64,000 nucleotides of DNA. It comes from a virus. The position numbers and the translations under genes were made by a program. The notes beneath the pieces were generated by a model. It saw only the letters and a list, made by a program, of their open reading frames with translations. It was not told where the DNA came from and searched no databases. The DNA lies in IMG/VR virus record IMGVR_UViG_3300045988_079139, positions 68,378 through 132,377 of that record; one strand, given 5' to 3'. Shown in pieces: positions 1 through 64,000 of the stretch (within the stretch, counting starts at the first letter, position 1; each line of letters starts with the position of its first letter).

Positions 1-2941
1 AATCCTTAGGTGAACTATAAGGTCTATTTGCAATGATTGCCGCAACCACATCATCACCTACGTTCAACATGCCCTTTAGACCGAACAAAATTCTATTGTT
101 TTCAACGTCGGGCGCAAAACCAAACTTAGACTTATTAATGTCAGCCAAGCTAACCTTAATACCGGCAGCCTGGATGTCACCAATCGCCTTTGCAACCTTA
201 CCATAGTCAGTTGCCGCAGTTCTACGAATCTTCGCAGACTTGTCCGGCAAGTCGATAAACTTTACGCCCTCAGCCAAATCTTGTGCTTCTGGAGCATAGA
301 TATCTACAATCTCTTCTTCGCTATTATCTTCCAAAGAACCACTGTTAACAATCAAACAAGCGGTATTCCAATAAATCGGATTGAAATTCATAACGAAATA
401 AATTGACTGAATACCAACAAAGGAGTAGGGCAATGAGTGATTAAGTGAGAACGCATAACCCAACTGAGGAGCAACTGCGTTTTCCCAGAAATAGTTTGCA
501 GATTGAACTCGGTCAAATCTACTATAAACCTGTTCGCGCAGTTCAGGAATCTTGGACATCTGCTTCTTTGCAACGACCTTACGAGCGCCGTTTGCTTCAC
601 CTAGAGTAAATCCAGCAACATCCATCAACAATTCCATCATCTGCTCCTGGAGAGCACAACAACCATAATACTGGTCGCAATGCTTGTGCATCAGAGCTTT
701 CTGTTCGTCAGTGAACAACGCTTTATCCATTTCCGCATCGAATACTCCCAAACCTTGATTTTGAATACGGACGAATCTATCCTGCTGAGACTCTTTATCC
801 TTTTCAGACATAAGTCTCATCATAGCGTTCGCCGCAGTCATCTCCATAGGATTCTGAGGCTTCAGTTTCTTTGCGATTGCAAGACCAACACCAGTTGAGA
901 ACTGGAATACGTCCATTACATCACCAGCCGCTAGGTGGTCCCAAATGCGTTGGTCAGATGTATCAATCACTTCTGGATGGATATACTTATTATACAAATC
1001 TCTTAATGGAAGCTTTTCAATTGCTCCATCTTCAGTTAACAAATCAAAACATTTAATAATCTTATCTGAAATTTCAGTTACAAGGAAGTCATACTTAGTA
1101 TCGCCTGCGGCTTCAGCCTTATGTAGGTCATAACAAGTAATTAAATCTCCACTTGGCGTTCTCATAAAACTTGCAGTTTCAAATGGGTCATCACCATATA
1201 GAATGACACCAGATGCGTGAGAAGAACGCTTATTAACCAATCCTTCGATGGACATAATAATATCCAACAAACCAGGATAGTTATTTACTTCACGAATGAA
1301 TGGAGCAACCGGTCTACGGTCTTTCTCATCATTACCATATACAACGTCATTAATGCTCCACAAGAATCCACGCTCTTGGGGGACAAGAGAGCTCATGTAC
1401 TGGGCAAGGTCGACGTCGATTCCATCTGGGAAATCCTCGCTTCGATAACCTCGACAAGCCGTAAGAATTGCTGACTTCGTGCCCTCCGTTCCAAAAGTGG
1501 CAACCTGGATGAGTCCGAGTTCTCCTCGTTCTTTGCGAATTGCATCAAAAATTGCAGGTCGCTTCGATGGAGCGAGGTCAATGTCGATGTCGGGCAGCTC
1601 GGCTCTTTCCTTATTAAGGAAACGCCAGTAAGGTAGATTCCATCGAATTGGGTCGAGCTGGGTGATTCCAAGGAGGTAATTAGAAAGGAAGCCTGTTGCT
1701 GAACCTCGTCCAGGTCCAACAATTGAGCCACATTCCCAGAACAAATCGATGTAGTGTTTGAAGGTGTTAAAATAGGCGAATAGACAGTCATCAAGTTTCT
1801 CTCCAATATATTTAATTACATCAGCTTCAGTTTCTAAGCGGTCTAAATATTCGCCACTCCACAAACCCTTTTCCTGTAATTCATTTAGACATTCATTTAC
1901 CCAATATCTCTCTTGAATTTCATCAGAATAACACAGAGCTTTTAGTAACGGATATCTAGCATTCCCCTCGGAGAACCAGCCGCAAGTCTGAGGATAATCA
2001 GGAACTGCGACCTTAGGAACTATTTGTTTACGCTCCAAGGAGTAGTCAGTAAACTTTTCTTTTAATTTGTCAGAATTGTGAAGAATTTGAGTTGCAATCA
2101 TTCCATCGCCAAAACATTTCTTCAACAACTCATATACTTCATTATATGTCATAAGATGAGCAAACTCGTAGAAGCTATCAACCTCACGCTCACCACCCTT
2201 AGAGTTCAAATAAGATTTATGAACAAATCTATCTGCTTTAGTTAGATAGTGAGAGTCAGTACCAACAATAATGGGAATATCATATGCCATAGCAATACGA
2301 TATAGTTTACGATTGGTTACACACTGGTCTTCTGCGGTTGAAGGCGCACATTCGATATAGAAGTCGTCTCCAAATACATCTTTACAATAAGTGATGAAAT
2401 CACAAATTTGGTCATAAAATACTTTTGCGGAATTCATATCTCCAACATTTTCCGCACACGCCATATTATAAGCAGCGGTAGATAATTCGCCACCCATACA
2501 CGCAGTTGACGCAACTACATGTCCTTTATACTTGGACATAATTTTTCTTAGTTCCTCTTTGGTAATCGGAACACGTTCCATACCACGGTCAACATAAGAG
2601 TTATACCAAGCAATAGAACTCAATTCACGAAGTGCTTTATGTCCCAAAGCATCTTTAGCCGCTAAGATAAAGTGATAATATTTAATACCATTTTCTCGTT
2701 TATCTACTAAATAAACCTCATTGCCAAGAACGATAACGAAGTCAGGATTCTTCTTCTTAATCTCCTTTGCATATTGATTCACTTCCATATGCGCACTAAG
2801 GCACTCATGGTCAGTAATCGCAATGCCAGACAGACCTAACTCAATCGCTTTGTCAATGAGGTCTTTTGGTCTATTGATACAATCGAGCAAACGGATATTC
2901 GAATACATCGTATGATTATGTATATTAAAATATGTTCCCAT
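1..2941 (-). CDS. dnaE: DNA polymerase III alpha subunit (DnaE-like), N-terminal ~980 aa; C-terminus lies beyond the left edge
   Basis: ATG at 2941-2939 (rc) opens a frame with no stop down to position 1. It is absent from the ORF track because no stop falls inside the window. Hand translation gives a PHP-domain N-terminus (MGTYFNIHNHTMYSNIRLLDC...ITDHECL) and later the DnaE-type motifs GPGRGSATGFLSNYLLGITQLDP and ...PDIDIDLAP. Confidence 0.8.
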   Translation of the reverse strand, partial: MGTYFNIHNHTMYSNIRLLDCINRPKDLIDKAIELGLSGIAITDHECLSAHMEVNQYAKEIKKKNPDFVIVLGNEVYLVDKRENGIKYYHFILAAKDALGHKALRELSSIAWYNSYVDRGMERVPITKEELRKIMSKYKGHVVASTACMGGELSTAAYNMACAENVGDMNSAKVFYDQICDFITYCKDVFGDDFYIECAPSTAEDQCVTNRKLYRIAMAYDIPIIVGTDSHYLTKADRFVHKSYLNSKGGEREVDSFYEFAHLMTYNEVYELLKKCFGDGMIATQILHNSDKLKEKFTDYSLERKQIVPKVAVPDYPQTCGWFSEGNARYPLLKALCYSDEIQERYWVNECLNELQEKGLWSGEYLDRLETEADVIKYIGEKLDDCLFAYFNTFKHYIDLFWECGSIVGPGRGSATGFLSNYLLGITQLDPIRWNLPYWRFLNKERAELPDIDIDLAPSKRPAIFDAIRKERGELGLIQVATFGTEGTKSAILTACRGYRSEDFPDGIDVDLAQYMSSLVPQERGFLWSINDVVYGNDEKDRRPVAPFIREVNNYPGLLDIIMSIEGLVNKRSSHASGVILYGDDPFETASFMRTPSGDLITCYDLHKAEAAGDTKYDFLVTEISDKIIKCFDLLTEDGAIEKLPLRDLYNKYIHPEVIDTSDQRIWDHLAAGDVMDVFQFSTGVGLAIAKKLKPQNPMEMTAANAMMRLMSEKDKESQQDRFVRIQNQGLGVFDAEMDKALFTDEQKALMHKHCDQYYGCCALQEQMMELLMDVAGFTLGEANGARKVVAKKQMSKIPELREQVYSRFDRVQSANYFWENAVAPQLGYAFSLNHSLPYSFVGIQSIYFVMNFNPIYWNTACLIVNSGSLEDNSEEEIVDIYAPEAQDLAEGVKFIDLPDKSAKIRRTAATDYGKVAKAIGDIQAAGIKVSLADINKSKFGFAPDVENNRILFGLKGMLNVGDDVVAAIIANRPYSSPKD

Positions 2942-2973
2942 ATGAATATCCTTTCACTATTTATTCTATAATA

Positions 2974-3002
2974 ATTATATCAAATTTTTTAATAAAAGTC
3001 AA
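2974..3002 (-). promoter_or_regulatory. sigma-A-like promoter TTGACT-N17-TATAAT
   Basis: Forward attata at 2974-2979 and agtcaa at 2997-3002, upstream of the dnaE start at 2941. Confidence 0.55.
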
Positions 3003-3622
3003 TTTACTTCTAAGTGACAATGCTTTTGACTATTAATTAAATCCAAAATTGTATAAAATAATGGATGATACATAGAAGGAGTCCACTCAGGAGACAAACA
3101 TAAAAATAATTTGTCCATATAAGGCAATTCTTCTAGTCTTGTTTCTTGATAGAGTTTAACTTTTGTGCGCGGATCATTTTCCCAGTGTGGAGGTAATGAT
3201 CCAGAATTAGTATTATTTAACCAAGTAAATTGTGTAATAATATTTTTGTTTAAATAATACTCACCCCAATTTGAGCAAGAGCATTCATCTTCTGCTGTTT
3301 CATCTTGTACATATCCTAAATCATGATGATGGTCTATTGAAAAAATATGTACATCTACCATATCATTAAGCATATATTTAATATCTTCATGATTCATAGA
3401 GATACGGATATCTTTAATTTGTAAATTTTGAGTTACTTGCAAAATATAGGACACCATTCTTTGATAGTGTTGCAAATCAGCTCTACATCCTGCAAGAATA
3501 GGATTTTCTTTGATGCGCTGTTCAATAGAACGACTACCATCTTCAGAAGTGCCCACCATAGAATTATATAAATTAATATCTGGTGCCATTATAATATCAA
3601 AATCAACACTCAATACATTCAT
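2999..3622 (-). CDS. hypothetical protein with a DHHHD metal-binding-like motif (possible deacetylase/arginase-fold)
   Basis: 207-aa ORF with the motif IFSIDHHHDLGY, tightly packed between neighbours. Function is not established. Confidence 0.45.
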   Translation of the reverse strand: MNVLSVDFDIIMAPDINLYNSMVGTSEDGSRSIEQRIKENPILAGCRADLQHYQRMVSYILQVTQNLQIKDIRISMNHEDIKYMLNDMVDVHIFSIDHHHDLGYVQDETAEDECSCSNWGEYYLNKNIITQFTWLNNTNSGSLPPHWENDPRTKVKLYQETRLEELPYMDKLFLCLSPEWTPSMYHPLFYTILDLINSQKHCHLEVN

Positions 3623-3623
3623 A

Positions 3624-4841
3624 TTATACTCCTTGTGTTAAAATAGTTTCTTCATTAACAACCCATACAAGCTTTTCACTAGCTCGAGTTGCTGCAGTAT
3701 ATGCCCAACGAGCGTGTTCGGTTTTATCAAAAGGGAACTTCTCTTCATAAACCATTACTTTACCCCACTCAGAACCCTGTGCTTTATGACAGGTAATACC
3801 ATAAGCATAGGCGAATTCAAATGGAGGGTCGGGACACTTGGGATTTTTACGCATCTGGAATTCTTGCTTACCAGTTAAGAATTTCTCACCAGTAGTCAAA
3901 GAAGTGTAATCAACGGGAATATAGTGGAATACATCACCATTCTCGTCAATCATATTTGTATATAAAATAGGAATTTTCTTTTCACTAATCCAAAATGGAA
4001 CTGTCATATTATATAAATCTGTGTTCTGAATGACTCCAATAGTACCATTAGTTAATGGGGCTGGATCAGTCTGACTCATAGAGAAAAATTCCCATTGATT
4101 TCTCAAACTAATAATCTTGTCACCAGTTGCGGGTTCGGGTCCAAACCCCTTAATCTGGCGCATATTCATGTTGATAGCATTTCTCTTTGCATTAGTAGCG
4201 CATAGAATCTGGTCAGCCCAATCATACATTCCAGTTACAATCTGACTAGGTTTAACAAACATAACTTGTTGACCGGTCGCAGGGAATTCATTGATAGGTT
4301 TACCTTCACGAATCCACATAGAGAAACGAATAATTTCACTATCATAAGCCTGTCGCATAATCTCGTCTAAGAAAATATGTGGATTGTCAAGCACATGATT
4401 ATCGCTATCTTTGTCGATTGGTGGTAGCTGGAATGGGTCGCCGCACGCAATAACGTGAATGCGATGTGACAACAATCTCAACCACATTTCTTTTGGAAGC
4501 ATAGAAACCTCATCGACAATAATAACTTCCAAGCCTTCATCCAGCATTGGCTTAGGCTCAAATTTAAAAGTGCCATTAGGCATAGGCTTTGCTTTATAAA
4601 GCAATTTATGAGCAGTATAAGGATTAGGACAACCCTTCTGCTTTAAAACTTGTGCGGCCTTGCCAGTATATGCAACATAGCAAACCTGCTCAGGCTCAAG
4701 ACCTAAGGCCGCAATAATAAACTTAATAAGTGTGGACTTACCTGTTCCCGCATAACCAGAGATACAAGTGTAGGATTCGTGTGCCTTATATCGAGCGACC
4801 GCAATCTTCAGTCCTTCTTCTTGTTTAGCTGTTAAAATCAT
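3624..4841 (-). CDS. SF1 DNA helicase, Dda/RecD-like
   Basis: Walker A GYAGTGKST, DExx-type IIVDEVSML, and C-terminal YGITCHKAQGSEW (motif VI). Confidence 0.85.
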   Translation of the reverse strand: MILTAKQEEGLKIAVARYKAHESYTCISGYAGTGKSTLIKFIIAALGLEPEQVCYVAYTGKAAQVLKQKGCPNPYTAHKLLYKAKPMPNGTFKFEPKPMLDEGLEVIIVDEVSMLPKEMWLRLLSHRIHVIACGDPFQLPPIDKDSDNHVLDNPHIFLDEIMRQAYDSEIIRFSMWIREGKPINEFPATGQQVMFVKPSQIVTGMYDWADQILCATNAKRNAINMNMRQIKGFGPEPATGDKIISLRNQWEFFSMSQTDPAPLTNGTIGVIQNTDLYNMTVPFWISEKKIPILYTNMIDENGDVFHYIPVDYTSLTTGEKFLTGKQEFQMRKNPKCPDPPFEFAYAYGITCHKAQGSEWGKVMVYEEKFPFDKTEHARWAYTAATRASEKLVWVVNEETILTQGV

Positions 4842-5125
4842 ATATCTTCCTCCTGGTCGTGTGCATGAAGCAACTGCTCAAGGGCATTATAGAAATGCAT
4901 CTTTCGATGACTCAATTGCTTACGAGCTTGCACAGGGTCAATTCTTTCAACAATTGCTTTATATGCTGCCAGTTCGTCTAAAGCTTCGGCATATCTAAAG
5001 TAGATACTATCGAAACCAAAATCAAGTCTATCTTTACACAGAGCATCAAAATCATCACGACTTACTGTTACAACATCCAATTTTTCTTTCATTTTCTTTG
5101 CATAGTCAGTCATTATAATTTTCAT
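4838..5125 (-). CDS. hypothetical protein
   Basis: 95-aa ORF with a TTGACT-N17-TATAAT promoter immediately upstream (5138-5166). Confidence 0.5.
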   Translation of the reverse strand: MKIIMTDYAKKMKEKLDVVTVSRDDFDALCKDRLDFGFDSIYFRYAEALDELAAYKAIVERIDPVQARKQLSHRKMHFYNALEQLLHAHDQEEDI

Positions 5126-5137
5126 CCTTTTATTTTT

Positions 5138-5166
5138 ATTATACTAATTTTTATATTAAAAGTCAA
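5138..5166 (-). promoter_or_regulatory. sigma-A-like promoter TTGACT-N17-TATAAT
   Basis: Forward attata 5138-5143, agtcaa 5161-5166. Confidence 0.55.
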
Positions 5167-5509
5167 CAGTAAAATCCCATACAGGTCGTTGATGTTTATA
5201 TTCCTCAGAATCAAGGTCGACAAATCCAGGTAAAAATGGATTTACCTCAATTTGAGAAAAAATTTCTAAATCACCTTTTTGATTTGGGTTTTCGGTCTTC
5301 GCGTCCATGGCCGACCGGAGGTCATTAATTTCCATTTCCAACACGGCTGTGCGGTTATCAAGTCCACTTTGAATATTTTCAGTTTCATATCTTAGGTCAT
5401 GTAAATCATCTTTAATAGCAGTGATTTCGTCACTATGATATTCAAGCCGAGACAAAGCCTCATTTAATCGAGCAATCGTATTAACCAACTCATAAGCGGT
5501 TATCCCCAT
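5156..5509 (-). CDS. hypothetical coiled-coil protein
   Basis: 117-aa ORF with heptad-like acidic sequence. Confidence 0.45.
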   Translation of the reverse strand: MGITAYELVNTIARLNEALSRLEYHSDEITAIKDDLHDLRYETENIQSGLDNRTAVLEMEINDLRSAMDAKTENPNQKGDLEIFSQIEVNPFLPGFVDLDSEEYKHQRPVWDFTVDF

Positions 5510-5651
5510 AGACTACATAGCATGACCGAGGTCTTGTAGTTGACTTGAAAATTGCTATGCTGATGAGCCAGGTAAATCATACTTTATACCGTTGACTACA
5601 ATAGAGTTAAGAAATGCCATTTTGAATTCTCCTATAAATAAAAATAAAGGT

Positions 5652-5683
5652 TATATGAGGAAATTAAAATTCCTCATATAACC
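5652..5683 (-). terminator. intrinsic terminator hairpin
   Basis: ttatatgaggaa / ttcctcatataa inverted repeat after the lysozyme-like gene, with a flanking T-rich run on the minus strand. Confidence 0.5.
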
Positions 5684-5691
5684 CTAGAATT

Positions 5692-6561
5692 TTAATTCGT
5701 AAAATAGTTATATGCTTTTTCAGCCAAACCTCTGCGATAGTTCTGACTGCCACCTGGACGTTCATAAATTACACAAAAAGCAATGGCTGCGTCGCCGCAA
5801 TCATCCATAACTTTAAATTGTTCATGTTTCATGCCGCTCTGATATAAATATCCATATCGGTCAATAACTTTTGGAAAAGAAACTGCCATAAAGGCTAATT
5901 GCTCTTCCAAACTTGCGCCCTGCATTTCTGGATAATATTTAGAAGACCACTGGCATAAACCATAATGATTTGAGGCATTATATAAATCCCATTGTAAATT
6001 CAGTGTATGTCCTCCGCATTCTGCCATCATATTACCAATTATACCTGCGCAAACAGCATCGCTATATCCTAATTCTTCTTTTAAGAAAAGCCATACTTGT
6101 GTAGCGACCGGATATTCCGATGCGCGTACTTCCCACTTGTGAATCTCTTCCCACTCAGCCTGCTTCTCTTGATAATAAGCAACATCAGCAGTTCTGTTTT
6201 CCAGCTCTGTGTATGCCATTACAATAGCTGGGTGGTCAGGCTCATAACCAAGCTCAATTAGTCCATCAAGAACCATTTGAGCAGTCTCTTGGCGCTTCGT
6301 AGCCTCATCCAAAAGACTATTGGCCTCATCATATGTAGTAGGTTCGACACGCTCGACCACTACGGTATCTAATATAATAACTACTTCTTCTGGCTCAGTA
6401 GGCTCAGGAAAGGTAGTTTCAGAAGGGATGTCAGCTTCCGAAAAAGTAGCAACTGGTTCTGTTGGGGTGTAATTAGCTGAAGCAGAGATAGTAATTGCTG
6501 CAGCAGTAATTAATACTAATGTAATAATTAGCATAACCCAACACAAAATATTTTTCTTCAT
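5692..6561 (-). CDS. membrane-anchored lysozyme-like peptidoglycan hydrolase (phage tail lysozyme-type domain)
   Basis: N-terminal TM helix, Pro/Thr/Glu-rich linker, and a C-terminal GIIGNMMAECGG...YGLCQWS motif. The motif resembles the lysozyme-like domain in the 864-aa hydrolase (YGVAGLMGNLYAESGL...YGLAQWT). Confidence 0.6.
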   Translation of the reverse strand: MKKNILCWVMLIITLVLITAAAITISASANYTPTEPVATFSEADIPSETTFPEPTEPEEVVIILDTVVVERVEPTTYDEANSLLDEATKRQETAQMVLDGLIELGYEPDHPAIVMAYTELENRTADVAYYQEKQAEWEEIHKWEVRASEYPVATQVWLFLKEELGYSDAVCAGIIGNMMAECGGHTLNLQWDLYNASNHYGLCQWSSKYYPEMQGASLEEQLAFMAVSFPKVIDRYGYLYQSGMKHEQFKVMDDCGDAAIAFCVIYERPGGSQNYRRGLAEKAYNYFTN

Positions 6562-6598
6562 AATTTCCTCCTAATATTTCTATCAGGCCGTCATTATT

Positions 6599-8344
6599 TT
6601 AGAAATAGTATTTCTGTTCTCCTACAATTTCGTAATCTTCGATTATAATTTGGGGTGTTACCGTTCCATTCCAAACATTGCGTTCGCATTTGCCCACAAC
6701 GTTGATAGTAATGCATCCGGTTTCGGAGCGTAGTTTTTCATACTCTTCCTGTGACGACTTGAATTTGATTAAACTCGTGCCATTTGGCAAGGTTATCTTC
6801 AGAGTCGGACTCTTATCGGGTGACATTAGAACTACATTACCTGCATATACATTAATGTGCTCAATTGCCACGAAAGGTTCATCGACTCCTTGGCCCCACA
6901 AAGATTTTAACTCAGCAATTTCAACAATATCTTTACCACGGAAATCTCCGCCGTTGAAAATAAAGTCAACCTTATAACATGGGGTAAAGTCAAATCCTGC
7001 TAGTTCTCGATTAGAGTATTCAATAAAGGTTTTGAACCATTCATCTGTGATGCCAACACCCAGGGCATTTGCGTGTCCTTCAGCATACATCACTAGTCCA
7101 CTTTCTTTCAAGAATTCTCTGAGGTTATCAAATCTGGATTTATCGTATCCTCTTCCTGAACCCTCCCAGCCATCAGCCGTTTTATTCAACAGAAGGACTG
7201 GTCGTTGATATTTCGCCATTAGTTGGTTTGCAATCAAACCAGTAAGGTTTCTATCGGCCGCAAAAGTATCCAGTTTAATAGCCAAAATCTTGTTTTCTAA
7301 CAGATTTTTCTCTTTGATTATGCGTTCAATGTTCTCCAAGGCTGCGTCTCTTGCTTTTGTCTGTCTATTTTTGATGTTTGTGCAATTACGACAAGCCTGC
7401 TCTACTCTCGTCTCTGATTGACCCTTACATCCTCTTTTGGTTGATGGGACTAGTTCATATCCCCGATAGTCAAGCATAGATTCGAATAGCATGAGCTTTT
7501 CTTCTTGCGTTCCCATTCTAATAGTGGCATTTACATAGGGAGCAATATAGAAAGCTACTCCAATCGGTGTGATTTCACCTTTTAGTGAGTAAGACTGTTT
7601 GTCTACCATACCTTTGAAGTAAGGATTGCGAATATTCTCAAGACCGCGTGTAATCAAATGTCTCGTTTCAAAATCTCGCAAATCCATCATGTCGGCCACC
7701 ATTCCCAGTGCGACCAAATCCAAATAATCGTCTGCGTAATCAACATTGAGAAGTTCATCCATATAAGAACAGAACTTATATACCATTCCAACTCCAGACA
7801 AAGACTTGGTTGGATAATCACAAAGTTGATTGTTAATAATCACAGCATTTTCGGAAATTTTATCTGCTTCATGGTGGTCAATTACCAACACATCTACCCC
7901 TTTGGACTTCAGCTGAAGATGTTCCTCATAGTCATTAGAGCTAGAGTCTGGTGCAATAACCAGTTTCACATCGTCAGGGATGGTTTCCAAAAGAATTCCG
8001 TGTTGTTTCCCCGTATGGATACGATAATATACGTTAGATTGCACAAAGCCGGGGAAAAGACGATTTAAATAGTTGATAAGTGCGGCGGCTGAAGTGTAAC
8101 CATCACAGTCGCTATCAATCTAAACTAGAACTTTGTCTCCTTGTGCAATATGTTTGATGAGGACTTTAACGCCCTCTTCGACATTCATAATTAGTTTTGG
8201 ATTTAGAATGTCTTCATCGGTTGTGTTTAAATAGTGTTCTACATTTTCGGGGTCAATGCCTCGATTAAAAAGCACCTGTTCGACCGCGCTTAATTCTCTA
8301 GGCGGGATGCGAGATGCAAAAAGTTGATATTCCATAGAATTCAA
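6599..8344 (-). CDS. recJ: RecJ-like DHH/DHHA1 single-strand DNA exonuclease with an in-frame TAG codon at 8120-8122
   Basis: ORFs 8120..8344 and 6599..8044 share one frame. Together they read ...VEQVLFNRGIDPENVEHYL...GDKVLV-TAG-IDSDCDGYTSAALINYL..., the canonical RecJ N-region and DHH motif I (D-x-D-x-D-G). A DHHA1-like GHANALG lies later. TAG must be decoded as sense for an intact enzyme. Confidence 0.75.
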
Positions 8345-8399
8345 CCTCCTTTCATGTAGACCACCAACTAATTATTTGAAAAATGTTTCAAATCGATTA

Positions 8400-8714
8400 T
8401 CACTCCTTGGCATTGTAAAATTCATAATACCGAGGACTATTCCATACACACAATGTTGGCAATACAACTACACGAAAGAATTCTTCATCAATTCTTGAAT
8501 CAACCCAAGCGATATTTGCTCTCATACCACGACTACTTTCAGAAGCGCTGGCAACACTCCATTTATCGCCATTATCAAATTCAATCCAAGAATTTGACCT
8601 GCTATATACTTCTCTAACGACATTAACGCCAGACCATATATATCTATCTCGAATATATTGTAATTTTTCGATACCATCATTCATTCGGTCACAAGACCAT
8701 ATGACACCTCTCAT
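8400..8714 (-). CDS. hypothetical protein
   Basis: 104-aa ORF. Confidence 0.45.
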   Translation of the reverse strand: MRGVIWSCDRMNDGIEKLQYIRDRYIWSGVNVVREVYSRSNSWIEFDNGDKWSVASASESSRGMRANIAWVDSRIDEEFFRVVVLPTLCVWNSPRYYEFYNAKE

Positions 8715-9814
8715 AGAACAATCCTCTCTTTAAATAACTGTAAAAATGTGTCGGGGCCGCAGTCAATAGGACTGTCTTTATATCCAGTAATCATATTCTT
8801 GTCGAAAATAAATGAAATCAAAACAAAATTCTTATACTTATCTCTTAATCTCATTAAGTTAGTTTTTAAATGTTTAAACTCTTCATCGCCAATTTCTTGA
8901 AACTGTCTATCGAATGCGACAATAATTTCCTCTGCTCCGGCTTCCAGTAGCATTTGTATCTGGTAATTCGATACACTTGAGCCGCAGCACGCAACTGAAA
9001 TATCATTTTCTAAACCAAAATATGACTGATATAACAGACAAGATTTTTCGCCTTCAAAAATAATCGCTTTCTTCATCAGTTTGATTTTATCTTTGCTATT
9101 ATTGAAGTTGTATAAATTCATTCCAAGAGGATGGTTATACATTTCACGATTAACTCTCATAGGTCTATACTTGCCGAATCGCTCGCCCTCTTCCGCACAC
9201 AATGTTCGTCCACGCAAACCTATGAATCGACCATCTTTGTCAAAATGCGGAATTGTGATTTGGTCGCCTCCTGGATAATAACCAATTCTTGCTTGGTCAA
9301 GTGCGGCTTGGGTAATACCTTCCCGCAACCAGGGACCTATCTTCACTGAATAGTTGAAGCGTTCCAATATATCATTTTCATATTCTTTCAAGACGATTGA
9401 ATTGGTCTTCACCGTAATATCTTGAATTCGCTCGTAGTTAGCTAGGTATTTCCAATCGTCTAATGCTTCATCTTCTGGACGATTTTCATGGTCGCCAGAA
9501 AATCCAAATCTTTGAGCAATCCACCTAACTGCGTCATTTAGGTCGAACTCTTTATCCCATTGGATTTTAGCGACCTTAGTAGTTAGTTCGAAAATATCAA
9601 AGTAGCTATCACAGCCTGTATAACAACGGAACAAACCAGTGTTTTCATAATAATACAACTTACGACTGCCTTCTCCGGGAGGATTGTGGCAAATAGTGGT
9701 GGAGGTGAACCCGAATACCTCTCTACCCGGGTCACCACCCCACTCGTGTAACAAGTCGTATATATTTTCGTCTGTAAGAGCTTCTCTGATTTTCAGTTTG
9801 TCAAATACTAACAT
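8711..9814 (-). CDS. DNA primase (DnaG-like zinc-binding + TOPRIM)
   Basis: CHC2-like zinc motif ICHNPPGE...FRCYTGCDSYFDIFEL; TOPRIM-like IIFEGEKSC and VAFDRQF. Confidence 0.7.
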   Translation of the reverse strand: MLVFDKLKIREALTDENIYDLLHEWGGDPGREVFGFTSTTICHNPPGEGSRKLYYYENTGLFRCYTGCDSYFDIFELTTKVAKIQWDKEFDLNDAVRWIAQRFGFSGDHENRPEDEALDDWKYLANYERIQDITVKTNSIVLKEYENDILERFNYSVKIGPWLREGITQAALDQARIGYYPGGDQITIPHFDKDGRFIGLRGRTLCAEEGERFGKYRPMRVNREMYNHPLGMNLYNFNNSKDKIKLMKKAIIFEGEKSCLLYQSYFGLENDISVACCGSSVSNYQIQMLLEAGAEEIIVAFDRQFQEIGDEEFKHLKTNLMRLRDKYKNFVLISFIFDKNMITGYKDSPIDCGPDTFLQLFKERIVL

Positions 9815-10251
9815 TAGTTCACGTCAACGAGAACTCTGACGCAGAATCCCTTCAAACCGCACTCGCGGTTAACATAGTCACAGAGAATTTCCTGTGCGGG
9901 CTTAGGCAGCTTACCATTCTTACCCTTGGCATCCTTGAGGATTTCCTCAGCCATAATCTTGCCCATCTTGTACTCAATAGTGCCAGCACAAACTTCGGGA
10001 GCGGGAATGGTTTCACGCTTTTTGTTGAAGTTGTTGTCCATACGAGGAACATTGTTGTTGGGCTTGCGATTATTGTTTCTCTTGCCGCTGTTGTTATTCT
10101 TCTTCACAAAATCTGCCATAGTATTTATCTCCTTTTTATTTACAATTCCAAAATCGGAATCTTCTAACAAATTTAATTTTCTTCTTGAGCCTCGCTCAAT
10201 CTTCACACTCGAAAGCTGACTCGTCATCGATTCTAATACGAACATCATCAA
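9814..10251 (-). CDS. hypothetical basic Asn/Lys-rich protein (true start probably the internal MADFVKKN)
   Basis: ORF with a low-complexity basic stretch; overlaps the end of the DnaB-like gene. Confidence 0.4.
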   Translation of the reverse strand: MMMFVLESMTSQLSSVKIERGSRRKLNLLEDSDFGIVNKKEINTMADFVKKNNNSGKRNNNRKPNNNVPRMDNNFNKKRETIPAPEVCAGTIEYKMGKIMAEEILKDAKGKNGKLPKPAQEILCDYVNRECGLKGFCVRVLVDVN

Positions 10252-11737
10252 TACTCACCATTTCATAATCATAAGTAGTACAGAACATCGGCTTGATTCT
10301 ACAACAACCCAAGTCTGCCTTACACCATAAGATAACACCTTTATATCGTCCTCGTCTATTTTTGTAAATTGACATTTTAATTGTAGGTCTTTCAAAAATA
10401 TTAGAGGACAATATATTTTCCAGAGCTACTAAATCATCATCTTTTACAGACAATAAAATAGCACCATAGTCAATCTTATCTGCGATTGCCTTAGCGCCAC
10501 GCAGTAGGTTCTGGTCAGGGGTTTTACTATCTTGATAATCACCGTTCAACTGAGTGGCTGACATAATAAACACACCATACTGATTACAGATATCTTTCAA
10601 TCTTGTTGATAGCATGAACAGAATATTATCTTCGCGCAGCTTAACTCCGCCCGAACGTTTTGTGATTTCTTCCAAGATTTTCAAACTTGTATGAATATAA
10701 TCGTGGAACACATATTTAACATCGTGTTCACGAATATTCTTCTTAATTTTATTCTCAACATCCTGTAGAGAGAAGTCAGGCAACTCTTCTACATAAATGG
10801 GACTTTCTTTCAAAAGTTTTGCGGCCTGGAGTACTCGTTCCTCTTCGCCCTCACCATATTCGCCATTAAGGATATGTTCCTCATTGACATTAGATAAGAA
10901 CGCAAGCATCATAGTCTGAATTTCTTCAAGCTCCTGCTCGGTTGTGATGAACAATACTGGTTCCGCAGGTCCACTACCAATCCAACCAAAATTCTCGTCA
11001 TAAATCTTATTACAGCCAATATAGCAGCAGTCCGCAATCATTGAACGAGTTTTACCGATACCAGTTGCTGCAGAACGAAGATAAAATTTCTTCAATCTTG
11101 CGCCACGAGTAACTGTGTTGATAAGTGGTCCATATAGAGGTACACCAACTTCTGGATGCTCCTTAAACTTTTCAATTAGGTCAAAAATACCGTCACCGGC
11201 TTGTTGGGCTTCGCCAAAGGCGTCGTCAACATACTGCAACCTAATTGCATCAATCTTTTCATCAACCTTGTTTGCGATTTCTTCAAGTGTCGCATTATCA
11301 AGATGGTCCTCCTGTAACTGCTTCTTTTTTGTATCTAGAATATTATCTGCGTCATAAATGTCTGTAACATCAATTCCGCAGTTATCATATGCACGAAGCA
11401 AAGAGAACTTCTTTAGTCGTCCATAATAATAATCAAATGCTGATGGCATAGCGTTCTCTGAAATTTTCAGTAACCACTCTTCGCCCTTGCCTTGCTTATA
11501 TACCGCAGCACTCTTGGGTCTTGACGATAAGAAATCGGAAATGCTTTCCAATGTGATTTTATTCGCACCCAGTTCATGGATTTTATAAATCGCACCAAAA
11601 ACGGTTTTATGGAAAGGGTCTGCGAAATCTTCATCGACAATTGAATATCTATCAGTCGCTTCCAGAAGCTGAGGGGTATTAAACACGCAGCCAATGACCT
11701 GCATAATTGCAGTTGTGTCTACATACTTACTGCCCAT
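10196..11737 (-). CDS. dnaB: DnaB-like replicative DNA helicase
   Basis: DnaB N-terminal domain features (AIMQVIGCVFNTPQLL...DFADPFHKTVFGAIYKI) and a RecA-like core with P-loop AATGIGKTRSM. Confidence 0.8.
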   Translation of the reverse strand: MGSKYVDTTAIMQVIGCVFNTPQLLEATDRYSIVDEDFADPFHKTVFGAIYKIHELGANKITLESISDFLSSRPKSAAVYKQGKGEEWLLKISENAMPSAFDYYYGRLKKFSLLRAYDNCGIDVTDIYDADNILDTKKKQLQEDHLDNATLEEIANKVDEKIDAIRLQYVDDAFGEAQQAGDGIFDLIEKFKEHPEVGVPLYGPLINTVTRGARLKKFYLRSAATGIGKTRSMIADCCYIGCNKIYDENFGWIGSGPAEPVLFITTEQELEEIQTMMLAFLSNVNEEHILNGEYGEGEEERVLQAAKLLKESPIYVEELPDFSLQDVENKIKKNIREHDVKYVFHDYIHTSLKILEEITKRSGGVKLREDNILFMLSTRLKDICNQYGVFIMSATQLNGDYQDSKTPDQNLLRGAKAIADKIDYGAILLSVKDDDLVALENILSSNIFERPTIKMSIYKNRRGRYKGVILWCKADLGCCRIKPMFCTTYDYEMVSIDDVRIRIDDESAFECED

Positions 11738-11740
11738 TAT

Positions 11741-12400
11741 TTACTCCTCCTCGTCTAAAAATGTGAATAATGGTCTTTTCTTAACTTTACGCTCTGGTCT
11801 CGGGATTACAATCTCTTTGACTTTTGGAGTATAAAGTTCAACTTCAACATCTTTGTTCTTTTGCTGAGCAAGCCATAATTGATAATGGTAGTTATACGCG
11901 GCTTCGTATACATAAGGCACAATACCGATACCACCATTTGCTTTTGACTTGTCTCCGCCTTTTATTTCATAATGGTAAATTAATGCTTTGCGAATTCCCG
12001 AATATGTATAATTAAATTCTTCAACATACTTTTTAATTTGCGCTCTCACTCTTGGGTCAATATAAGTTGTGCCGAATAAATCTTTAATATAATCTTCTAA
12101 TTGCTCTTTATCCGTTTTTTCTCTTTTTTCTTCAAGTGCTTGACACGCTTTATGAACATATTTACCATTTCCAATCATAACGCAATCTTCGTCTTTCTTG
12201 GACATTGGCTTTTGACAATATGCACAAGTTACATTATCAAGTGGGTCGATAATTTCTTTCTTTACATAAGTTGGGTCCTTTTCGGCTTCACGAAGCATAC
12301 AGGCAGCGTGTGCATAGCGACGCGCACCAATCAACGCATACTCTTCTTTATCTCTATCAAACTTCTGTTTACAATAAGGACAGAGAACCATATGTGCCAT
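11741..12400 (-). CDS. zinc-finger protein (possible helicase/primase accessory)
   Basis: Two CxxC...HxxC modules (CPYCKQ...HAAC; CAYCQK...HKAC). Sits between DnaB-like and Sak4-like genes and has its own consensus promoter upstream. Confidence 0.5.
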   Translation of the reverse strand: MAHMVLCPYCKQKFDRDKEEYALIGARRYAHAACMLREAEKDPTYVKKEIIDPLDNVTCAYCQKPMSKKDEDCVMIGNGKYVHKACQALEEKREKTDKEQLEDYIKDLFGTTYIDPRVRAQIKKYVEEFNYTYSGIRKALIYHYEIKGGDKSKANGGIGIVPYVYEAAYNYHYQLWLAQQKNKDVEVELYTPKVKEIVIPRPERKVKKRPLFTFLDEEE

Positions 12401-12434
12401 ACCTTATGCTCCTTTCTTACATTTCTTATAATAT

Positions 12435-12463
12435 ATTATACCATAAAAAATAAAAAAAATCAA
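12435..12463 (-). promoter_or_regulatory. sigma-A-like promoter TTGATT-N17-TATAAT
   Basis: Forward attata 12435-12440, aatcaa 12458-12463. Confidence 0.55.
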
Positions 12464-12485
12464 GTCGGAGCGGAACGCCCCGACC
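12464..12485 (-). terminator. intrinsic terminator hairpin
   Basis: gtcggagcg gaa cgccccgac preceded by an A-run on the forward strand. Confidence 0.45.
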
Positions 12486-12497
12486 TGATACAAATTC

Positions 12498-13469
12498 TTA
12501 CATTAGGTCAGACTTGATGTCACTAACAATCAAGTGAATGAACTCAGCCTGTTCAGGAGTACTATCGCTAACCTTCTTGCCCTTGCCAAGGTACTTCTCA
12601 ACAATAGCAGTAATCTTAGGACCATTAGTAGTACCCTTACTCATTAGAGTGCCAACCAAATCCTGGAACTCAGCCATCAATGCGTCATAATCATAAGTCA
12701 CAGCAACGGGAGCAACAATACGCTCGGTAGTAACGAACATATTGGAAGTTTCCTGTGCTTCCTTATCAATAGCTTCATTCAAAGCATTAACAAGGTTCTT
12801 ATAACTCATAACAATTTCAGTAGGCATATGCTTGAAGCGGCAACCGCACTCAATAGTACCAGAGCCGTCACGCAGAGTCAGAACAGACATTTCGCCAGCT
12901 GCCTTCTGGTGAGCATAACCATAAATGTCAGCCATACCAGCAATAACAGTCTTAGTAGAGTTACTCAAAGTAGGACGAATCTTCATAGTCTTAGTGCCGT
13001 CAGGATTATCGATGGACTCAGGCTTATCGTGTCCAATGAAGAACACAGCGTAGCCAAGCTGAGTTAAACCACGGAATACTTCGTTGAACTCGTCCTTGAA
13101 CTTAGTCCAACCCTTACCGTAGCCCAGGTCACCCAGGTCTTCGATACCGTTCTGATTACAAATGTACTTCTTGCAGCGGTCAGCGGCAATGTCAATAGTG
13201 TCAATAATAATGGAACGGAAAGTTGCCTGAACTTCAGGCTGCTTCAACTGACGGTAAACCTGCTTCATTTCAGCCCAGGAAGTAATGTCCTGTGCCACGA
13301 TACCAGGCAGAGCATGGTAACCAGGCTCGAAAGCTAGAAGCAGAGGCTTTTCCATCTGTGCAGCAAGAGTAGTCTTGCCGCACTTAGGAGCGCCGTAAAT
13401 ATATGTGATGTAACCACTTAGGTCACGAGAAACTTTATGAGGCTGTAGAGCCAATAAATCAATTGCCAT
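12498..13469 (-). CDS. Sak4-like RecA-family ATPase (AAA_24)
   Basis: Walker A GAPKCGKTTLAAQ followed by IIIDTIDIAADR. Confidence 0.7.
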   Translation of the reverse strand: MAIDLLALQPHKVSRDLSGYITYIYGAPKCGKTTLAAQMEKPLLLAFEPGYHALPGIVAQDITSWAEMKQVYRQLKQPEVQATFRSIIIDTIDIAADRCKKYICNQNGIEDLGDLGYGKGWTKFKDEFNEVFRGLTQLGYAVFFIGHDKPESIDNPDGTKTMKIRPTLSNSTKTVIAGMADIYGYAHQKAAGEMSVLTLRDGSGTIECGCRFKHMPTEIVMSYKNLVNALNEAIDKEAQETSNMFVTTERIVAPVAVTYDYDALMAEFQDLVGTLMSKGTTNGPKITAIVEKYLGKGKKVSDSTPEQAEFIHLIVSDIKSDLM

Positions 13470-13492
13470 GTTTATGTCCTCCTCAGTTTAAA

Positions 13493-14434
13493 TTAGAAAT
13501 TAAATCCGCCCTGAGCAGGAGCTGCAGCAGCCTTAGGAGCAGCGTTACGGGATGCCTTGTACTCATCCTGACGCTTCTTCATAGCAGCCAAATCAACTTC
13601 ACGTCTCTGAATAGCTTCATTCATTTCAGCAGCAGTGATGGAACTCTCGTCGTCCCACAGATAAGGTTCCTTAGCAGCACCAGTGATAACGAAATCACGG
13701 CGAGTATTCTTAACCTCACGAACTTCATCCTCACCAAATGCGGACTCAGTTACAATTTGACGAACGATGGTCTCAGAAACCTGACGACCCCAAACGCAAG
13801 TGAAGACAGGGTTCTTCTGAGTAGCCTCAAGGCTCTCGAAGTATCTCATAGCGTTAGGATTAGTAGCGCTGAACTCAACAGGAAGCAAACTCTTACGGAA
13901 GTCGAAGATAGCACCCTTAACAATGCACTTCTCAGGCAAGTTCTTCTCTTCATCAGCATCGATATGAGTTACAGTAGTAATAACCATATCAGCCTTGAAA
14001 GTGTTACGAACCTTTTCATCCTCGTCCAAAGCATCAACCTTATGAACGAAGCCACCCTCGTTACGCTTTGCGGAAACCAACTCTTCCTTACCATTGCGGT
14101 CGGTGAAGAATTCATTCAGGCCCAAAGCGGAATCAACACGAAGCTTAACTGCCTTATCGGCACCATCCTTCATATAAGAACCGAAAGTACCATTTACGAT
14201 GTTGCTCAAAGTAGTGAAAGTATCGTTGGGCTTGCCAGAACCAAAAGTTGCAGTCACATAAGTGAAGTGAACAGGAACAATGTTGGTCATAGCATCGTCA
14301 GTTGCGATACTAATAGTACCAGAGATAAACTTGGTACCAGGATTCTTGGAATTCTCGCCAGACTCCTTGATAGTCAAGTCATGCTCGTATAAAACACCTT
14401 CGATGTGAGTCTGATTAATCATAGTCTTTTTCAT
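13493..14434 (-). CDS. putative ssDNA-binding / recombination-associated protein (DUF2815-like, uncertain)
   Basis: 313-aa ORF immediately downstream of the Sak4-like gene, with an Ala-rich tail ending GGFNF. Assignment is by gene context only. Confidence 0.35.
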   Translation of the reverse strand: MKKTMINQTHIEGVLYEHDLTIKESGENSKNPGTKFISGTISIATDDAMTNIVPVHFTYVTATFGSGKPNDTFTTLSNIVNGTFGSYMKDGADKAVKLRVDSALGLNEFFTDRNGKEELVSAKRNEGGFVHKVDALDEDEKVRNTFKADMVITTVTHIDADEEKNLPEKCIVKGAIFDFRKSLLPVEFSATNPNAMRYFESLEATQKNPVFTCVWGRQVSETIVRQIVTESAFGEDEVREVKNTRRDFVITGAAKEPYLWDDESSITAAEMNEAIQRREVDLAAMKKRQDEYKASRNAAPKAAAAPAQGGFNF

Positions 14435-14450
14435 AATTCAAAAAATCTCC

Positions 14451-14804
14451 TTATTCAATATCAATATTTTTTCCATTGTCAGTGATAGAGTAAATAACAG
14501 GGTCCTGACCAACCTTTTCGACAAAGCCATCAGTTACGAGCTTGCGCATCGCACCGGAGACCGCACGAGAACTAATAAACAGACCTTCAGCGATATCTCT
14601 TGCCTTCCACATAGGAGTTTCCTGATGCTCCTGGAGGAACTTCAGAATCAACTTACCATTGTCGGTGAACAAAGGCTTTTCGCCATTTTCATCTAGTCCA
14701 CAAAATGCAGACCAGTACAAACTGGCATCTTCATTGGGTTGTACGCCCGGAGCCGCGATAATCAACTCATTTACATACTTAATAAATTCTTGCTTTTTAC
14801 TCAT
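14451..14804 (-). CDS. winged-helix (MarR-like) DNA-binding protein
   Basis: HTH-like ISSRAVSGAMRKLVTDGFVEK. Confidence 0.5.
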   Translation of the reverse strand: MSKKQEFIKYVNELIIAAPGVQPNEDASLYWSAFCGLDENGEKPLFTDNGKLILKFLQEHQETPMWKARDIAEGLFISSRAVSGAMRKLVTDGFVEKVGQDPVIYSITDNGKNIDIE

Positions 14805-14848
14805 TTTTGTAATTAACTCACTTTCTTTTTTTCTTACCTTGTATATAT

Positions 14849-14877
14849 ATTATAACAAATTTAATTTAAAAAATCAA
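14849..14877 (-). promoter_or_regulatory. sigma-A-like promoter TTGATT-N17-TATAAT
   Basis: Forward attata 14849-14854, aatcaa 14872-14877. Confidence 0.55.
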
Positions 14878-15395
14878 CTAATTCTGTCATATTGCCAGAA
14901 CTGATAAGTTAAATCATTATGAGTTAGTAGCTGTCCGCACGCAGCAGGAGCCCACTCTTCCGATTTATCTAGGTTCGGGAAATAAGTGTCAACATTATCG
15001 TGGTCTTTATAAATTTTTGTCACATAAACACGGTCACAAAAAGGAAGTAATTGTTGATAAATTGAACCTCCGCCGATAACGAACCATTCTTCTTCCTCGG
15101 CTGGGTTTACTAAAGCATCGCGTTTCATATAAACCATTCGTACCATTACTTCTTCCATATCAATACGAATGCTCATATCACCCAATACTTCTCTTGGTTT
15201 ACTAGAAACCACTATGTTCAATCTATCTTTTAGGGGCTTCTTGGGGAGGGAGTCCCAGGTTTTACTCCCCATCACTACAACATGGCTAGTAGTGAGTTCC
15301 TTGAAATATTTCAAGTCTTCTGGAATATGTTCCAATAGGTCTCCATTATAACCAATTCCCCAATTATTATCAACAGCAACAATTGCAGAAATCAT
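14874..15395 (-). CDS. folA: dihydrofolate reductase
   Basis: MISAIVAVDNNWGIGYNGDLLEHIPEDLKYFKELT...VVMGSKTW. Confidence 0.85.
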   Translation of the reverse strand: MISAIVAVDNNWGIGYNGDLLEHIPEDLKYFKELTTSHVVVMGSKTWDSLPKKPLKDRLNIVVSSKPREVLGDMSIRIDMEEVMVRMVYMKRDALVNPAEEEEWFVIGGGSIYQQLLPFCDRVYVTKIYKDHDNVDTYFPNLDKSEEWAPAACGQLLTHNDLTYQFWQYDRIS

Positions 15396-15396
15396 T

Positions 15397-16302
15397 TTAA
15401 ATTCCCAACTCCAATTTCAACTGTGGCTTCATAGGTTCATAATTCTCCATAGTGAAGTCATCAATTGTCATTTCAAAGAAATTAGTTGCGTTTGGATTCA
15501 ATACAAGCATAGGTTTACCCTTTGCTTTCCAAGCTTCAATATCGCTTTCAAACAATTCAAAATCTTTGTCGATTTTTTCCTTGTATCTCTCAAGCATTAC
15601 ATCAGCTGCTTCTAAATGACGGTCATAAATCTGTTCATTAGCAACCAAATGTGAGAATACACCGGGCTTATAGCCAGTATGACGAGCAATCATCATTAAC
15701 AAAGCCGCGTATTGAATTTCATTAATTCCACCAGGTCCAGAAGCAGTAAGCATATCACCACTTCTCTGAACAAGAACCATATCCAGATATTCTCCACGAA
15801 CATTCCAAATTGTTTGGAACGCACAAGGAGCAAGTCCAGCTGTTTCTCGCAGGTCAGTTTCCTGCCAAAGTGAAACAATTTTACGGCGGCCATATGGGTC
15901 ATTCTTAATGTCTTCGATTAAACGATTAATCAAGTCATAGCGAGCTACGGTCGCACCATATCGCTGTCCGATAGTGCCATCGCCAATATCCCATTCTCCC
16001 CACCAAGTAACACCACGCTCACACATTTCAGCAATGTTATTAGTAGGCTTCTGATAAATGGTAAAAATTTCTTTAATACCAGTTTTCCAAGCCTGTGGGC
16101 GTAGAGTGCAAATTGGGAAATTGCCCTTACTTAAATCATAAGTTCTAAAAGTATGATTTACAGAAAAGGTATGTGCGGGAGTGCCGTCCGCATAGTGAGG
16201 ACGAGGATTTTCATCCTTATATCCATAGGCTTTAATGTCCTTAATCATGGACTCCATATAACTATCAGCATTATATACTAAATTCATATCATCAATCCTC
16301 AT
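15397..16302 (-). CDS. thyA: thymidylate synthase family protein (ThyA-like; variant active site PCA / QRSGD)
   Basis: Aligns along its length to ThyA (TWWGEWD, IKNDPYGRRKIVSLWQ, LAPCAF..., VQRSGDM, GINEIQYAALL). The His after the catalytic Cys is missing and a Gly replaces the usual Cys in QRSCD. An Asn is retained at the pyrimidine-specificity position. Confidence 0.75.
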   Translation of the reverse strand: MRIDDMNLVYNADSYMESMIKDIKAYGYKDENPRPHYADGTPAHTFSVNHTFRTYDLSKGNFPICTLRPQAWKTGIKEIFTIYQKPTNNIAEMCERGVTWWGEWDIGDGTIGQRYGATVARYDLINRLIEDIKNDPYGRRKIVSLWQETDLRETAGLAPCAFQTIWNVRGEYLDMVLVQRSGDMLTASGPGGINEIQYAALLMMIARHTGYKPGVFSHLVANEQIYDRHLEAADVMLERYKEKIDKDFELFESDIEAWKAKGKPMLVLNPNATNFFEMTIDDFTMENYEPMKPQLKLELGI

Positions 16303-16564
16303 TAGACAAACTATATCCAGTTAATTTACAATCAATGTAATTTTGAACAAAAACTTCCATTTCATCAATCATTACATCACCTTCGTACTCGCCATTAAAG
16401 AGTTCACTATAACTGATAAAATCAATACCAGTAATGCCATATGCATGGGCTTTTGCTCTCATGGCGTGTGGATTCATACAGGCAATCGCGGAATTAGTTT
16501 CCTTTGCCAAAAGCATCAATCTACTTGTCTTGCCGGAACTACGGCTATCAATAATACGATACAT
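16292..16564 (-). CDS. hypothetical protein
   Basis: 90-aa ORF. Confidence 0.45.
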   Translation of the reverse strand: MYRIIDSRSSGKTSRLMLLAKETNSAIACMNPHAMRAKAHAYGITGIDFISYSELFNGEYEGDVMIDEMEVFVQNYIDCKLTGYSLSNED

Positions 16565-16579
16565 AAATTAACTCCTTTT

Positions 16580-17572
16580 TTATTTAATACTATATCCAAA
16601 CTCTTTTGCTTTAAAATAATCTTGCCAGAAATCTTCTCTTTCGTCCAGTAGGGTACGGTCGCACTCTTCAACAATCTCGAAAGTAAAGTTCTCGGGTCCG
16701 GCCGCGATCATCGCAGGATATAATTTATTACGAGTGGGTGTTTCAGCACCTACTCCTCTTTTGATATGCTATTTCCATCTATCTGCAATATTAGCAGCTT
16801 GTCCGACATAGCACTTTCCAGTAGCAATCTCGGTTAATTTATAGATACCAGTATGAACGCCAGAACCTACAACTCTACCAATCATATCAGTAGTTGGTTT
16901 TTCGTAATAGCATTTCCATATAACCTTATTTAAAGGCTCTTTATCGCGCAAATAGGGTTCTACTTCACGCAGAAGCTCAATTTCGTGGAGGTCTGCGGCA
17001 GAAAGCTAAATGCGATAGTAGTCTTGCTGGTCTTTCATTTCAGCTGCTCTCTTGGCTGCGGCAACAGCTGCGTCATTCATGGAGCGCATAAGAGCAACAT
17101 TTCCCTCTAAGGATTTGTACTATTCCATTAAGGTAGCTACGGTTTCTTGATACTATACTTCAAAAGAGGCAACATTCTCTTGATATTTCTAAGCTTCAAT
17201 CTCCAGAGAGCGAGCTAGATTTTCTTGAGCAACTTCCATTTTTGAAGTATAAAATAAATCAGCAGCTTCTTGAGCCTGCCTTTCCATAGCTGTAAGACTA
17301 CTATTCAAAGTATTAATCTATTCAATGGCTGAATCCTTTTGGAGTAGCAGCCTAGTGTTTTCTTCGGTAAGTCGTTTAGTTTCATTTTCAAGCCATATGC
17401 GACCTTCTTCAGCTAAACGATTCTATTCTAAAATTTCTTCGTTCCTCTAAGCAGTCTGCGTATCTAACTCCTACGCCGCCTAAATGCGGGGACGCAGAAT
17501 GCGATATACAACATATCCCGTAATAAGAGACGATAAGATGAACGAAATTAGAAAGATAAGTAATTCCACCAT
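16580..17572 (-). CDS. TAG-interrupted ORF: N-terminal TM helix + long coiled coil + C-terminal GIY-YIG nuclease domain (I-TevI-like catalytic domain)
   Basis: One reading frame of about 330 codons with no TAA/TGA but 11 in-frame TAG codons (forward-strand cta at about 16769, 17006, 17120, 17153, 17189, 17318, 17423, 17447, 17471, 17480, 17534). C-terminus reads GIYKLTEIATGKCYVGQAANIADRWK-TAG-HIKRG...ENFTFEIVEECDRTLLDEREDFWQ. This aligns to I-TevI GIYQIKNTLNNKVYVGSAKDFEKRWKRHFKDL...NVFECSILEE...ERENFW. It is intact only if TAG is read as an amino acid. Confidence 0.5.
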
Positions 17573-17588
17573 ATGGAAGAAAAATGGG

Positions 17589-17616
17589 GTAAGATATTAA
17601 AATATCTTACCCCTTG
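17589..17616 (-). terminator. intrinsic terminator (13-bp perfect stem)
   Basis: ggggtaagatatt aaa atatcttacccc followed on the minus strand by tttttcttcc. Confidence 0.6.
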
Positions 17617-17628
17617 TATATGTCAAAA

Positions 17629-17904
17629 TTACTCAGCAGCTTCTTCAGTTGCATCAGGATCGAAGCTCATGCCTGCAGGAGTCAGAGACAGGAACTTAAC
17701 CTGCTTGTGAGTACCATCCTCCAGCTCGATCTCGGCGGGAGTACGAACACCCAAGCCCTTGCGCTGAATAGCGGAAGTGAAGATGCCATCAACAGAGCGC
17801 TTCTCCAAACCTAGAGCAGCAGCAACGTCAGCAGCAGTTACATTCTCGCCAGCAATCTCCTTCAAATAATTTAGAACCTTCTTGGAATTTTCCTTCATAG
17901 CCAT
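17629..17904 (-). CDS. hypothetical protein (possible small DNA-binding regulator)
   Basis: 91-aa ORF; consensus promoter upstream (17978-18006); perfect hairpin terminator downstream (17589-17616). Confidence 0.5.
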   Translation of the reverse strand: MAMKENSKKVLNYLKEIAGENVTAADVAAALGLEKRSVDGIFTSAIQRKGLGVRTPAEIELEDGTHKQVKFLSLTPAGMSFDPDATEEAAE

Positions 17905-17977
17905 AGTAAATAATCTCCTTTTTAAATAAATATTTTTCTTTTTAGTTTATATTTTCTAACCTCTCGGTTATGTAAAT

Positions 17978-18006
17978 ATTATATCAAAAAATTTTTGAAA
18001 AGTCAA
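17978..18006 (-). promoter_or_regulatory. sigma-A-like promoter TTGACT-N17-TATAAT
   Basis: Forward attata 17978-17983, agtcaa 18001-18006. Confidence 0.55.
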
Positions 18007-18015
18007 GAATTTTTT

Positions 18016-18207
18016 TTAATTTTTTTCAAGCAGTTCCATCACAAGCTCGTCAATAGCGACCATATCTTCCAGTCTATCGACGGAACTTGAAAGACGCATA
18101 ATTTCCTCTTCTGCTTGGTGGACAGCCTTTTTATCATCACTTGTTTGGATGATTCTTTCGCACTTGGCGATTTTAGCCGCCAAATTCTTGAGTTCTTTTT
18201 TCTTCAT
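18016..18207 (-). CDS. hypothetical small coiled-coil protein
   Basis: 63-aa ORF with TTGACA-N17-TATAAT upstream. Confidence 0.4.
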   Translation of the reverse strand: MKKKELKNLAAKIAKCERIIQTSDDKKAVHQAEEEIMRLSSSVDRLEDMVAIDELVMELLEKN

Positions 18208-18239
18208 TGAAAATTTTCATCCTTAATCTTTACGATTTT

Positions 18240-18268
18240 ATTATACAAAAAATTTTTCTTTTTGTCAA
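18240..18268 (-). promoter_or_regulatory. sigma-A-like promoter TTGACA-N17-TATAAT
   Basis: Forward attata 18240-18245, tgtcaa 18263-18268. Confidence 0.55.
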
Positions 18269-20254
18269 TTACTCGATTCCAAAAGTCTGAATGAAGTCAG
18301 ATTCTGACAAGATTGGAATCCCCAGCGACTTAGCTGTCGCGTTCTTAGAGGAAGTGGAATTCACATCATTGTTAATGAGGAAATTAGTGTTCTTAGAAAC
18401 AGAACCAGTTACCTTTCCTCCAAGAGCCTCAATTCGTGCCTTGATTTCATCACGGTTCTTGAAATGAGTGAGTTTTCCAGTAATTACAAAAGTTTTTCCA
18501 GCTAAACTCTCGCCAACCGGGGCGGGAGCGACTTCGGGTACATTAAAGTGAATATAATGGTCGGCAAGTAGGCGAGCTTCGGCATAATTAAACTCGACAA
18601 TACTACTATGCATTTCACTACCGAAATTAGGAAGAGTGTAGAAAGCGAAACCACCTTCCGCTGCCTCGACAAACTTTTCCCAAGTTTCAAAGTGCTTTGC
18701 CAATTCCTTAGATGCCGTTGAGCCAATCAACGGGATACCGAGGGCCGCAATGAACTGATGAAGTTCACAATTAGCGCCAGTATTAATGGCATTCAGAACC
18801 TTCTCGACGGATTTAGCTCCAAATCCAGGCTTCTGGACCCATTCACCTCTATGAATGGAAAGTTCAAAAATGTCTGTAAAGTCTGAGACCCAACCCCAAT
18901 CAATCAGCTTTTCCAAAGTTGCTTTGGAAATACCCTTCATGTCCAAACCTTTCTTACCGCAGAAGTGGTCTAGACGATTGATTAGTTTACCGGGACAAGT
19001 TGGACTGGTACAGGCAAGACTTACAGAGTCAACAACTGACTTGTAAACTACCTCACCGCCGCACACAGGACAAGTAGTGGGGTCATGAATTGTATTTTCC
19101 TCGTACAGGTCGGTCTGTTTGACAGACTTAATCTGTGGAATAATCATATTTGCCTTAAATACTTCAACCTCTTGGTATTTATGAGGGCCAAGAGGACCGA
19201 ACAATTCAGACATAATACTACAATTGTGTAAGCTTGCTCTTTCTACGGTCGAACCATCTACGTCGATTGGTTCAAAGATAGCAACGGGAGTGAGGACACC
19301 AGTTCTTCCCATAGTCCATTCAATATCCAACAAGCGAGACCAGTAAGTTTCATCATAGAATTTATATGCCAAGGCATTTTTGAAGTGATGCGTTGTTTCT
19401 CCAAGAGAACGACCATAAGCACAATCATTAAACTTAATAACAGCTCCATCAATGGGATAACCGTAACCTTGAGCCATTTGAGTTACTTGTTCAATAAACA
19501 TATCCATTTCAACTTCGGTATCATCTGCATAAAACGCAGGACCGGTCGCATATGGAACTACAGTAAACCCAAAAGGAATAAGATAATTAAGTTTTTGACT
19601 AAGTTTGTACTCGGTACCGTTATCAAACATCATAGGAGTGAGAACATCCCACGCAACAAATGTAAGATTGCGGCTTGCACATTCTTTGGAATCTAAAAGA
19701 CGAATGCTACCTGCGGCAAAATTTCTAGGGTTCTTATAATCTGAACTGAATTTTTCAAAATCAGTATAGGTGCAAATGATTTCTCCATCAATAACCAGTT
19801 CATCCATATAAGGAATTTTATGTGGAATTGAAGGAAGAACTCTTGCGTTATGCAGAATATCTTCACCGACAAGACCATTGCCCCTAGTTTCCGCAGAAAC
19901 TAATTCTCCGTTGCGATATGTGAGAGAACAAGTCAAACCGTCCATCTTACACATAACTAAGAAATCTTTTTTGCCAACAAAAGCAGAGACCTCATCAACA
20001 GATTTAGTTTTTTCAAGGGATAACATCTTATGAGAATGTTCTACTTTATTTAAAGCATTTACAATTTCATAAGAAATAGATTGAGTAGGAGAATTAGATA
20101 GAACTAAACCAGTTTCTTTTTCTAATTCTTGTAATTCAAAATATTTATTATCCCATTCTTCGTCTGTAATTTTTGGATGACCTTCATCGTATGCTTTTGT
20201 GCATTCGTTAAGGTATCTCACAAGAAATCTGATTTTATCATAGATACTATCCAT
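18269..20254 (-). CDS. ligA: NAD-dependent DNA ligase
   Basis: Adenylation motif CKMDGLTCSL (KxDG), Zn-finger CPVCGGEV, HhH and C-terminal BRCT-like region; 661 aa. Confidence 0.9.
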   Translation of the reverse strand: MDSIYDKIRFLVRYLNECTKAYDEGHPKITDEEWDNKYFELQELEKETGLVLSNSPTQSISYEIVNALNKVEHSHKMLSLEKTKSVDEVSAFVGKKDFLVMCKMDGLTCSLTYRNGELVSAETRGNGLVGEDILHNARVLPSIPHKIPYMDELVIDGEIICTYTDFEKFSSDYKNPRNFAAGSIRLLDSKECASRNLTFVAWDVLTPMMFDNGTEYKLSQKLNYLIPFGFTVVPYATGPAFYADDTEVEMDMFIEQVTQMAQGYGYPIDGAVIKFNDCAYGRSLGETTHHFKNALAYKFYDETYWSRLLDIEWTMGRTGVLTPVAIFEPIDVDGSTVERASLHNCSIMSELFGPLGPHKYQEVEVFKANMIIPQIKSVKQTDLYEENTIHDPTTCPVCGGEVVYKSVVDSVSLACTSPTCPGKLINRLDHFCGKKGLDMKGISKATLEKLIDWGWVSDFTDIFELSIHRGEWVQKPGFGAKSVEKVLNAINTGANCELHQFIAALGIPLIGSTASKELAKHFETWEKFVEAAEGGFAFYTLPNFGSEMHSSIVEFNYAEARLLADHYIHFNVPEVAPAPVGESLAGKTFVITGKLTHFKNRDEIKARIEALGGKVTGSVSKNTNFLINNDVNSTSSKNATAKSLGIPILSESDFIQTFGIE

Positions 20255-20279
20255 TTCTATTCCCCTTAATTACATATAT

Positions 20280-20308
20280 ATTATAGAAAAAATTTTTTAT
20301 TTTGTCAA
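20280..20308 (-). promoter_or_regulatory. sigma-A-like promoter TTGACA-N17-TATAAT upstream of ligA
   Basis: Forward attata 20280-20285, tgtcaa 20303-20308. Confidence 0.6.
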
Positions 20309-20580
20309 CTCCAGAAATCACTGAAGTCAAATATATTGACATAAAAATCTGGAACATCTTCTACTAACTGAACTCTATAACCATATACAAACATAGGTTC
20401 ATCAAAAAACATAATCTTATCATTAGGATTTATATTAATTCTATATAGAATTTGAGTAAAAGTAAAATCATTCATTCTAATTTCAATGCCATTTTGTTCA
20501 CCAAACCACTCATAGAGTCGGGACATTTCACGTCCCGACTCAACGATAGGCATACCTGGTCTAAAATAAATTGTTCTCAT
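20305..20580 (-). CDS. hypothetical protein
   Basis: 91-aa ORF. Confidence 0.45.
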   Translation of the reverse strand: MRTIYFRPGMPIVESGREMSRLYEWFGEQNGIEIRMNDFTFTQILYRININPNDKIMFFDEPMFVYGYRVQLVEDVPDFYVNIFDFSDFWS

Positions 20581-22952
20581 ACCTTACTTACAGATAGAAC
20601 CTTGCTATTCTTGATAACTACATTACCAATAGAAGCTCTACCTAAATTTGGAATTTCAGATGCCTCGATACAAATACTACTCTTATCACCCAAAATTAAT
20701 ACGCAATCACTGTCTTCAACAAGGGTTGCCGCAACCACTTTACCAGTAGAATCAGTAGGCTTATAACACATTAGACCCTTACCTGCTCTCTTCTGGACAG
20801 GAAGTTCGTCAAGACCAAACTTCTTACAATATCCACCATTCACGAAGATTGCTAACTTATCATTAACATTTCTTACAGGAATAGCAGATACAACCATATC
20901 TCCATCGGCAAGGTTAATACCCTTAACACCAGAAGTTGCTCTAGAAGTAGGACTTACTTCCTTGGAATCAAATCTAATTGCCATACCATTAGCAGTAGTA
21001 ATAATCAACTGCTCATCCTTAACCAAGGATACTGCGGCAAGCTCATCGCCATCTTTAATTGTAATAGCAGCAATACCAGTCTTTTTCTTAGTCTTAACAT
21101 ATTCTTCAAGACTTGTTTTCTTAACTAATCCATTTTTAGTTACGAACAATACATATGCGGCATCTGTATCTCTATAAATAGAGTACATTACAGCAGGCTG
21201 CTCATCCATATCCATATTGATTAGTGACTTAATAGACTGACCCTTGCTTACATTAGTTCCTACTGGAACATCATTTACAAGCAGACGATACATCTTACCC
21301 TTATCAGAGAAAATCATCAAAGAGTCAATTGTATTAGTGCGGATTACTGCCTCAGTAATATCATCCTGAGTCTTTACACCCTTACCATTTCGCTTCTGGG
21401 TGCGGAAACTAGTTGCAGGAATTCTCTTAACGAGACCGCCCTCAGTCATAATAACAACGCACTTTTCAGGTTCAACAAATTCAATTTCCTTTTCTTCTTT
21501 GGTGGAAGCGACTTGAGTAATGGTACTACGACGGGCATCACCATATGCCTTCTTCAAAGCATTGAATCCATTAATCATTTCGGGAACTGGATTTGCGAGA
21601 ATTGCGTTCAAACGAGCTAATTCAACCTCAAGTTCAGCTTTCTCATTTTCAATTTCAACTTTCTCTAACTTAGCTAGCTTAGAAAGTTTCATATCAAGAA
21701 TCGCCTTAGCCTGAGCTTCAGAGAAACCATACTGGCTCATCAGAGCGACCTTAGCAGCTGCCGCAGACTCACTCTTCTTAATAAGAGCAATGATGTTGTC
21801 AATATCTTCAAGAGCTTTCAGCAAACCTTCCAAAATATGAATACGAGCCGCAATCTTGTCAGCTTCATACTTTGTCTTTCTCAACAGAACATCTTTCTGG
21901 TGAGCAATATAGATTTCTAAAAGCTGTTTAATATTCAAAAGCTGAGGCTTCTTTTCAACCAGAGCAACCTGATTGAAACTATAAGTATCCTCCAAACGAG
22001 TCAACTTAAATAACTTTGCGATAATAGGTTCAGTTGAAACGCCCTTTGCTAATTCAATTACAAAACGCACACCATCTTTATTACTTTCGTCTCGGATAGT
22101 GGTAACGCCTTCTAACTTACCTTCCTCACAAAGTTTATCAATTTCCTTCACAAGGTCCTCTTTGGATACCTTATAAGGAATGGAAGTAAAGACGATACTA
22201 TCTCCGCGTCTATCAGATTCAATTTTGTACTCTCCTCTGATTCTTGCTCTACCCTTACCTGTGAGATAAGCTGCAGGTAATTCGTCTTTGTTAATAATTA
22301 ATCCGCCAGTTGGGAAGTCAGGTCCGGAAATGTAATTCAAAATTTCCTTAATATCACAATTAGGATTCTGAGTTACATGGATTGCCGCATCCATAACTTC
22401 ATTCAAATTGTGAGGTGCGAAGCTACAAGCCATCGCAACTGCGATACCAGAAGTACCATTCACAATCAAATTAGGAATGCGACCAGGTAAATACACCGGT
22501 TCGTCCTCAACATCGGTATATGCTAACTGCCAATCGACAGTATCTTTCTTAATATCAGCGAGCATTTCCTCGCCCATCTTGGATAGCTTACACTCTGTGT
22601 AACGATAAGCCGCAGCTTCGTCACCATCACGAGAACCATTGTTACCGTGGAATGAAATCAGAGGATAACGCATATTCCAAGACTGACTCAACCAAACCAA
22701 TGCACCATAAATAGAGCTGTCACCATGAGGATGAAAACGACCCATTGTGTCACCTACTGGCTGAGCACACTTTACAAACTTTTTATCATTTCGATAACCT
22801 TTGTCAAACATATCCCAAAGGATACGACGAGCAACAGGTTTTAAACCATCTTCCGCAGAAGGAATGGCTCTATCGGTAATAACACTCAAACTATAATCAA
22901 GGAAACTCTGTTCAACTTCCCCGATAATCGGAGTCTGAATTATATCTCCCAT
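20577..22952 (-). CDS. type II DNA topoisomerase, A (breakage-reunion) subunit
   Basis: GyrA/ParC-like N-terminus (DGLKPVARRILWDM, HPHGDSSIYGALV, tyrosine region) and a C-terminal beta-pinwheel-like region. Confidence 0.9.
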   Translation of the reverse strand: MGDIIQTPIIGEVEQSFLDYSLSVITDRAIPSAEDGLKPVARRILWDMFDKGYRNDKKFVKCAQPVGDTMGRFHPHGDSSIYGALVWLSQSWNMRYPLISFHGNNGSRDGDEAAAYRYTECKLSKMGEEMLADIKKDTVDWQLAYTDVEDEPVYLPGRIPNLIVNGTSGIAVAMACSFAPHNLNEVMDAAIHVTQNPNCDIKEILNYISGPDFPTGGLIINKDELPAAYLTGKGRARIRGEYKIESDRRGDSIVFTSIPYKVSKEDLVKEIDKLCEEGKLEGVTTIRDESNKDGVRFVIELAKGVSTEPIIAKLFKLTRLEDTYSFNQVALVEKKPQLLNIKQLLEIYIAHQKDVLLRKTKYEADKIAARIHILEGLLKALEDIDNIIALIKKSESAAAAKVALMSQYGFSEAQAKAILDMKLSKLAKLEKVEIENEKAELEVELARLNAILANPVPEMINGFNALKKAYGDARRSTITQVASTKEEKEIEFVEPEKCVVIMTEGGLVKRIPATSFRTQKRNGKGVKTQDDITEAVIRTNTIDSLMIFSDKGKMYRLLVNDVPVGTNVSKGQSIKSLINMDMDEQPAVMYSIYRDTDAAYVLFVTKNGLVKKTSLEEYVKTKKKTGIAAITIKDGDELAAVSLVKDEQLIITTANGMAIRFDSKEVSPTSRATSGVKGINLADGDMVVSAIPVRNVNDKLAIFVNGGYCKKFGLDELPVQKRAGKGLMCYKPTDSTGKVVAATLVEDSDCVLILGDKSSICIEASEIPNLGRASIGNVVIKNSKVLSVSKV

Positions 22953-23334
22953 AAGGAACCTCCTTTATATCTACAAATTCATTAAAAAATTCTAAATCTC
23001 TCATTTTCGGTAATGTATCATCAATAATTTGTTCAATTAAATCAAATAAAGATTTCTTTTCTTCATATCCATAATCAGAATATCGAGTAGGTAATTCACT
23101 AATTTGTCTTAGATATTCAGGTGGAATAGCTAAAGCTCGAACACATTGCTGGGCCGCTTTTTCAATAGCAGGACTAACATACATTCGTTCTCTGTCAATA
23201 GACCAATCATCATATGAAGTTTTTATACATTGCCTTTTCTCTTGGAACTTAGTTATATGTGGCATATGCTTCTTCCTCAGAAATATAACCAGTGGCAAGC
23301 TGGTCAGCCAGTTCATTCCACTCGTGACCCGCAT
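22912..23334 (-). CDS. hypothetical protein
   Basis: 140-aa ORF; start probably internal. Confidence 0.4.
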   Translation of the reverse strand: MRVTSGMNWLTSLPLVIFLRKKHMPHITKFQEKRQCIKTSYDDWSIDRERMYVSPAIEKAAQQCVRALAIPPEYLRQISELPTRYSDYGYEEKKSLFDLIEQIIDDTLPKMRDLEFFNEFVDIKEVPYGRYNSDSDYRGS

Positions 23335-23725
23335 GGCCTTTGATTTTTCTCAAATCAATTCTATAACCTTCTTTATACCAGTCATAGTATGCTTGAATTA
23401 AATCAAGGTTTTCAGGCACTTGCTTATCACTTTTAATCCAACCTTTTCTTGCCCAATTAAACATCCACTCGTTGAAAGTATTTACGCAATATGCGGAGTC
23501 GCTATAGACGATTGGAGGCTGGCCCCATTCATCACATTTAACTCCATAATTTAACATCACATAAAGAATTGCTTTCAATTCTTCTCTATTGTTGGTGGTT
23601 CCATCTGTTCTTTTGGCACGGACAAAGCTAAGTAGGCCGTCATCATCAATACCAACGATGCCATATCCACCTTTTGCGTCTTTCTTTCCGTTCCCAACGC
23701 AGGAACCATCAGTATAGAAAGTCAT
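23249..23725 (-). CDS. rnhA: ribonuclease H
   Basis: MTFYTDGSCVGNGKKDAKGGYGIV...ELKAIL...KIKGHAGHEWNELADQLA. Confidence 0.85.
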   Translation of the reverse strand: MTFYTDGSCVGNGKKDAKGGYGIVGIDDDGLLSFVRAKRTDGTTNNREELKAILYVMLNYGVKCDEWGQPPIVYSDSAYCVNTFNEWMFNWARKGWIKSDKQVPENLDLIQAYYDWYKEGYRIDLRKIKGHAGHEWNELADQLATGYISEEEAYATYN

Positions 23726-24134
23726 TTGGATTTCCTCTCATAATTTCTTCAAATAATGCGTCAATATCAATATTTGTTGAAATATTAACTACATCATCAA
23801 CTTTTTTGTTTTCAGCAGTTCGAATAACTGTTAAACCCTTTAATACGTGTTCATTACATAAAACACATTTATTATTAGGGAAAGTTTCTTCAAGCATCTT
23901 CATAATATGGTTACAATCATCTAAATCCATATAAGAACTAATATGAACTAATAATACATCACCTGGATTAAGGGATACGGCTTGAATATCGTACCCCTTC
24001 CAGGCTCCTGTAGTTGAAGTTGTATTAGTGTATGTATATTGTCGGCGATTATCCATAGAGATTATATCTCCTTCTTCGATAATGGAGCCATTCGTATTAT
24101 ACATCAATATTAGCCCTCCAAGCGTTATCTTCAA
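23709..24134 (-). CDS. hypothetical protein
   Basis: 141-aa ORF. Confidence 0.45.
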   Translation of the reverse strand: MKITLGGLILMYNTNGSIIEEGDIISMDNRRQYTYTNTTSTTGAWKGYDIQAVSLNPGDVLLVHISSYMDLDDCNHIMKMLEETFPNNKCVLCNEHVLKGLTVIRTAENKKVDDVVNISTNIDIDALFEEIMRGNPNDFLY

Positions 24135-25992
24135 TAAACTTTTTACGAGGAGTTACAGACTCGCCCATTAGGTTCATAAAGACACTTGCTACGGCGGCCG
24201 CATCTTCCATTGTAATCTGCTTCAAAGTACGAGTTTCAGCACTCATAACAGTTTCTGCCATCTCGTCTGGGTCCATCTCACCAAGACCCTTCATACGACC
24301 AAGTTCAAATTTCTTCGTATTAGTCTTACGGAACTCCTCAAGAGCAGCATCGTCTTTCAAATACTGAATCTTGGTTCCCATAGTTGCTTTATAAAGCGGA
24401 GGTACTGCCGCATATACATAACCCTTCTCTAGAAGCTCAGGACAGAACTTCCAAATGAAAGTTAGGAACAGAACACGAATGTGAGAACCATCGACGTCGG
24501 CATCGGCTGTGATAATGAACTTGCCATATCTCAGCTTAGTTTCATCAACGATAATCTTACCATCCTTAACTTCCAATCCAAAGGCGTCAACCATACCGCT
24601 AATTTCCTTATTTTGAAGAGCTTTATGCAAGTCACATTTCAAAACATTTAGAGGCTTACCACGAAGCTGGAATACTGCCTGAGTGCCTCTGTCACGAGCT
24701 TCCTTGGTGGAGCCTGCAGCAGATTTACCCTCAACAATAAAGACTTCGCAGTTATAACGGTCTTTTGAGCTGGCGTCCGCAAGTACGTCAGGCATAATCA
24801 CGCGACGCTTACTGTCAACCTTACGAACGGTTTCCTTGGCTTTCTTTGCCTTTTCGCGGGCCGCACGTGCCAGAAGAGCCTTATCAACGATTGCCTTAGC
24901 ATCTTTTGGATTTGCGTCAAGCCATACTCGGATTTCACGAGCAGTCAAACGCTGAACTGCGGTTCTTGCTTCGCTACTGGAAAGAACATCTTTTGTCTGA
25001 CCAGAGAAAACAGGGTCAGGCATAATGAAGGATAGAACCAGAACCAGACCTTCCTTCAACTCTTCACCAGTAATATTAGCATCCTTCTCCTTCAACAACT
25101 TGTTTTCCTTCGCATAGTCGTTGATTGTGGAAGTAAGTGCGGTTCTGAAACCAGTCAAGTGAGTTCCCGCACTATTAGGAATAGAGTTAGTATATAGTTT
25201 ATAAGTATCAGTATAACTATCATTATACTGCATAGCAATTTTAACACCAATTCTATCTTCCATATTCTCAGTATAGAATACAGAAGTTACTTTATTCTTA
25301 CCATCATTTAGGTCATTAATATAATCTCGAATACCATTTTGAGAAGTAATGGTTTCTACTTTATCGCCATAAGTAAGTTCAAATACCATACCTGGAGATA
25401 AATATGCCAATTCCTGTATTTGCTTTCTTAAAGGAGCGTACTCAAGTTGAATACCCTCTTTAAAGATTTCCATATCAGGCTTGTACATAATAAAAGTTCC
25501 AGTTGATTTTTGATTGGGGTCTTTTACCTCTTTGTAGTTAATTAATTCACCACGAGCAAATTCTGCAGTTGCTTTCTTACCATCGCGATGAGAGACAACA
25601 GTGAAAAATTCAGATAGAGCATTAGTTGCCTTAGCACCAACGCCATTCATACCACCAGAAGTGTTATATCCAGTTTTACCAGAACTATCGAATTTTGCAC
25701 CTGTATGAAGTTTTGTATAAACATTAACAAGAACTTCACTACCATCTTCGGCTTTGCCGAATGGAACGCCACGGCCATTATCAGAAATACAAATTACACC
25801 ATCTTCGCCAACATTGATTGAGCAGATAGTGCAGTGTCCATTTAGATACTCATCAACTGCATTAGAAATGATTTCGAGGGTGATGTGTCTGACACCTTCA
25901 GGACCAACTGAACCGATATACATACCAGGACGTAGTCGAATCGCTTCGATACCTTCCAGCGTCTTTATGTCTTTTACGCCATAATCTGACAT
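24097..25992 (-). CDS. type II DNA topoisomerase, B (ATPase/TOPRIM) subunit
   Basis: GHKL ATPase N-terminus and TOPRIM motif EGKSAAGS; 631 aa. Confidence 0.9.
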   Translation of the reverse strand: MSDYGVKDIKTLEGIEAIRLRPGMYIGSVGPEGVRHITLEIISNAVDEYLNGHCTICSINVGEDGVICISDNGRGVPFGKAEDGSEVLVNVYTKLHTGAKFDSSGKTGYNTSGGMNGVGAKATNALSEFFTVVSHRDGKKATAEFARGELINYKEVKDPNQKSTGTFIMYKPDMEIFKEGIQLEYAPLRKQIQELAYLSPGMVFELTYGDKVETITSQNGIRDYINDLNDGKNKVTSVFYTENMEDRIGVKIAMQYNDSYTDTYKLYTNSIPNSAGTHLTGFRTALTSTINDYAKENKLLKEKDANITGEELKEGLVLVLSFIMPDPVFSGQTKDVLSSSEARTAVQRLTAREIRVWLDANPKDAKAIVDKALLARAAREKAKKAKETVRKVDSKRRVIMPDVLADASSKDRYNCEVFIVEGKSAAGSTKEARDRGTQAVFQLRGKPLNVLKCDLHKALQNKEISGMVDAFGLEVKDGKIIVDETKLRYGKFIITADADVDGSHIRVLFLTFIWKFCPELLEKGYVYAAVPPLYKATMGTKIQYLKDDAALEEFRKTNTKKFELGRMKGLGEMDPDEMAETVMSAETRTLKQITMEDAAAVASVFMNLMGESVTPRKKFIEDNAWRANIDV

Positions 25993-26035
25993 ATCTTTCT
26001 CCTTTCAAATTTCCTTTGATTTTTTCTTACATTTA

Positions 26036-26064
26036 TATTATAGCAAAGATTTTTTAAAAAATCA
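26036..26064 (-). promoter_or_regulatory. sigma-A-like promoter TTGATT-N17-TATAAT upstream of topoisomerase B subunit
   Basis: Forward attata 26036-26041, aatcaa 26059-26064. Confidence 0.55.
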
Positions 26065-26097
26065 ACTGAAATTTCCTTAATGGGATAAAAAAAATAA

Positions 26098-26129
26098 GGG
26101 CGAGACAATTAAATTAATTGTCTCGCCCT
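26098..26129 (-). terminator. intrinsic terminator hairpin
   Basis: gggcgagacaatt / aattgtctcgccc preceded by aaaaaaa. Confidence 0.55.
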
Positions 26130-26141
26130 TTGATTAGTTAA

Positions 26142-26546
26142 TTACTCAACAGGAACGATTTTGCTAATATTAACCTCAGCCTCAATCTTATTAGTAATGT
26201 AAGCAGCTACATCACCATAAATTTCAGCTAAATAATCTTTAGCATCATCAGTTAAAATAGCCATAACCGCATTATAGGTTAATTGGAATGCTTCTTTCTG
26301 AGCTTCAGCAGTGAAAGCATTCTGTTTCTTCAATGCTTCAACATAGGTCTGATTAGTTGCGATAACGCAGGCAGAAATGGTATCAGCAACCATTCCAATA
26401 TACTTATCAGCATTATCATTATCAACATTGTGCTGAATTTCAGCGCTCTTTGCATTGATAAATTTAACGACATAAGCAGTTAAAACACCCAATAGAGGGA
26501 TTACACAAACCTGTAAAATTTCATATAACATAGGTAGCCATTCCAT
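26142..26546 (-). CDS. small membrane protein (holin/antiholin-like candidate)
   Basis: N-terminal TM helix LQVCVIPLLGVLTAYVV; sits directly downstream of the peptidoglycan hydrolase. Confidence 0.45.
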   Translation of the reverse strand: MEWLPMLYEILQVCVIPLLGVLTAYVVKFINAKSAEIQHNVDNDNADKYIGMVADTISACVIATNQTYVEALKKQNAFTAEAQKEAFQLTYNAVMAILTDDAKDYLAEIYGDVAAYITNKIEAEVNISKIVPVE

Positions 26547-26563
26547 ATAGTTAATCCTCCTTA

Positions 26564-26884
26564 TTATCCATTTGCAGAATCATCAAACTGCTCTGGTGGG
26601 ATATCTTCGTGATAATCAGCCATTACAGTTTCATATTTGATTCCGCCTTTTGTATTTTCTTTTTCCGCTTTGCGGAAGTAGAATGCTTGACTTGCTCCAT
26701 ATGCGGTCCAAGGGAAGCCGCACATAGCAGCCAACCAAGGTAACTCACCAAAGAACTAGTTTGTTACGCACACGAACGCAAGAATGATAAATGCAATGGT
26801 AATAATCCAAATCAACATTGACTCTTGGAGCAATAATCTTTTGGAAAATTCCATTTTATTTTCGGTTTTCTTTTTCATTTTCAT
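26564..26884 (-). CDS. small membrane protein with one in-frame TAG (holin-like candidate)
   Basis: Hand translation: MKMKKKTENKMEFSKRLLLQESMLIWIITIAFIILAFVCVTN-TAG-FFGELPWLAAMCGFPWTAYGAS...DDSANG, ending at TAA. Not in the ORF track because the TAG splits it into pieces under 60 aa. Confidence 0.4.
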
Positions 26885-27046
26885 CACCTTTTATTAAAAA
26901 TAACTCATTCTTACTTATCTTATCATATCTATTTATCTTAATTATCTTACACGGTATCATATGCTCGCCACTTCTTTGTGCGCCCACTCGCGCTATAAAA
27001 AGACTGAAGATAATAAAAATGTTCAGAATGAGTTATAATAAACAAA

Positions 27047-29641
27047 TTAGAGCTTCTTAGTGTAATCTAAGTGAATCCAGCCTGCGCCAGACTTCAATTT
27101 ACCCCAACCATTTTTCTCGCCAATAATGGTATAAACACCATTGCGCTTTACTTGGGTGTTAATTTTAAAGTTAGTACCAGCTCCTGCTCTTACATTCAAT
27201 ACATCAGTGTTAATTTGTACTAAATAAGGAGTAAAGCCAGGGTCAGCGACCGCAGTAGACCATGATACTACGCTATTGGCTTTTACAACACCGGTCACAG
27301 GACCGCTGGACTTAGTGGAAATAACATAATCGCCATTTTTGCGGATTTCTCTCAAATATAACTTTGCATTAAATACCCAAGAAGGAATAGTTCCTCCAGA
27401 AGCATATTTAACACCTGGAATTAGGCGTAATTCATCACCAACTGCAAATTTAGAAGGCTCAACAGGAGTAATCACACTTTGCTTAGGATATACAATTTCA
27501 CCCTTGCTGTTAAATACTTTATACTCTGCGCCGGCCTTGTCGCAAGCTACTTGAGCATTTTTTAGAGAGGTATATGCACCAGCTTGTGATTTTGCGTCTT
27601 CCCAAGACTTGCGGATTCTATACATTTCACTAATAGGAGCTTCTGGGGTTGTTGGCTGACTAGGTTGTTCAGGAGCTACAGTAGGAGTTTTATTTCCTAA
27701 TAGCTCAGCAACATCGTCTCTAACAGTAGCCATAGATTTACCATGTTTTGGGAACCAGTGATTTACGTCTCCATGGTTAGATCCCAATCCTAATTTATGA
27801 GAATCTGCATGGCACAAAATAGTAGGAACTTGCACGCCATTTACAGTTACAGTGCCATGAGGATCAATATCATACATATCACATAAATATGCAGTAAGTT
27901 CGCAAGCTTCTTTATATACCTTGTCAAAATATGTTTTATCAGTCAATCCATCTTCACAAATTTCAAACTGAATCCAACCATTATTACAAGAGCCCTTAGA
28001 CCCAGAACCACATCCCCAAGGCTTGTAATCCCAGGGCATAGTTTGAACAGTTGTTACAGTTCCATCGGCAAGCTTACCAATCCAACAGTTAAGTCCCGCC
28101 TGGTGACTAATATGATTCCAGTCGTTTTTATTATTATTAGTTCCTAATAATTTTAACATTTCTGCTCTGTCTGGAGCATTGTCGCTTGGCTGTACATAGC
28201 GTTTTAAAGTTGGGTTATTTGCCCCAGTAGAATGCCACAACACGCCTTTAACAGTCATTTTTGATGTACCCTTATAGCAGGTGCTTTGAGTTTGCATACA
28301 TACAAGGGGCTTATTAGATGCGCTATATTTCATTTTTCCGTTTCCTCCTTCGCTTGGAACAGAGGGCTTTGGACTCTCAGGCGCGGGAGTAGCCTTCGTT
28401 CCATAACTATCAAAATATTTTTGTCCATATTCAGCTCTTTTATTCTGAACGTTTACACTCTGGTCGGCTGGACGTTCAAATTTTAAAAGAACAGCATTAG
28501 ACGCTTCAAGAACAGTTTTTGCTGTTTGTAGAGTAGTCCAAACAGACTTGTAACTAGTTGACAATTGATAAGCCAAGAATTCCATTTGTGTTTCTAAATC
28601 ACCAATAGATTTTTTCTTATTCTTAAAATAATTTAGCATTTCTTGTTTTAAGCTCCAGTAAGTCCACTGAGCTAAGCCATAACCAGCCTTATCGTTTACG
28701 AAATTGGTATAAGTTCCTGCGTCTACTGCAGCAGTATATTCTGCGTCAGTCATGCCAAGAGACTTCTCATAAGTATTTTGTAAATTACAAGAACGCAAAC
28801 CAGATTCTGCATATAGGTTACCCATTAAACCAGCTACACCATAATCATTTAAGCCTTTAGACTTAAAATAATCCCACATTTTCTTAGGGTCGGCCGCTCT
28901 AGTATCGACCTTACTTGTGTCTGGTTTTACTTCTTCTTTTGGAGCTTCTTGAATAGTAGCTGAGTAAACTACCTCACCTTTTGAATTAAAAACATAATAA
29001 CCAGTTCCAGCTTTGTCACAAGCATTTTTAGCATTTTGTAACACAGTATATGCGCCAATTTGAGATTTTGCATCAGCCCAAGACTTGCGCACTCTATACA
29101 TTTCTTTAGTTACAGTTTCCACGGGTTTTTCCTCTTTCTTTTCTTCTTCCTTGAAAGTGCCACCAAAAGTTTTCACATTGCTTGCACCACCATCATACCA
29201 GAAGTATTTAGAGGTACGAGTATCAACATGAACGCCCCAGCTATAAACACCAATACCTAATATGCCGATATGCTCAGCATACTGAGCTACTTCAAGTGGA
29301 GTTACTCCACTAATTCTAATATCTGCGGCTTCTCCATCCATATGATTAGACTGAGATGCTCCACCTACACTAGCATTGTGAGTCTTACATCTATAACCGC
29401 TATTGATATTTACAGACTTACCAAAATGGTCTCGAATCTTTTGGAGATATTCGACCAACTTTTCGTCTACTTTAGTAGAAGAGCAGCATCCTGAGCCATG
29501 GCAATCAAACTCTGTTGATTTAAAATTGGTACTCAAGGTTACTGCTGTACCCTTTTTATAGGTTTTAATAGCCATTTTTTCTCTCCTTTCTAAAAATTGA
29601 TATGAAAAAACCCTAGTGGGAAAATCCACTAGGGTTAACAT
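27047..29641 (-). CDS. multidomain peptidoglycan hydrolase (M15 peptidase + lysozyme-like + amidase_2 + SH3b, with tandem ~50-aa repeats)
   Basis: N-terminal VanY/M15 motifs (INSGYRC..HN...SNHMDGEAADI), lysozyme-like GNLYAESGL...YGLAQWT, amidase_2-like GVLWHSTGANNP...CHADSH...NHGD...HW, and an SH3b-like C-terminus. Two copies of an EMYR(V/I)RKSW(A/E)DAKSQ.GAYT.L.NA..ACDKAG..Y.VFNSKGE(V/I)VY repeat. Confidence 0.85.
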   Translation of the reverse strand: MLTLVDFPTRVFSYQFLERREKMAIKTYKKGTAVTLSTNFKSTEFDCHGSGCCSSTKVDEKLVEYLQKIRDHFGKSVNINSGYRCKTHNASVGGASQSNHMDGEAADIRISGVTPLEVAQYAEHIGILGIGVYSWGVHVDTRTSKYFWYDGGASNVKTFGGTFKEEEKKEEKPVETVTKEMYRVRKSWADAKSQIGAYTVLQNAKNACDKAGTGYYVFNSKGEVVYSATIQEAPKEEVKPDTSKVDTRAADPKKMWDYFKSKGLNDYGVAGLMGNLYAESGLRSCNLQNTYEKSLGMTDAEYTAAVDAGTYTNFVNDKAGYGLAQWTYWSLKQEMLNYFKNKKKSIGDLETQMEFLAYQLSTSYKSVWTTLQTAKTVLEASNAVLLKFERPADQSVNVQNKRAEYGQKYFDSYGTKATPAPESPKPSVPSEGGNGKMKYSASNKPLVCMQTQSTCYKGTSKMTVKGVLWHSTGANNPTLKRYVQPSDNAPDRAEMLKLLGTNNNKNDWNHISHQAGLNCWIGKLADGTVTTVQTMPWDYKPWGCGSGSKGSCNNGWIQFEICEDGLTDKTYFDKVYKEACELTAYLCDMYDIDPHGTVTVNGVQVPTILCHADSHKLGLGSNHGDVNHWFPKHGKSMATVRDDVAELLGNKTPTVAPEQPSQPTTPEAPISEMYRIRKSWEDAKSQAGAYTSLKNAQVACDKAGAEYKVFNSKGEIVYPKQSVITPVEPSKFAVGDELRLIPGVKYASGGTIPSWVFNAKLYLREIRKNGDYVISTKSSGPVTGVVKANSVVSWSTAVADPGFTPYLVQINTDVLNVRAGAGTNFKINTQVKRNGVYTIIGEKNGWGKLKSGAGWIHLDYTKKL
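29605..29636 (-). terminator. intrinsic terminator hairpin
   Basis: aaaaaa ccctagtgg gaaaatc cactaggg, immediately after PhoH. Confidence 0.55.
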
Positions 29642-29649
29642 ATATTAAA

Positions 29650-30960
29650 TTACATTTTTTCTGCAATTTTTGCAATTCTAGAGCGATGAATGTTCTTCAA
29701 AGTGATTTCACCGTAGACATCTTCTCCTCTATATACTTGCGAGGCTCGTCTCATACCATTACTACTACCCGCAAAGTGGACATCATCCACCTGTGTCTTG
29801 CAGTCACCATCAATGATGCAGATACTATCTTCGCCAATACGTTGTAAAGTTAATTTCATTAACTCAACATCCATATTTTGTGCTTCTGAAATATAAATAC
29901 CAGCACACATACCAGAAGTATCGTAACCACGAATATCTGATAATGGTAATAAAACCAATTTTTCTTGCTGAATCATTTGTTCAACAGCAAGTCGTCCACC
30001 AAATTTACTAATTAAAAGATTACCGATTTGAGAGTCTAAAAGCTTTTCGTCTCTGGTACCAGGATAGTATCCCAACTTAGCGGAATTCTTGGTGGCAACA
30101 GTATTACAGAACACAATAATTCTATCAATTTTATTTCTTTCCAGCTTATGCATCAAGAAGGCTAGGCTCAAGAAGGTTTTACCGGAGCCCGCAGGTCCTT
30201 TAATCAAGGTAATCTTGTTATTCATTAAGCTATCTGCCGCAAGTGATTGATAAATATCGCCCTTCATAGGCTTTACATCACCGAACCAGCGAGAATTAAA
30301 ATTATTATAACTCAAATGTCTATATCCTTCACCAGTCCAGCATAGGCGGTCCACGCATTCGCCATCAGTATTATGTACCAACAAGTATTCATTAATATGT
30401 AGGTCATATAGATTGGCTTCTGGATTAGAATAAAATTCAGTCATTCCATCTTCATCCAAAAATACTTCTTTGTAACCATCATAATCATATTCCTCCTCAA
30501 CAACTTTTTCAGTTGTGAAATACATACTTGCGATATGACGGCAGATTAAGTCATTAGTTACAAAAATAACTTCATCTTCTGGATGTGTGGCTGCGAAATG
30601 ACGAGCGCAAGCGATGATTTTGGCGTCGTTAGTTAGGCTGATACCATCTTTAAGCATTTTCTCGCCATATAGGTCATTGTAAAGAACAATTTCAAATGAG
30701 CCATAGTGTTCGTCAAGGTCTGTTAGAACTTTGCGGGCCGCAAACTTTACGTCAGCGTCTTTGTTTCCAGAGGTTTTAATATTCTCCAATTCTTCTAAAG
30801 TAATAGAAGCAATAACCAAGGAATATTCATCTGTCTCAAATAAATGTCCTGCTTGCTCTAATAGACTACAAGTGTCATAGCATTTAAACTTCATCTTCTT
30901 CATACTCCTCTTCTTCGTCGGGCACGCGGAATCCGATTGGTCTACGAGGAGGGTCTTCAT
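29650..30960 (-). CDS. phoH: PhoH-like ATPase with N-terminal PIN domain (true start probably the internal MKKMKFKCYDTC)
   Basis: PIN-like KCYDTCSLL...ITLEELENIK and PhoH Walker A LIKGPAGSGKTFL. Confidence 0.8.
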   Translation of the reverse strand: MKTLLVDQSDSACPTKKRSMKKMKFKCYDTCSLLEQAGHLFETDEYSLVIASITLEELENIKTSGNKDADVKFAARKVLTDLDEHYGSFEIVLYNDLYGEKMLKDGISLTNDAKIIACARHFAATHPEDEVIFVTNDLICRHIASMYFTTEKVVEEEYDYDGYKEVFLDEDGMTEFYSNPEANLYDLHINEYLLVHNTDGECVDRLCWTGEGYRHLSYNNFNSRWFGDVKPMKGDIYQSLAADSLMNNKITLIKGPAGSGKTFLSLAFLMHKLERNKIDRIIVFCNTVATKNSAKLGYYPGTRDEKLLDSQIGNLLISKFGGRLAVEQMIQQEKLVLLPLSDIRGYDTSGMCAGIYISEAQNMDVELMKLTLQRIGEDSICIIDGDCKTQVDDVHFAGSSNGMRRASQVYRGEDVYGEITLKNIHRSRIAKIAEKM

Positions 30961-31172
30961 CCGCAGAGGCAGCTGCCTAACGCATTTTAATATTAGTTTG
31001 GTTTATAACCTCACTTTGTTTGGCTTTCTTAGCTTCAACCCATGTTAAGAACCATGATGAAATTCCATCCAGTAGCGGAATAACATAAGTGACGAAAAGA
31101 ATACCAAGGATAAAATATAATAACTCCATGTATATCTCCTCCCTACCAATTATAAGAATTAGGGATTATGAA

Positions 31173-31595
31173 TTACTGACTTTTGGCCCTCAATCTTTTA
31201 TACATTTTATCTTTGCCGTCAATATAATCTTTAATGAACTTTTGTTCGTCAGCTATAGCGTTGTTAATTGTAGCTAATTCTTTTTCAATCGTGCGAATCT
31301 GACTACGCAACATTTTTGCTTCGTAAGAAATTGGATTATAAGACTTACTAGTCTTCATATTGGATAATAAATGATTTAGAATTTTGAGTTGAGGTTTAAC
31401 CTCACAGTCGCGCATATGGCGCAATACTTTAATATTAGCACGAGCTTCTGCAATAGTTAGGCCGACTCGCTCACTTTCAAAATCTATGTCGTCAGGGTGG
31501 CAAACTGCCTCACCTACAAAACGATAGCCATTATAAGTAATAATATATACAGCAAAACCATCTGCATAATTATATTCAGTATTTTCTTTAAGCAT
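31173..31595 (-). CDS. hypothetical protein
   Basis: 140-aa ORF. Confidence 0.45.
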   Translation of the reverse strand: MLKENTEYNYADGFAVYIITYNGYRFVGEAVCHPDDIDFESERVGLTIAEARANIKVLRHMRDCEVKPQLKILNHLLSNMKTSKSYNPISYEAKMLRSQIRTIEKELATINNAIADEQKFIKDYIDGKDKMYKRLRAKSQ

Positions 31596-31730
31596 AGGAT
31601 TAAATCCTCCTTTATAAATTATAATAAATTATACCCAAAAAATATGGAAAAGTCAATTAGTGGCATTTTGGAGAAAAAATTACTATAGGCGTTCGGAATT
31701 CCAAACTCGGAGCCGAACGAGAACCACGAC

Positions 31731-31762
31731 AAATAGCCCCAGGGATTTTACTCCCTGGGGCT
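31731..31762 (-). terminator. intrinsic terminator hairpin
   Basis: ccccagggattttactccctgggg, after the flotillin gene. Confidence 0.55.
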
Positions 31763-31776
31763 GAGTTATTTATTTA

Positions 31777-33285
31777 TTACTGGTTGTCGGCCAGCTTGGC
31801 ACCAAGCATACCACTGATGATAGACATGGGGTCTACACCAGTTGCACCACGGAAGCCTTCGATAATCTGGGTCATGTTACCCATCATGTTGCCAGCCAGC
31901 TGACCGGAATCGTTACCAATCAGGTGGATGTCAGCACCGGCGTAGCCCTTACCGATAGCCTCAGCGATTGCAGGCAGCTGCTCATACAGCACCTTAACCG
32001 CATCCAGTTCCATCTGCTGCTTAGCAGCGTCGCCGTACTGCTTCAAAGCTTCAGCCTTTTCCAGCATACCCTTTGCCTCAGCCTCAGCCTTAGCACGGAT
32101 AGCCTCTGCTTCCGCCAGACCCTTAGCCTGTTCAGCAGCAGCTTCTGCTTCACCCTGAGCCTTGATAGCGGCAGCCAGTGCCTTCTTAGCTTCTGCCTCA
32201 GCAGTAGCCAGAGCCAGGTCGGCCGCAGCCTTCTTTTCAGCCTCGATGCGAGCAGCTTCAGCCAGCTTCTCACGCTCATACAGGTCGGCTTCCGCAGCCT
32301 TCTGAGCAGCATATGCCTTAGCATCAGCAACCTGCTGAGCAGCATACTTGTCGGCGTCAGCCTTCTTCTTAATCTCAGCTTCCAGCTTACGCTCAGTGAT
32401 AGCAACCTCGCGCTCCTTCAGCTCGATTTCCTTCTCCTGGCGAGCCAGGTTTGCGTTTGCCACAGCGATTTCGTGCTCCTTACGCTGGTGCTCAGCCTCG
32501 ATAGCCTTAGCAGCGTCAGCCTTTGCCTGAGCGGTGTCAGCCTGCTCCTGCATAGCTGCCTTTTCGACAGCAAACTCGGTCTGCTTCTTAGCAATCTCAG
32601 TAGCAGCCTTGACCTTTGCGTCGTTAGCTGCCTTGTCGTTCTCAGCCTCGGCAACGGCAATCTCACGCTGAGCATTGGACTTCGCAATGGCAGCGCCCTT
32701 ACGAATCTGCTCGACGTTGTCGATACCTAGGTTGTCGATTACGCCACCTTCATCAGAGAAGTTCTGAACATTGAAGGAAACCAGCTCCAGACCAAACTTA
32801 GCCAGGTCAGGAACGACGTTTGCCTGAACCTTATCAGAGAAAGCCTTACGGTCAGAAACCATTTCAGTCAGCTTCATCTGACCAACGATTTCACGCACAT
32901 TACCTTCCAGAAGGTCATTAATCTTGGCACCAATGGTATCACGATTGATGTTCAGGAAGTTCTGAGCGGCAAGAGCAATCATTTCATCGGAACGACCAAC
33001 GCGGACAGCAACAGTAGAGTCAACACGAACGTTGATGTACTCGGCGGTAGGAACAGCAGTCTTGGTCTTTACGTCAATCTGAATCGCACCAAGGGACAGC
33101 TTATCAAGACGCTCAAAGAAAGGAATCTTGATGCCGGCCTGGCCAATCAGGATACGGGGCTTCTTGCGGACACCGGAAATGATATAAGCCATATCAGGGG
33201 GTGCCTTGGTATAACCAGAAGCAAGCAGGATAATGACTGCCAGAGCAATCAGTGCGGGAACAATCAAACCAACCAAATTAATCAT
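31777..33285 (-). CDS. flotillin-like SPFH/band-7 protein (FloT/YuaG-like)
   Basis: N-terminal TM helix, SPFH core, then a ~250-aa Ala/Glu/Lys-rich coiled coil. Architecture matches Bacillus FloT (~500 aa). Confidence 0.8.
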   Translation of the reverse strand: MINLVGLIVPALIALAVIILLASGYTKAPPDMAYIISGVRKKPRILIGQAGIKIPFFERLDKLSLGAIQIDVKTKTAVPTAEYINVRVDSTVAVRVGRSDEMIALAAQNFLNINRDTIGAKINDLLEGNVREIVGQMKLTEMVSDRKAFSDKVQANVVPDLAKFGLELVSFNVQNFSDEGGVIDNLGIDNVEQIRKGAAIAKSNAQREIAVAEAENDKAANDAKVKAATEIAKKQTEFAVEKAAMQEQADTAQAKADAAKAIEAEHQRKEHEIAVANANLARQEKEIELKEREVAITERKLEAEIKKKADADKYAAQQVADAKAYAAQKAAEADLYEREKLAEAARIEAEKKAAADLALATAEAEAKKALAAAIKAQGEAEAAAEQAKGLAEAEAIRAKAEAEAKGMLEKAEALKQYGDAAKQQMELDAVKVLYEQLPAIAEAIGKGYAGADIHLIGNDSGQLAGNMMGNMTQIIEGFRGATGVDPMSIISGMLGAKLADNQ

Positions 33286-33334
33286 TGTTGTTTCTCCTTT
33301 TACTCAATTATATTCTTTTTTCAATGTACATATA

Positions 33335-33604
33335 TTAGCAGTGCCATTCGCACTTAACTAACCAAAAGATTTTTCTACCTTCGCGGTAGCGGACTGCATG
33401 GTCATCATACCAACCATTGTCCATTTTTTCAATTGCGGCGATTGCTTCGTCGCGGGTCTTATATACGGGTTCCCTATGGAACTTCAAATTGCCATGATAT
33501 CCACTTGTTTCTTGTGGGTCATAGGCAAAGCTATTCAAGTCTTTGAGAATAGCTTTTTCACTCGTTGAACAGTGGTAATCCAAATGTCTAATAGCGTGTG
33601 ACAT
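33335..33604 (-). CDS. hypothetical protein
   Basis: 89-aa ORF. Confidence 0.45.
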   Translation of the reverse strand: MSHAIRHLDYHCSTSEKAILKDLNSFAYDPQETSGYHGNLKFHREPVYKTRDEAIAAIEKMDNGWYDDHAVRYREGRKIFWLVKCEWHC

Positions 33605-33657
33605 TCTGAGTCTCCTTTCTGTTGAGGCTCAGTTTGCTCAACCGTATTTTCTTGAAC

Positions 33658-34221
33658 CTATAGCATATCCAAGCACTTCTGGGTTTCTGCTTTCATCATT
33701 TCGATAGCATCATCCAGAAGCACGGGAGCACAGCCGTTGGAATCCATACCAACATGGAACATATAAGGCATATCCTGGAAGAAGTGAGTCTGCTGGTGAG
33801 TATGACCATACAGATTAATCAAATGCATACGCAGGTAAGGAGCCTTTTCCAAATTTGAAGTCAAAGTGGGATGATGACTCAGATAGAAGTTGTACTTCTT
33901 ATATTTCAGAGTAATCGCCATAGGAAGGACTTCAACATTTTCGAGCTGCTTATACAACTCAATTCTCTTGTCAGTGTCATGATTACCAGGAATAATCTTG
34001 ATATGACCATTCAGCTGGCGCAGACACTCAAGACCATGCTCATTGTCATTGAGCATTACGTCGCCCAAGTGGTACACAACATCATCGGGACCAACTACAG
34101 AGTTCCAATTTGCAATTACTGCGGCATCATGCTCCTGAATAGAAGTGAAGCCACGAGGAGAGAAGAGAAACTCTCGGTCATGTCCGAAGTGAGTGTCACT
34201 GGTAACGAAGATTCTACTCAT
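33658..34221 (-). CDS. calcineurin-like metallophosphoesterase (ends at a TAG codon)
   Basis: Motifs DTHFGH, GDVMLN, GNHD, GHTH. The terminal codon is TAG; read-through would add about 40 residues. Confidence 0.75.
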   Translation of the reverse strand: MSRIFVTSDTHFGHDREFLFSPRGFTSIQEHDAAVIANWNSVVGPDDVVYHLGDVMLNDNEHGLECLRQLNGHIKIIPGNHDTDKRIELYKQLENVEVLPMAITLKYKKYNFYLSHHPTLTSNLEKAPYLRMHLINLYGHTHQQTHFFQDMPYMFHVGMDSNGCAPVLLDDAIEMMKAETQKCLDML

Positions 34222-34784
34222 ACATTTACCTCCTTTGTGACACCCTCTGCATCAACCACATAGACGTGGGTGAAACCCTCGTCCGCAGTGGGATAAGCAT
34301 AGGACTTAAACATATTATCAATCGCACTCACGGGAACTCTTGCTCGACCGGAGCGGAGTGAATTTCTTGCCTGGCAAAGCTCAACCGGAGTGCTGAAGCA
34401 CACACAGTTAAGTTCACCGATGTTTGTTTTCTTGACTCGATTAAGAGTCTTGTTACGAGAACGCTTATTCAAATGAGTAGCGTCAATGTAGATGGAATGA
34501 ATTTCATCTCTCTCAAGAGTCTGATTGATGTAATTGATGAAAGTGTCGAATACTTCATCTTCGTGAGAGAAGTAATCTTCATCTTCGCTTACAATCGCAA
34601 ATCGCACATTGTCTCGAGAAATCCATTCAGAACCAGGTGTCAGATGCGCTCTAATCCACGTGGACTTACCCGACGCAGGAGGCCCCGACAAAAGATAAAC
34701 TTTCTTTGGCTTCATCCTTATACACCCCATTAGCAAAATTTTCACGAAACTCTTCAACTTCGTCGAATGTCTTGCACTCAACAT
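34218..34784 (-). CDS. P-loop kinase (polynucleotide kinase / AAA_33-like); start probably the internal MKPKKVYLLSG
   Basis: Walker A LLSGPPASGKSTW followed by a kinase-like fold. Confidence 0.6.
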   Translation of the reverse strand: MLSARHSTKLKSFVKILLMGCIRMKPKKVYLLSGPPASGKSTWIRAHLTPGSEWISRDNVRFAIVSEDEDYFSHEDEVFDTFINYINQTLERDEIHSIYIDATHLNKRSRNKTLNRVKKTNIGELNCVCFSTPVELCQARNSLRSGRARVPVSAIDNMFKSYAYPTADEGFTHVYVVDAEGVTKEVNV

Positions 34785-34932
34785 GATTTACTTCGCACTT
34801 GCAATGAACACAGTAGAGTTTCTTTCGGTGCATCCCCTGATGCTTAAAACCTTGTTTACGCATCAAGGGGATGCCCTTATTACCGCAGTTAATACAGTAA
34901 AAACTGTGTTCAGCATAGGCCTTGCGGGCCAT
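34666..34932 (-). CDS. small zinc-ribbon protein
   Basis: CINCGN...CVHCKC. Confidence 0.4.
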   Translation of the reverse strand: MARKAYAEHSFYCINCGNKGIPLMRKQGFKHQGMHRKKLYCVHCKCEVNHVECKTFDEVEEFRENFANGVYKDEAKESLSFVGASCVG

Positions 34933-35168
34933 TAGGACTTACTCCTTACGGTCACAGTGCGACCAAACAGAATGTGGCACAGCCACTGCAGACCAAATGC
35001 AGTCCAGTAGCCAATAACAGGAGCGCCGAACAGGTCAACCGCAATCCAGTTCCACAGCCACATAGTAATGGCAGGACCCAGGAACAGAAGACCAATCAGA
35101 AGCAGCACAATCAAAATCGCAGCGCCACAACCAATTTCATCATGACTCGACCAAGAATATCTACTCAT
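34932..35168 (-). CDS. small membrane protein (2 TM)
   Basis: Two hydrophobic helices; consensus promoter upstream (35203-35231). Confidence 0.5.
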   Translation of the reverse strand: MSRYSWSSHDEIGCGAAILIVLLLIGLLFLGPAITMWLWNWIAVDLFGAPVIGYWTAFGLQWLCHILFGRTVTVRSKS

Positions 35169-35202
35169 TTTTATCTCATTCCTTTCTTTACCTTACATAT
35201 AT

Positions 35203-35231
35203 ATTATATCATATTTTTTATAAAAAATCAA
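35203..35231 (-). promoter_or_regulatory. consensus cassette promoter TTGATT-N17-TG.TATAAT
   Basis: Forward ttacatatatattatatcatattttttataaaaaatcaa. Confidence 0.6.
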
Positions 35232-35948
35232 TTAAGTCATATAAGGGTCAGAACAAAAGACTTCTTCATCCCAAGTGTCCAAGTTCAACAGAACGCAGTA
35301 ACCAGTAAACACCGCGCCGCAATCAATGCAGCATTTTCTGCCCCCAGCATACCAGAGTGCGCCAGGCTCAATCTCACCCATTTGGCAAGCAGGGTCAATT
35401 TCATCCAGAAGATATGGGATAGGAGTGTGACCGTGGACAACAATTGCCTTCTGGAATTTTTCGTGAGTAGACCATTCATCAAGGAAATGATCTCTACTCC
35501 AAATCAAATCTTCGCCCCAAACCCAAGTCACTTCACCGTCTACATTAATATCGGGAGTGAAACCCGCATGGGATAGATATACATCTTCGCCTTGAACGTT
35601 GGTATAAAGAGCTTTGTCCGGCAAATCTCTCAGACGAGCACGCCACTCGGCCCAATTTGGCTCTTCCATAGCCTGATGATAAGTGTCCTTACCACCGTTA
35701 CTACGAAGCAGGTTATACTGACGACCATATCCTCTACCCATTGCATCAACAAGCATATCTTCGTGGTTGCCCTTAATGTAAATGAACTGAGGGTCATCCA
35801 TAATTGTTTTGATACATTCCCAAGGATGCGGGCCGCGATCACCGGCGTCACCAAGGAAGTATACAATATCTTCGGGCTTCAAAATATCTTTGATAGCCTT
35901 GTAAAAATGCAACATACCATGCAGGTCGCTGCAAGCATATACAGCCAT
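35232..35948 (-). CDS. PPP-family Ser/Thr protein phosphatase-like metallophosphatase
   Basis: DLHG, GDAGDRGP, GNHE and HGHT motifs. Confidence 0.75.
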   Translation of the reverse strand: MAVYACSDLHGMLHFYKAIKDILKPEDIVYFLGDAGDRGPHPWECIKTIMDDPQFIYIKGNHEDMLVDAMGRGYGRQYNLLRSNGGKDTYHQAMEEPNWAEWRARLRDLPDKALYTNVQGEDVYLSHAGFTPDINVDGEVTWVWGEDLIWSRDHFLDEWSTHEKFQKAIVVHGHTPIPYLLDEIDPACQMGEIEPGALWYAGGRKCCIDCGAVFTGYCVLLNLDTWDEEVFCSDPYMT

Positions 35949-35949
35949 T

Positions 35950-36117
35950 ACTTTACCTCCTTACTAGGGACAAGGATAAACATATAATGGGTAAATCCGA
36001 TTTCCTTGAAAGCCTCGTGAACTTCATCATAGTCTTTAGCAAACAAACCGGGTGTAATAGGATTTTTTTCAATCTTCCCGTCTTTCTCTTGGAAGATGAA
36101 TCCTTTGATTTCATACA
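35950..36117 (-). CDS. small hypothetical protein (55 aa), translationally coupled to the phosphatase gene
   Basis: Hand translation MYEIKGFIFQEKDGKIEKNPITPG...FILVPSKEVK ends in TAATG, overlapping the phosphatase start codon. An AAGGAGG ribosome-binding site lies inside its 3' end. Confidence 0.3.
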
Positions 36118-36153
36118 TATTTATCAATTCCTTTTCTTTAACTTTATATATAT

Positions 36154-36182
36154 ATTATAACATATTTTTTAATAAAAATCAA
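36154..36182 (-). promoter_or_regulatory. consensus cassette promoter
   Basis: Forward attata 36154-36159, aatcaa 36177-36182. Confidence 0.6.
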
Positions 36183-36206
36183 AGAGGAAGCATTACGCTT
36201 CCTCTA
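36183..36206 (-). terminator. intrinsic terminator hairpin
   Basis: gaggaagc atta cgcttcctc. Confidence 0.5.
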
Positions 36207-36720
36207 AGATATGGAGAATGTCATCAACAATAGCATCATAGCCAGTTACATCGCCAGTTGAAATCGTGTAAGGAAGCTGCTCATTGTTGAGCAATTCCAG
36301 AATTTCATCGGCAATTTTATCAGACTCTTCCTCAGTTTGGAAGCGTCCTATCGGATTATATTCTTTAGTGCGAACTAGGAAATAATTTTTGCAATTATAA
36401 CTATTCATTACCTTGCGGACGACATTATTAAAATCTTCACCCAAAACCGGGTCGTTGTTATAAACCAAAGATAGAAGCAAGGGAGAGTCGGTAATAACAA
36501 CATCAACCTTGTCAGCACAGCGACTAATACGGAAATACTGCTTGCCAAAGATGTAAGCCTGATTGTTGAAAACGGCTTTGCTCTCTTCCCATACCTTATC
36601 TTTAGCGAATTCAGTTACCAACTCTGCGTTAATACCTCGCATTTTAAGTTGGCTGAAAATATATGCGGCACCAGTGGATTTACCAGTGCCAGGGGAACCG
36701 AACAAATTAACTAAAATCAT
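36193..36720 (-). CDS. P-loop ATPase, NadR-like ribosylnicotinamide kinase / AAA_28 candidate
   Basis: Walker A LFGSPGTGKSTGAAY. A small kinase-like protein sitting in the NAD cluster. Confidence 0.4.
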   Translation of the reverse strand: MILVNLFGSPGTGKSTGAAYIFSQLKMRGINAELVTEFAKDKVWEESKAVFNNQAYIFGKQYFRISRCADKVDVVITDSPLLLSLVYNNDPVLGEDFNNVVRKVMNSYNCKNYFLVRTKEYNPIGRFQTEEESDKIADEILELLNNEQLPYTISTGDVTGYDAIVDDILHILEEA

Positions 36721-37166
36721 TTGTTTGCCTCCTCGTAGCGAATTTCAGTGCGGAGTTCCATCAGTAACATACCCAGCATATTGCGGCCAGGAATCTCTTG
36801 ACACTTCTGGCAAACACAATTACCCCAGGTATTATCGTGCCAAGTATTGCCCTCAATCAGCTCTTCATCACCAGTTGCAAGCAACATGGCTCTGAGCTTA
36901 GGGTCTTGGAACTTCAAACGGAGACCGCGCATCATTACATCGGTCTTAACTTCTTCCCAATCCTTTCGCAGAGTACAATGTCTACCCAGTCTCTTGGCCT
37001 TGCCAGGGGTATCTGCGATTGCAATAGATTTGAATTCTATAGGAATTTCAGTTTTCCAAGCTTGAAACCAGTTTTCCACAGTTGGGAATGTGATTCCATC
37101 AAAGGTAATGGGAGAGGGATAGAAGTTGCTCAAAAAAGCGTATTTTCCATCAAACATCGCAATCAT
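36717..37166 (-). CDS. NADAR (DUF1768/YbiA-like) domain protein
   Basis: FLSNFYPSPITFDGITFPTVENWFQAWK... Confidence 0.65.
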   Translation of the reverse strand: MIAMFDGKYAFLSNFYPSPITFDGITFPTVENWFQAWKTEIPIEFKSIAIADTPGKAKRLGRHCTLRKDWEEVKTDVMMRGLRLKFQDPKLRAMLLATGDEELIEGNTWHDNTWGNCVCQKCQEIPGRNMLGMLLMELRTEIRYEEANK

Positions 37167-37178
37167 AGCGATACCTCC

Positions 37179-37982
37179 TTAAAACCAAATATCGGGTTCT
37201 TTAGTGCTGTTTTCATGCCAAGTGCGAGTCTTGACACGAATATAGGGAAGAGCAATAGCTCTCTTATGGAGATTTCTCTTGTGACGCTCTTCAATATTGC
37301 GAAGAGTATCGTAGTCGGGCACTACTTCATCTAGGAGATAAGCATCCAGAACATCGTAGGTGAAACCCATATTATCTTCATCAGTCTTGCCACTCATGCC
37401 ATCACCAGGAGCCTTATGAATCAAATGTGCGGGAATTTCGTCCAGATTATCACCAATCTCAAGAACTTCACGAACATAATAATCCTTAAGGATAGCAAAG
37501 TCACCAGCTAAATCGCCATACTTGGTAGTATAGCCGACATATAGCTCGGAAGCGTTGCCAGTATTCATAACTCGACCGCCGATATCTGCAGCAACTGCAT
37601 ATAGCATAGCCATACGAATACGAGCAGGAGTATTTGTAGCAACAATGGGCTTGGAGTAAGCGGAACCAAACTGACCCTTAAACATAGTAGTAATAGGACC
37701 AATGTCAATGGTGCGATACTTAATACCAAGAATTTCGCAGACTTCAATCGAATCATTAATATCTGTCTGAACATTATCGGGCATTAGAACGCCATACACT
37801 CTATCTTTACCCAGCGCTCGGACGAGCAGAGCGGCCGCAATTGTAGAGTCCTTACCGCCAGAAATGCCGATGACAGCCTTGGTATCCTTATTACCATTTT
37901 CAACGAAATATCTCTTAATTTCGTCAACCATATGCTGAATCTCGGTCTCAGCATTAATTACCTTAAAATCAAAATCTCCCAT
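37179..37982 (-). CDS. nadE: NH3-dependent NAD+ synthetase
   Basis: PP-loop ISGGKDSTIAAALL; 267 aa. Confidence 0.85.
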   Translation of the reverse strand: MGDFDFKVINAETEIQHMVDEIKRYFVENGNKDTKAVIGISGGKDSTIAAALLVRALGKDRVYGVLMPDNVQTDINDSIEVCEILGIKYRTIDIGPITTMFKGQFGSAYSKPIVATNTPARIRMAMLYAVAADIGGRVMNTGNASELYVGYTTKYGDLAGDFAILKDYYVREVLEIGDNLDEIPAHLIHKAPGDGMSGKTDEDNMGFTYDVLDAYLLDEVVPDYDTLRNIEERHKRNLHKRAIALPYIRVKTRTWHENSTKEPDIWF

Positions 37983-37984
37983 AT

Positions 37985-38491
37985 TTACGCCTCCAATTTG
38001 TAAATATATACATCATAGTCCTCAGAGAGGGCTTCCCAAATCATTGTTTTTATAACTTCCCAATTTGCGCCACCAAGGCCGCAGCCAATATGGTCAGGAA
38101 AGCCAATTTTACTACCCATGGGTACTTGCTCCCTAATCTTGCCAAGACAAGACCAGAAGCCATCATAAGAAGTATACCTCTTACCATCATAGCCATAATA
38201 TTGCTGTGCAAACATATTTATCACAGTCTTGTCTACTTCAACGGGAACTAGCTGGATATCTCCAAGAAGAACTTCACTTACATCAATATGAGATTCCCAG
38301 CTGCCGCACATTTCAATTACTTTATTTCTTACACTATCGCACTTTGCGATATAATCATCATATACTCGATGCCACTTTGTCTTAATGCTCTTGGCAATGC
38401 CAGAGGCCATGCGCCCCTGGCAATTCACCTGATGACAGTAGTAATCCAACTTAGCTTCGAGCATATCACCTTTGACAAAGTGAATACTCAT
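37985..38491 (-). CDS. macro domain protein (ADP-ribose binding / deacylating)
   Basis: Starts at MSIHFVKGDMLE...DYYCHQVNCQGRMASGIAKSI. The ORF-track extension up to 38650 overlaps the NAMPT gene in another frame and is rejected. Confidence 0.65.
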   Translation of the reverse strand: MSIHFVKGDMLEAKLDYYCHQVNCQGRMASGIAKSIKTKWHRVYDDYIAKCDSVRNKVIEMCGSWESHIDVSEVLLGDIQLVPVEVDKTVINMFAQQYYGYDGKRYTSYDGFWSCLGKIREQVPMGSKIGFPDHIGCGLGGANWEVIKTMIWEALSEDYDVYIYKLEA

Positions 38492-38492
38492 A

Positions 38493-40325
38493 TTAGAAAC
38501 CCTCCGGATACATACGATTACGAATCTGAGCCAGAGTATCTTCGCGAGCCATCTCGCCATCGCAGAAGACCAGCTGAAGCAGATTATCATCGAAGTTAGC
38601 ATAATAGTGAGCCTGTTCGAAGGTCCACTCATCAGTGTAGCTTTCACCATCTAGAGCAACCTTTACGCAACCCTTCTGGCTCTTTTTCCAAGATAGTTCC
38701 TTGGGATTCTTGAAAATCATAATAGGCTTTGCGTCAACTTCACCATAGGTAGCCTTAATTGCGATACCAAATGTATCACGAGTGTAGGGATTATAGTGAA
38801 CGCCATTGCTATCATAAGTTTCCAGACACATGAAGCTGAAGGAGCCAACGCCAAGAGAAACATTGTTGATGGCATAGCCCTGCTGCGCCAGACGCTTATA
38901 AATCTCTTCGCAGCGCTGAGGAGTAATAGAATCGCCGTACAGAGCCTTGATGTAAGGAGGCAGAACCTTATAACCCTTTTCGTTCACAGTGTGACCGAAA
39001 ATCTGGTCAAGTGCCCATACCAAACCCATAATCTGAGCAGTACGTTCACATTCATGCCACTTAATTTCATAAGTGTCAATGAAGGAGTAATCACAATCGG
39101 TCCAGCCACCACGCTCTTCGCCCCAAACAGCCTTAAACTTTACTTCATAGAACTTACCATTGAAGTCAAAATAAATGGTTTCTTCAGAGTCGATGCCGGA
39201 ATCCCAGGCGTAGTCGAGCATCCAGTCGTGAGTGAACTCCTTGTCGACGAACAGGTCCTTAGCCTCGCACTCATCGTAAGGTTCATAGAACTCAATTTTC
39301 TTACCGGCCATAATCTCTACAGGGTCACCAGAGTCACCACGGATAGCCAGATAACCCTGATGCTCTTCGATTTCCTTTTTGCACTGAGGCAGAATGTTAG
39401 TCACCAGGTTCCAGAAGTCGTAGCTATCAGAAACCATAGAGAAGCTGGAAGTAGGATAAATCTCGGTCAGCAGACGCTTGATATGGGTAATCTCGTCACC
39501 ATCAACAGAGAAATTGGAACACATAACAGAGTGTTCGGTAGAAATTGCACCATAGCCAACTTCTTCCTTTTCGATGTCGCAGTTATAAAACTCTTCCATT
39601 GCCATAATTGCGGGAACGGTGGCGGTATTCAAGAAAGAGAGCAACCAACCCATAGAGGACTTCATCGCGGACTCAGGAGAATGCTGACCACGCATAGAGA
39701 AGTCACCGAGTAAACGAGCAGTGCGGACGTCCTCGCCGCAGGTCATATCCTTATACTTCTGGACAATCTTACGATAACGATAGCCGACTTCAGCGGAAAT
39801 CTGAATATGCCACATAAAGCAGGAATAAGCAGTTTCCAGAGTGTTGGTCAGCCAGGCGAAGTCAGGATGGGTGTTTACGAACACAGATTGGGGAACGCCA
39901 ATCTTGGTGCGAGTGCCCTCGGGAACAGTATACATAGCGATAGGTAGGTAACCCAGGCGATGCAGCTTGCGAATCTTCTCGGGATTGTAGGTACCAGGAC
40001 CCAGAGTGTAAGTCAGCACACGATTGTACTCCTTGCAGACTTCATCTTCGGAACGATTGAAGAAGTGCTCATTGAAAGCACCAATTAGATAACTCTTGGC
40101 GAACATCTGACCGCCGAAGTAGGTCACGTGGTCAGTGTCCTTGAGGCGGGTCATACGGGGAGTATAGGGAGAATAGCATAGAGTCATATTGGCAGGATAC
40201 TGCTCGGAGTGAACGGCTTTGTAGAAATCAATCATCAGAAGCGGATTATACATATTATCAGTTTCCTTTCTTTTTTCTCGCAATTCGGATTTTCTTACTC
40301 TCAATCTTATTGGGAATGTGCTCAC
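38493..40325 (-). CDS. nadV: nicotinamide phosphoribosyltransferase family protein (NadV / Namat-like)
   Basis: Aligns with NAMPT: FSMVSDSYDFWNLV vs VSVVSDSYDIYNAC, IRGDSGDP vs IRPDSGNP, GYKVLPPYIKALYGD vs GYKLLPPYLRVIQGD. It is 610 aa, longer than typical NAMPT. Confidence 0.85.
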   Translation of the reverse strand: MSTFPIRLRVRKSELREKRKETDNMYNPLLMIDFYKAVHSEQYPANMTLCYSPYTPRMTRLKDTDHVTYFGGQMFAKSYLIGAFNEHFFNRSEDEVCKEYNRVLTYTLGPGTYNPEKIRKLHRLGYLPIAMYTVPEGTRTKIGVPQSVFVNTHPDFAWLTNTLETAYSCFMWHIQISAEVGYRYRKIVQKYKDMTCGEDVRTARLLGDFSMRGQHSPESAMKSSMGWLLSFLNTATVPAIMAMEEFYNCDIEKEEVGYGAISTEHSVMCSNFSVDGDEITHIKRLLTEIYPTSSFSMVSDSYDFWNLVTNILPQCKKEIEEHQGYLAIRGDSGDPVEIMAGKKIEFYEPYDECEAKDLFVDKEFTHDWMLDYAWDSGIDSEETIYFDFNGKFYEVKFKAVWGEERGGWTDCDYSFIDTYEIKWHECERTAQIMGLVWALDQIFGHTVNEKGYKVLPPYIKALYGDSITPQRCEEIYKRLAQQGYAINNVSLGVGSFSFMCLETYDSNGVHYNPYTRDTFGIAIKATYGEVDAKPIMIFKNPKELSWKKSQKGCVKVALDGESYTDEWTFEQAHYYANFDDNLLQLVFCDGEMAREDTLAQIRNRMYPEGF

Positions 40326-40506
40326 GAGTTGCCAATTCAGCCTTTACGCGAGCCTGATAGGCTGCTTTAGCAGTGCAATCATCGGGAGTCCAATCGTAGT
40401 CACCCCAACGATAAGTGTGACGCAGATGTGCCAGAAGCTGGCGGGTTTTCATATTTTTCATCTGTTCCTCAGAGAGGATTTCACAGTCTTTTTCAAAATT
40501 ACTCAT
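40258..40506 (-). CDS. small basic hypothetical protein
   Basis: 82-aa ORF with AAGGAG ribosome-binding site and consensus promoter upstream. Confidence 0.4.
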   Translation of the reverse strand: MSNFEKDCEILSEEQMKNMKTRQLLAHLRHTYRWGDYDWTPDDCTAKAAYQARVKAELATREHIPNKIESKKIRIARKKKGN

Positions 40507-40534
40507 TTAATCATCTCCTTTACTTTCTATATAT

Positions 40535-40563
40535 ATTATATCATATTTTTTATAAAAAATCAA
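40535..40563 (-). promoter_or_regulatory. consensus cassette promoter
   Basis: Forward attata 40535-40540, aatcaa 40558-40563, followed by an AAGGAG ribosome-binding site. Confidence 0.6.
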
Positions 40564-40592
40564 AAAAGACCCTCTTGTTTAGAGGGTCTTTC
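40562..40592 (-). terminator. intrinsic terminator hairpin
   Basis: aaaaaa gaccctct tgtt tagagggtc, abutting the -35 of the next promoter. Confidence 0.6.
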
Positions 40593-40593
40593 T

Positions 40594-41004
40594 TTATTCT
40601 TCAGTTGGAGGGTCGCTATAGAACTCAATACCGCACTCTCCCGACTCGGGGAACCATTCGGCAATCGAAGTAATTTTACCATCGTAGTCAGTAATTACAA
40701 TATATTCCATTCCATCGCTCATTACAAGGAAATAAGTCCAGCAAGCACATCGATACTCCTGCAGCATAAATACATCTGGAACATGAGCTAAAATTGTATC
40801 AATAAAATCTTCGTTCCCAATTCTAGGACCAATCATGTCCTCCAAGATGAGAATGGCATTCTCATTAAGGTCGGGGACAGATTCAACAGTTGTTTCTGTA
40901 GAGGGCGTGGTTTCCTCCTCATAAGGGGTGTCACAAGCAATAAGTGACACACAAAGGCAAATTGCCAAAATAAAGCAAATAAAAAGTTTAATCGCTTTCT
41001 TCAT
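40594..41004 (-). CDS. putative lipoprotein
   Basis: Signal peptide with lipobox LIAC. Confidence 0.55.
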   Translation of the reverse strand: MKKAIKLFICFILAICLCVSLIACDTPYEEETTPSTETTVESVPDLNENAILILEDMIGPRIGNEDFIDTILAHVPDVFMLQEYRCACWTYFLVMSDGMEYIVITDYDGKITSIAEWFPESGECGIEFYSDPPTEE

Positions 41005-41777
41005 TACGCTTCTCCTTCTGGAATTTCAATTAAATTAAATACATCTTGAATATCTTCGTGAAACACTAACGCCGCAGTAAAGTCCGCAACTGTAGGGTCT
41101 CGATTGATTACAACTAAATGGTCATCATCGCAGTAGAACGGCAGGCTGGCAGCAGGTTGAACGGTCAGAGAACTACCAACAACAATCATTAAGTCAGCTT
41201 GACCTGCTGCCACCTGGGCGTTCATCCAGGCAGGTTGAGCCAGTCCTTCACCATACAGTACGATATCTGGTCTGATTGTAGCTTCACCACCGCACAGAGC
41301 GCACTTGGGAACACCAAACATATTATCATGGTTTCCATCCAGCACGTCATTAGGAAAATACAGGTCATATCCGCAATCCTGGCAATACCAGCGACTCATA
41401 GTGCCATGGACCGCATATACCTTATCCATTCCAGTTTCTTCGTGCAATCCGTCAATATTTTGTGTAATGACAGACACATCTCTTGCTTGCTGCAGCTCAC
41501 AAATTCTTTGATGGGCGATGGTTGGCTTAGCTCCACGAAAATCCATTTTATCACGCAGATACTGGAAAAAAGCCTCCTCGTGCGCATACAGACAAGTATT
41601 GCTCAGCATATACTCGGGACTTCTGCCGCCAATTCCCGGCGCAGAATATAAACCGTCTGCGCTACGAAAATCCGGAATTCCGGAGCCGGTGGAAATACCA
41701 GCTCCGGTAAAGAACACGATATGCCGAGCGTCCGCAATCATTTTATTCAGTTTTGCAATACGCTCATTAAAATCCAT
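41004..41777 (-). CDS. Sir2-family NAD-dependent deacylase (sirtuin)
   Basis: GAGISTGSGIPDFR and zinc ribbon CQDCG...CALCGG. Confidence 0.85.
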   Translation of the reverse strand: MDFNERIAKLNKMIADARHIVFFTGAGISTGSGIPDFRSADGLYSAPGIGGRSPEYMLSNTCLYAHEEAFFQYLRDKMDFRGAKPTIAHQRICELQQARDVSVITQNIDGLHEETGMDKVYAVHGTMSRWYCQDCGYDLYFPNDVLDGNHDNMFGVPKCALCGGEATIRPDIVLYGEGLAQPAWMNAQVAAGQADLMIVVGSSLTVQPAASLPFYCDDDHLVVINRDPTVADFTAALVFHEDIQDVFNLIEIPEGEA

Positions 41778-41779
41778 TT

Positions 41780-42277
41780 TTATTCTCCTAACACTGCTTT
41801 GACGCAGGCATCGCCCGTAGCCATAGCTTCCTTTAGTGCCTCCTGGGCAACCTTCATATCGCAGCCTTCTTTCTTCAAGAAAGGCATCACATTTTTCATA
41901 ATGATACCCTTATTCTGAGAAACAATGGAAACTGCGTTACAGACACCCCAGTAGTTAATCATCTTAACGATTTCATCCTTGTCGTCAATTACCTTAGGAG
42001 CATACTCCGCAGCAATCGCCAACTTCATCAAATATTCTGCTTTCTTTTCAGCATACTTCTCGGTGTCAGGACAGGTGTCTACCATTTCCTGAACGGTTTT
42101 CTTATACTTCAGCAACACTTCATCGACAAAAGCATCAGTGATTTCTACCCTCTTTTTACCAGATGTAGCAGCTTTGTCGATTGTGGCGACCATATCAGCC
42201 AGAGTCAAACGTCTCAGCTTGTCGCCGTTTTTCAAGGCAGCTGTCATTTCTGCCTTAATAGACTCATACTTATTCAT
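41780..42277 (-). CDS. GatB/YqeY domain protein
   Basis: YqeY-like helical sequence (AALKNGDKLRRLTLADMVATI...). Confidence 0.55.
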   Translation of the reverse strand: MNKYESIKAEMTAALKNGDKLRRLTLADMVATIDKAATSGKKRVEITDAFVDEVLLKYKKTVQEMVDTCPDTEKYAEKKAEYLMKLAIAAEYAPKVIDDKDEIVKMINYWGVCNAVSIVSQNKGIIMKNVMPFLKKEGCDMKVAQEALKEAMATGDACVKAVLGE

Positions 42278-42294
42278 TGGAGCCTACTCCTTTC

Positions 42295-43131
42295 TTATTT
42301 CATAATGGTAATCCAGTCAGCCCAGTAGGGGTCATAGCCATGGCTACTCTCACATAGCTTTGCGGGGAAGATGGATTCAGTGGTATATACATGGTCAACT
42401 AGACCGTCGGATGCAGCAAGTTCACCAAGAGTAATGGTTTCCTCACAGTGAGTGACATACAGACTTACGCTCTTGGCACCAGCAGCTTTCAGAGCCTTGG
42501 CAGAGTGGTAGAAAGTACCACCGCGGGAGCAAATATCATCAACAATTAGAACATCCTTGCCAACGATATTGTCAGTGTTGATAATATCCAGACCCTCAAT
42601 CTTACCAGTCTTCCAATCTCGCTTTTTCATTCCAAAAGCGTAAGGCAGTTCGGACTCGCTGGAATACCGCTTCATAGCGCCTTCATCGGGATAGAACATT
42701 GCGTTTGCACCGGACAGCTCAATCGCTTTTCTGATATAAGCCTTAACACCGGTATCACATACATTGTCAATGAGAGCCAGGCTCACGTTGCTATGAGCAT
42801 CACGCACCCAAACAATAGAGAAATGCAGAGAATTGATAACTTCTGCAAAATACTTTAGAGTAAAAACATCTTCGTCAGCTTTTACTCTATCCATACGAGC
42901 GTGAGGAATATAGGGCATATCCAGGATAACTCGCTCGCCAGGGAAATGAGTATCGATATGGCGCTTCACGCAAATCAGAGTGAAGAGCTCGCTATCGCCT
43001 TCATAGAGCCATTCTACCTTAACTGCTCCATGATGGTCAAACATTTCATCAGGATTCAGCTTCAGAAGCAGGGAATGGTCGGGGAACATATTCTGACCCC
43101 AAGGAATGGAAATCTCACCAACTCTAATCAT
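42295..43131 (-). CDS. ribose-phosphate pyrophosphokinase family protein (Prs / ADPR-PP synthase Adps-like)
   Basis: MPYIPHARMDRV and PRPP-binding loop VLIVDDICSRGGT. Confidence 0.75.
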   Translation of the reverse strand: MIRVGEISIPWGQNMFPDHSLLLKLNPDEMFDHHGAVKVEWLYEGDSELFTLICVKRHIDTHFPGERVILDMPYIPHARMDRVKADEDVFTLKYFAEVINSLHFSIVWVRDAHSNVSLALIDNVCDTGVKAYIRKAIELSGANAMFYPDEGAMKRYSSESELPYAFGMKKRDWKTGKIEGLDIINTDNIVGKDVLIVDDICSRGGTFYHSAKALKAAGAKSVSLYVTHCEETITLGELAASDGLVDHVYTTESIFPAKLCESSHGYDPYWADWITIMK

Positions 43132-43143
43132 ATCTTATCCTCC

Positions 43144-43734
43144 TTAGATAATGTTAATCTGGCAGAGCTTCATAGCTTCCAGGGCGGTTTTATGGGATTC
43201 GGGAGTGACGCAAGCGCAGCAGTCAGCTACGATATTGACAGGAACTTCAGGCAGAGTTGCCTTTGCCAGAATGGCATTGGACATAACACAGATGCCAGTG
43301 CATAGACCCATCAGAGTAACCTCTTCAACGCCCATACGCTCGTTAATATCGAACAGAATATTCTGCAGTTCGACAGAGCCAAAAGTAGGCTTCTCAACCT
43401 TGATAGGATTGATTTCGGTCATGGGATAGACTTCATATGCGTCGGCATAAGTGTCGATGACATTGATGTAAGCATTAAATACTTCATCAACAATGGAATG
43501 ACCCGCAGTGCCTTTGATACAGTGAGGAACAGGTAGATTCTTACCTTCCAGAGTGCTCATATAATTATCGGGGTGAGTATCCTTGGTAAAGATAACCACG
43601 GTATCGGGGGCTGCCATCTGTTCAATAGTTTCTGCGACCAGAGGAACGATTGCCTGTGCCTCCTTGGTGCCAAGAGAACCATCGACGAAATCCTTCTGCA
43701 TATCTACAACAATAAGAACTTTCATATAATTCAT
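43144..43734 (-). CDS. pncA: isochorismatase-family hydrolase, nicotinamidase (PncA)-like
   Basis: Cysteine hydrolase fold with MGLCTGICV. Confidence 0.7.
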   Translation of the reverse strand: MNYMKVLIVVDMQKDFVDGSLGTKEAQAIVPLVAETIEQMAAPDTVVIFTKDTHPDNYMSTLEGKNLPVPHCIKGTAGHSIVDEVFNAYINVIDTYADAYEVYPMTEINPIKVEKPTFGSVELQNILFDINERMGVEEVTLMGLCTGICVMSNAILAKATLPEVPVNIVADCCACVTPESHKTALEAMKLCQINII

Positions 43735-43759
43735 ATCCTTTCCTTTACTTTACATATAT

Positions 43760-43788
43760 ATTATAACATAAATTTTAATAAAAATCAA
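43760..43788 (-). promoter_or_regulatory. consensus cassette promoter
   Basis: Forward attata 43760-43765, aatcaa 43783-43788. Confidence 0.6.
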
Positions 43789-43822
43789 AAAATCCCTTTG
43801 GAGTTAACCAAAGGGATTTTAC
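43788..43822 (-). terminator. intrinsic terminator hairpin
   Basis: aaaaaa tccctttgg agttaa ccaaaggga. Confidence 0.6.
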
Positions 43823-43895
43823 TTAATGAGTTAGTCCATACACCATTAGTGCGATATAGGCAATAATTGCCACACAAGAGAAAAAAACTCTCAAT

Positions 43896-44171
43896 TTAAT
43901 TCACTCCAGTGCAGTATGGACACTTGGCTCCATCTTCAATAAGGAAATAGGTGCCTTCGGAAAGATAAATAGAGCCATATTCCTTAGTATGGACTTCACA
44001 ACCCAACTCATTATCATGCCAGCTGGAAACGGTAGCGCACTTACCTGCAACGCCATCAGAGAAATGAACATGGGTAAAATTGTAATTACCAATGCCCCAG
44101 TTCTCATTGCCGCAAGCACATAGAGACAAGCACAAAGCCAGTGCCAAAATCAGAGCAAAAATCTTCTTCAT
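43896..44171 (-). CDS. putative lipoprotein
   Basis: Signal peptide with lipobox LCAC. Confidence 0.55.
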   Translation of the reverse strand: MKKIFALILALALCLSLCACGNENWGIGNYNFTHVHFSDGVAGKCATVSSWHDNELGCEVHTKEYGSIYLSEGTYFLIEDGAKCPYCTGVN

Positions 44172-44183
44172 TTCAGTTCCTCC

Positions 44184-44480
44184 TTAGGAGAGCAGATTCT
44201 CGAAGTTTGCGATAACCTTCTCATTATCGTGCTTCAGAGTATCCAAAGATGTATTGGTTGCAGATAGAGCAACAATCTTACTGTCGTTGCTTGCGTGCTC
44301 CTGGTCAATGGCTTCATTTGTAGCCTTCAGCTGGTCAATTGTAGAACGAATGAGGCTAACAGCATTTGCAGACTGATTCTGAAGCGCTTCCAGACGACTA
44401 ACTTTCTTATTAAACATACTCATAGCGGTTTTCTCCTTTAATGTAAGTGATATGTATTTAAACTGCCACAATAGTGGCAA
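44184..44480 (-). CDS. hypothetical protein
   Basis: 98-aa ORF. Confidence 0.4.
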   Translation of the reverse strand: MPLLWQFKYISLTLKEKTAMSMFNKKVSRLEALQNQSANAVSLIRSTIDQLKATNEAIDQEHASNDSKIVALSATNTSLDTLKHDNEKVIANFENLLS

Positions 44481-44710
44481 AAGTTTTGTTCGTTACGAGG
44501 AACGGCTTCGCCGGTCCCATAGAATTTAGCTTGGCGCGTGCCGCAAGCCTTACAGATAATTTCGCTATTATCTCCATAAACCCATTCGGATTTACCTCGC
44601 TCAGCGCCTTCCGCAAACCCAACTTGGAATCCTCTCTTATAGGCTTGCTCTTGGAGTGTATATTTATCCATTATGTTCCCTCTCCTGCTCTTAATGCGAC
44701 AAGGTCGCAA
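44438..44710 (-). CDS. small zinc-ribbon protein
   Basis: CKACG...CHYCG. Confidence 0.4.
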   Translation of the reverse strand: MRPCRIKSRRGNIMDKYTLQEQAYKRGFQVGFAEGAERGKSEWVYGDNSEIICKACGTRQAKFYGTGEAVPRNEQNFCHYCGSLNTYHLH

Positions 44711-44889
44711 TACTTTCTTTCTCCATCGCCGACCTTAATCCAACAGAATTCTTCAGCGTGAGTTTTAATTACCCAAACTTCTCCCGCTTCTGGAATATCT
44801 TGGGAGTGGCTACATAGCCACTCCGCATATTCAGCCATTGAGCGGAAATCAAACAGCTTCGGCCGCAGTATCCTCTTCATCCAATCCAT
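44671..44889 (-). CDS. hypothetical protein
   Basis: 72-aa ORF. Confidence 0.35.
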   Translation of the reverse strand: MDWMKRILRPKLFDFRSMAEYAEWLCSHSQDIPEAGEVWVIKTHAEEFCWIKVGDGERKYCDLVALRAGEGT

Positions 44890-46294
44890 CGGCTTCCTCC
44901 ATGTCAGGCGCCTCAGCGGTTTCCTTAATGATGCCTTCCAAGACCTTGAACTGGAAGTTCTTATGCTTGTAAGCAGTGAAAGTAGGACGATTGATTACAC
45001 GAATTACGACACCCTCACGGATGTGAGTGGGGTCAATAGGCTCTTCACCATCGTAGAACTCTTCTGCCTTAGCCAATACGAACTGACCGGGGTCAGTGTA
45101 CTCGCAAGAGGTACCAGTGAACACTTCCTCGTCGGGGATGAAACCATACCAGTGGACGGGGACACACTTAACACCCATGTACATACAACGATGATGCATC
45201 TGGTCAGGAGTGTATTCCACAACCTCACCATCTTCGTTAGTCATAGTCATACGATATACATAGATATCATTTTGAGGCTTTTTAGCCAAAACATTACCAT
45301 TGGGGTCTTTGGGGTCAGGAGTTACTCCCCAACCATCGGTGCTAGGGCCATAACCAGAAGGAGAGCAACCATAAGAGAAGACAGTCTTTTCACCGTACTT
45401 CTTAACGAACTCCTTATCCTTCAGCTTCTTGTTGTCGCAGACACCCATAATAGAACCACCATCATGAGTAAAGCCAACAATCTCGTAGTAGACAGTTTCG
45501 CCCTTTAGCAACTTACCCTCGAAGAAATCATGGTAAGGCTTACGGAACTCATTAGAGCCATAGAAGCCACCATCGAAAGTGTCAAGGACAGTACGACGAG
45601 TACCAGATACGATACCCCAATCGTAGATAGGAGTACCCTCACGACGGAATAGCTTATCCCAGATAGTGCGCTTCATACCCTGAAAGACCTTGGTATGAGA
45701 AGTACGAGCGGAAGTTCCGTGGAGCTTACGAGTAATCTCAATCAAGTCACCAGGCTTGAACATATGCAGGTTGTAAGCCAGCTGTTCAGTATCGATGTGC
45801 TCGTAGAACACAGGTGCGATAGAGCGCTTTGCCTTACGCTTAGCACGCTTACCAGCACCGCCCGCAGAGGTAGCAGGATGCTTGCCACGAGGAATATACT
45901 TACGACAGATTTCATGACCATTCACAGTGGTGATAGTATCACCGATATTCAAGGAGTCCATGTCTACGCCAGTGTACTCCAAGCACTTCAAAGGCAAGAA
46001 CAGACCGTCAGACTGCTCACCACGCAGCTTAATCGCCTTGACATTGCGCTTAGCGGGGTCCATGTATCCGCCGGAAACATTGACACCATTTTCATATACA
46101 GCCAGAAGACCATTCTTCTGACAGAACTCCATAGACAGCTGCAGGTCTACGGGGAAGTAAACACCGATTTCACCCTCGTGATACATATCCTTATTTACGC
46201 AAACAGTGTTCACAAAACAAGTTGCTAGTACCAGCTTATCGGCATTGGGGTGCTTACGCACATTATTCAAAGTAGTTACATATCCACAATGCAT
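44849..46294 (-). CDS. RNA ligase (Rnl2-like nucleotidyltransferase) with N-terminal tRNA-binding OB domain
   Basis: N-terminal HPNADKLVLATCFV (Trbp111/CsaA-like) and motif I KLHGTS (compare T4 Rnl2 KIHGTN). Confidence 0.65.
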   Translation of the reverse strand: MHCGYVTTLNNVRKHPNADKLVLATCFVNTVCVNKDMYHEGEIGVYFPVDLQLSMEFCQKNGLLAVYENGVNVSGGYMDPAKRNVKAIKLRGEQSDGLFLPLKCLEYTGVDMDSLNIGDTITTVNGHEICRKYIPRGKHPATSAGGAGKRAKRKAKRSIAPVFYEHIDTEQLAYNLHMFKPGDLIEITRKLHGTSARTSHTKVFQGMKRTIWDKLFRREGTPIYDWGIVSGTRRTVLDTFDGGFYGSNEFRKPYHDFFEGKLLKGETVYYEIVGFTHDGGSIMGVCDNKKLKDKEFVKKYGEKTVFSYGCSPSGYGPSTDGWGVTPDPKDPNGNVLAKKPQNDIYVYRMTMTNEDGEVVEYTPDQMHHRCMYMGVKCVPVHWYGFIPDEEVFTGTSCEYTDPGQFVLAKAEEFYDGEEPIDPTHIREGVVIRVINRPTFTAYKHKNFQFKVLEGIIKETAEAPDMEEADGLDEEDTAAEAV

Positions 46295-46310
46295 AGGACA
46301 TTCTCCTTTC

Positions 46311-46667
46311 TCAAGTTAAAATAATTTTAGTTGGGTCACCAACATTACTTCTATCACACCATCCACTATCTCGTAGATAGATAATAGGACCTTTACCATG
46401 TTCTTCCCAATATCGCTCAACATAACTGTCACCCTTACAATAGTGAGGGACATACTCTGCCCCATCTTCGATGATAGGTCCGGGGAAAATCTCACATATC
46501 TCTACGGGGGCATCACCTTCATCTAAGTCATTGTATAAGAATACAGGCGTATTGGGTGGAAACTGGGATAAAGCACGAATAATTTCACCTGCAGTAGCAG
46601 TCCATTTACCCATTAATTTTCCTCCTTTGCGGCAGCCGCAATTGCGCCTTCGGGAGAATACTCCCAA
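46311..46667 (-). CDS. hypothetical protein
   Basis: 118-aa ORF. Confidence 0.4.
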   Translation of the reverse strand: MGVFSRRRNCGCRKGGKLMGKWTATAGEIIRALSQFPPNTPVFLYNDLDEGDAPVEICEIFPGPIIEDGAEYVPHYCKGDSYVERYWEEHGKGPIIYLRDSGWCDRSNVGDPTKIILT

Positions 46668-47515
46668 TAGCAGTTATATCTACACTTACCTGTCTGAGGT
46701 GCGGACTTCAGCGCAGCCTCAATCTTTCTCACAGCGTCTTCCTTCTTAGGAGATACATTGCGAGCAATATACTTAATTACCCATAGAGCGGCAGTATTAA
46801 AGTCGTTAAAATACTTGGACTGACCGCTGTGCTGGTCAGTACACTTGAGCATCCAACTATTCTCATTTGCGCCAGTTTCAGCTTCCCACTTAGGCTGAGA
46901 ATTCCACTTCTGGAATACCGCAGGAGCCTTTTTACCGGTCTGAGGACGGGGCTGAGAAGGCATAGCCAGAATAGTGTCTTTATCTTCGGGCTTACACTTA
47001 TCATAAAGATGAGCAACGACAGTTTCAAGCATACGAGCATCTTCCAGGGCGTCGTGTTTCTGAACCAGTTCCTTCTGCTCCTGGATGAGCATATATACCT
47101 TACGAAGAGCCAGGTCGCTCTTAGCGACAAAGAACTTCTTTACAATAGAAGCATAGTCAATCAAATTACCGGCGATAGCCTGGGCGCAGACACAAGCCTG
47201 TGTGCTACTCATATGGCGCAGGGTGGAATTGATAAAATCAACATCCGAATTACCATAGACATAATAAGTCGGTGCTTCACCATCGCTATTGGCTTCGATA
47301 AAATCATACAGCATCTCAAATGCAGTATCAGCATCTGGAGCATTAGCCAGCATCTCATTCGTGATGCCGGTCAGCTCAGTGATGAATCTATCGACCTTTT
47401 TCTTATCACCAGGATTGACATATGTTTCAAATGTCTCGCCTGTGCCGGCGACACAACCGATACTGATAATTCGATTGGAAAATCTCGTTGCTTCAAAGTC
47501 TAAGTAAAAATTCAT
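46613..47515 (-). CDS. DEDDh 3'-5' exonuclease (DnaQ/RNase T-like) with C-terminal extension
   Basis: Exo I YLDFEAT, Exo II YGNSDVDF, Exo III HDALEDARM. Confidence 0.75.
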   Translation of the reverse strand: MNFYLDFEATRFSNRIISIGCVAGTGETFETYVNPGDKKKVDRFITELTGITNEMLANAPDADTAFEMLYDFIEANSDGEAPTYYVYGNSDVDFINSTLRHMSSTQACVCAQAIAGNLIDYASIVKKFFVAKSDLALRKVYMLIQEQKELVQKHDALEDARMLETVVAHLYDKCKPEDKDTILAMPSQPRPQTGKKAPAVFQKWNSQPKWEAETGANENSWMLKCTDQHSGQSKYFNDFNTAALWVIKYIARNVSPKKEDAVRKIEAALKSAPQTGKCRYNCYWEYSPEGAIAAAAKEEN

Positions 47516-47549
47516 AATTTATCAATTCCTTTCCTTTACTTTACATATA

Positions 47550-47578
47550 TATTATATCATATTTTTTAATAAAAATCA
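47550..47578 (-). promoter_or_regulatory. consensus cassette promoter
   Basis: Forward attata 47550-47555, aatcaa 47573-47578. Confidence 0.6.
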
Positions 47579-47612
47579 AAAAAGACCCTTGAAACTATAT
47601 TCAAGGGTCTTT
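47579..47612 (-). terminator. intrinsic terminator hairpin
   Basis: aaaaaa gacccttgaa actata ttcaagggtc. Confidence 0.6.
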
Positions 47613-47620
47613 GACTCATT

Positions 47621-48535
47621 TTACATCATAGCTTCTCGAAGCATCTTTGCACGAACGGGATTTCTGAGCTTACGAATTGCCTTATTTTCAATCTGACGAA
47701 TACGCTCCTTGGACAAACCATAATGGTCGCCAACCTCTTCCAAGGTCATAGCTTTTTCAACATCAATGCCAAAACGCATCTTCAAAATCTCTGCTTCACG
47801 AGAACCGAGAGTATCAAGGATGCTTGCCACAATCTGCTTGTTAGCTTCCTTAATCATATTCGCAATAGGATTCTCTGCAGAGTGGTCCGCAATCAAATCA
47901 CCCATACAAGTCTCTCCTTCATCATCAACAGGAGTGTCCAGAGAAGTGGTTGCCTGGGCAATATCCATGACTGCCTGTACCTTATCAAGCTCAATATCCA
48001 TATGAGCAGCGATTTCCTTATCAGAAGGAGCTCTGCCGAGCTTCTGAGTGAGTTCCGCAGTTGCCTTCTTCACCTTGCTCAGCAATTCAACCATATTCGC
48101 AGGAATACGGATGGTTCTGGACTGGTCACCCAGCGCACGAGAGATAGCCTGGCGAATCCAGTAAGTGGCATAAGTAGAGAAACGGAAACCCTTAGAGCCG
48201 TCATACTTCTCAGCGGCCTTAATCAGACCGAGATTACCCTCCTGGATAAGGTCGAGCAGAGGCAGGCCGCAACCATAATACTTCTTGGCAATAGATACAA
48301 CCAGAAGCAGGTTACATTCAACCAGTTCATTAATGGCATTATGGTCACCAGCCAAAGCCTTAACAGACAGCTCTCTCTCCTGTTCAGCAGTCAGACGACG
48401 ATGATTACCAATGGACTTTAGATAAGCCTTAACACCATCAAGGACAATGCCGCTATCGTAATCATAGGTTTCAGTCTCGCTCAGTTCACGAGCATCCTCT
48501 TCCATAATCATTACATTTTCATTCATTTCCATCAT
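47621..48535 (-). CDS. RNA polymerase sigma-70 family factor
   Basis: Region 2 [36 protein letters not shown]; region 4 [28 protein letters not shown]. Confidence 0.85.
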
Positions 48536-48590
48536 ATACGCACTCTCCCTCTTTTACCTTAAATACATTCTTTTTTCACTTTCTATATAT

Positions 48591-48619
48591 ATTATAACAT
48601 ATTTTTTTATAAAAATCAA
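48591..48619 (-). promoter_or_regulatory. consensus cassette promoter upstream of the sigma factor gene
   Basis: Forward attata 48591-48596, aatcaa 48614-48619. Confidence 0.6.
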
Positions 48620-48650
48620 ATAAGCCCTTCTTTACCAGAAGGGCTTATTA
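48620..48650 (-). terminator. intrinsic terminator hairpin
   Basis: aagcccttc tttacc agaagggctt. Confidence 0.55.
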
Positions 48651-48765
48651 TTTTATCGAGCCATTGTTCTAAAACGCCAATAGTGGCGAGCATATTGAAT
48701 GGCATTGTAGCCATCAGTGCTACACAACCACATAAGGACGCAAGTTAAAAAACCACGCAGGTCCA

Positions 48766-49704
48766 TTACATTCCCTCCCCAACATAGATAACTTTATCTA
48801 CATACTTGCGGTCTTCACCTTTGAGAATCGGCATTTCGTAGTCGACACCTCGCGCACGAGTCCACGCAGTGCCACGCTTCCAACGAGTGGGAAAATCATT
48901 CCAGTTAATATTGCGCTGTTCGTGCAGCATATCCTGGATTACATTACAAGAGCAACCTTGTAGTTCACTGTGAGAGAAGTTTGCTTGGCCGACCATCTGA
49001 ATGGAGTTACGAGTTGCGTCCAGCTGACGCCAGTAAACTAGGTTACAGGCCTCCTCTTTTGGAATATTAAATACGCGAGAGTCGAACATCGCGCCCTTTT
49101 GAAGAGCCTTATTGTATACCTCATCCAGCTTTTCATCACCAGGTAAAATCTCTGCTTTACCAAATTCGCCGGGGAACATAATGTGGTCAAAGTGCCAACG
49201 CTCATATTCATCAGCGAAGTATTTATTAAATGCCATAGTTGCCATAGAGGCAGAGATAGAACACATCTTCTGCACTTCATACTCAAACCAGGCATCGGTT
49301 TCAAAGGTCTGATAATCAATCAGAAGTAGAGTGATTTCGTCGGACTGGGTATATCCGAATACGCAACCCTGGATATTCTTACACAGATATTCCATAGTTT
49401 TTACCATCGCATTGCCCAACACCTCGTCGAATGGCTTCTGGAAACCTCGAGTAAAAGTGTGGAAAGCTTTACCGTCGATGCGAATTGCGACGGGCATTCG
49501 TCTTACAAGACGAGTTTTAGGCACTTGCTCGTAATAAGTTTTCATACGAGTGCCAAGAGCATCATTTACTGGCATTGTTTCTCTTCTCCTTCCATTCTGC
49601 GCAGTAATGCGTTGATTTTTCATATAATCTACTGCGGGTGCAGTAACATTTTCCTTGAACGCCAAGTGCGGAAAGGGGGCCTTTCCCCAATCCACAAGTG
49701 GCAC
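48766..49704 (-). CDS. tRNA-His guanylyltransferase (Thg1-like 3'-5' nucleotidyltransferase)
   Basis: RIDGKAFHTF...QSDEITLL. The true start is probably an internal Met near 49545-49575. Confidence 0.75.
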   Translation of the reverse strand: MPLVDWGKAPFPHLAFKENVTAPAVDYMKNQRITAQNGRRRETMPVNDALGTRMKTYYEQVPKTRLVRRMPVAIRIDGKAFHTFTRGFQKPFDEVLGNAMVKTMEYLCKNIQGCVFGYTQSDEITLLLIDYQTFETDAWFEYEVQKMCSISASMATMAFNKYFADEYERWHFDHIMFPGEFGKAEILPGDEKLDEVYNKALQKGAMFDSRVFNIPKEEACNLVYWRQLDATRNSIQMVGQANFSHSELQGCSCNVIQDMLHEQRNINWNDFPTRWKRGTAWTRARGVDYEMPILKGEDRKYVDKVIYVGEGM

Positions 49705-49709
49705 AAGTC

Positions 49710-50444
49710 TTATTTTTCTCCAATCTTCTTACCTCCACGCTTTGCCTTACGCTTGGTGGCGTTGTCAATAGTTTCTCTATGAATGGTCTGAATCTTGGAA
49801 GCAAAACCAGACTTGAGGAAAGAAGTGAAGTTTACAGGCTCCCAGTTAATAACGTCGGAGCAGACGTTTAGATGGTTCTGACGCTTACGACCAGCGTGGT
49901 CGTGGCCGTGAACATTGAAGAGCCAAGGAATTTCGACAGGCTCATGGGTTAGAATCAGCTTTTCGCCAACAATGAGAGCGCCCTCATATACTTCATCAAA
50001 GAGCAGGTTGTCCGCAGTTGCGACCCAGCGCTTAAAAGGAGCGTGGAACTCCCAAGACTCGTTGATGGTAATTTTCCAATTATGGAAATACATTCTCATT
50101 TCAGCGAGAACTTCTTCCTTAGTGAATTTGTCTTGGTCGTAGATACGAGTAATAACCTGACGCTTGTAGTTAGAAGCGCCGGCATCGTGGTTACCCATAA
50201 CCAGAATCTTGTATTCGGCACGCAGCTGGCGCACATAATCGATGTCGCCAACGTCACCAAGAACAATCAGACAGTCACGACGACCGCATTTGGAGTTAAT
50301 TCTCTTAACCTGCTCTTCAGCAGAAGGACGACCCTTGATGCCGCCTGCGAGTTCGTCATCATTGAAATGAGGGTCAGAATAAATCCAGACAGTCTGGTGC
50401 TTTTCGCCCCAGTGCTGGAAAGAATCATAAATTCCAGGCAACAT
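49710..50444 (-). CDS. calcineurin-like metallophosphoesterase
   Basis: VLGDVGD, GNHD and GHDH motifs. Confidence 0.75.
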   Translation of the reverse strand: MLPGIYDSFQHWGEKHQTVWIYSDPHFNDDELAGGIKGRPSAEEQVKRINSKCGRRDCLIVLGDVGDIDYVRQLRAEYKILVMGNHDAGASNYKRQVITRIYDQDKFTKEEVLAEMRMYFHNWKITINESWEFHAPFKRWVATADNLLFDEVYEGALIVGEKLILTHEPVEIPWLFNVHGHDHAGRKRQNHLNVCSDVINWEPVNFTSFLKSGFASKIQTIHRETIDNATKRKAKRGGKKIGEK

Positions 50445-50603
50445 AGTGTCAACCTCCTTTAACCTTTAATTAAATATTCAACAGTAGTAACATACAGAGG
50501 AATGAAGCCGAACAAGAACCATCCTTTCCAGGTTCGTTCATGCCACTTACGATAATGCTTATCATAACGACTGGTACACCAAATATACTTAATAATCATA
50601 GTA

Positions 50604-50789
50604 TCAAATCCCTTCCAAGACTTTAATCATTCGGTCACAGAGTTCTTCCATCTGTTCTTTTGTAATTTTTCGCCATTTCCAGCACCAAGAGATACGGTCA
50701 GAAATCCATTCAATCTTGTGTTGGTGATAAGGCTTATAGTTTTCGTAGGATTGGAGAGCCTTATCAATCTCACTATAAAACTTATTCAT
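50604..50789 (-). CDS. small hypothetical protein
   Basis: 61-aa ORF flanked by a promoter/terminator cassette. Confidence 0.4.
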   Translation of the reverse strand: MNKFYSEIDKALQSYENYKPYHQHKIEWISDRISWCWKWRKITKEQMEELCDRMIKVLEGI

Positions 50790-50818
50790 AACTTTCTCCT
50801 CTCCTTACTTTCTATATA

Positions 50819-50847
50819 TATTATATCATATTTTTTTATAAAAATCA
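50819..50847 (-). promoter_or_regulatory. consensus cassette promoter
   Basis: Forward attata 50819-50824, aatcaa 50842-50847. Confidence 0.6.
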
Positions 50848-50848
50848 A

Positions 50849-50880
50849 TAAAGACCTTGTGGATGCCACAAGGTCTTTAT
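50849..50880 (-). terminator. intrinsic terminator hairpin
   Basis: aaagaccttgtgg atg ccacaaggtcttt. Confidence 0.6.
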
Positions 50881-50881
50881 T

Positions 50882-51253
50882 TTACCACTCAATTTCACTT
50901 TTCTTCGGCCTATCCTTAAAGACTTTTTCAGCCTTTTCAATAAGATAGCACATATAGTCTGGTTCGTCAGATTCTCGATATTCAACTGCCCAAGAATAAG
51001 TCTTGGGAAGAAATACGATAACTAGTGCAACCCAGACAACAGGCCAGCCAATTAATGCCAGGAGACCAATGAAGAGAGCAATCGCCAGGGCAGCTGCGGC
51101 CGCAGTCCCCACAGCAATTAGATAATCTTTAATCTTCATAAATATACTCCTTATAACTTCTTGCGTAATCGGGAGCGCAAATCTTAACTTCAAAATGGTC
51201 ATCATCAATATCGCTGGAGTAAAAAACTTCATGTAATGCCATTTGAATATCAT
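50882..51253 (-). CDS. small membrane protein
   Basis: Long hydrophobic segment. Confidence 0.4.
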   Translation of the reverse strand: MIFKWHYMKFFTPAILMMTILKLRFALPITQEVIRSIFMKIKDYLIAVGTAAAAALAIALFIGLLALIGWPVVWVALVIVFLPKTYSWAVEYRESDEPDYMCYLIEKAEKVFKDRPKKSEIEW

Positions 51254-51341
51254 TCACATAATCTTCCAATTCATCTTCTGGAATATCTTTAACTCTCATA
51301 ACAAAATGAAAAGGTATAACGAAATCAGCTTTTCTTACCAT
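51129..51341 (-). CDS. small hypothetical protein
   Basis: 70-aa ORF. Confidence 0.3.
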   Translation of the reverse strand: MVRKADFVIPFHFVMRVKDIPEDELEDYVNDIQMALHEVFYSSDIDDDHFEVKICAPDYARSYKEYIYED

Positions 51342-52215
51342 AGTTAGTCTCCATATCCCATAATGCCATATAGGGACTCTTATCTAAATCCCACTCATTA
51401 GCATAAGTACACTTACCATTCCACCGATTCCAGATACTATCCAAATCTTCGTAATCCATATAGAACTGCTGAACATGAGGCCGCTCAATCCGGTCTGCGT
51501 GGAAGTGACCAAATAGCCAGACATTCCAGTCAAAAGTATCTTTGACCTGATTCATCCACCATTCCATAGAGGTATCTACAGTAGTTTGGTCAATGCAACC
51601 AAGGAACAGGTCAGTAGGCTCCCAATCAAAGGGGCAAGTATGAGTGAGTACAAGGTCAAATTTTTTACCTACATTACTCTCTTGGATGGCAGTCATTTCT
51701 TCTTGAGTCAAACATTCATCCTTGAACCAGCCGCACTTCTTAGGGTCTGCAATAGCCCCATCAGTCGCAGAGTATCCAGCCCGAATGAGCCGCCAATACT
51801 TATCAACGGAATAAGCTCCGCCAATGACTAGAGTAGGATGACCGTCGATGACATAGTTGCCACCATCGGCGAAATACCGAATATTAGGAAATTCTTCTTC
51901 CATCCAAGTCATATTACCGACTTGAAAATCGTTTTCAAGGTGCATAGTTTCAATAAGCTCGGGCCGCTGCTCGTGGTTGCCCCGAACACAGTAAATCTTA
52001 ACGCCCATATTATTAAGCATTTTCTTATGCTTTTTGTCGGTTTTATTCAGATAAAAGTTAAGACCAGCGTCACCAAGAATAATGACTCCAAGCTCACCAT
52101 CTTTAAAACCAGGGTTATTCCGTTTAATATTACTAATCCGAGTGATGGTGCTGACTCCACCGTGAGTATCACCAGTGATAATCCACTTTTTAATCATCAT
52201 CATTCTCCTTTCCAC
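51325..52215 (-). CDS. calcineurin-like metallophosphoesterase (Ser/Thr phosphatase-like)
   Basis: GDTHGG, ILGDAG, GNHE and GHFH motifs. Confidence 0.75.
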   Translation of the reverse strand: MERRMMMIKKWIITGDTHGGVSTITRISNIKRNNPGFKDGELGVIILGDAGLNFYLNKTDKKHKKMLNNMGVKIYCVRGNHEQRPELIETMHLENDFQVGNMTWMEEEFPNIRYFADGGNYVIDGHPTLVIGGAYSVDKYWRLIRAGYSATDGAIADPKKCGWFKDECLTQEEMTAIQESNVGKKFDLVLTHTCPFDWEPTDLFLGCIDQTTVDTSMEWWMNQVKDTFDWNVWLFGHFHADRIERPHVQQFYMDYEDLDSIWNRWNGKCTYANEWDLDKSPYMALWDMETNYGKKS

Positions 52216-52227
52216 TTTTCTATATAT

Positions 52228-52256
52228 ATTATAACATATTTTTTTATAAAAATCAA
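52228..52256 (-). promoter_or_regulatory. consensus cassette promoter
   Basis: Forward attata 52228-52233, aatcaa 52251-52256. Confidence 0.6.
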
Positions 52257-52284
52257 AAAAGGAGCCTTATTCAGGCTCCTTTCG
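52255..52284 (-). terminator. intrinsic terminator hairpin
   Basis: aaaaaa ggagcc ttattc aggctcc. Confidence 0.55.
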
Positions 52285-52701
52285 TAAATTACTCAAATCT
52301 TCATACCATCCACCATGAGGGTATTTCTCTGTGGTGGGTTGATGGACCCAGGTAATGCCACCTGCGTCAACATAGCTTGCATCAGGTTTCGGAAAATCTG
52401 GGTCAGGCTTAAAATCAGTAGGCGGAGTATAAGGCGTTGTATCGCCATCTTTTAGAAAAACAATAGGACTTCTTGTACCGTTTTTCTTCAGCGCCCAATA
52501 AGTTTTCATTAACTCAGTTTCTTTACGAAGTTTTTCTTCCTCTTCGGCAATTCTAGTGCGTTCTTTCGCCACATAGAGTTGGAGTGCTTGTTTAACAAGA
52601 CACTCACCAGCTCCATCGGCAGCGAATGCACACTCTCCCTCAAAACAAGGCACTTCTGAAGTATACTGCTTTCCATAAGACATTAATGGACAATACTTCA
52701 T
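52267..52701 (-). CDS. hypothetical Cys-containing protein
   Basis: 144-aa ORF. Confidence 0.45.
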   Translation of the reverse strand: MKYCPLMSYGKQYTSEVPCFEGECAFAADGAGECLVKQALQLYVAKERTRIAEEEEKLRKETELMKTYWALKKNGTRSPIVFLKDGDTTPYTPPTDFKPDPDFPKPDASYVDAGGITWVHQPTTEKYPHGGWYEDLSNLRKEPE

Positions 52702-53531
52702 TTCAACAGCTCCTTCTCAACAGAGATACGCATAATGTTGTAAGAAACATCCTCCAAAAGTTCACGAACCCAAGTTTCTTCTTGGTCAGGGTGGGCTGTA
52801 CAGAACTCATCCGCCATTTCAACCACATGGTCTAGAATTCCTTTCGCAAGCACTCGAGCTTCCTCAAGAGAATATATACTTAACATTTTGAAATCCATCA
52901 TTCTAGGTCTACGGCTGCTAGTAGGAATTAAGCAATCCTTGTAAGGCTCACCAGCAATGTATCTCTCCAGGTAATCATCTACTCGGTCCAGATGAGAAAC
53001 CTGCTTGCCATCGTAGCCATACTTGTCGATGATGTCAACTTTGGCGGGATATCTATGTTCCATTGCGTGATACTTTTCCATCGCAATGCCCTTCATAGAC
53101 TTAACCGCACGGTGAACGTTCATATGAGCGATGAACTCGCGGGCCGCAACTAATCTATCCCACTCTTCCTTATACATCGGGTTGATGATGTAGAAATCAG
53201 TAAATAGGATTTCAAGGAAGTTTAAGTTCTGTTTACGGAAAGTTTCCATATACAGACGCACATCTTTCCAGTCAGTATGTTCATCGTTTGTTCGGACATG
53301 AGTAGTAGAAACAGGCTTTTTGTTTAGGCAGATATCTCTAAAGCTAGGGACTACGATTAGCTTAGTATCAACGTCAGAACCCTCATAGTCTAATTCATAG
53401 TTCTGACTACCCTGAAGGAACACACCAACAATCTGCTCTTCTGGAAAATACTGTAGAGCTTCATCGTAATGGTCCTGGACACGTTTCATAATGAGACCGT
53501 GTCTAATCTCTTTAGGAGTTACAATAGACAT
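52698..53531 (-). CDS. Pol-beta-superfamily nucleotidyltransferase (NTP_transf_2-like)
   Basis: GVFLQGSQNYELDYEGSDVDTKLIV (GS...D.D motif). Confidence 0.5.
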   Translation of the reverse strand: MSIVTPKEIRHGLIMKRVQDHYDEALQYFPEEQIVGVFLQGSQNYELDYEGSDVDTKLIVVPSFRDICLNKKPVSTTHVRTNDEHTDWKDVRLYMETFRKQNLNFLEILFTDFYIINPMYKEEWDRLVAAREFIAHMNVHRAVKSMKGIAMEKYHAMEHRYPAKVDIIDKYGYDGKQVSHLDRVDDYLERYIAGEPYKDCLIPTSSRRPRMMDFKMLSIYSLEEARVLAKGILDHVVEMADEFCTAHPDQEETWVRELLEDVSYNIMRISVEKELLK

Positions 53532-53548
53532 TGCAGCCCCTCCTTTCT

Positions 53549-53890
53549 TTAATCGTCAATATCTCTGCGGTAAAGTTTTAAATCACCATAGAAACCGCTA
53601 TATTCCATAGTGAGTTGAAAATCATAGTCGGGGTGAGCATACCAATACCAGGTATCTTGCTGCCAGCCGTTTTCATCAAAGTCCAACCGCTCCCATCCAT
53701 CCTCCTGGAGAATTGTATCTAATTCAGAGGGTGCATAAATGGGGGTAAATTCTCGGATATCTAAAACAAAATCAGATTTTTTAGGAAAGACTTCTCGAAT
53801 ATAAAAACTTGTAATAAAACGAGCAGTCAAATCATGTAAATGTTTGCGGCGTTCCGCAGGTGTCATTTCATCAAGACAAGGTTTATTCAT
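53549..53890 (-). CDS. hypothetical protein
   Basis: 113-aa ORF. Confidence 0.4.
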   Translation of the reverse strand: MNKPCLDEMTPAERRKHLHDLTARFITSFYIREVFPKKSDFVLDIREFTPIYAPSELDTILQEDGWERLDFDENGWQQDTWYWYAHPDYDFQLTMEYSGFYGDLKLYRRDIDD

Positions 53891-54288
53891 TACTTTACCT
53901 CCGTCCAGCCATTGCGCTGAATAATTGCTTGCATTCTCTGTCTTGCTACGGGATTTGCAGAATGAATACGGATAGGGATATTGCGACCAGTAGCTTCGAG
54001 CCAGTCTAAGAGTTTGTAACCCTCAGCCTCATGCTCACCAAGGTCATTATCGCAGGAAATTACTTCGACAGACCATATCTGGTGACGACGCTCGAAAGTT
54101 TCTCTATCAGTATAACCAAGAATATACTGTTCCCAATCCCAATCGGACTCACGATTGTATCGTGTAATCTCATAGATAGCAGACTCAACAGTCTTAACCC
54201 AGATATATCCCTCGGGTGCGGGGCGAATATCATCCATCCACAGCTTCATCGAAGTCTTCCTCCTTTGCTCCAAAATAGCAACCATCAC
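53890..54288 (-). CDS. hypothetical protein
   Basis: 132-aa ORF. Confidence 0.4.
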   Translation of the reverse strand: MMVAILEQRRKTSMKLWMDDIRPAPEGYIWVKTVESAIYEITRYNRESDWDWEQYILGYTDRETFERRHQIWSVEVISCDNDLGEHEAEGYKLLDWLEATGRNIPIRIHSANPVARQRMQAIIQRNGWTEVK

Positions 54289-54336
54289 GGTCTTCTTTTA
54301 TAGTACAATCTTCCCAATAAATACATTGAGAACAAA

Positions 54337-54783
54337 TTACAAATTCTCCCATTCATCGTCCTCCTTAATCTTAAAAGGACACCAATCCGGAACGGGCGGA
54401 ATTTCGGAATCATATTCTACATAAGTAGTAATACGCTTCGGACCAGAAGGCGTCTGCACAGCATTACAATAGTAGTCAAATGCATAGCCGGCACGAGGAG
54501 TGCGGGTCTGCTTAACACAAGGACACTCATCGCAACGACCCACTCCGACAACTACCATGGCGGTCTTGGGAAAGTCGTGATTCTCACAGTGATGCTTATC
54601 ACACTTATAGCCTTCAACATCACACTTTTTCAGATTGCAATAAATCTTATTGCCATCTTCGTAGGGCTTACAATGTTTACACAGAACTCCTTGCTTCATA
54701 CCCATCAATTCCTTTCTTTTACTTTCTATAAATATTATAACATATTTTTTATTAAAAATCAAAAAGGGGATGGTGTTACCCAT
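54337..54783 (-). CDS. hypothetical Cys-rich protein
   Basis: 148-aa ORF with many Cys/His. Confidence 0.4.
   Translation of the reverse strand: MGNTIPFLIFNKKYVIIFIESKRKELMGMKQGVLCKHCKPYEDGNKIYCNLKKCDVEGYKCDKHHCENHDFPKTAMVVVGVGRCDECPCVKQTRTPRAGYAFDYYCNAVQTPSGPKRITTYVEYDSEIPPVPDWCPFKIKEDDEWENL
54734..54762 (-). promoter_or_regulatory. consensus cassette promoter
   Basis: Forward attata 54734-54739, aatcaa 54757-54762. Confidence 0.6.
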
Positions 54784-54790
54784 CCCCTGT
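54761..54790 (-). terminator. intrinsic terminator hairpin
   Basis: aaaaa ggggatgg tgtta cccatcccc. Confidence 0.6.
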
Positions 54791-54804
54791 AAAATTTTAT
54801 TTAA

Positions 54805-62911: not shown

Positions 62912-64000
62912 TTAATAGCCGTGTCTATGATGATGACATTCAGTACAGAGCATGACACCATTAGATAACTCTGTAGTACCACCCTGTCGCCAAGACTTAA
63001 TATGATGAGCATGCATATCAGCTAGAGCGAAGGAGCCGCCGCAATCCGGACAAATACCATTTTGACGATTATAGAGTAGTTTACGCTGATTATCAGCAAA
63101 CTGTCTGTGAGTCAATAGCTGCTCATTTTTAGTAATACAATACTCAACGATTGCAGCTTTAGTACAGGTTAATTCCTTCAGAGTCTTGGCATCAAGAAGC
63201 TCCTTCAGTAAATTGGCAATTTCTTCTGGATCAAGCTCAACATCCTTATACTGATTATATAACCAGCCCCATTCAACGCCCTTGAAACCAACATCATAAT
63301 ATTCAAAATTAGCCTTGACCCATGCAACAACTTCGTTAAAATAATTCCACAGATCAGAAGCATCATTGTCCTTCATGTGCTCTTCCATATACGCGCAGAT
63401 AGCTTCATCACTCTTATCGCCAACTCGCCAATAAATTACTTGTTCCAGAAGCAATTGACGATTAGCATCTTTATTTGTATATTTCTTAAATAAAGCTTCT
63501 GCGGGACAAGTGCCAACTTTACTGGCTCGGCTGAAATATTTCTTTGCATCAGTTAGCCATTTTCTAGGATGATTAGGATTACGAATTTCCTGTTCTGTTA
63601 GAGGTTCGCCAGCAATGTTAATAGTATTAAACCAATCCAATCTATCTCGCTTAGTTCCCTTACACAGGTATACTTCAATTTCATAATCAAGAAATTCTTC
63701 AGCGAGTTCAGGATCATAAGCCTGGAGAGTGTCAAAATAAGTTTCTTTGCCATTTCTCAACCATTCAGCTTTAAAACTTGTCTGAGTGGTATCACCAGCA
63801 ACAAAATCACACAAACTTATTGTTCTTTGCTGACCATCAAGGCAGTCATAAGTACCATTTTCATTGTCTACCCAATACATAATACTCAGAGGTAAATTGC
63901 ATAATGCGGTATTGACAACCGCATTAGCCTTTTTCGTATCATAAACAAAGGAGCGCTGATATTCAGGTCTTACACATAATTTTCCACCATATGCGTAAAC
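62912..64000 (-). CDS. DUF262 (ParB-like nuclease) + HNH nuclease; N-terminus lies beyond the right edge
   Basis: The frame stays open upstream of the annotated Met to the window end (...RPEYQRSFVYD...MYWVDNENGTYDCLDGQQRT = DUF262 QR / DGQQR motifs). C-terminal HNH CPDCGG...HHIKSW...CTECHHHRH. Confidence 0.7.
   Translation of the reverse strand, partial: VYAYGGKLCVRPEYQRSFVYDTKKANAVVNTALCNLPLSIMYWVDNENGTYDCLDGQQRTISLCDFVAGDTTQTSFKAEWLRNGKETYFDTLQAYDPELAEEFLDYEIEVYLCKGTKRDRLDWFNTINIAGEPLTEQEIRNPNHPRKWLTDAKKYFSRASKVGTCPAEALFKKYTNKDANRQLLLEQVIYWRVGDKSDEAICAYMEEHMKDNDASDLWNYFNEVVAWVKANFEYYDVGFKGVEWGWLYNQYKDVELDPEEIANLLKELLDAKTLKELTCTKAAIVEYCITKNEQLLTHRQFADNQRKLLYNRQNGICPDCGGSFALADMHAHHIKSWRQGGTTELSNGVMLCTECHHHRHGY

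Follow-up and report, generated by a model that had tools for sequence, protein, structure and literature searches.

One current view is that phages recode stop codons so that dangerous late proteins are made at the right time, but there are few concrete, testable genes for this besides those for lysis. In the gut phages that use genetic code 15 (Borges et al., 10.1101/2021.08.26.457843; Peters et al., PMC9523058; phAss-1, PMC10607447), in-frame TAG codons align with glutamine, tRNA(CUA) is encoded by the phage, and most of the replication genes remain compatible with the standard code. A few gene families are preferentially recoded, including lysis genes and an intron endonuclease in an early gene (Borges et al., 10.1101/2021.08.26.457843). 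The phage studied here resembles these phages in the alignment of TAG with glutamine and in the standard-code compatibility of most replication genes, tRNA(CUA) genes are encoded by its close relatives, and in both a few families are strongly biased to the recoded stop, for which the intron endonuclease of the early gene and a transmembrane protein of the lysis cassette are the precedents. It differs in that the biased family is a predicted membrane-anchored, stalked GIY-YIG nuclease, which is a core gene and no intron passenger. Furthermore, the holin and the large lysin contain no TAG codons, so that TAG is no general lysis lock in this phage, the putative gate is joined with a conserved upstream terminator-like hairpin and a start without a Shine-Dalgarno sequence, and a bias toward an early first TAG codon is detected. 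The gene is a new example of a known phage recoding trick.

SNIPE (PD-lambda-1) is composed of a single-pass transmembrane helix with the N-terminus outside, a basic cluster, a helical region, and a cytoplasmic C-terminal nuclease of the GIY-YIG superfamily, and the same order is predicted for the protein described here. Both are encoded in phage-derived DNA, the SNIPE copy used for comparison being located in a lambdoid prophage beside ren, P, and O, and in both the N-terminal part is highly variable while the nuclease is the most conserved part. When SNIPE lacks the membrane anchor, it cuts the DNA of the host and is for this reason highly toxic (Saxton et al., Nature 2026, PMC13190303). I-TevI (catalytic domain, PDB 1LN0 and 1MK0) and the other GIY-YIG homing endonucleases contain a linker and a DNA-binding domain. 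Single-gene GIY-YIG nucleases of phage-host conflict include T4 endonuclease II (DenA; PDB 2WSH), PD-T4-3 (PDB 9U75), and Uzume UzuA, and gating by recoded stops is not known for any of them.

A conserved gene read through TAG codons

The window, by which we mean the whole 64-kb stretch of DNA that was analyzed, comes from a gut phage. The preliminary description had pointed to a frame of about 330 codons with about 11 TAG codons and neither TAA nor TGA, and had considered such an open frame very unlikely to occur by chance. The length and the absence of internal TAA and TGA codons were confirmed (Table 1), and there is no frameshift, but the number of in-frame TAG codons is ten (codons 31, 34, 42, 50, 85, 128, 140, 151, 189, and 268). 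With the window's own codon model, the frame scores +0.30, as compared to -0.45 to -0.96 for the remaining five frames. The dN/dS ratio against two close relatives (L001 and L004) is 0.07-0.15 over codons 31-330, which shows that purifying selection continues past the first TAG, and homologues were found in the thousands. The scores of the other frames, the dN/dS ratio, and the homologues exclude a chance open frame, and we conclude that the region is a real, conserved coding gene that is read through TAG.

With translation table 11, the region is split into pieces of 30-60 amino acids, as if it were a decaying pseudogene or an artefact of assembly or sequencing. However, the frame is interrupted by TAG only, dN/dS is about 0.1, and dozens of independent assemblies show the same TAG pattern. 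The conservation data thus rule out a pseudogene or artefact, and the probability that we assign to it is negligible.

Table 1. Positions of the nuclease gene, its domains and TAG codons, its upstream region, and the other recoded genes in the window.
Feature	Position	Strand	Remarks
Predicted membrane-anchored, stalked GIY-YIG nuclease gene	16580..17572	-	330 codons plus TAA (16580-16582); TAG read as Gln
Single transmembrane helix, codons 2-24	17501..17569	-	Kyte-Doolittle and AF2 helix; predicted N-out/C-in
Helical stalk, codons 25-181	17030..17500	-	Long, variable, Gln-rich, coiled-coil-like; 8 of the 10 TAG codons
Conserved small helical domain, codons 183-234	16871..17026	-	DFYRIQLS..DL.EI..LRE..PYLRDKEPLNKVIWKCYYEKP; precedes the nuclease; helices 192-203 and 212-234 (AF2)
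GIY-YIG catalytic domain, I-TevI type, codons 239-328	16589..16858	-	Pfam match, conserved catalytic residues
First in-frame TAG, codon 31	17480..17482	-	Directly after the membrane helix; stop after 30 residues in the standard code
Eight further TAG codons, codons 34-189	17006..17473 (span)	-	17471-3, 17447-9, 17423-5, 17318-20, 17189-91, 17153-5, 17120-2, 17006-8
TAG codon 268	16769..16771	-	In catalytic motif RWK-Q-HIKRG; CAA/CAG in 26/29 sequences with a sense codon here
Pyrimidine-rich leader, 13 nt	17573..17585	-	No Shine-Dalgarno sequence
Intrinsic-terminator-like hairpin	17586..17613	-	12-bp stem, 4-nt loop, then T-rich ATTTTTCTT; ATG 13 nt past the stem
Weak promoter-like site TTGACA-16-TATTTT	17599..17626	-	10/12 matches; overlaps the hairpin; not conserved in distant lineages
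91-aa gene, upstream neighbor	17629..17904	-	Acidic C-terminal tail, strong Shine-Dalgarno sequence, strong promoter (18006-17978)
RecJ/DHH-like exonuclease gene, second recoded gene	6599..8344	-	One in-frame TAG, 8120-8122
Small gene with two transmembrane segments between lysin and holin, third recoded gene	26564..26884	-	Conserved; one in-frame TAG, 26756-26758

TAG as a glutamine codon

In an alignment of more than 35 homologous loci, TAG falls on the invariant glutamine of the GIY-YIG motifs CYVGQA and RWKQH. The other lineages have CAA or CAG opposite the TAG columns in 30 of 30 sequences for CYVGQA, in 26 of 29 for RWKQH, and in 12 of 16 and 5 of 5 for two columns in the stalk, and no residue is more enriched than glutamine (2.8-fold) in the columns with TAG. 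TAG is avoided as a terminator, with 51 TAA, 16 TGA, and a single TAG among the true stops of the genes in the window. Walking from the gene at the right end of the window, we located two tandem tRNA(CUA) genes in 85%-identical relatives (L112, 4709-4858; L111, 1154-1303), at a site that maps approximately 5 kb past the right end. No tRNA(CUA) gene was found within the 64-kb window, no tRNA gene was found within 10 kb of the nuclease gene in either the window or the 38 homologous loci, and an Rfam search of the window identified no RNA family.

We conclude that TAG encodes glutamine in this phage (genetic code 15). The earlier suggestion that expression may depend on amber suppression is plausible given the alignment of TAG with glutamine, the use of TAG as a stop in 1 of 69 window genes, and the tRNA(CUA) pair in the close relatives. 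Two other genes in the window are recoded. The RecJ-like gene of a 94%-identical relative contains two TAG codons, and the TAG of the small gene in the lysis cassette likewise corresponds to glutamine (CAA/CAG) in the homologues.

Predicted structure of the nuclease

The structure was predicted with AlphaFold2 from 82 diverse sequences (pLDDT 89.7 overall), since a prediction from 21 close homologues left the C-terminal half with a pLDDT below 50. The predicted model consists of the transmembrane helix, the stalk, the small helical domain, and the GIY-YIG domain, and nothing else. Residues 2-181, including the membrane segment, form one unbroken helix (pLDDT ~90). The N-terminal membrane anchor of the preliminary description is borne out by the hydropathy (Kyte-Doolittle 19-residue maximum of 2.43 at residues 4-22) and by the AlphaFold2 helix, but the peptide quoted there was one residue short; the correct sequence is MVELLIFLISFILSSLITGYVVYRIL. 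There are no lysines or arginines before the helix and three arginines after it (R24, R27, and R29), and the charge pattern around the helix is the same in all lineages compared. A periplasmic, spanin-like topology was rejected, as basic residues precede the helix in none of the lineages examined and form a cluster after it in nearly all. The stalk is weakly conserved in sequence among the homologues. It had been described as a heptad coiled coil, and while the model contains the long helix, the support for one heptad register throughout is only moderate (hydrophobic fraction 0.58 at the a/d positions, as compared to 0.34 elsewhere). The small helical domain matches no Pfam family and has no match to DUF4041.

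Translated with TAG as glutamine, the C-terminal domain matches PF01541 (GIY-YIG) at residues 242-322 (E=6e-8, 33.3 bits vs. a gathering cut-off of 22.6), as do all 82 diverse family members, and its predicted three-dimensional fold is that of GIY-YIG. The catalytic residues Y244 (in GIY), Y255 (in YIG), R265, H269, and E313 are invariant in the 82 sequences; R265 aligns with R27 and E313 with E75 of I-TevI. The residue equivalent to N90 of I-TevI is Ser328 in the window and a serine in most members, and an asparagine in a few. No Pfam domain for a DNA-binding module (NUMOD, HTH, or zinc finger) was found in the 82 family members, in agreement with the earlier reading of the C-terminus as an I-TevI-like domain without a DNA-binding domain. 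The product is thus predicted to be a membrane-anchored GIY-YIG DNA-cutting enzyme.

Comparison with described GIY-YIG nucleases

The protein differs from I-TevI and the other GIY-YIG homing endonucleases in that it has no linker or DNA-binding domain, and in that it contains an N-terminal membrane anchor and a stalk, has a fixed genomic position, and carries a serine in place of N90. In the comparison with DenA, PD-T4-3, and UzuA, only the nuclease domain matches, with no evidence for a transmembrane segment, stalk, or helical domain in common. For example, residues 241-327 match positions 184-275 of the 278 positions in the UzuA profile (E=4e-8), which is the nuclease domain only, and identity with full-length UzuA was rejected for this reason.

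The comparison with SNIPE was made with a gene recovered from published primer sequences. SNIPE is 500 residues long and contains DUF4041 (PF13250), whereas the protein in the window is 330 residues long and its family lacks this domain; no match to PF13250 was obtained in 82 members at E<=0.01, nor in the window protein at E<=1. While the homologues of SNIPE are matched by PF10544 (T5orf172), PF13455 (MUG113), and PF13250, the family described here is matched by PF01541 only. In hhalign comparisons against SNIPE, both as a single sequence and as a 28-sequence profile, the transmembrane segment alone was aligned and nothing at DUF4041, and PADLOC returned no PD-Lambda-1 match for the window protein. 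The distribution also differs, as SNIPE is found in proteobacterial genomes and the family studied here in large uncultured phages, on contigs mostly labeled Bacillota. The profile comparison thus shows no homology to SNIPE, and what remains is the resemblance in layout. Such a layout without homology suggests a convergent use by phages of a "nuclease on a membrane leash".

Genomic context and distribution

The preliminary description had raised the possibility that the gene is of separate origin, which is contradicted by its composition and position. The codon score of 0.30 is inside the interquartile range of the genome (0.28-0.46), and the GC content is also native (39.9% vs. 41.9%). The gene is located in a fixed slot, in the order ligase, 63-aa gene, 91-aa gene, nuclease gene, ThyA, and DHFR. 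This slot is unchanged in each of the 14 ligase-anchored loci that are informative here, i.e. in every related contig that spans the region, and the locus is retained across lineages down to approximately 45% identity. We conclude that the nuclease gene is a core gene of the phage itself, neither foreign nor a homing endonuclease.

That the catalytic domain is closest to I-TevI, that PHROG and PADLOC label it "homing endonuclease", and that the TAG density is sharply unlike that of the neighbors could indicate a free-standing homing endonuclease, or a recent acquisition from another TAG-recoded element. Yet the codon usage and GC content are native, the occurrence at one locus is not sporadic among close relatives, and the membrane anchor stands in the place of a NUMOD, HTH, or zinc-finger module. 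In addition, a canonical GIY-YIG homing endonuclease of 305 aa interrupts the copy in locus L142, which makes the nuclease gene the target and not the invader; no group I intron was detected in this interrupted homologue at the Rfam gathering score. The constancy of the locus, the composition, and the architecture thus largely refute a foreign origin, which we regard as very improbable.

The architecture had been considered unusual, but it characterizes a large family of GIY-YIG nucleases with a membrane anchor, which has no name, is defined here, and comprises 483 clusters (50% identity, E<1e-30). The family is found in uncultured gut and rumen phages, the related contigs are approximately 170-200 kb, and the matches in binned assemblies are mostly labeled Bacillota. 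Near-identical DNA was not found among cultured and deposited phages. A tblastn search yielded only nuclease-domain matches and a partial match in phAss-1, with the full architecture in no cultured phage. The homologue kept by phAss-1, which is a distant code-15 phage, has eight TAG codons and is located beside two tRNA-Sup genes (PMC10607447).

Upstream hairpin, promoter, and translation start

The perfect terminator hairpin that had been placed at 17589-17616 is real and strong (dG -18.4 kcal/mol, z=-5.1), although its position is that given in Table 1. It is present in nearly all lineages, with compensatory changes in the stem, such that the stem sequences differ and the layout is the same. 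The GC-rich hairpin, the T tract, and the compensatory changes are the features of a Rho-independent terminator, and the element is a strong candidate for one. The anti-Shine-Dalgarno duplex energy of the nuclease gene (+3.6 kcal/mol) is the weakest of 67 genes in the window, for which the median is -8.5.

The gene had also been said to lack a promoter of its own. There is indeed no consensus promoter, but this is not specific to the nuclease gene. From 17599 to 15373, the minus strand yielded no promoter-like site, and hence ThyA and the 90-aa gene downstream likewise appear to be without promoters of their own, so that either read-through or the weak site at 17626-17599 must serve the whole stretch. 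The 91-aa gene, for which there is no Pfam or PHROG match, is the constant upstream neighbor in the clade of the window and its relatives. The copy in phAss-1 has its own Shine-Dalgarno sequence and a -10-like box, which indicates that the layout with a terminator and no Shine-Dalgarno sequence is lineage-specific.

Density and placement of the TAG codons

TAG represents 3.03% of the codons in the nuclease gene, as compared to 0.028% (4 of 14,520 codons) in the 48 other long minus-strand ORFs. The density of about 3% against near zero in the preliminary description was therefore accurate, except that the value elsewhere is not zero, the RecJ-like gene and the small gene of the lysis cassette having one TAG codon each. 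As a share of the glutamine codons, TAG makes up 10 of 21 (48%) in the nuclease gene and 0.8% in its neighbors in the window (Fisher P=1e-12), and the share exceeds that of the neighbors in each of the 19 representative lineages (Wilcoxon P=2e-6). TAG occupies different sites in different lineages (65 alignment columns), yet its density is maintained. TAG-free homologues occur only in loci with TAG-free neighbors, and the standard-code relatives of the family contain no TAG.

Some of these patterns may reflect a neutral codon-class effect, in which the gene belongs to the set translated after the code switch, TAG is a free synonym of CAG and CAA, the stalk happens to be rich in glutamine, and there is no regulatory role. 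The Gln-rich stalk does account in part for the 3% density per codon. The TAG share of glutamine in the other TAG-using genes of the phage is 21-50%, which places 48% at the upper end and not far beyond; in the 94%-identical relative it is 44% in a dNMP-kinase-like gene, 38% in a RuvC-like gene, and 21-33% in tail-fibre-like genes. The positions drift among lineages, and where TAG is widely used the nuclease gene does not significantly exceed its neighbors (L030, P=0.66; L026, P=0.30; L018, P=0.13), so that part of the density could be due to a "late" codon class together with the Gln-rich stalk. However, 10 of 14 independent lineages have TAG as their first glutamine codon, as compared to 4.15 expected (P=9e-4). 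This was obtained with a Poisson-binomial test on independent lineages, since Fisher's combination of the P-values for the rank of the first TAG was uninformative (P=0.38), each P-value being bounded below by the TAG fraction. Furthermore, in five lineages the TAG just past the helix stands in the place of R, K, or P, and not of Q. A purely neutral effect is also difficult to reconcile with the excess in all 19 lineages and with a block that is otherwise free of TAG, in which the terminator and the missing Shine-Dalgarno sequence limit the same gene, and we consider it rather unlikely.

A possible gated nuclease

Taken as a whole, the observations are probably best explained by a core gene of a code-15 gut phage that encodes a membrane-anchored GIY-YIG nuclease, the production of which is throttled by transcriptional read-through, the lack of a Shine-Dalgarno sequence, and TAG codons. 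The protein would span the membrane once, with the N-terminus outside and the stalk of approximately 155 residues, the small helical domain, and the GIY-YIG domain in the cytoplasm. Transcripts would come solely from polymerases that pass the strong terminator of the highly expressed upstream gene, or from the weak overlapping promoter, and the lack of a Shine-Dalgarno sequence would act as a second throttle. The third would be the 10 TAG codons among the 21 glutamine codons, with the first right after the membrane helix and one in the catalytic motif. If only the host machinery were available, translation would end after 30 residues, and full-length, active nuclease would be made only once the tRNA(CUA) suppressors of the phage out-compete release factor 1. 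As the yield would be the product of ten suppression events, we infer that the output may respond steeply to the suppressor level. The TAG codons may serve to keep a potentially genotoxic enzyme safely locked or to time its production.

The enzyme would cut DNA at the inner face of the membrane. Its most likely target may be the incoming DNA of competing phages, in which case it would be a phage-borne functional analogue of SNIPE, and host or unpackaged DNA is the alternative. This SNIPE-like role is suggested by the layout, as there is no detectable SNIPE homology outside the membrane segment. A bolder and quite unlikely version is a two-state device, in which a membrane micropeptide of approximately 30 residues is all that is produced at an early stage of infection or at any time without suppression, and in which ten multiplicative read-through events in the presence of tRNA(CUA) yield, in a switch-like manner, a tethered nuclease that cuts the DNA of superinfecting phages at entry. 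Such a device would resemble SNIPE but be carried by a phage and have evolved independently from an I-TevI-type domain. The micropeptide is proposed because most lineages have TAG as the first glutamine codon past the helix. If correct, a weapon between phages would here for the first time be under an ultrasensitive timer that is encoded by how many recoded stops there are and where they lie.

The same architecture and gating could also serve another role, such as the degradation of host DNA, or the processing of replication or recombination intermediates of the phage at a membrane-attached replication site. T4 endonuclease II degrades host DNA, and p16.7 of phi29 is a membrane organizer that can be compared with such a site. 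Consistent with this, the gene is located in a block for replication and nucleotide metabolism, by ligase, gyrase, ThyA, and DHFR, and the other TAG-bearing genes of the block encode DNA-processing enzymes that are plausibly late (RecJ-like and RuvC-like). Nevertheless, a membrane tether and a long stalk are of no obvious use in the bulk degradation of host DNA, and no domain for DNA binding or replisome interaction was detected. Nor is there any sign that the phage shields its own genome through modified DNA, the pairing of ThyA with DHFR suggesting ordinary dTMP synthesis. We hold such a role to be a less probable alternative to the cutting of incoming phage DNA.

The gene provides a sharply defined test object, with ten TAG codons in a nearly TAG-free block, TAG-free orthologues in relatives with the standard code, and a first TAG that tends to be early. 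For annotation in practice, table 11 shreds the gene. An example is the GenBank record of phAss-1, in which the nuclease homologue is split into two hypothetical ORFs.

Reading frame and meaning of TAG

The nuclease gene extends on the minus strand from 17572 to 16580 and comprises 330 sense codons and a terminal TAA. It contains ten in-frame TAG codons (codons 31, 34, 42, 50, 85, 128, 140, 151, 189 and 268) and no internal TAA or TGA, which bears out the long open frame of the preliminary description, with 10 TAG codons rather than about 11. Under table 11, the region is read as pieces of 30-60 aa. A codon model trained on the long ORFs of the window gave the frame a score of +0.30 (genome interquartile range 0.28-0.46), while the remaining five frames scored from -0.45 to -0.96. 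The GC content of the gene is 39.9% versus 41.9%. Under the standard code, the window contains about 70 genes in a minus-strand array covering 91% of the sequence, and these end in TAA (51), TGA (16) or TAG (1).

A protein search identified thousands of full-length homologs, the best of which are 319-338 aa long and 70-97% identical. The database translations of these homologs presuppose that TAG encodes Gln, since a table 11 translation of their DNA fails to give the query protein, and TAG was therefore compared at the DNA level, using 38 homologous genes, none identical to another, on contigs of IMG/VR and ENA. These contain 0-12 TAG codons each but neither TAA nor TGA, and the TAG positions mostly differ between genes. 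CAA or CAG is the commonest counterpart of a TAG in the other lineages. For the invariant CYVGQA Gln, all 30 codons elsewhere encode Gln, as do 26/29 in the RWKQH motif, and Gln is the most enriched residue across TAG columns (2.8-fold). Downstream of the first TAG, the dN/dS ratio against two relatives is 0.07-0.15.

Suppressor tRNAs

No tRNA genes were found in the 64-kb window or in the 10-kb flanks of the 38 homologous loci. By walking from the right-end gene of the window into 85%-identical contigs, we reached a cluster of tRNA genes some 5 kb further upstream, which includes two tandem tRNA(CUA) genes, both confirmed with the Rfam tRNA model. Both start with U1 and apparently contain G73, which we take to be Gln-identity elements, and from these we infer the assignment to Gln. 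A ROOL RNA and a short OLE-like match were also observed on one such contig (Table).

A homolog is also present in the distant phage phAss-1, deposited under the “Caudoviricetes code 15 clade” (PMC10607447). It contains eight TAG codons and, with TAG as Gln, is a single gene whose product of about 327 aa comprises a TM helix, a stalk and a GIY-YIG domain. Two tRNA-Sup-CTA genes are located about 300 nt downstream. The GenBank record splits this homolog into two separate hypothetical ORFs.

TAG load in the nuclease gene and other genes

TAG accounts for 10 of the 21 Gln codons in the nuclease gene versus 4/494 in the other long ORFs of the window (Fisher P=1e-12). In all 19 of 19 representative lineages, this share is above that of the neighboring genes (Wilcoxon P=2e-6). 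Per codon, TAG density in TAG-using lineages is 0.9-3.65% for the gene and 0-0.8% for its neighbors, and homologs without TAG occur only in neighborhoods without TAG. In a 94%-identical relative, other TAG-using genes, including a RuvC-like gene, a dNMP-kinase-like gene and tail-fibre-like genes on the opposite strand, have TAG shares of 21-50%. The nuclease gene is therefore a near-top member of a recoded class, situated within a TAG-free block.

In 10/14 independent lineages, versus 4.15 expected (P=9e-4), the earliest codon for Gln is a TAG, and in five lineages a TAG directly after the membrane helix stands in place of R, K or P. Both patterns favor the view that TAG has been selected as a stop in this gene. 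The gene has 8 CAA, 3 CAG and 10 TAG codons, and tail-fibre-like genes (Table) have 8-16 CAA, 0-1 CAG and 3-5 TAG. TAG-using genes are CAG-poor, while TAG-free genes favor CAG (317 vs 172 CAA); it looks as if CAG is specifically replaced by TAG.

The RecJ/DHH-like gene contains two TAG codons in the 94%-identical relative, and table 11 splits it into ORFs of 74 and 481 aa. Lysis enzymes are preferentially recoded in the crAss and Agate cases of Borges et al. (10.1101/2021.08.26.457843), whereas the holin and the 864-aa lysin are TAG-free here. The 40-codon extension of the TAG-ending gene has a poor codon score (-0.17). Long plus-strand ORFs, such as those at 54805..57393, 44762..46324 and 61144..62769, were rejected as codon-bias artefacts mirroring minus-strand genes; some such shadow ORFs are open only with TAG read through.

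Features of the window and of loci on related phage contigs
Feature	Location	Strand	Description
RecJ/DHH-like exonuclease gene	6599..8344	-	one in-frame TAG (8120-8122) within DHH motif I (KVLV-TAG-IDSDCDG)
Upstream 91-aa gene	17629..17904	-	promoter TTGACT-17-TATAAT, strong SD, terminator, acidic C-terminal tail
Lysis cassette	26142..29641	-	864-aa lysin (M15 peptidase, tail lysozyme, amidase, SH3), holin (phrog_13712)
Conserved small 2-TM gene	26564..26884	-	between lysin and holin; one in-frame TAG, CAA/CAG in relatives
TAG-ending gene	33535..34221	-	sole window gene ending in TAG; TAG=Gln adds 40 codons, to 33535
Sigma-70 family factor	47621..48535	-	phage-encoded
Thg1-like homolog	48766..49704	-	tRNA-His guanylyltransferase homolog
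Vault-domain protein	54805..57330	-	major-vault-protein shoulder and repeat domains
GmrSD_N+HNH protein	62912..63880	-	type IV restriction-like
phAss-1 homolog	L070 11467..12447		OQ749652 63005..63985
tRNA cluster	L112 1816..8237		relative just past the right end of the window; 10 tRNA genes, two tandem tRNA(CUA)
ROOL RNA	L112 305..918		full-length (RF03087, 327.8 bits), adjoining the 10-tRNA cluster
OLE-like match	L112 6764-6851		short, partial, 53.4 bits
Split orthologue	L142 8851..10821		IMGVR_UViG_3300028591_004954
Tail-fibre-like genes	L116 2..7835

Locus and family

Gyrase and ligase are encoded upstream of the gene, which always occupies the slot between the 91-aa gene and a ThyA-DHFR pair. 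A separate origin had been proposed, but the composition is native, and when loci were fetched via ligase, independently of the gene itself, 14/14 covering the site contained it; we reject a foreign gene. The fixed slot and the 14/14 loci also lead us to reject a homing endonuclease, and one orthologue (L142) is itself split by one. In this orthologue, about 1.2 kb of inserted DNA directly follows CYVGQA and encodes a canonical GIY-YIG homing endonuclease of 305 aa, with DNA-binding repeats at its C-terminus. The insert could represent either an intron or an invader that stands alone, and Rfam gave no group I intron call at the gathering score.

The family comprises 483 clusters at 50% identity (E<1e-30). 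It has no name in the sources searched and is absent from the cultured phages searched. Its occurrences among bacterial assemblies are all on MAG contigs, which are mostly labeled Bacillota and in many cases 50-176 kb long.

Expression signals

The 91-aa gene, which from its signals looks strongly expressed, adjoins the nuclease gene throughout the clade of the window and its relatives, and its product matches no Pfam or PHROG family. Between the two genes is a hairpin with a 12-bp stem (17586-17613; dG -18.4 kcal/mol, z=-5.1). A T-rich stretch comes after the stem, and the ATG is 13 nt from it. The claim that the gene starts after a terminator hairpin and lacks the consensus promoter holds; a weak promoter-like site, which is not conserved, overlaps the hairpin. 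No promoter-like sites were found on the minus strand from 17599 to 15373, and read-through must therefore also feed a 90-aa gene and ThyA. Anti-SD pairing in the 18 nt before the ATG (+3.6 kcal/mol) is the weakest of 67 genes (median -8.5). The hairpin layout recurs among lineages with differing stem sequences; the terminator and the missing SD are kept in two TAG-free relatives (L044 and L046), and the layout is absent from phAss-1.

Protein architecture and comparison with SNIPE

The protein has a single strongly hydrophobic segment, at residues 4-22 (KD 2.43). No K/R comes before this segment and three come after it, a charge pattern shared by every lineage, which predicts an N-out/C-in topology. 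An AlphaFold2 model for which 82 diverse members of the family were aligned (mean pLDDT 89.7) contains a single helix (residues 2-181), two further helices (192-203 and 212-234) and a beta-beta-alpha-alpha-beta-alpha domain. Y244, Y255, R265, H269 and E313 are invariant in the 82 sequences, and a Ser is placed at the position equivalent to I-TevI N90. None of the 82 members contains a DNA-binding module, DUF4041 or T5orf172.

The best-supported reading of these sequence features is a conditional, low-level, membrane-tethered nuclease, for which the phage suppressor tRNAs would be required before the full protein could be made. It may act on the DNA of superinfecting phages, on that of the host or on replication intermediates.

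The closest functional analogue, judged by architecture, appears to be SNIPE, in which a TM helix and DUF4041 are joined to a nuclease of the GIY-YIG type. SNIPE cleaves phage DNA on injection, and loss of the anchor makes it toxic (PMC13190303). Only the TM segment aligned in a profile-profile comparison of SNIPE with the nuclease family, and PADLOC gave no PD-Lambda-1 match for the nuclease; the two are therefore alike in architecture and do not belong to one family. The SNIPE family domains are PF10544, PF13455 and PF13250, and the SNIPE gene copy that we retrieved via published primer sequences is located in a lambdoid prophage.

Follow-up and report, generated by a model that had tools for sequence, protein, structure and literature searches.

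A cluster of NAD and ADP-ribose genes is present at positions 35232-43734 of the window, the 64,000 nucleotide stretch of viral DNA analysed here. Its core is a conserved operon with the order PncA-Adps-Namat*-(macro)-NadE, where Namat* is a variant Namat-family transferase. Judged from the sequence, it is reasonably likely that this core is a deamidated form of NARP1, which would rebuild NAD+ via nicotinic acid, not nicotinamide. No description of a nicotinic-acid NARP1 variant was found in the searchable literature.

Organisation of the island

The span contains 13 genes, all on the minus strand, as are the elements described below. The earlier note had counted eight NAD or ADP-ribose enzymes among fourteen ORFs. 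The cluster is real, but the number is 7, perhaps 8, of 13, with solid family assignments for the PncA-like, Adps-like, sirtuin, Namat-like, macro, NadE, and NADAR proteins. Such clustering is not due to chance, since homologues of NadE and PncA are scarce in GenBank phage records, occurring in 51 and 12 of 50,697, respectively.

Each gene had been thought to have its own promoter and terminator. Instead, the genes are mostly abutting or overlapping, and the four copies of a single promoter motif (ends at 43788, 40563, 36182, and 35231) and three hairpin terminators (43820-43789, 40594-40562, and 36205-36183) indicate three operons. The first hairpin and promoter P1 (43788-43757; TTGATT, 17 nt, TGnTATAAT) form the head of operon 1 (43757..43820). 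The second hairpin and P2 (40563-40532) separate operon 1 from operon 2 (40532..40594), and the third is followed by P3 (36182-36151; together 36151..36205). P4 (35200..35231) lies downstream of the island, at the head of the transcription unit that comes next. These promoters are strong, sigma-70-like, and common to other genes of the window.

In this phage, the core is interrupted by four accessory genes. The YqeY/GatB-like protein (41780..42277; 165 aa; Pfam YqeY, 8e-07) has counterparts near NARP1 in Tsamsa and Kirov, and likewise in the related loci L006, L010, and L013. The CobB-type sirtuin deacylase (41004..41777; 257 aa; Pfam SIR2, 8e-43) scores 251 bits against the NCBIfam deacylase model NF001752 (cut-off 221); its homologues are found only in L005, L006, and L010 among 83 phage loci. 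A 136 aa protein (40594..41004) has a signal/lipoprotein-like N-terminus and homologues in L005 and L006, and an 82 aa protein (40258..40506), encoded by the first gene of operon 2, is kept in L005, L006, and L010. Neither has a match in Pfam or PHROG.

The NADAR gene lies after the core, and is followed by genes for a P-loop NTPase or kinase (36193..36720; 175 aa), a 59 aa protein (35948..36127), and a NinI/ApaH-like metallophosphatase (35232..35948; 238 aa; Pfam Metallophos, 9e-14; phrog_246, 3e-35). The P-loop protein had been called NadR-like. This identity is not supported, as the protein matches only the generic AAA_28 family (2e-10) and no solved structure of a NadR or NRK is related to it; no homologue was found in any related locus. 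How far the metallophosphatase gene lies from the module varies among relatives, and the gene is part of the synteny of the phage lineage, outside the core module. RNA-repair genes, as well as NADAR, are found around the module.

The transferase and its partner enzymes

The pairing of a Prs-like and a NAMPT-like protein had been read as a sign of NARP1, and both proteins do belong to that lineage. The Adps-like ADP-ribose diphosphokinase (42295..43131; 278 aa; phrog_619, 2e-70), a Prs homologue, has 129-144 bits to the Adps of SPbetaL1, Tsamsa, and Kirov, compared to 41-57 bits to E. coli Prs. It is below every NCBIfam Prs cut-off and keeps the catalytic Lys. Namat* (38493..40253; phrog_448, 6e-151), a candidate nicotinate ADPR-transferase, scores higher to the solved Namat of SPbetaL1 (394 bits) than to the NadV of H. 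ducreyi (287 bits) or human NAMPT (approximately 117 bits). Its AlphaFold model (pLDDT 81) superposes best on Namat, with a target TM-score of 0.91, and neighbour-joining with a phage Nampt as the root places the variant clade inside Namat. Among NCBIfam models, the closest carries the name nicotinate phosphoribosyltransferase, and the score of 401 bits is below its cut-off of 405.

Namat* had been described as about 120 aa longer than canonical NAMPT. With the ATG at 40253 it is 586 aa, compared to 491 aa for SPbetaL1 Namat, the excess being a 91 aa inserted subdomain (approximately residues 318-408; 39030-39302) and a 13 aa extension of the clamp motif. The extra length is not peculiar to this transferase.

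As judged from its active site, the Namat homologue here is not a canonical Namat, since the Asp that recognises the amide of nicotinamide is missing. In SPbetaL1 Namat, Asp215 hydrogen-bonds this amide and D215A cuts NAD+ output 8-fold (PMC12774641); the equivalent Asp219 of human NAMPT sets the substrate specificity of that enzyme (PMC7096376). In Namat* the Asp215 position is Ala (Ala211; 39621-39623) and the Ala242 position is Ser (Ser238; 39540-39542). Ala215/Ser242 is found in all 120 of the best metagenomic homologues of Namat*, and the pocket signature is present in 73 of 73 variant-type IMG/VR loci, one with Ser215, and in 79 of 79 scored genome loci. Otherwise, Namat* shares with NARP1 Namat (structure PMC12774641) its fold and catalytic His, and the residues binding nicotinamide or ribose-phosphate are kept (D13, Y15, F189, R192, R306, and D308), as are clamp residues Arg40 and Phe392. 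The adenine-clamp motif is 24 aa rather than 11 (G470-D493; 38775-38846). In most variant members it is 20-56 aa, with 9-42 extra residues interrupting the published Namat consensus. The donor specificity of Namat* is uncertain, since the clamp departs from this consensus and the model is moderately confident there (pLDDT approximately 60-70).

The first core gene encodes a PncA-like nicotinamidase (43144..43734; 196 aa; Pfam isochorismatase, 2e-23). Its best solved relatives are nicotinamidases (1ilw, 5e-15), namely PncA from P. horikoshii and from M. tuberculosis. It keeps the Asp and Cys as well as the D-x-H...H-C metal site; the alignment of the catalytic Lys is ambiguous. The last core gene encodes NadE, an NH3-dependent NAD synthetase (37179..37982; 267 aa; Pfam, 6e-55), with 177 bits to TIGR00552 (cut-off 64).

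The macro-domain protein listed in the earlier note (37985..38491; 168 aa; phrog_335 'phosphatase', 3e-31) is a candidate ADPR-1''-phosphate phosphatase, similar to Adpp. The start of its gene abuts the Namat* stop, and this location directly after the transferase matches the published NARP1-AP extension. There is no Pfam match at 0.01; the solved structures related to it are those of the DarG macro domain, BT1257, Poa1p, and TARG1. In Vibrio phage K354, a macro gene separates Adps from Namat, and its product is 34.5% identical to the protein here.

The NADAR-domain protein (36717..37166; 149 aa; Pfam NADAR, 8e-29) is a candidate DNA ADP-ribosylglycohydrolase, with 98.5 bits to TIGR02464 (cut-off 73.7) and YbiA (5e-21) and the 8bau NADAR (9e-14) as solved relatives. 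The suggestion of anti-DarT activity fits the published phage anti-DarT1 factors, of which AdfN (PMC11825919) is also a stand-alone phage NADAR protein. DNA activity is putative here, and unlike AdfN the best-scoring models are YbiA-type N-glycosidases.

Distribution of the module

Of the variant loci, 109 have flanks of 4 kb or more on each side. Among these, 107 carry NadE, 108 carry PncA, 107 carry Adps, and a single one carries NadD. The counts are not phylogenetically independent, there being only about three truly independent deep lineages. The 13 canonical Asp215 Namat loci all have Adps and none has NadE or PncA. The pocket signature occurs with PncA, Adps, and NadE in three deeply separated lineages: the main clade, C. 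tagluense L106, and phage Phass-1 (27% identical). The latter two retain the canonical 11 aa clamp. PncA and NadE are thus not part of a loose, broader toolkit, as was first thought, but obligate partners of the Namat* variant in a single conserved operon. It follows that the module probably has no route other than the deamidated one; the earlier hint of such a route, given there as an addition, was right in direction.

The core operon is also chromosomal, adjoining NrtR, in gut Clostridia. NrtR adjoins the operon at 36 of the 80 bacterial loci, that of Pseudoruminococcus and 35 others from genomes, and the NadE there is glutamine-dependent. Considering loci with full flanks, the macro gene accompanies the module in 51 of 67 from phages, compared to 12 of 42 from genomes.

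The proposed pathway and its alternatives

From family membership, active-site substitutions, operon structure, and strict co-occurrence, we infer the substrates, products, and counter-defence role as follows. A defence NADase or other NAD glycohydrolase would split NAD+ into nicotinamide and ADP-ribose. PncA would convert the nicotinamide to nicotinic acid and Adps would pyrophosphorylate the ADP-ribose to ADPR-PP. Namat*, which has lost the amide-reading Asp and gained a Ser in this pocket, would join these directly into nicotinic acid adenine dinucleotide (NaAD), which NadE would amidate to NAD+. The macro protein may, as in NARP1-AP, return to ADPR either ADPR-1''-phosphate or the O-acetyl-ADPR that the phage sirtuin would make. 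Separately, NADAR may take ADP-ribose off DNA. The additional ATP that the detour via NaAD would cost the phage counts against deamidated NARP1.

That the donor would be ADPR-PP rather than PRPP is suggested by the partner kinase being Adps-like and not Prs, by the retained Arg40 and Phe392, by the frequency of the Poa1p-type macro gene in phage loci, and by the bacterial copies adjoining a homologue of NrtR, a regulator family responding to ADP-ribose. In addition, Bacillus phage G, with the classical nicotinic-acid route, encodes NadD itself along with a PncB-type enzyme, and is without Adps. It is therefore unlikely that the module boosts Preiss-Handler salvage via NaMN, with a true PRPP synthetase, Namat* as nicotinate phosphoribosyltransferase, host NadD making NaAD, and phage NadE finishing the route. 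The kinase scores and the nesting of Namat* inside Namat do not fit this, and association with a macro phosphatase is sensible only with ADP-ribose as substrate. However, the pocket change speaks for the nicotinic acid base only and is silent on the donor, PRPP activity is retained by Namat in vitro, the clamp is off consensus, the nearest NCBIfam model is that of a nicotinate phosphoribosyltransferase, and NadD is in essentially all hosts, hence its absence from the operon is compatible. Ordinary NARP1-AP, making NAD+ from nicotinamide and ADPR-PP with PncA and NadE as a parallel add-on for host salvage and the two pocket changes neutral or compensatory, is quite improbable. The Ala enzyme could still use nicotinamide, because D215A causes only the 8-fold defect; Ser242 could replace Asp in hydrogen-bonding the amide, and the remaining catalytic residues are all conserved. 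A phage nicotinamidase would, however, destroy Namat's own substrate, and PncA, NadE, and the variant are usually overlapping genes within one operon. The signature, PncA, and NadE are together in approximately 98% of the 109 loci, in three deep lineages, and in none of the 13 canonical loci.

A further alternative is about purpose, not chemistry, and is compatible with the other readings. It is possible, if rather doubtful, that this is an auxiliary metabolic operon from Clostridia that feeds NAD+ to the phage DNA ligase and sirtuin and recycles sirtuin products, rather than a counter-defence. The chromosomal operons beside NrtR, with their glutamine-dependent NadE, count for a housekeeping or supply role, but the position beside NrtR fits counter-defence too. 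The window encodes LigA, an NAD-dependent DNA ligase, as well as the bona fide deacylase-type sirtuin, for which plain NAD+ supply would be sufficient motive. Also counting for supply is that nicotinamide is an inhibitor of sirtuins, an effect that Pnc1 counteracts in yeast. Yet Sir2 accompanies the module in just 3 of 83 phage loci, the macro gene is enriched in the phage copies, and NADAR and RNA-repair genes flank the module. Canonical NARP1 is also without effect absent an NADase, free ADP-ribose being otherwise scarce.

Deamidated NARP1 would have several known relatives. As in NARP1 (Adps and Namat; Osterman et al. 2024, bioRxiv 10.1101/2024.02.11.579819), a phage-borne Adps-type Prs-derived kinase is within five genes of a Namat-clade transferase, but here PncA and NadE are obligatory and the predicted Namat* product is NaAD, not NAD+. 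As in NARP1-AP (NARP1 with the macro phosphatase Adpp; bioRxiv 10.64898/2026.01.28.702374), a Poa1p/phrog_335-type macro gene adjoins the transferase, but after Namat* instead of between Adps and Namat. This likeness rests on the K354 macro gene, the tested NARP1-AP protein being that of Vibrio phage Gary, and the macro protein here also resembles the DarG and TARG1 macro domains. For both NARP1 and NARP1-AP, a counter-defence role has been validated by experiment. Classical Preiss-Handler salvage (PncA, PncB, NadD, and NadE; Bacillus phage G) likewise has PncA first and NadE last, although here Adps and a Namat-family enzyme are present instead of a PncB-type enzyme and NadD. The bacterial nrtR-prs-nadV operons (Rodionov et al. 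2008, PMC2330246) resemble the bacterial copies of the module in having a Prs paralogue and a NadV-family gene beside NrtR, but the module adds PncA, NadE, and Ala215/Ser242, and phage copies are without NrtR. NARP2 (Nampt and Nmnat) and NARP3 (PnuC and NadR; PMC13464706) are also phage routes restoring NAD+; of their parts, Nmnat, NadR, and PnuC were not found in the scanned window ORFs or related loci.

If deamidated NARP1 is the true reading, this large gut phage would carry a hitherto undescribed form of a viral counter-defence pathway that has itself been discovered only recently.

Genes and transcription units of the island

All genes at 33-46 kb of the window are on the minus strand. 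The earlier note gave each gene of the NAD/ADP-ribose island its own promoter and terminator, which does not hold, as most of these genes abut or overlap. A highly conserved promoter-like motif, TTGATTTT-N10-14-TATGnTATAATATA, has ten copies in the window (12432-62858), where none is expected by chance; all are on the minus strand, often directly after a terminator hairpin. Four of the ten are in the island, and three of these directly follow a GC-rich hairpin with a T-run. The 13 genes therefore make up three operons. The phage also encodes its own sigma-70-family factor (47621-48535).

The first operon runs from a PncA-like isochorismatase (43144-43734), through a Prs/Adps-like kinase (42295-43131), a YqeY/GatB-like protein (41780-42277) and Sir2 (41004-41777), to a 136-aa protein with a signal-like N-terminus (40594-41004). 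The second starts with an 82-aa protein (40258-40506), continues with the NAMPT/Namat-family protein, here Namat* (38493-40253), a macro-domain protein (37985-38491), NadE (37179-37982) and NADAR (36717-37166), and ends with an AAA_28 P-loop protein (36193-36720). The third contains a 59-aa protein (35948-36127) and a NinI-like metallophosphatase (35232-35948).

Assignments were based on Pfam, PHROGs, NCBIfam and solved structures. The NadE, sirtuin and NADAR calls made previously are sound, all three proteins being above curated family cut-offs. NadE scores 176.6 bits against TIGR00552 (cut-off 63.65) and the sirtuin, a CobB-type deacylase, scores 251 bits against NF001752 (cut-off 221); by eye, two CxxC pairs that could bind zinc are seen in the latter. 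The NADAR domain matches Pfam at 8e-29 and has YbiA and 8bau as solved relatives. The best solved relatives of the PncA-like protein are nicotinamidases. Against P. horikoshii PncA its Asp, D-x-H...H-C metal site and Cys align, the alignment of the Lys is ambiguous, and it scores 41 bits against the NCBIfam PncA model, which has a cut-off of 174. The AAA_28 protein had been called a NadR-like kinase. It matches only the generic AAA_28 model (2e-10), with thymidylate kinase as best solved relative (E=0.55), and since nothing in it specifically resembles the NadR kinase domain the call is unsupported. NARP3 (PnuC and NadR) was also weighed for this gene and rejected.

The macro ORF begins at the Namat* stop, placing a macro-domain gene within two genes of a NARP1 gene. 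No Pfam model matched its product, macro models included (E<=0.01). It is recognised by PHROGs (PHROG 335), NCBIfam and solved macro domains, and these solved relatives identify a macro fold. The match to Poa1p (1e-4) covers the N-terminal 64 residues only, and the DarG macro domain and BT1257 score higher; the protein is 34.5% identical to the NARP1-embedded macro protein of Vibrio phage K354. The Adpp of Vibrio phage Gary, the one tested experimentally, did not turn up in two record listings. At the macro-gene position in the assembled phage genome Phass-1 (L088, OQ749652.1; 5784-6203, minus strand) is a 140-aa ORF containing the HAD-type motif DxDxT (FDFDDTV), which may be a non-homologous phosphatase with the macro protein's job.

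The kinase-transferase pair and its altered nicotinamide pocket

The earlier reading of the NAMPT-like and Prs-like pair as NARP1 is upheld as far as lineage goes. Pairwise, the kinase matches the Adps proteins of SPbetaL1, Tsamsa and Kirov at 129-144 bits and E. coli Prs, the cellular reference, at 41-57 bits, and is thus of the Adps type. It is below every NCBIfam Prs cut-off (best TIGR01251, 71 bits versus 113), with equivalog models far below theirs, and the catalytic Lys is kept. Against the solved SPbetaL1 Namat, Namat* reaches 394 bits, compared with 287 for H. ducreyi NadV and about 117 for human NAMPT, and its AlphaFold model (pLDDT 81.4) superposes best on Namat using Foldseek. A rooted neighbour-joining tree also places it in the Namat clade. 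Four genes lie between the two in the window, inside the 10-gene distance used for NARP1 pairs, and in most relatives the two are adjacent. Judged from these comparisons, the pair is NARP1 by lineage.

In the structure of Namat, Asp215 hydrogen-bonds nicotinamide and Ala242 lines the same pocket; a D215A change in the SPbetaL1 enzyme reduces NAD+ output 8-fold (PMC12774641). The equivalent Asp219 of human NAMPT defines substrate specificity (PMC7096376). Namat* has Ala211 and Ser238 at the positions of Asp215 and Ala242, while its other pocket and ribose-phosphate residues are conserved. The Ala and Ser pair is common to all 120 of the best metagenomic homologues, and throughout the variant clade position 215 is occupied by Ala or Ser. 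This clade nests within Namat in the tree, beside the Namats of Firmicute phages, with the C. tagluense locus (L106) at its base and Phass-1 on a separate long branch (27% identity).

To compare gene neighbourhoods, 80 loci were fetched from IMG/VR and 80 from bacterial and archaeal genomes, plus the reference phages SPbetaL1, FADO, Tsamsa, Kirov, Vibrio K354, Bas61, AS-zj, KP27, Phass-1 and phage G. An IMG/VR scan with a single protein returned two loci only, and the set used came from an alignment-based scan. Among the 109 variant loci (Ala/Ser215, Ser242) whose flanks are at least 4 kb each, PncA is present in 108, Adps in 107 and NadE in 107. NadD, sought with one NadD query and two motif patterns that distant Nmnat types could escape, is present in one of them, L052, where it is 7.6 kb from the module. 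The 13 canonical loci (Asp215/Ala242), 7 of which have full flanks, all have Adps and none has NadE, PncA or NadD. The genes of variant loci usually run PncA-Adps-Namat*-(macro)-NadE, in many cases with the stop codon of one overlapping the start of the next; in the window and the related loci L006 and L010, YqeY and Sir2 are inserted between Adps and Namat*. YqeY/GatB-like genes are recurrent neighbours of NARP1 genes, whether the locus is canonical (Tsamsa, Kirov) or variant (the window, L006, L010, L013), and are found at 8944-9381 and 9267-9710 in the fetched loci L001 and L002.

The clamp of Namat* is GSFSFMCLETYDSNGVHYNPYTRD, 24 residues, versus GSFTYQYNTRD in Namat. The 11-residue Namat consensus, GSX-phi-X-phi-X-phi-TRD (aromatic X), is thus interrupted, with Phe at position 3 and TRD kept. 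The lengthened clamp was considered as the primary defining change and rejected, since the clamp is of the normal 11 aa in Phass-1 and L106, both of which combine the Ala/Ser pocket with the full operon. The approximately 100 extra residues of the transferase were likewise rejected as the mark of a new function: a 91-aa insertion is also found in canonical Asp215 Namats (Tsamsa, Kirov and the loci L040-L043, L054 and L070) and is absent from most variant members. It is therefore the pocket change, rather than the clamp extension or the insertion, that tracks with PncA and NadE.

A proposed nicotinic acid branch of NARP1

A true Namat would lose its substrate to a nicotinamidase and would leave NadE with no role. 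This suggests a scheme in which PncA would convert nicotinamide to nicotinic acid, Adps would convert ADP-ribose to ADPR-PP, Namat* would join nicotinic acid and ADPR-PP into NaAD, and NadE would convert NaAD to NAD+. This is the simplest use of all four enzymes without NadD and, going by gene content and residues, the most probable reading. That the island is instead ordinary NARP1 with unrelated add-ons is improbable given the nicotinamidase and NadE, and is the least likely of the readings considered.

Several observations argue for ADPR-PP as the donor and bear on the other alternative, a route through NaMN. The kinase is of the Adps type, and the clamp residues Arg40 and Phe392 are kept. 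Phage copies of the module commonly include a macro gene, putatively of the Poa1p type (51/67), like NARP1-AP, in which a macro gene accompanies NARP1 (bioRxiv 10.64898/2026.01.28.702374). A homologue of NrtR, a regulator for whose family a response to ADP-ribose has been demonstrated (PMC2330246), adjoins 36/80 bacterial copies and 0 phage copies. Finally, the classical nicotinic acid route of Bacillus phage G differs in using a PncB-type enzyme and its own NadD, without Adps. In that phage (L089, 4124-11373) a complete classical Preiss-Handler set is encoded, consisting of isochorismatase/PncA, PncB-type NaPRT, NadD and NadE, with a Nudix hydrolase and KptA alongside. For an Nmnat/NadM partner as in NARP2, a Pfam scan of 50 window ORFs gave no cytidylyltransferase-type domain, and neither G-x-F-x-P-x-H-x-GH nor a looser variant of this HIGH motif matched in any window frame. 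The NaMN route is considered unlikely, though less so than ordinary NARP1.

The broader proposal is that Namat* is a nicotinate ADP-ribose transferase which, with PncA, Adps and NadE, forms a fourth NAD+ reconstitution route, widespread both in gut Clostridia, as a chromosomal operon beside NrtR, and in the large phages of these bacteria, in which it would acquire a macro phosphatase and act against NAD-depleting immunity. As a whole, this has about an even chance of being correct. As far as could be found, direct synthesis of NaAD from nicotinic acid and ADPR-PP has no earlier description. The combination is unmentioned in the NARP1, NARP1-AP and NARP3 papers, a survey of viral NAD/ADP-ribose systems and the NrtR regulon paper, and a literature search covering few subscription papers returned nothing relevant joining NadE, nicotinamidase, nicotinic acid or NaAD to NARP1, Namat or ADPR-PP.

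Role, distribution and significance

The tested role of NARP1 and NARP1-AP is counter-defence (bioRxiv 10.1101/2024.02.11.579819; 10.64898/2026.01.28.702374). In phage copies of the module the macro gene is enriched, and NADAR and RNA-repair genes are found around it. The NADAR gene is comparable to AdfN, a phage NADAR anti-DarT1 factor (PMC11825919), and is a candidate for the same activity, with removal of ADP-ribose from DNA guanine predicted here. A supply role would fit the chromosomal operon of gut Clostridia and the phage's own NAD+ requirement, as the window encodes a LigA-type NAD-dependent DNA ligase (18269-20254, minus strand; phrog_3869, 2e-166). It would also fit the deacylase-type sirtuin: the nicotinamide and O-acetyl-ADPR that this enzyme yields could be recycled through the module. 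Counter-defence and supply are compatible with each other.

The window is from a large phage, encoding DnaB, RecJ, topoisomerase II, NAD-dependent DNA ligase, PhoH, endolysin, a sigma factor, DHFR and ThyA, and close Namat* homologues are on contigs reaching approximately 200 kb. An RNA-repair-like set is scattered around the island on the minus strand (33658-34784, 44849-46294, 46613-47515, 48766-49704, 53890-54288 and 61246-62745). It includes an AAA_33 kinase and metallophosphatase (Pnkp-like), RNA ligase, RNase T, the tRNA-His guanylyltransferase Thg1, a cyclic-phosphate receiver domain and a DUF2828/DUF7788 protein that is 'RNA-binding' in PHROGs. In Tsamsa and Kirov an RNA ligase is likewise close to NARP1, as is Thg1 in FADO. 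Two proteins are unusual for a phage: one of 841 aa with Major Vault Protein shoulder and vault-repeat domains (54805-57330) and a 502-aa SPFH/Band-7/flotillin-like protein (31777-33285). A type IV restriction-like protein combines a GmrSD domain at its N-terminus with an HNH nuclease domain (62912-63880). These three are also on the minus strand.

The bacterial version of the module is represented by L158, from Pseudoruminococcus massiliensis, and 35 further genome loci. In L158 (6620-12312) it is a chromosomal operon, PncA-Adps-Namat*-NadE-NrtR, with a glutamine-dependent NadE of 648 aa, flanked by AgrB, aspartate-semialdehyde dehydrogenase and an esterase. Variant-module contigs are also found in distant metagenome bins, labelled as methanogens (L105, L116, L139, L144) and Bacteroidota (L094, L127, L136). 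These are probably mis-binned phage contigs, so such labels are unreliable for host assignment.

A nucleotide search with the island gave no match among GenBank phages, and the GenBank searches made here turned up no phage of named host that carries the module. The module's best GenBank matches are uncultured human-gut sequences, Phass-1 among them, and it is abundant in gut metagenomes. Within the GenBank phage collection the combination is in unannotated human-faecal contigs and in Phass-1, where the genes carry separate annotations, with NadE labelled 'hypothetical'. Surveys of isolate phages would therefore miss it.

Depletion of NAD+ is among the commonest bacterial antiviral strategies, and the three phage rebuilding pathways known all end in nicotinamide chemistry. 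A nicotinic acid branch of NARP1, if true, would add a new enzyme reaction and a two-residue specificity switch that is testable by residue swap. It would also explain the NadE and nicotinamidase genes of gut phages, which are otherwise very rare in phages. The chromosomal versions adjacent to NrtR suggest that the pathway is also an unrecognised form of bacterial ADP-ribose recycling, which would matter for the NAD metabolism of the human gut microbiome.
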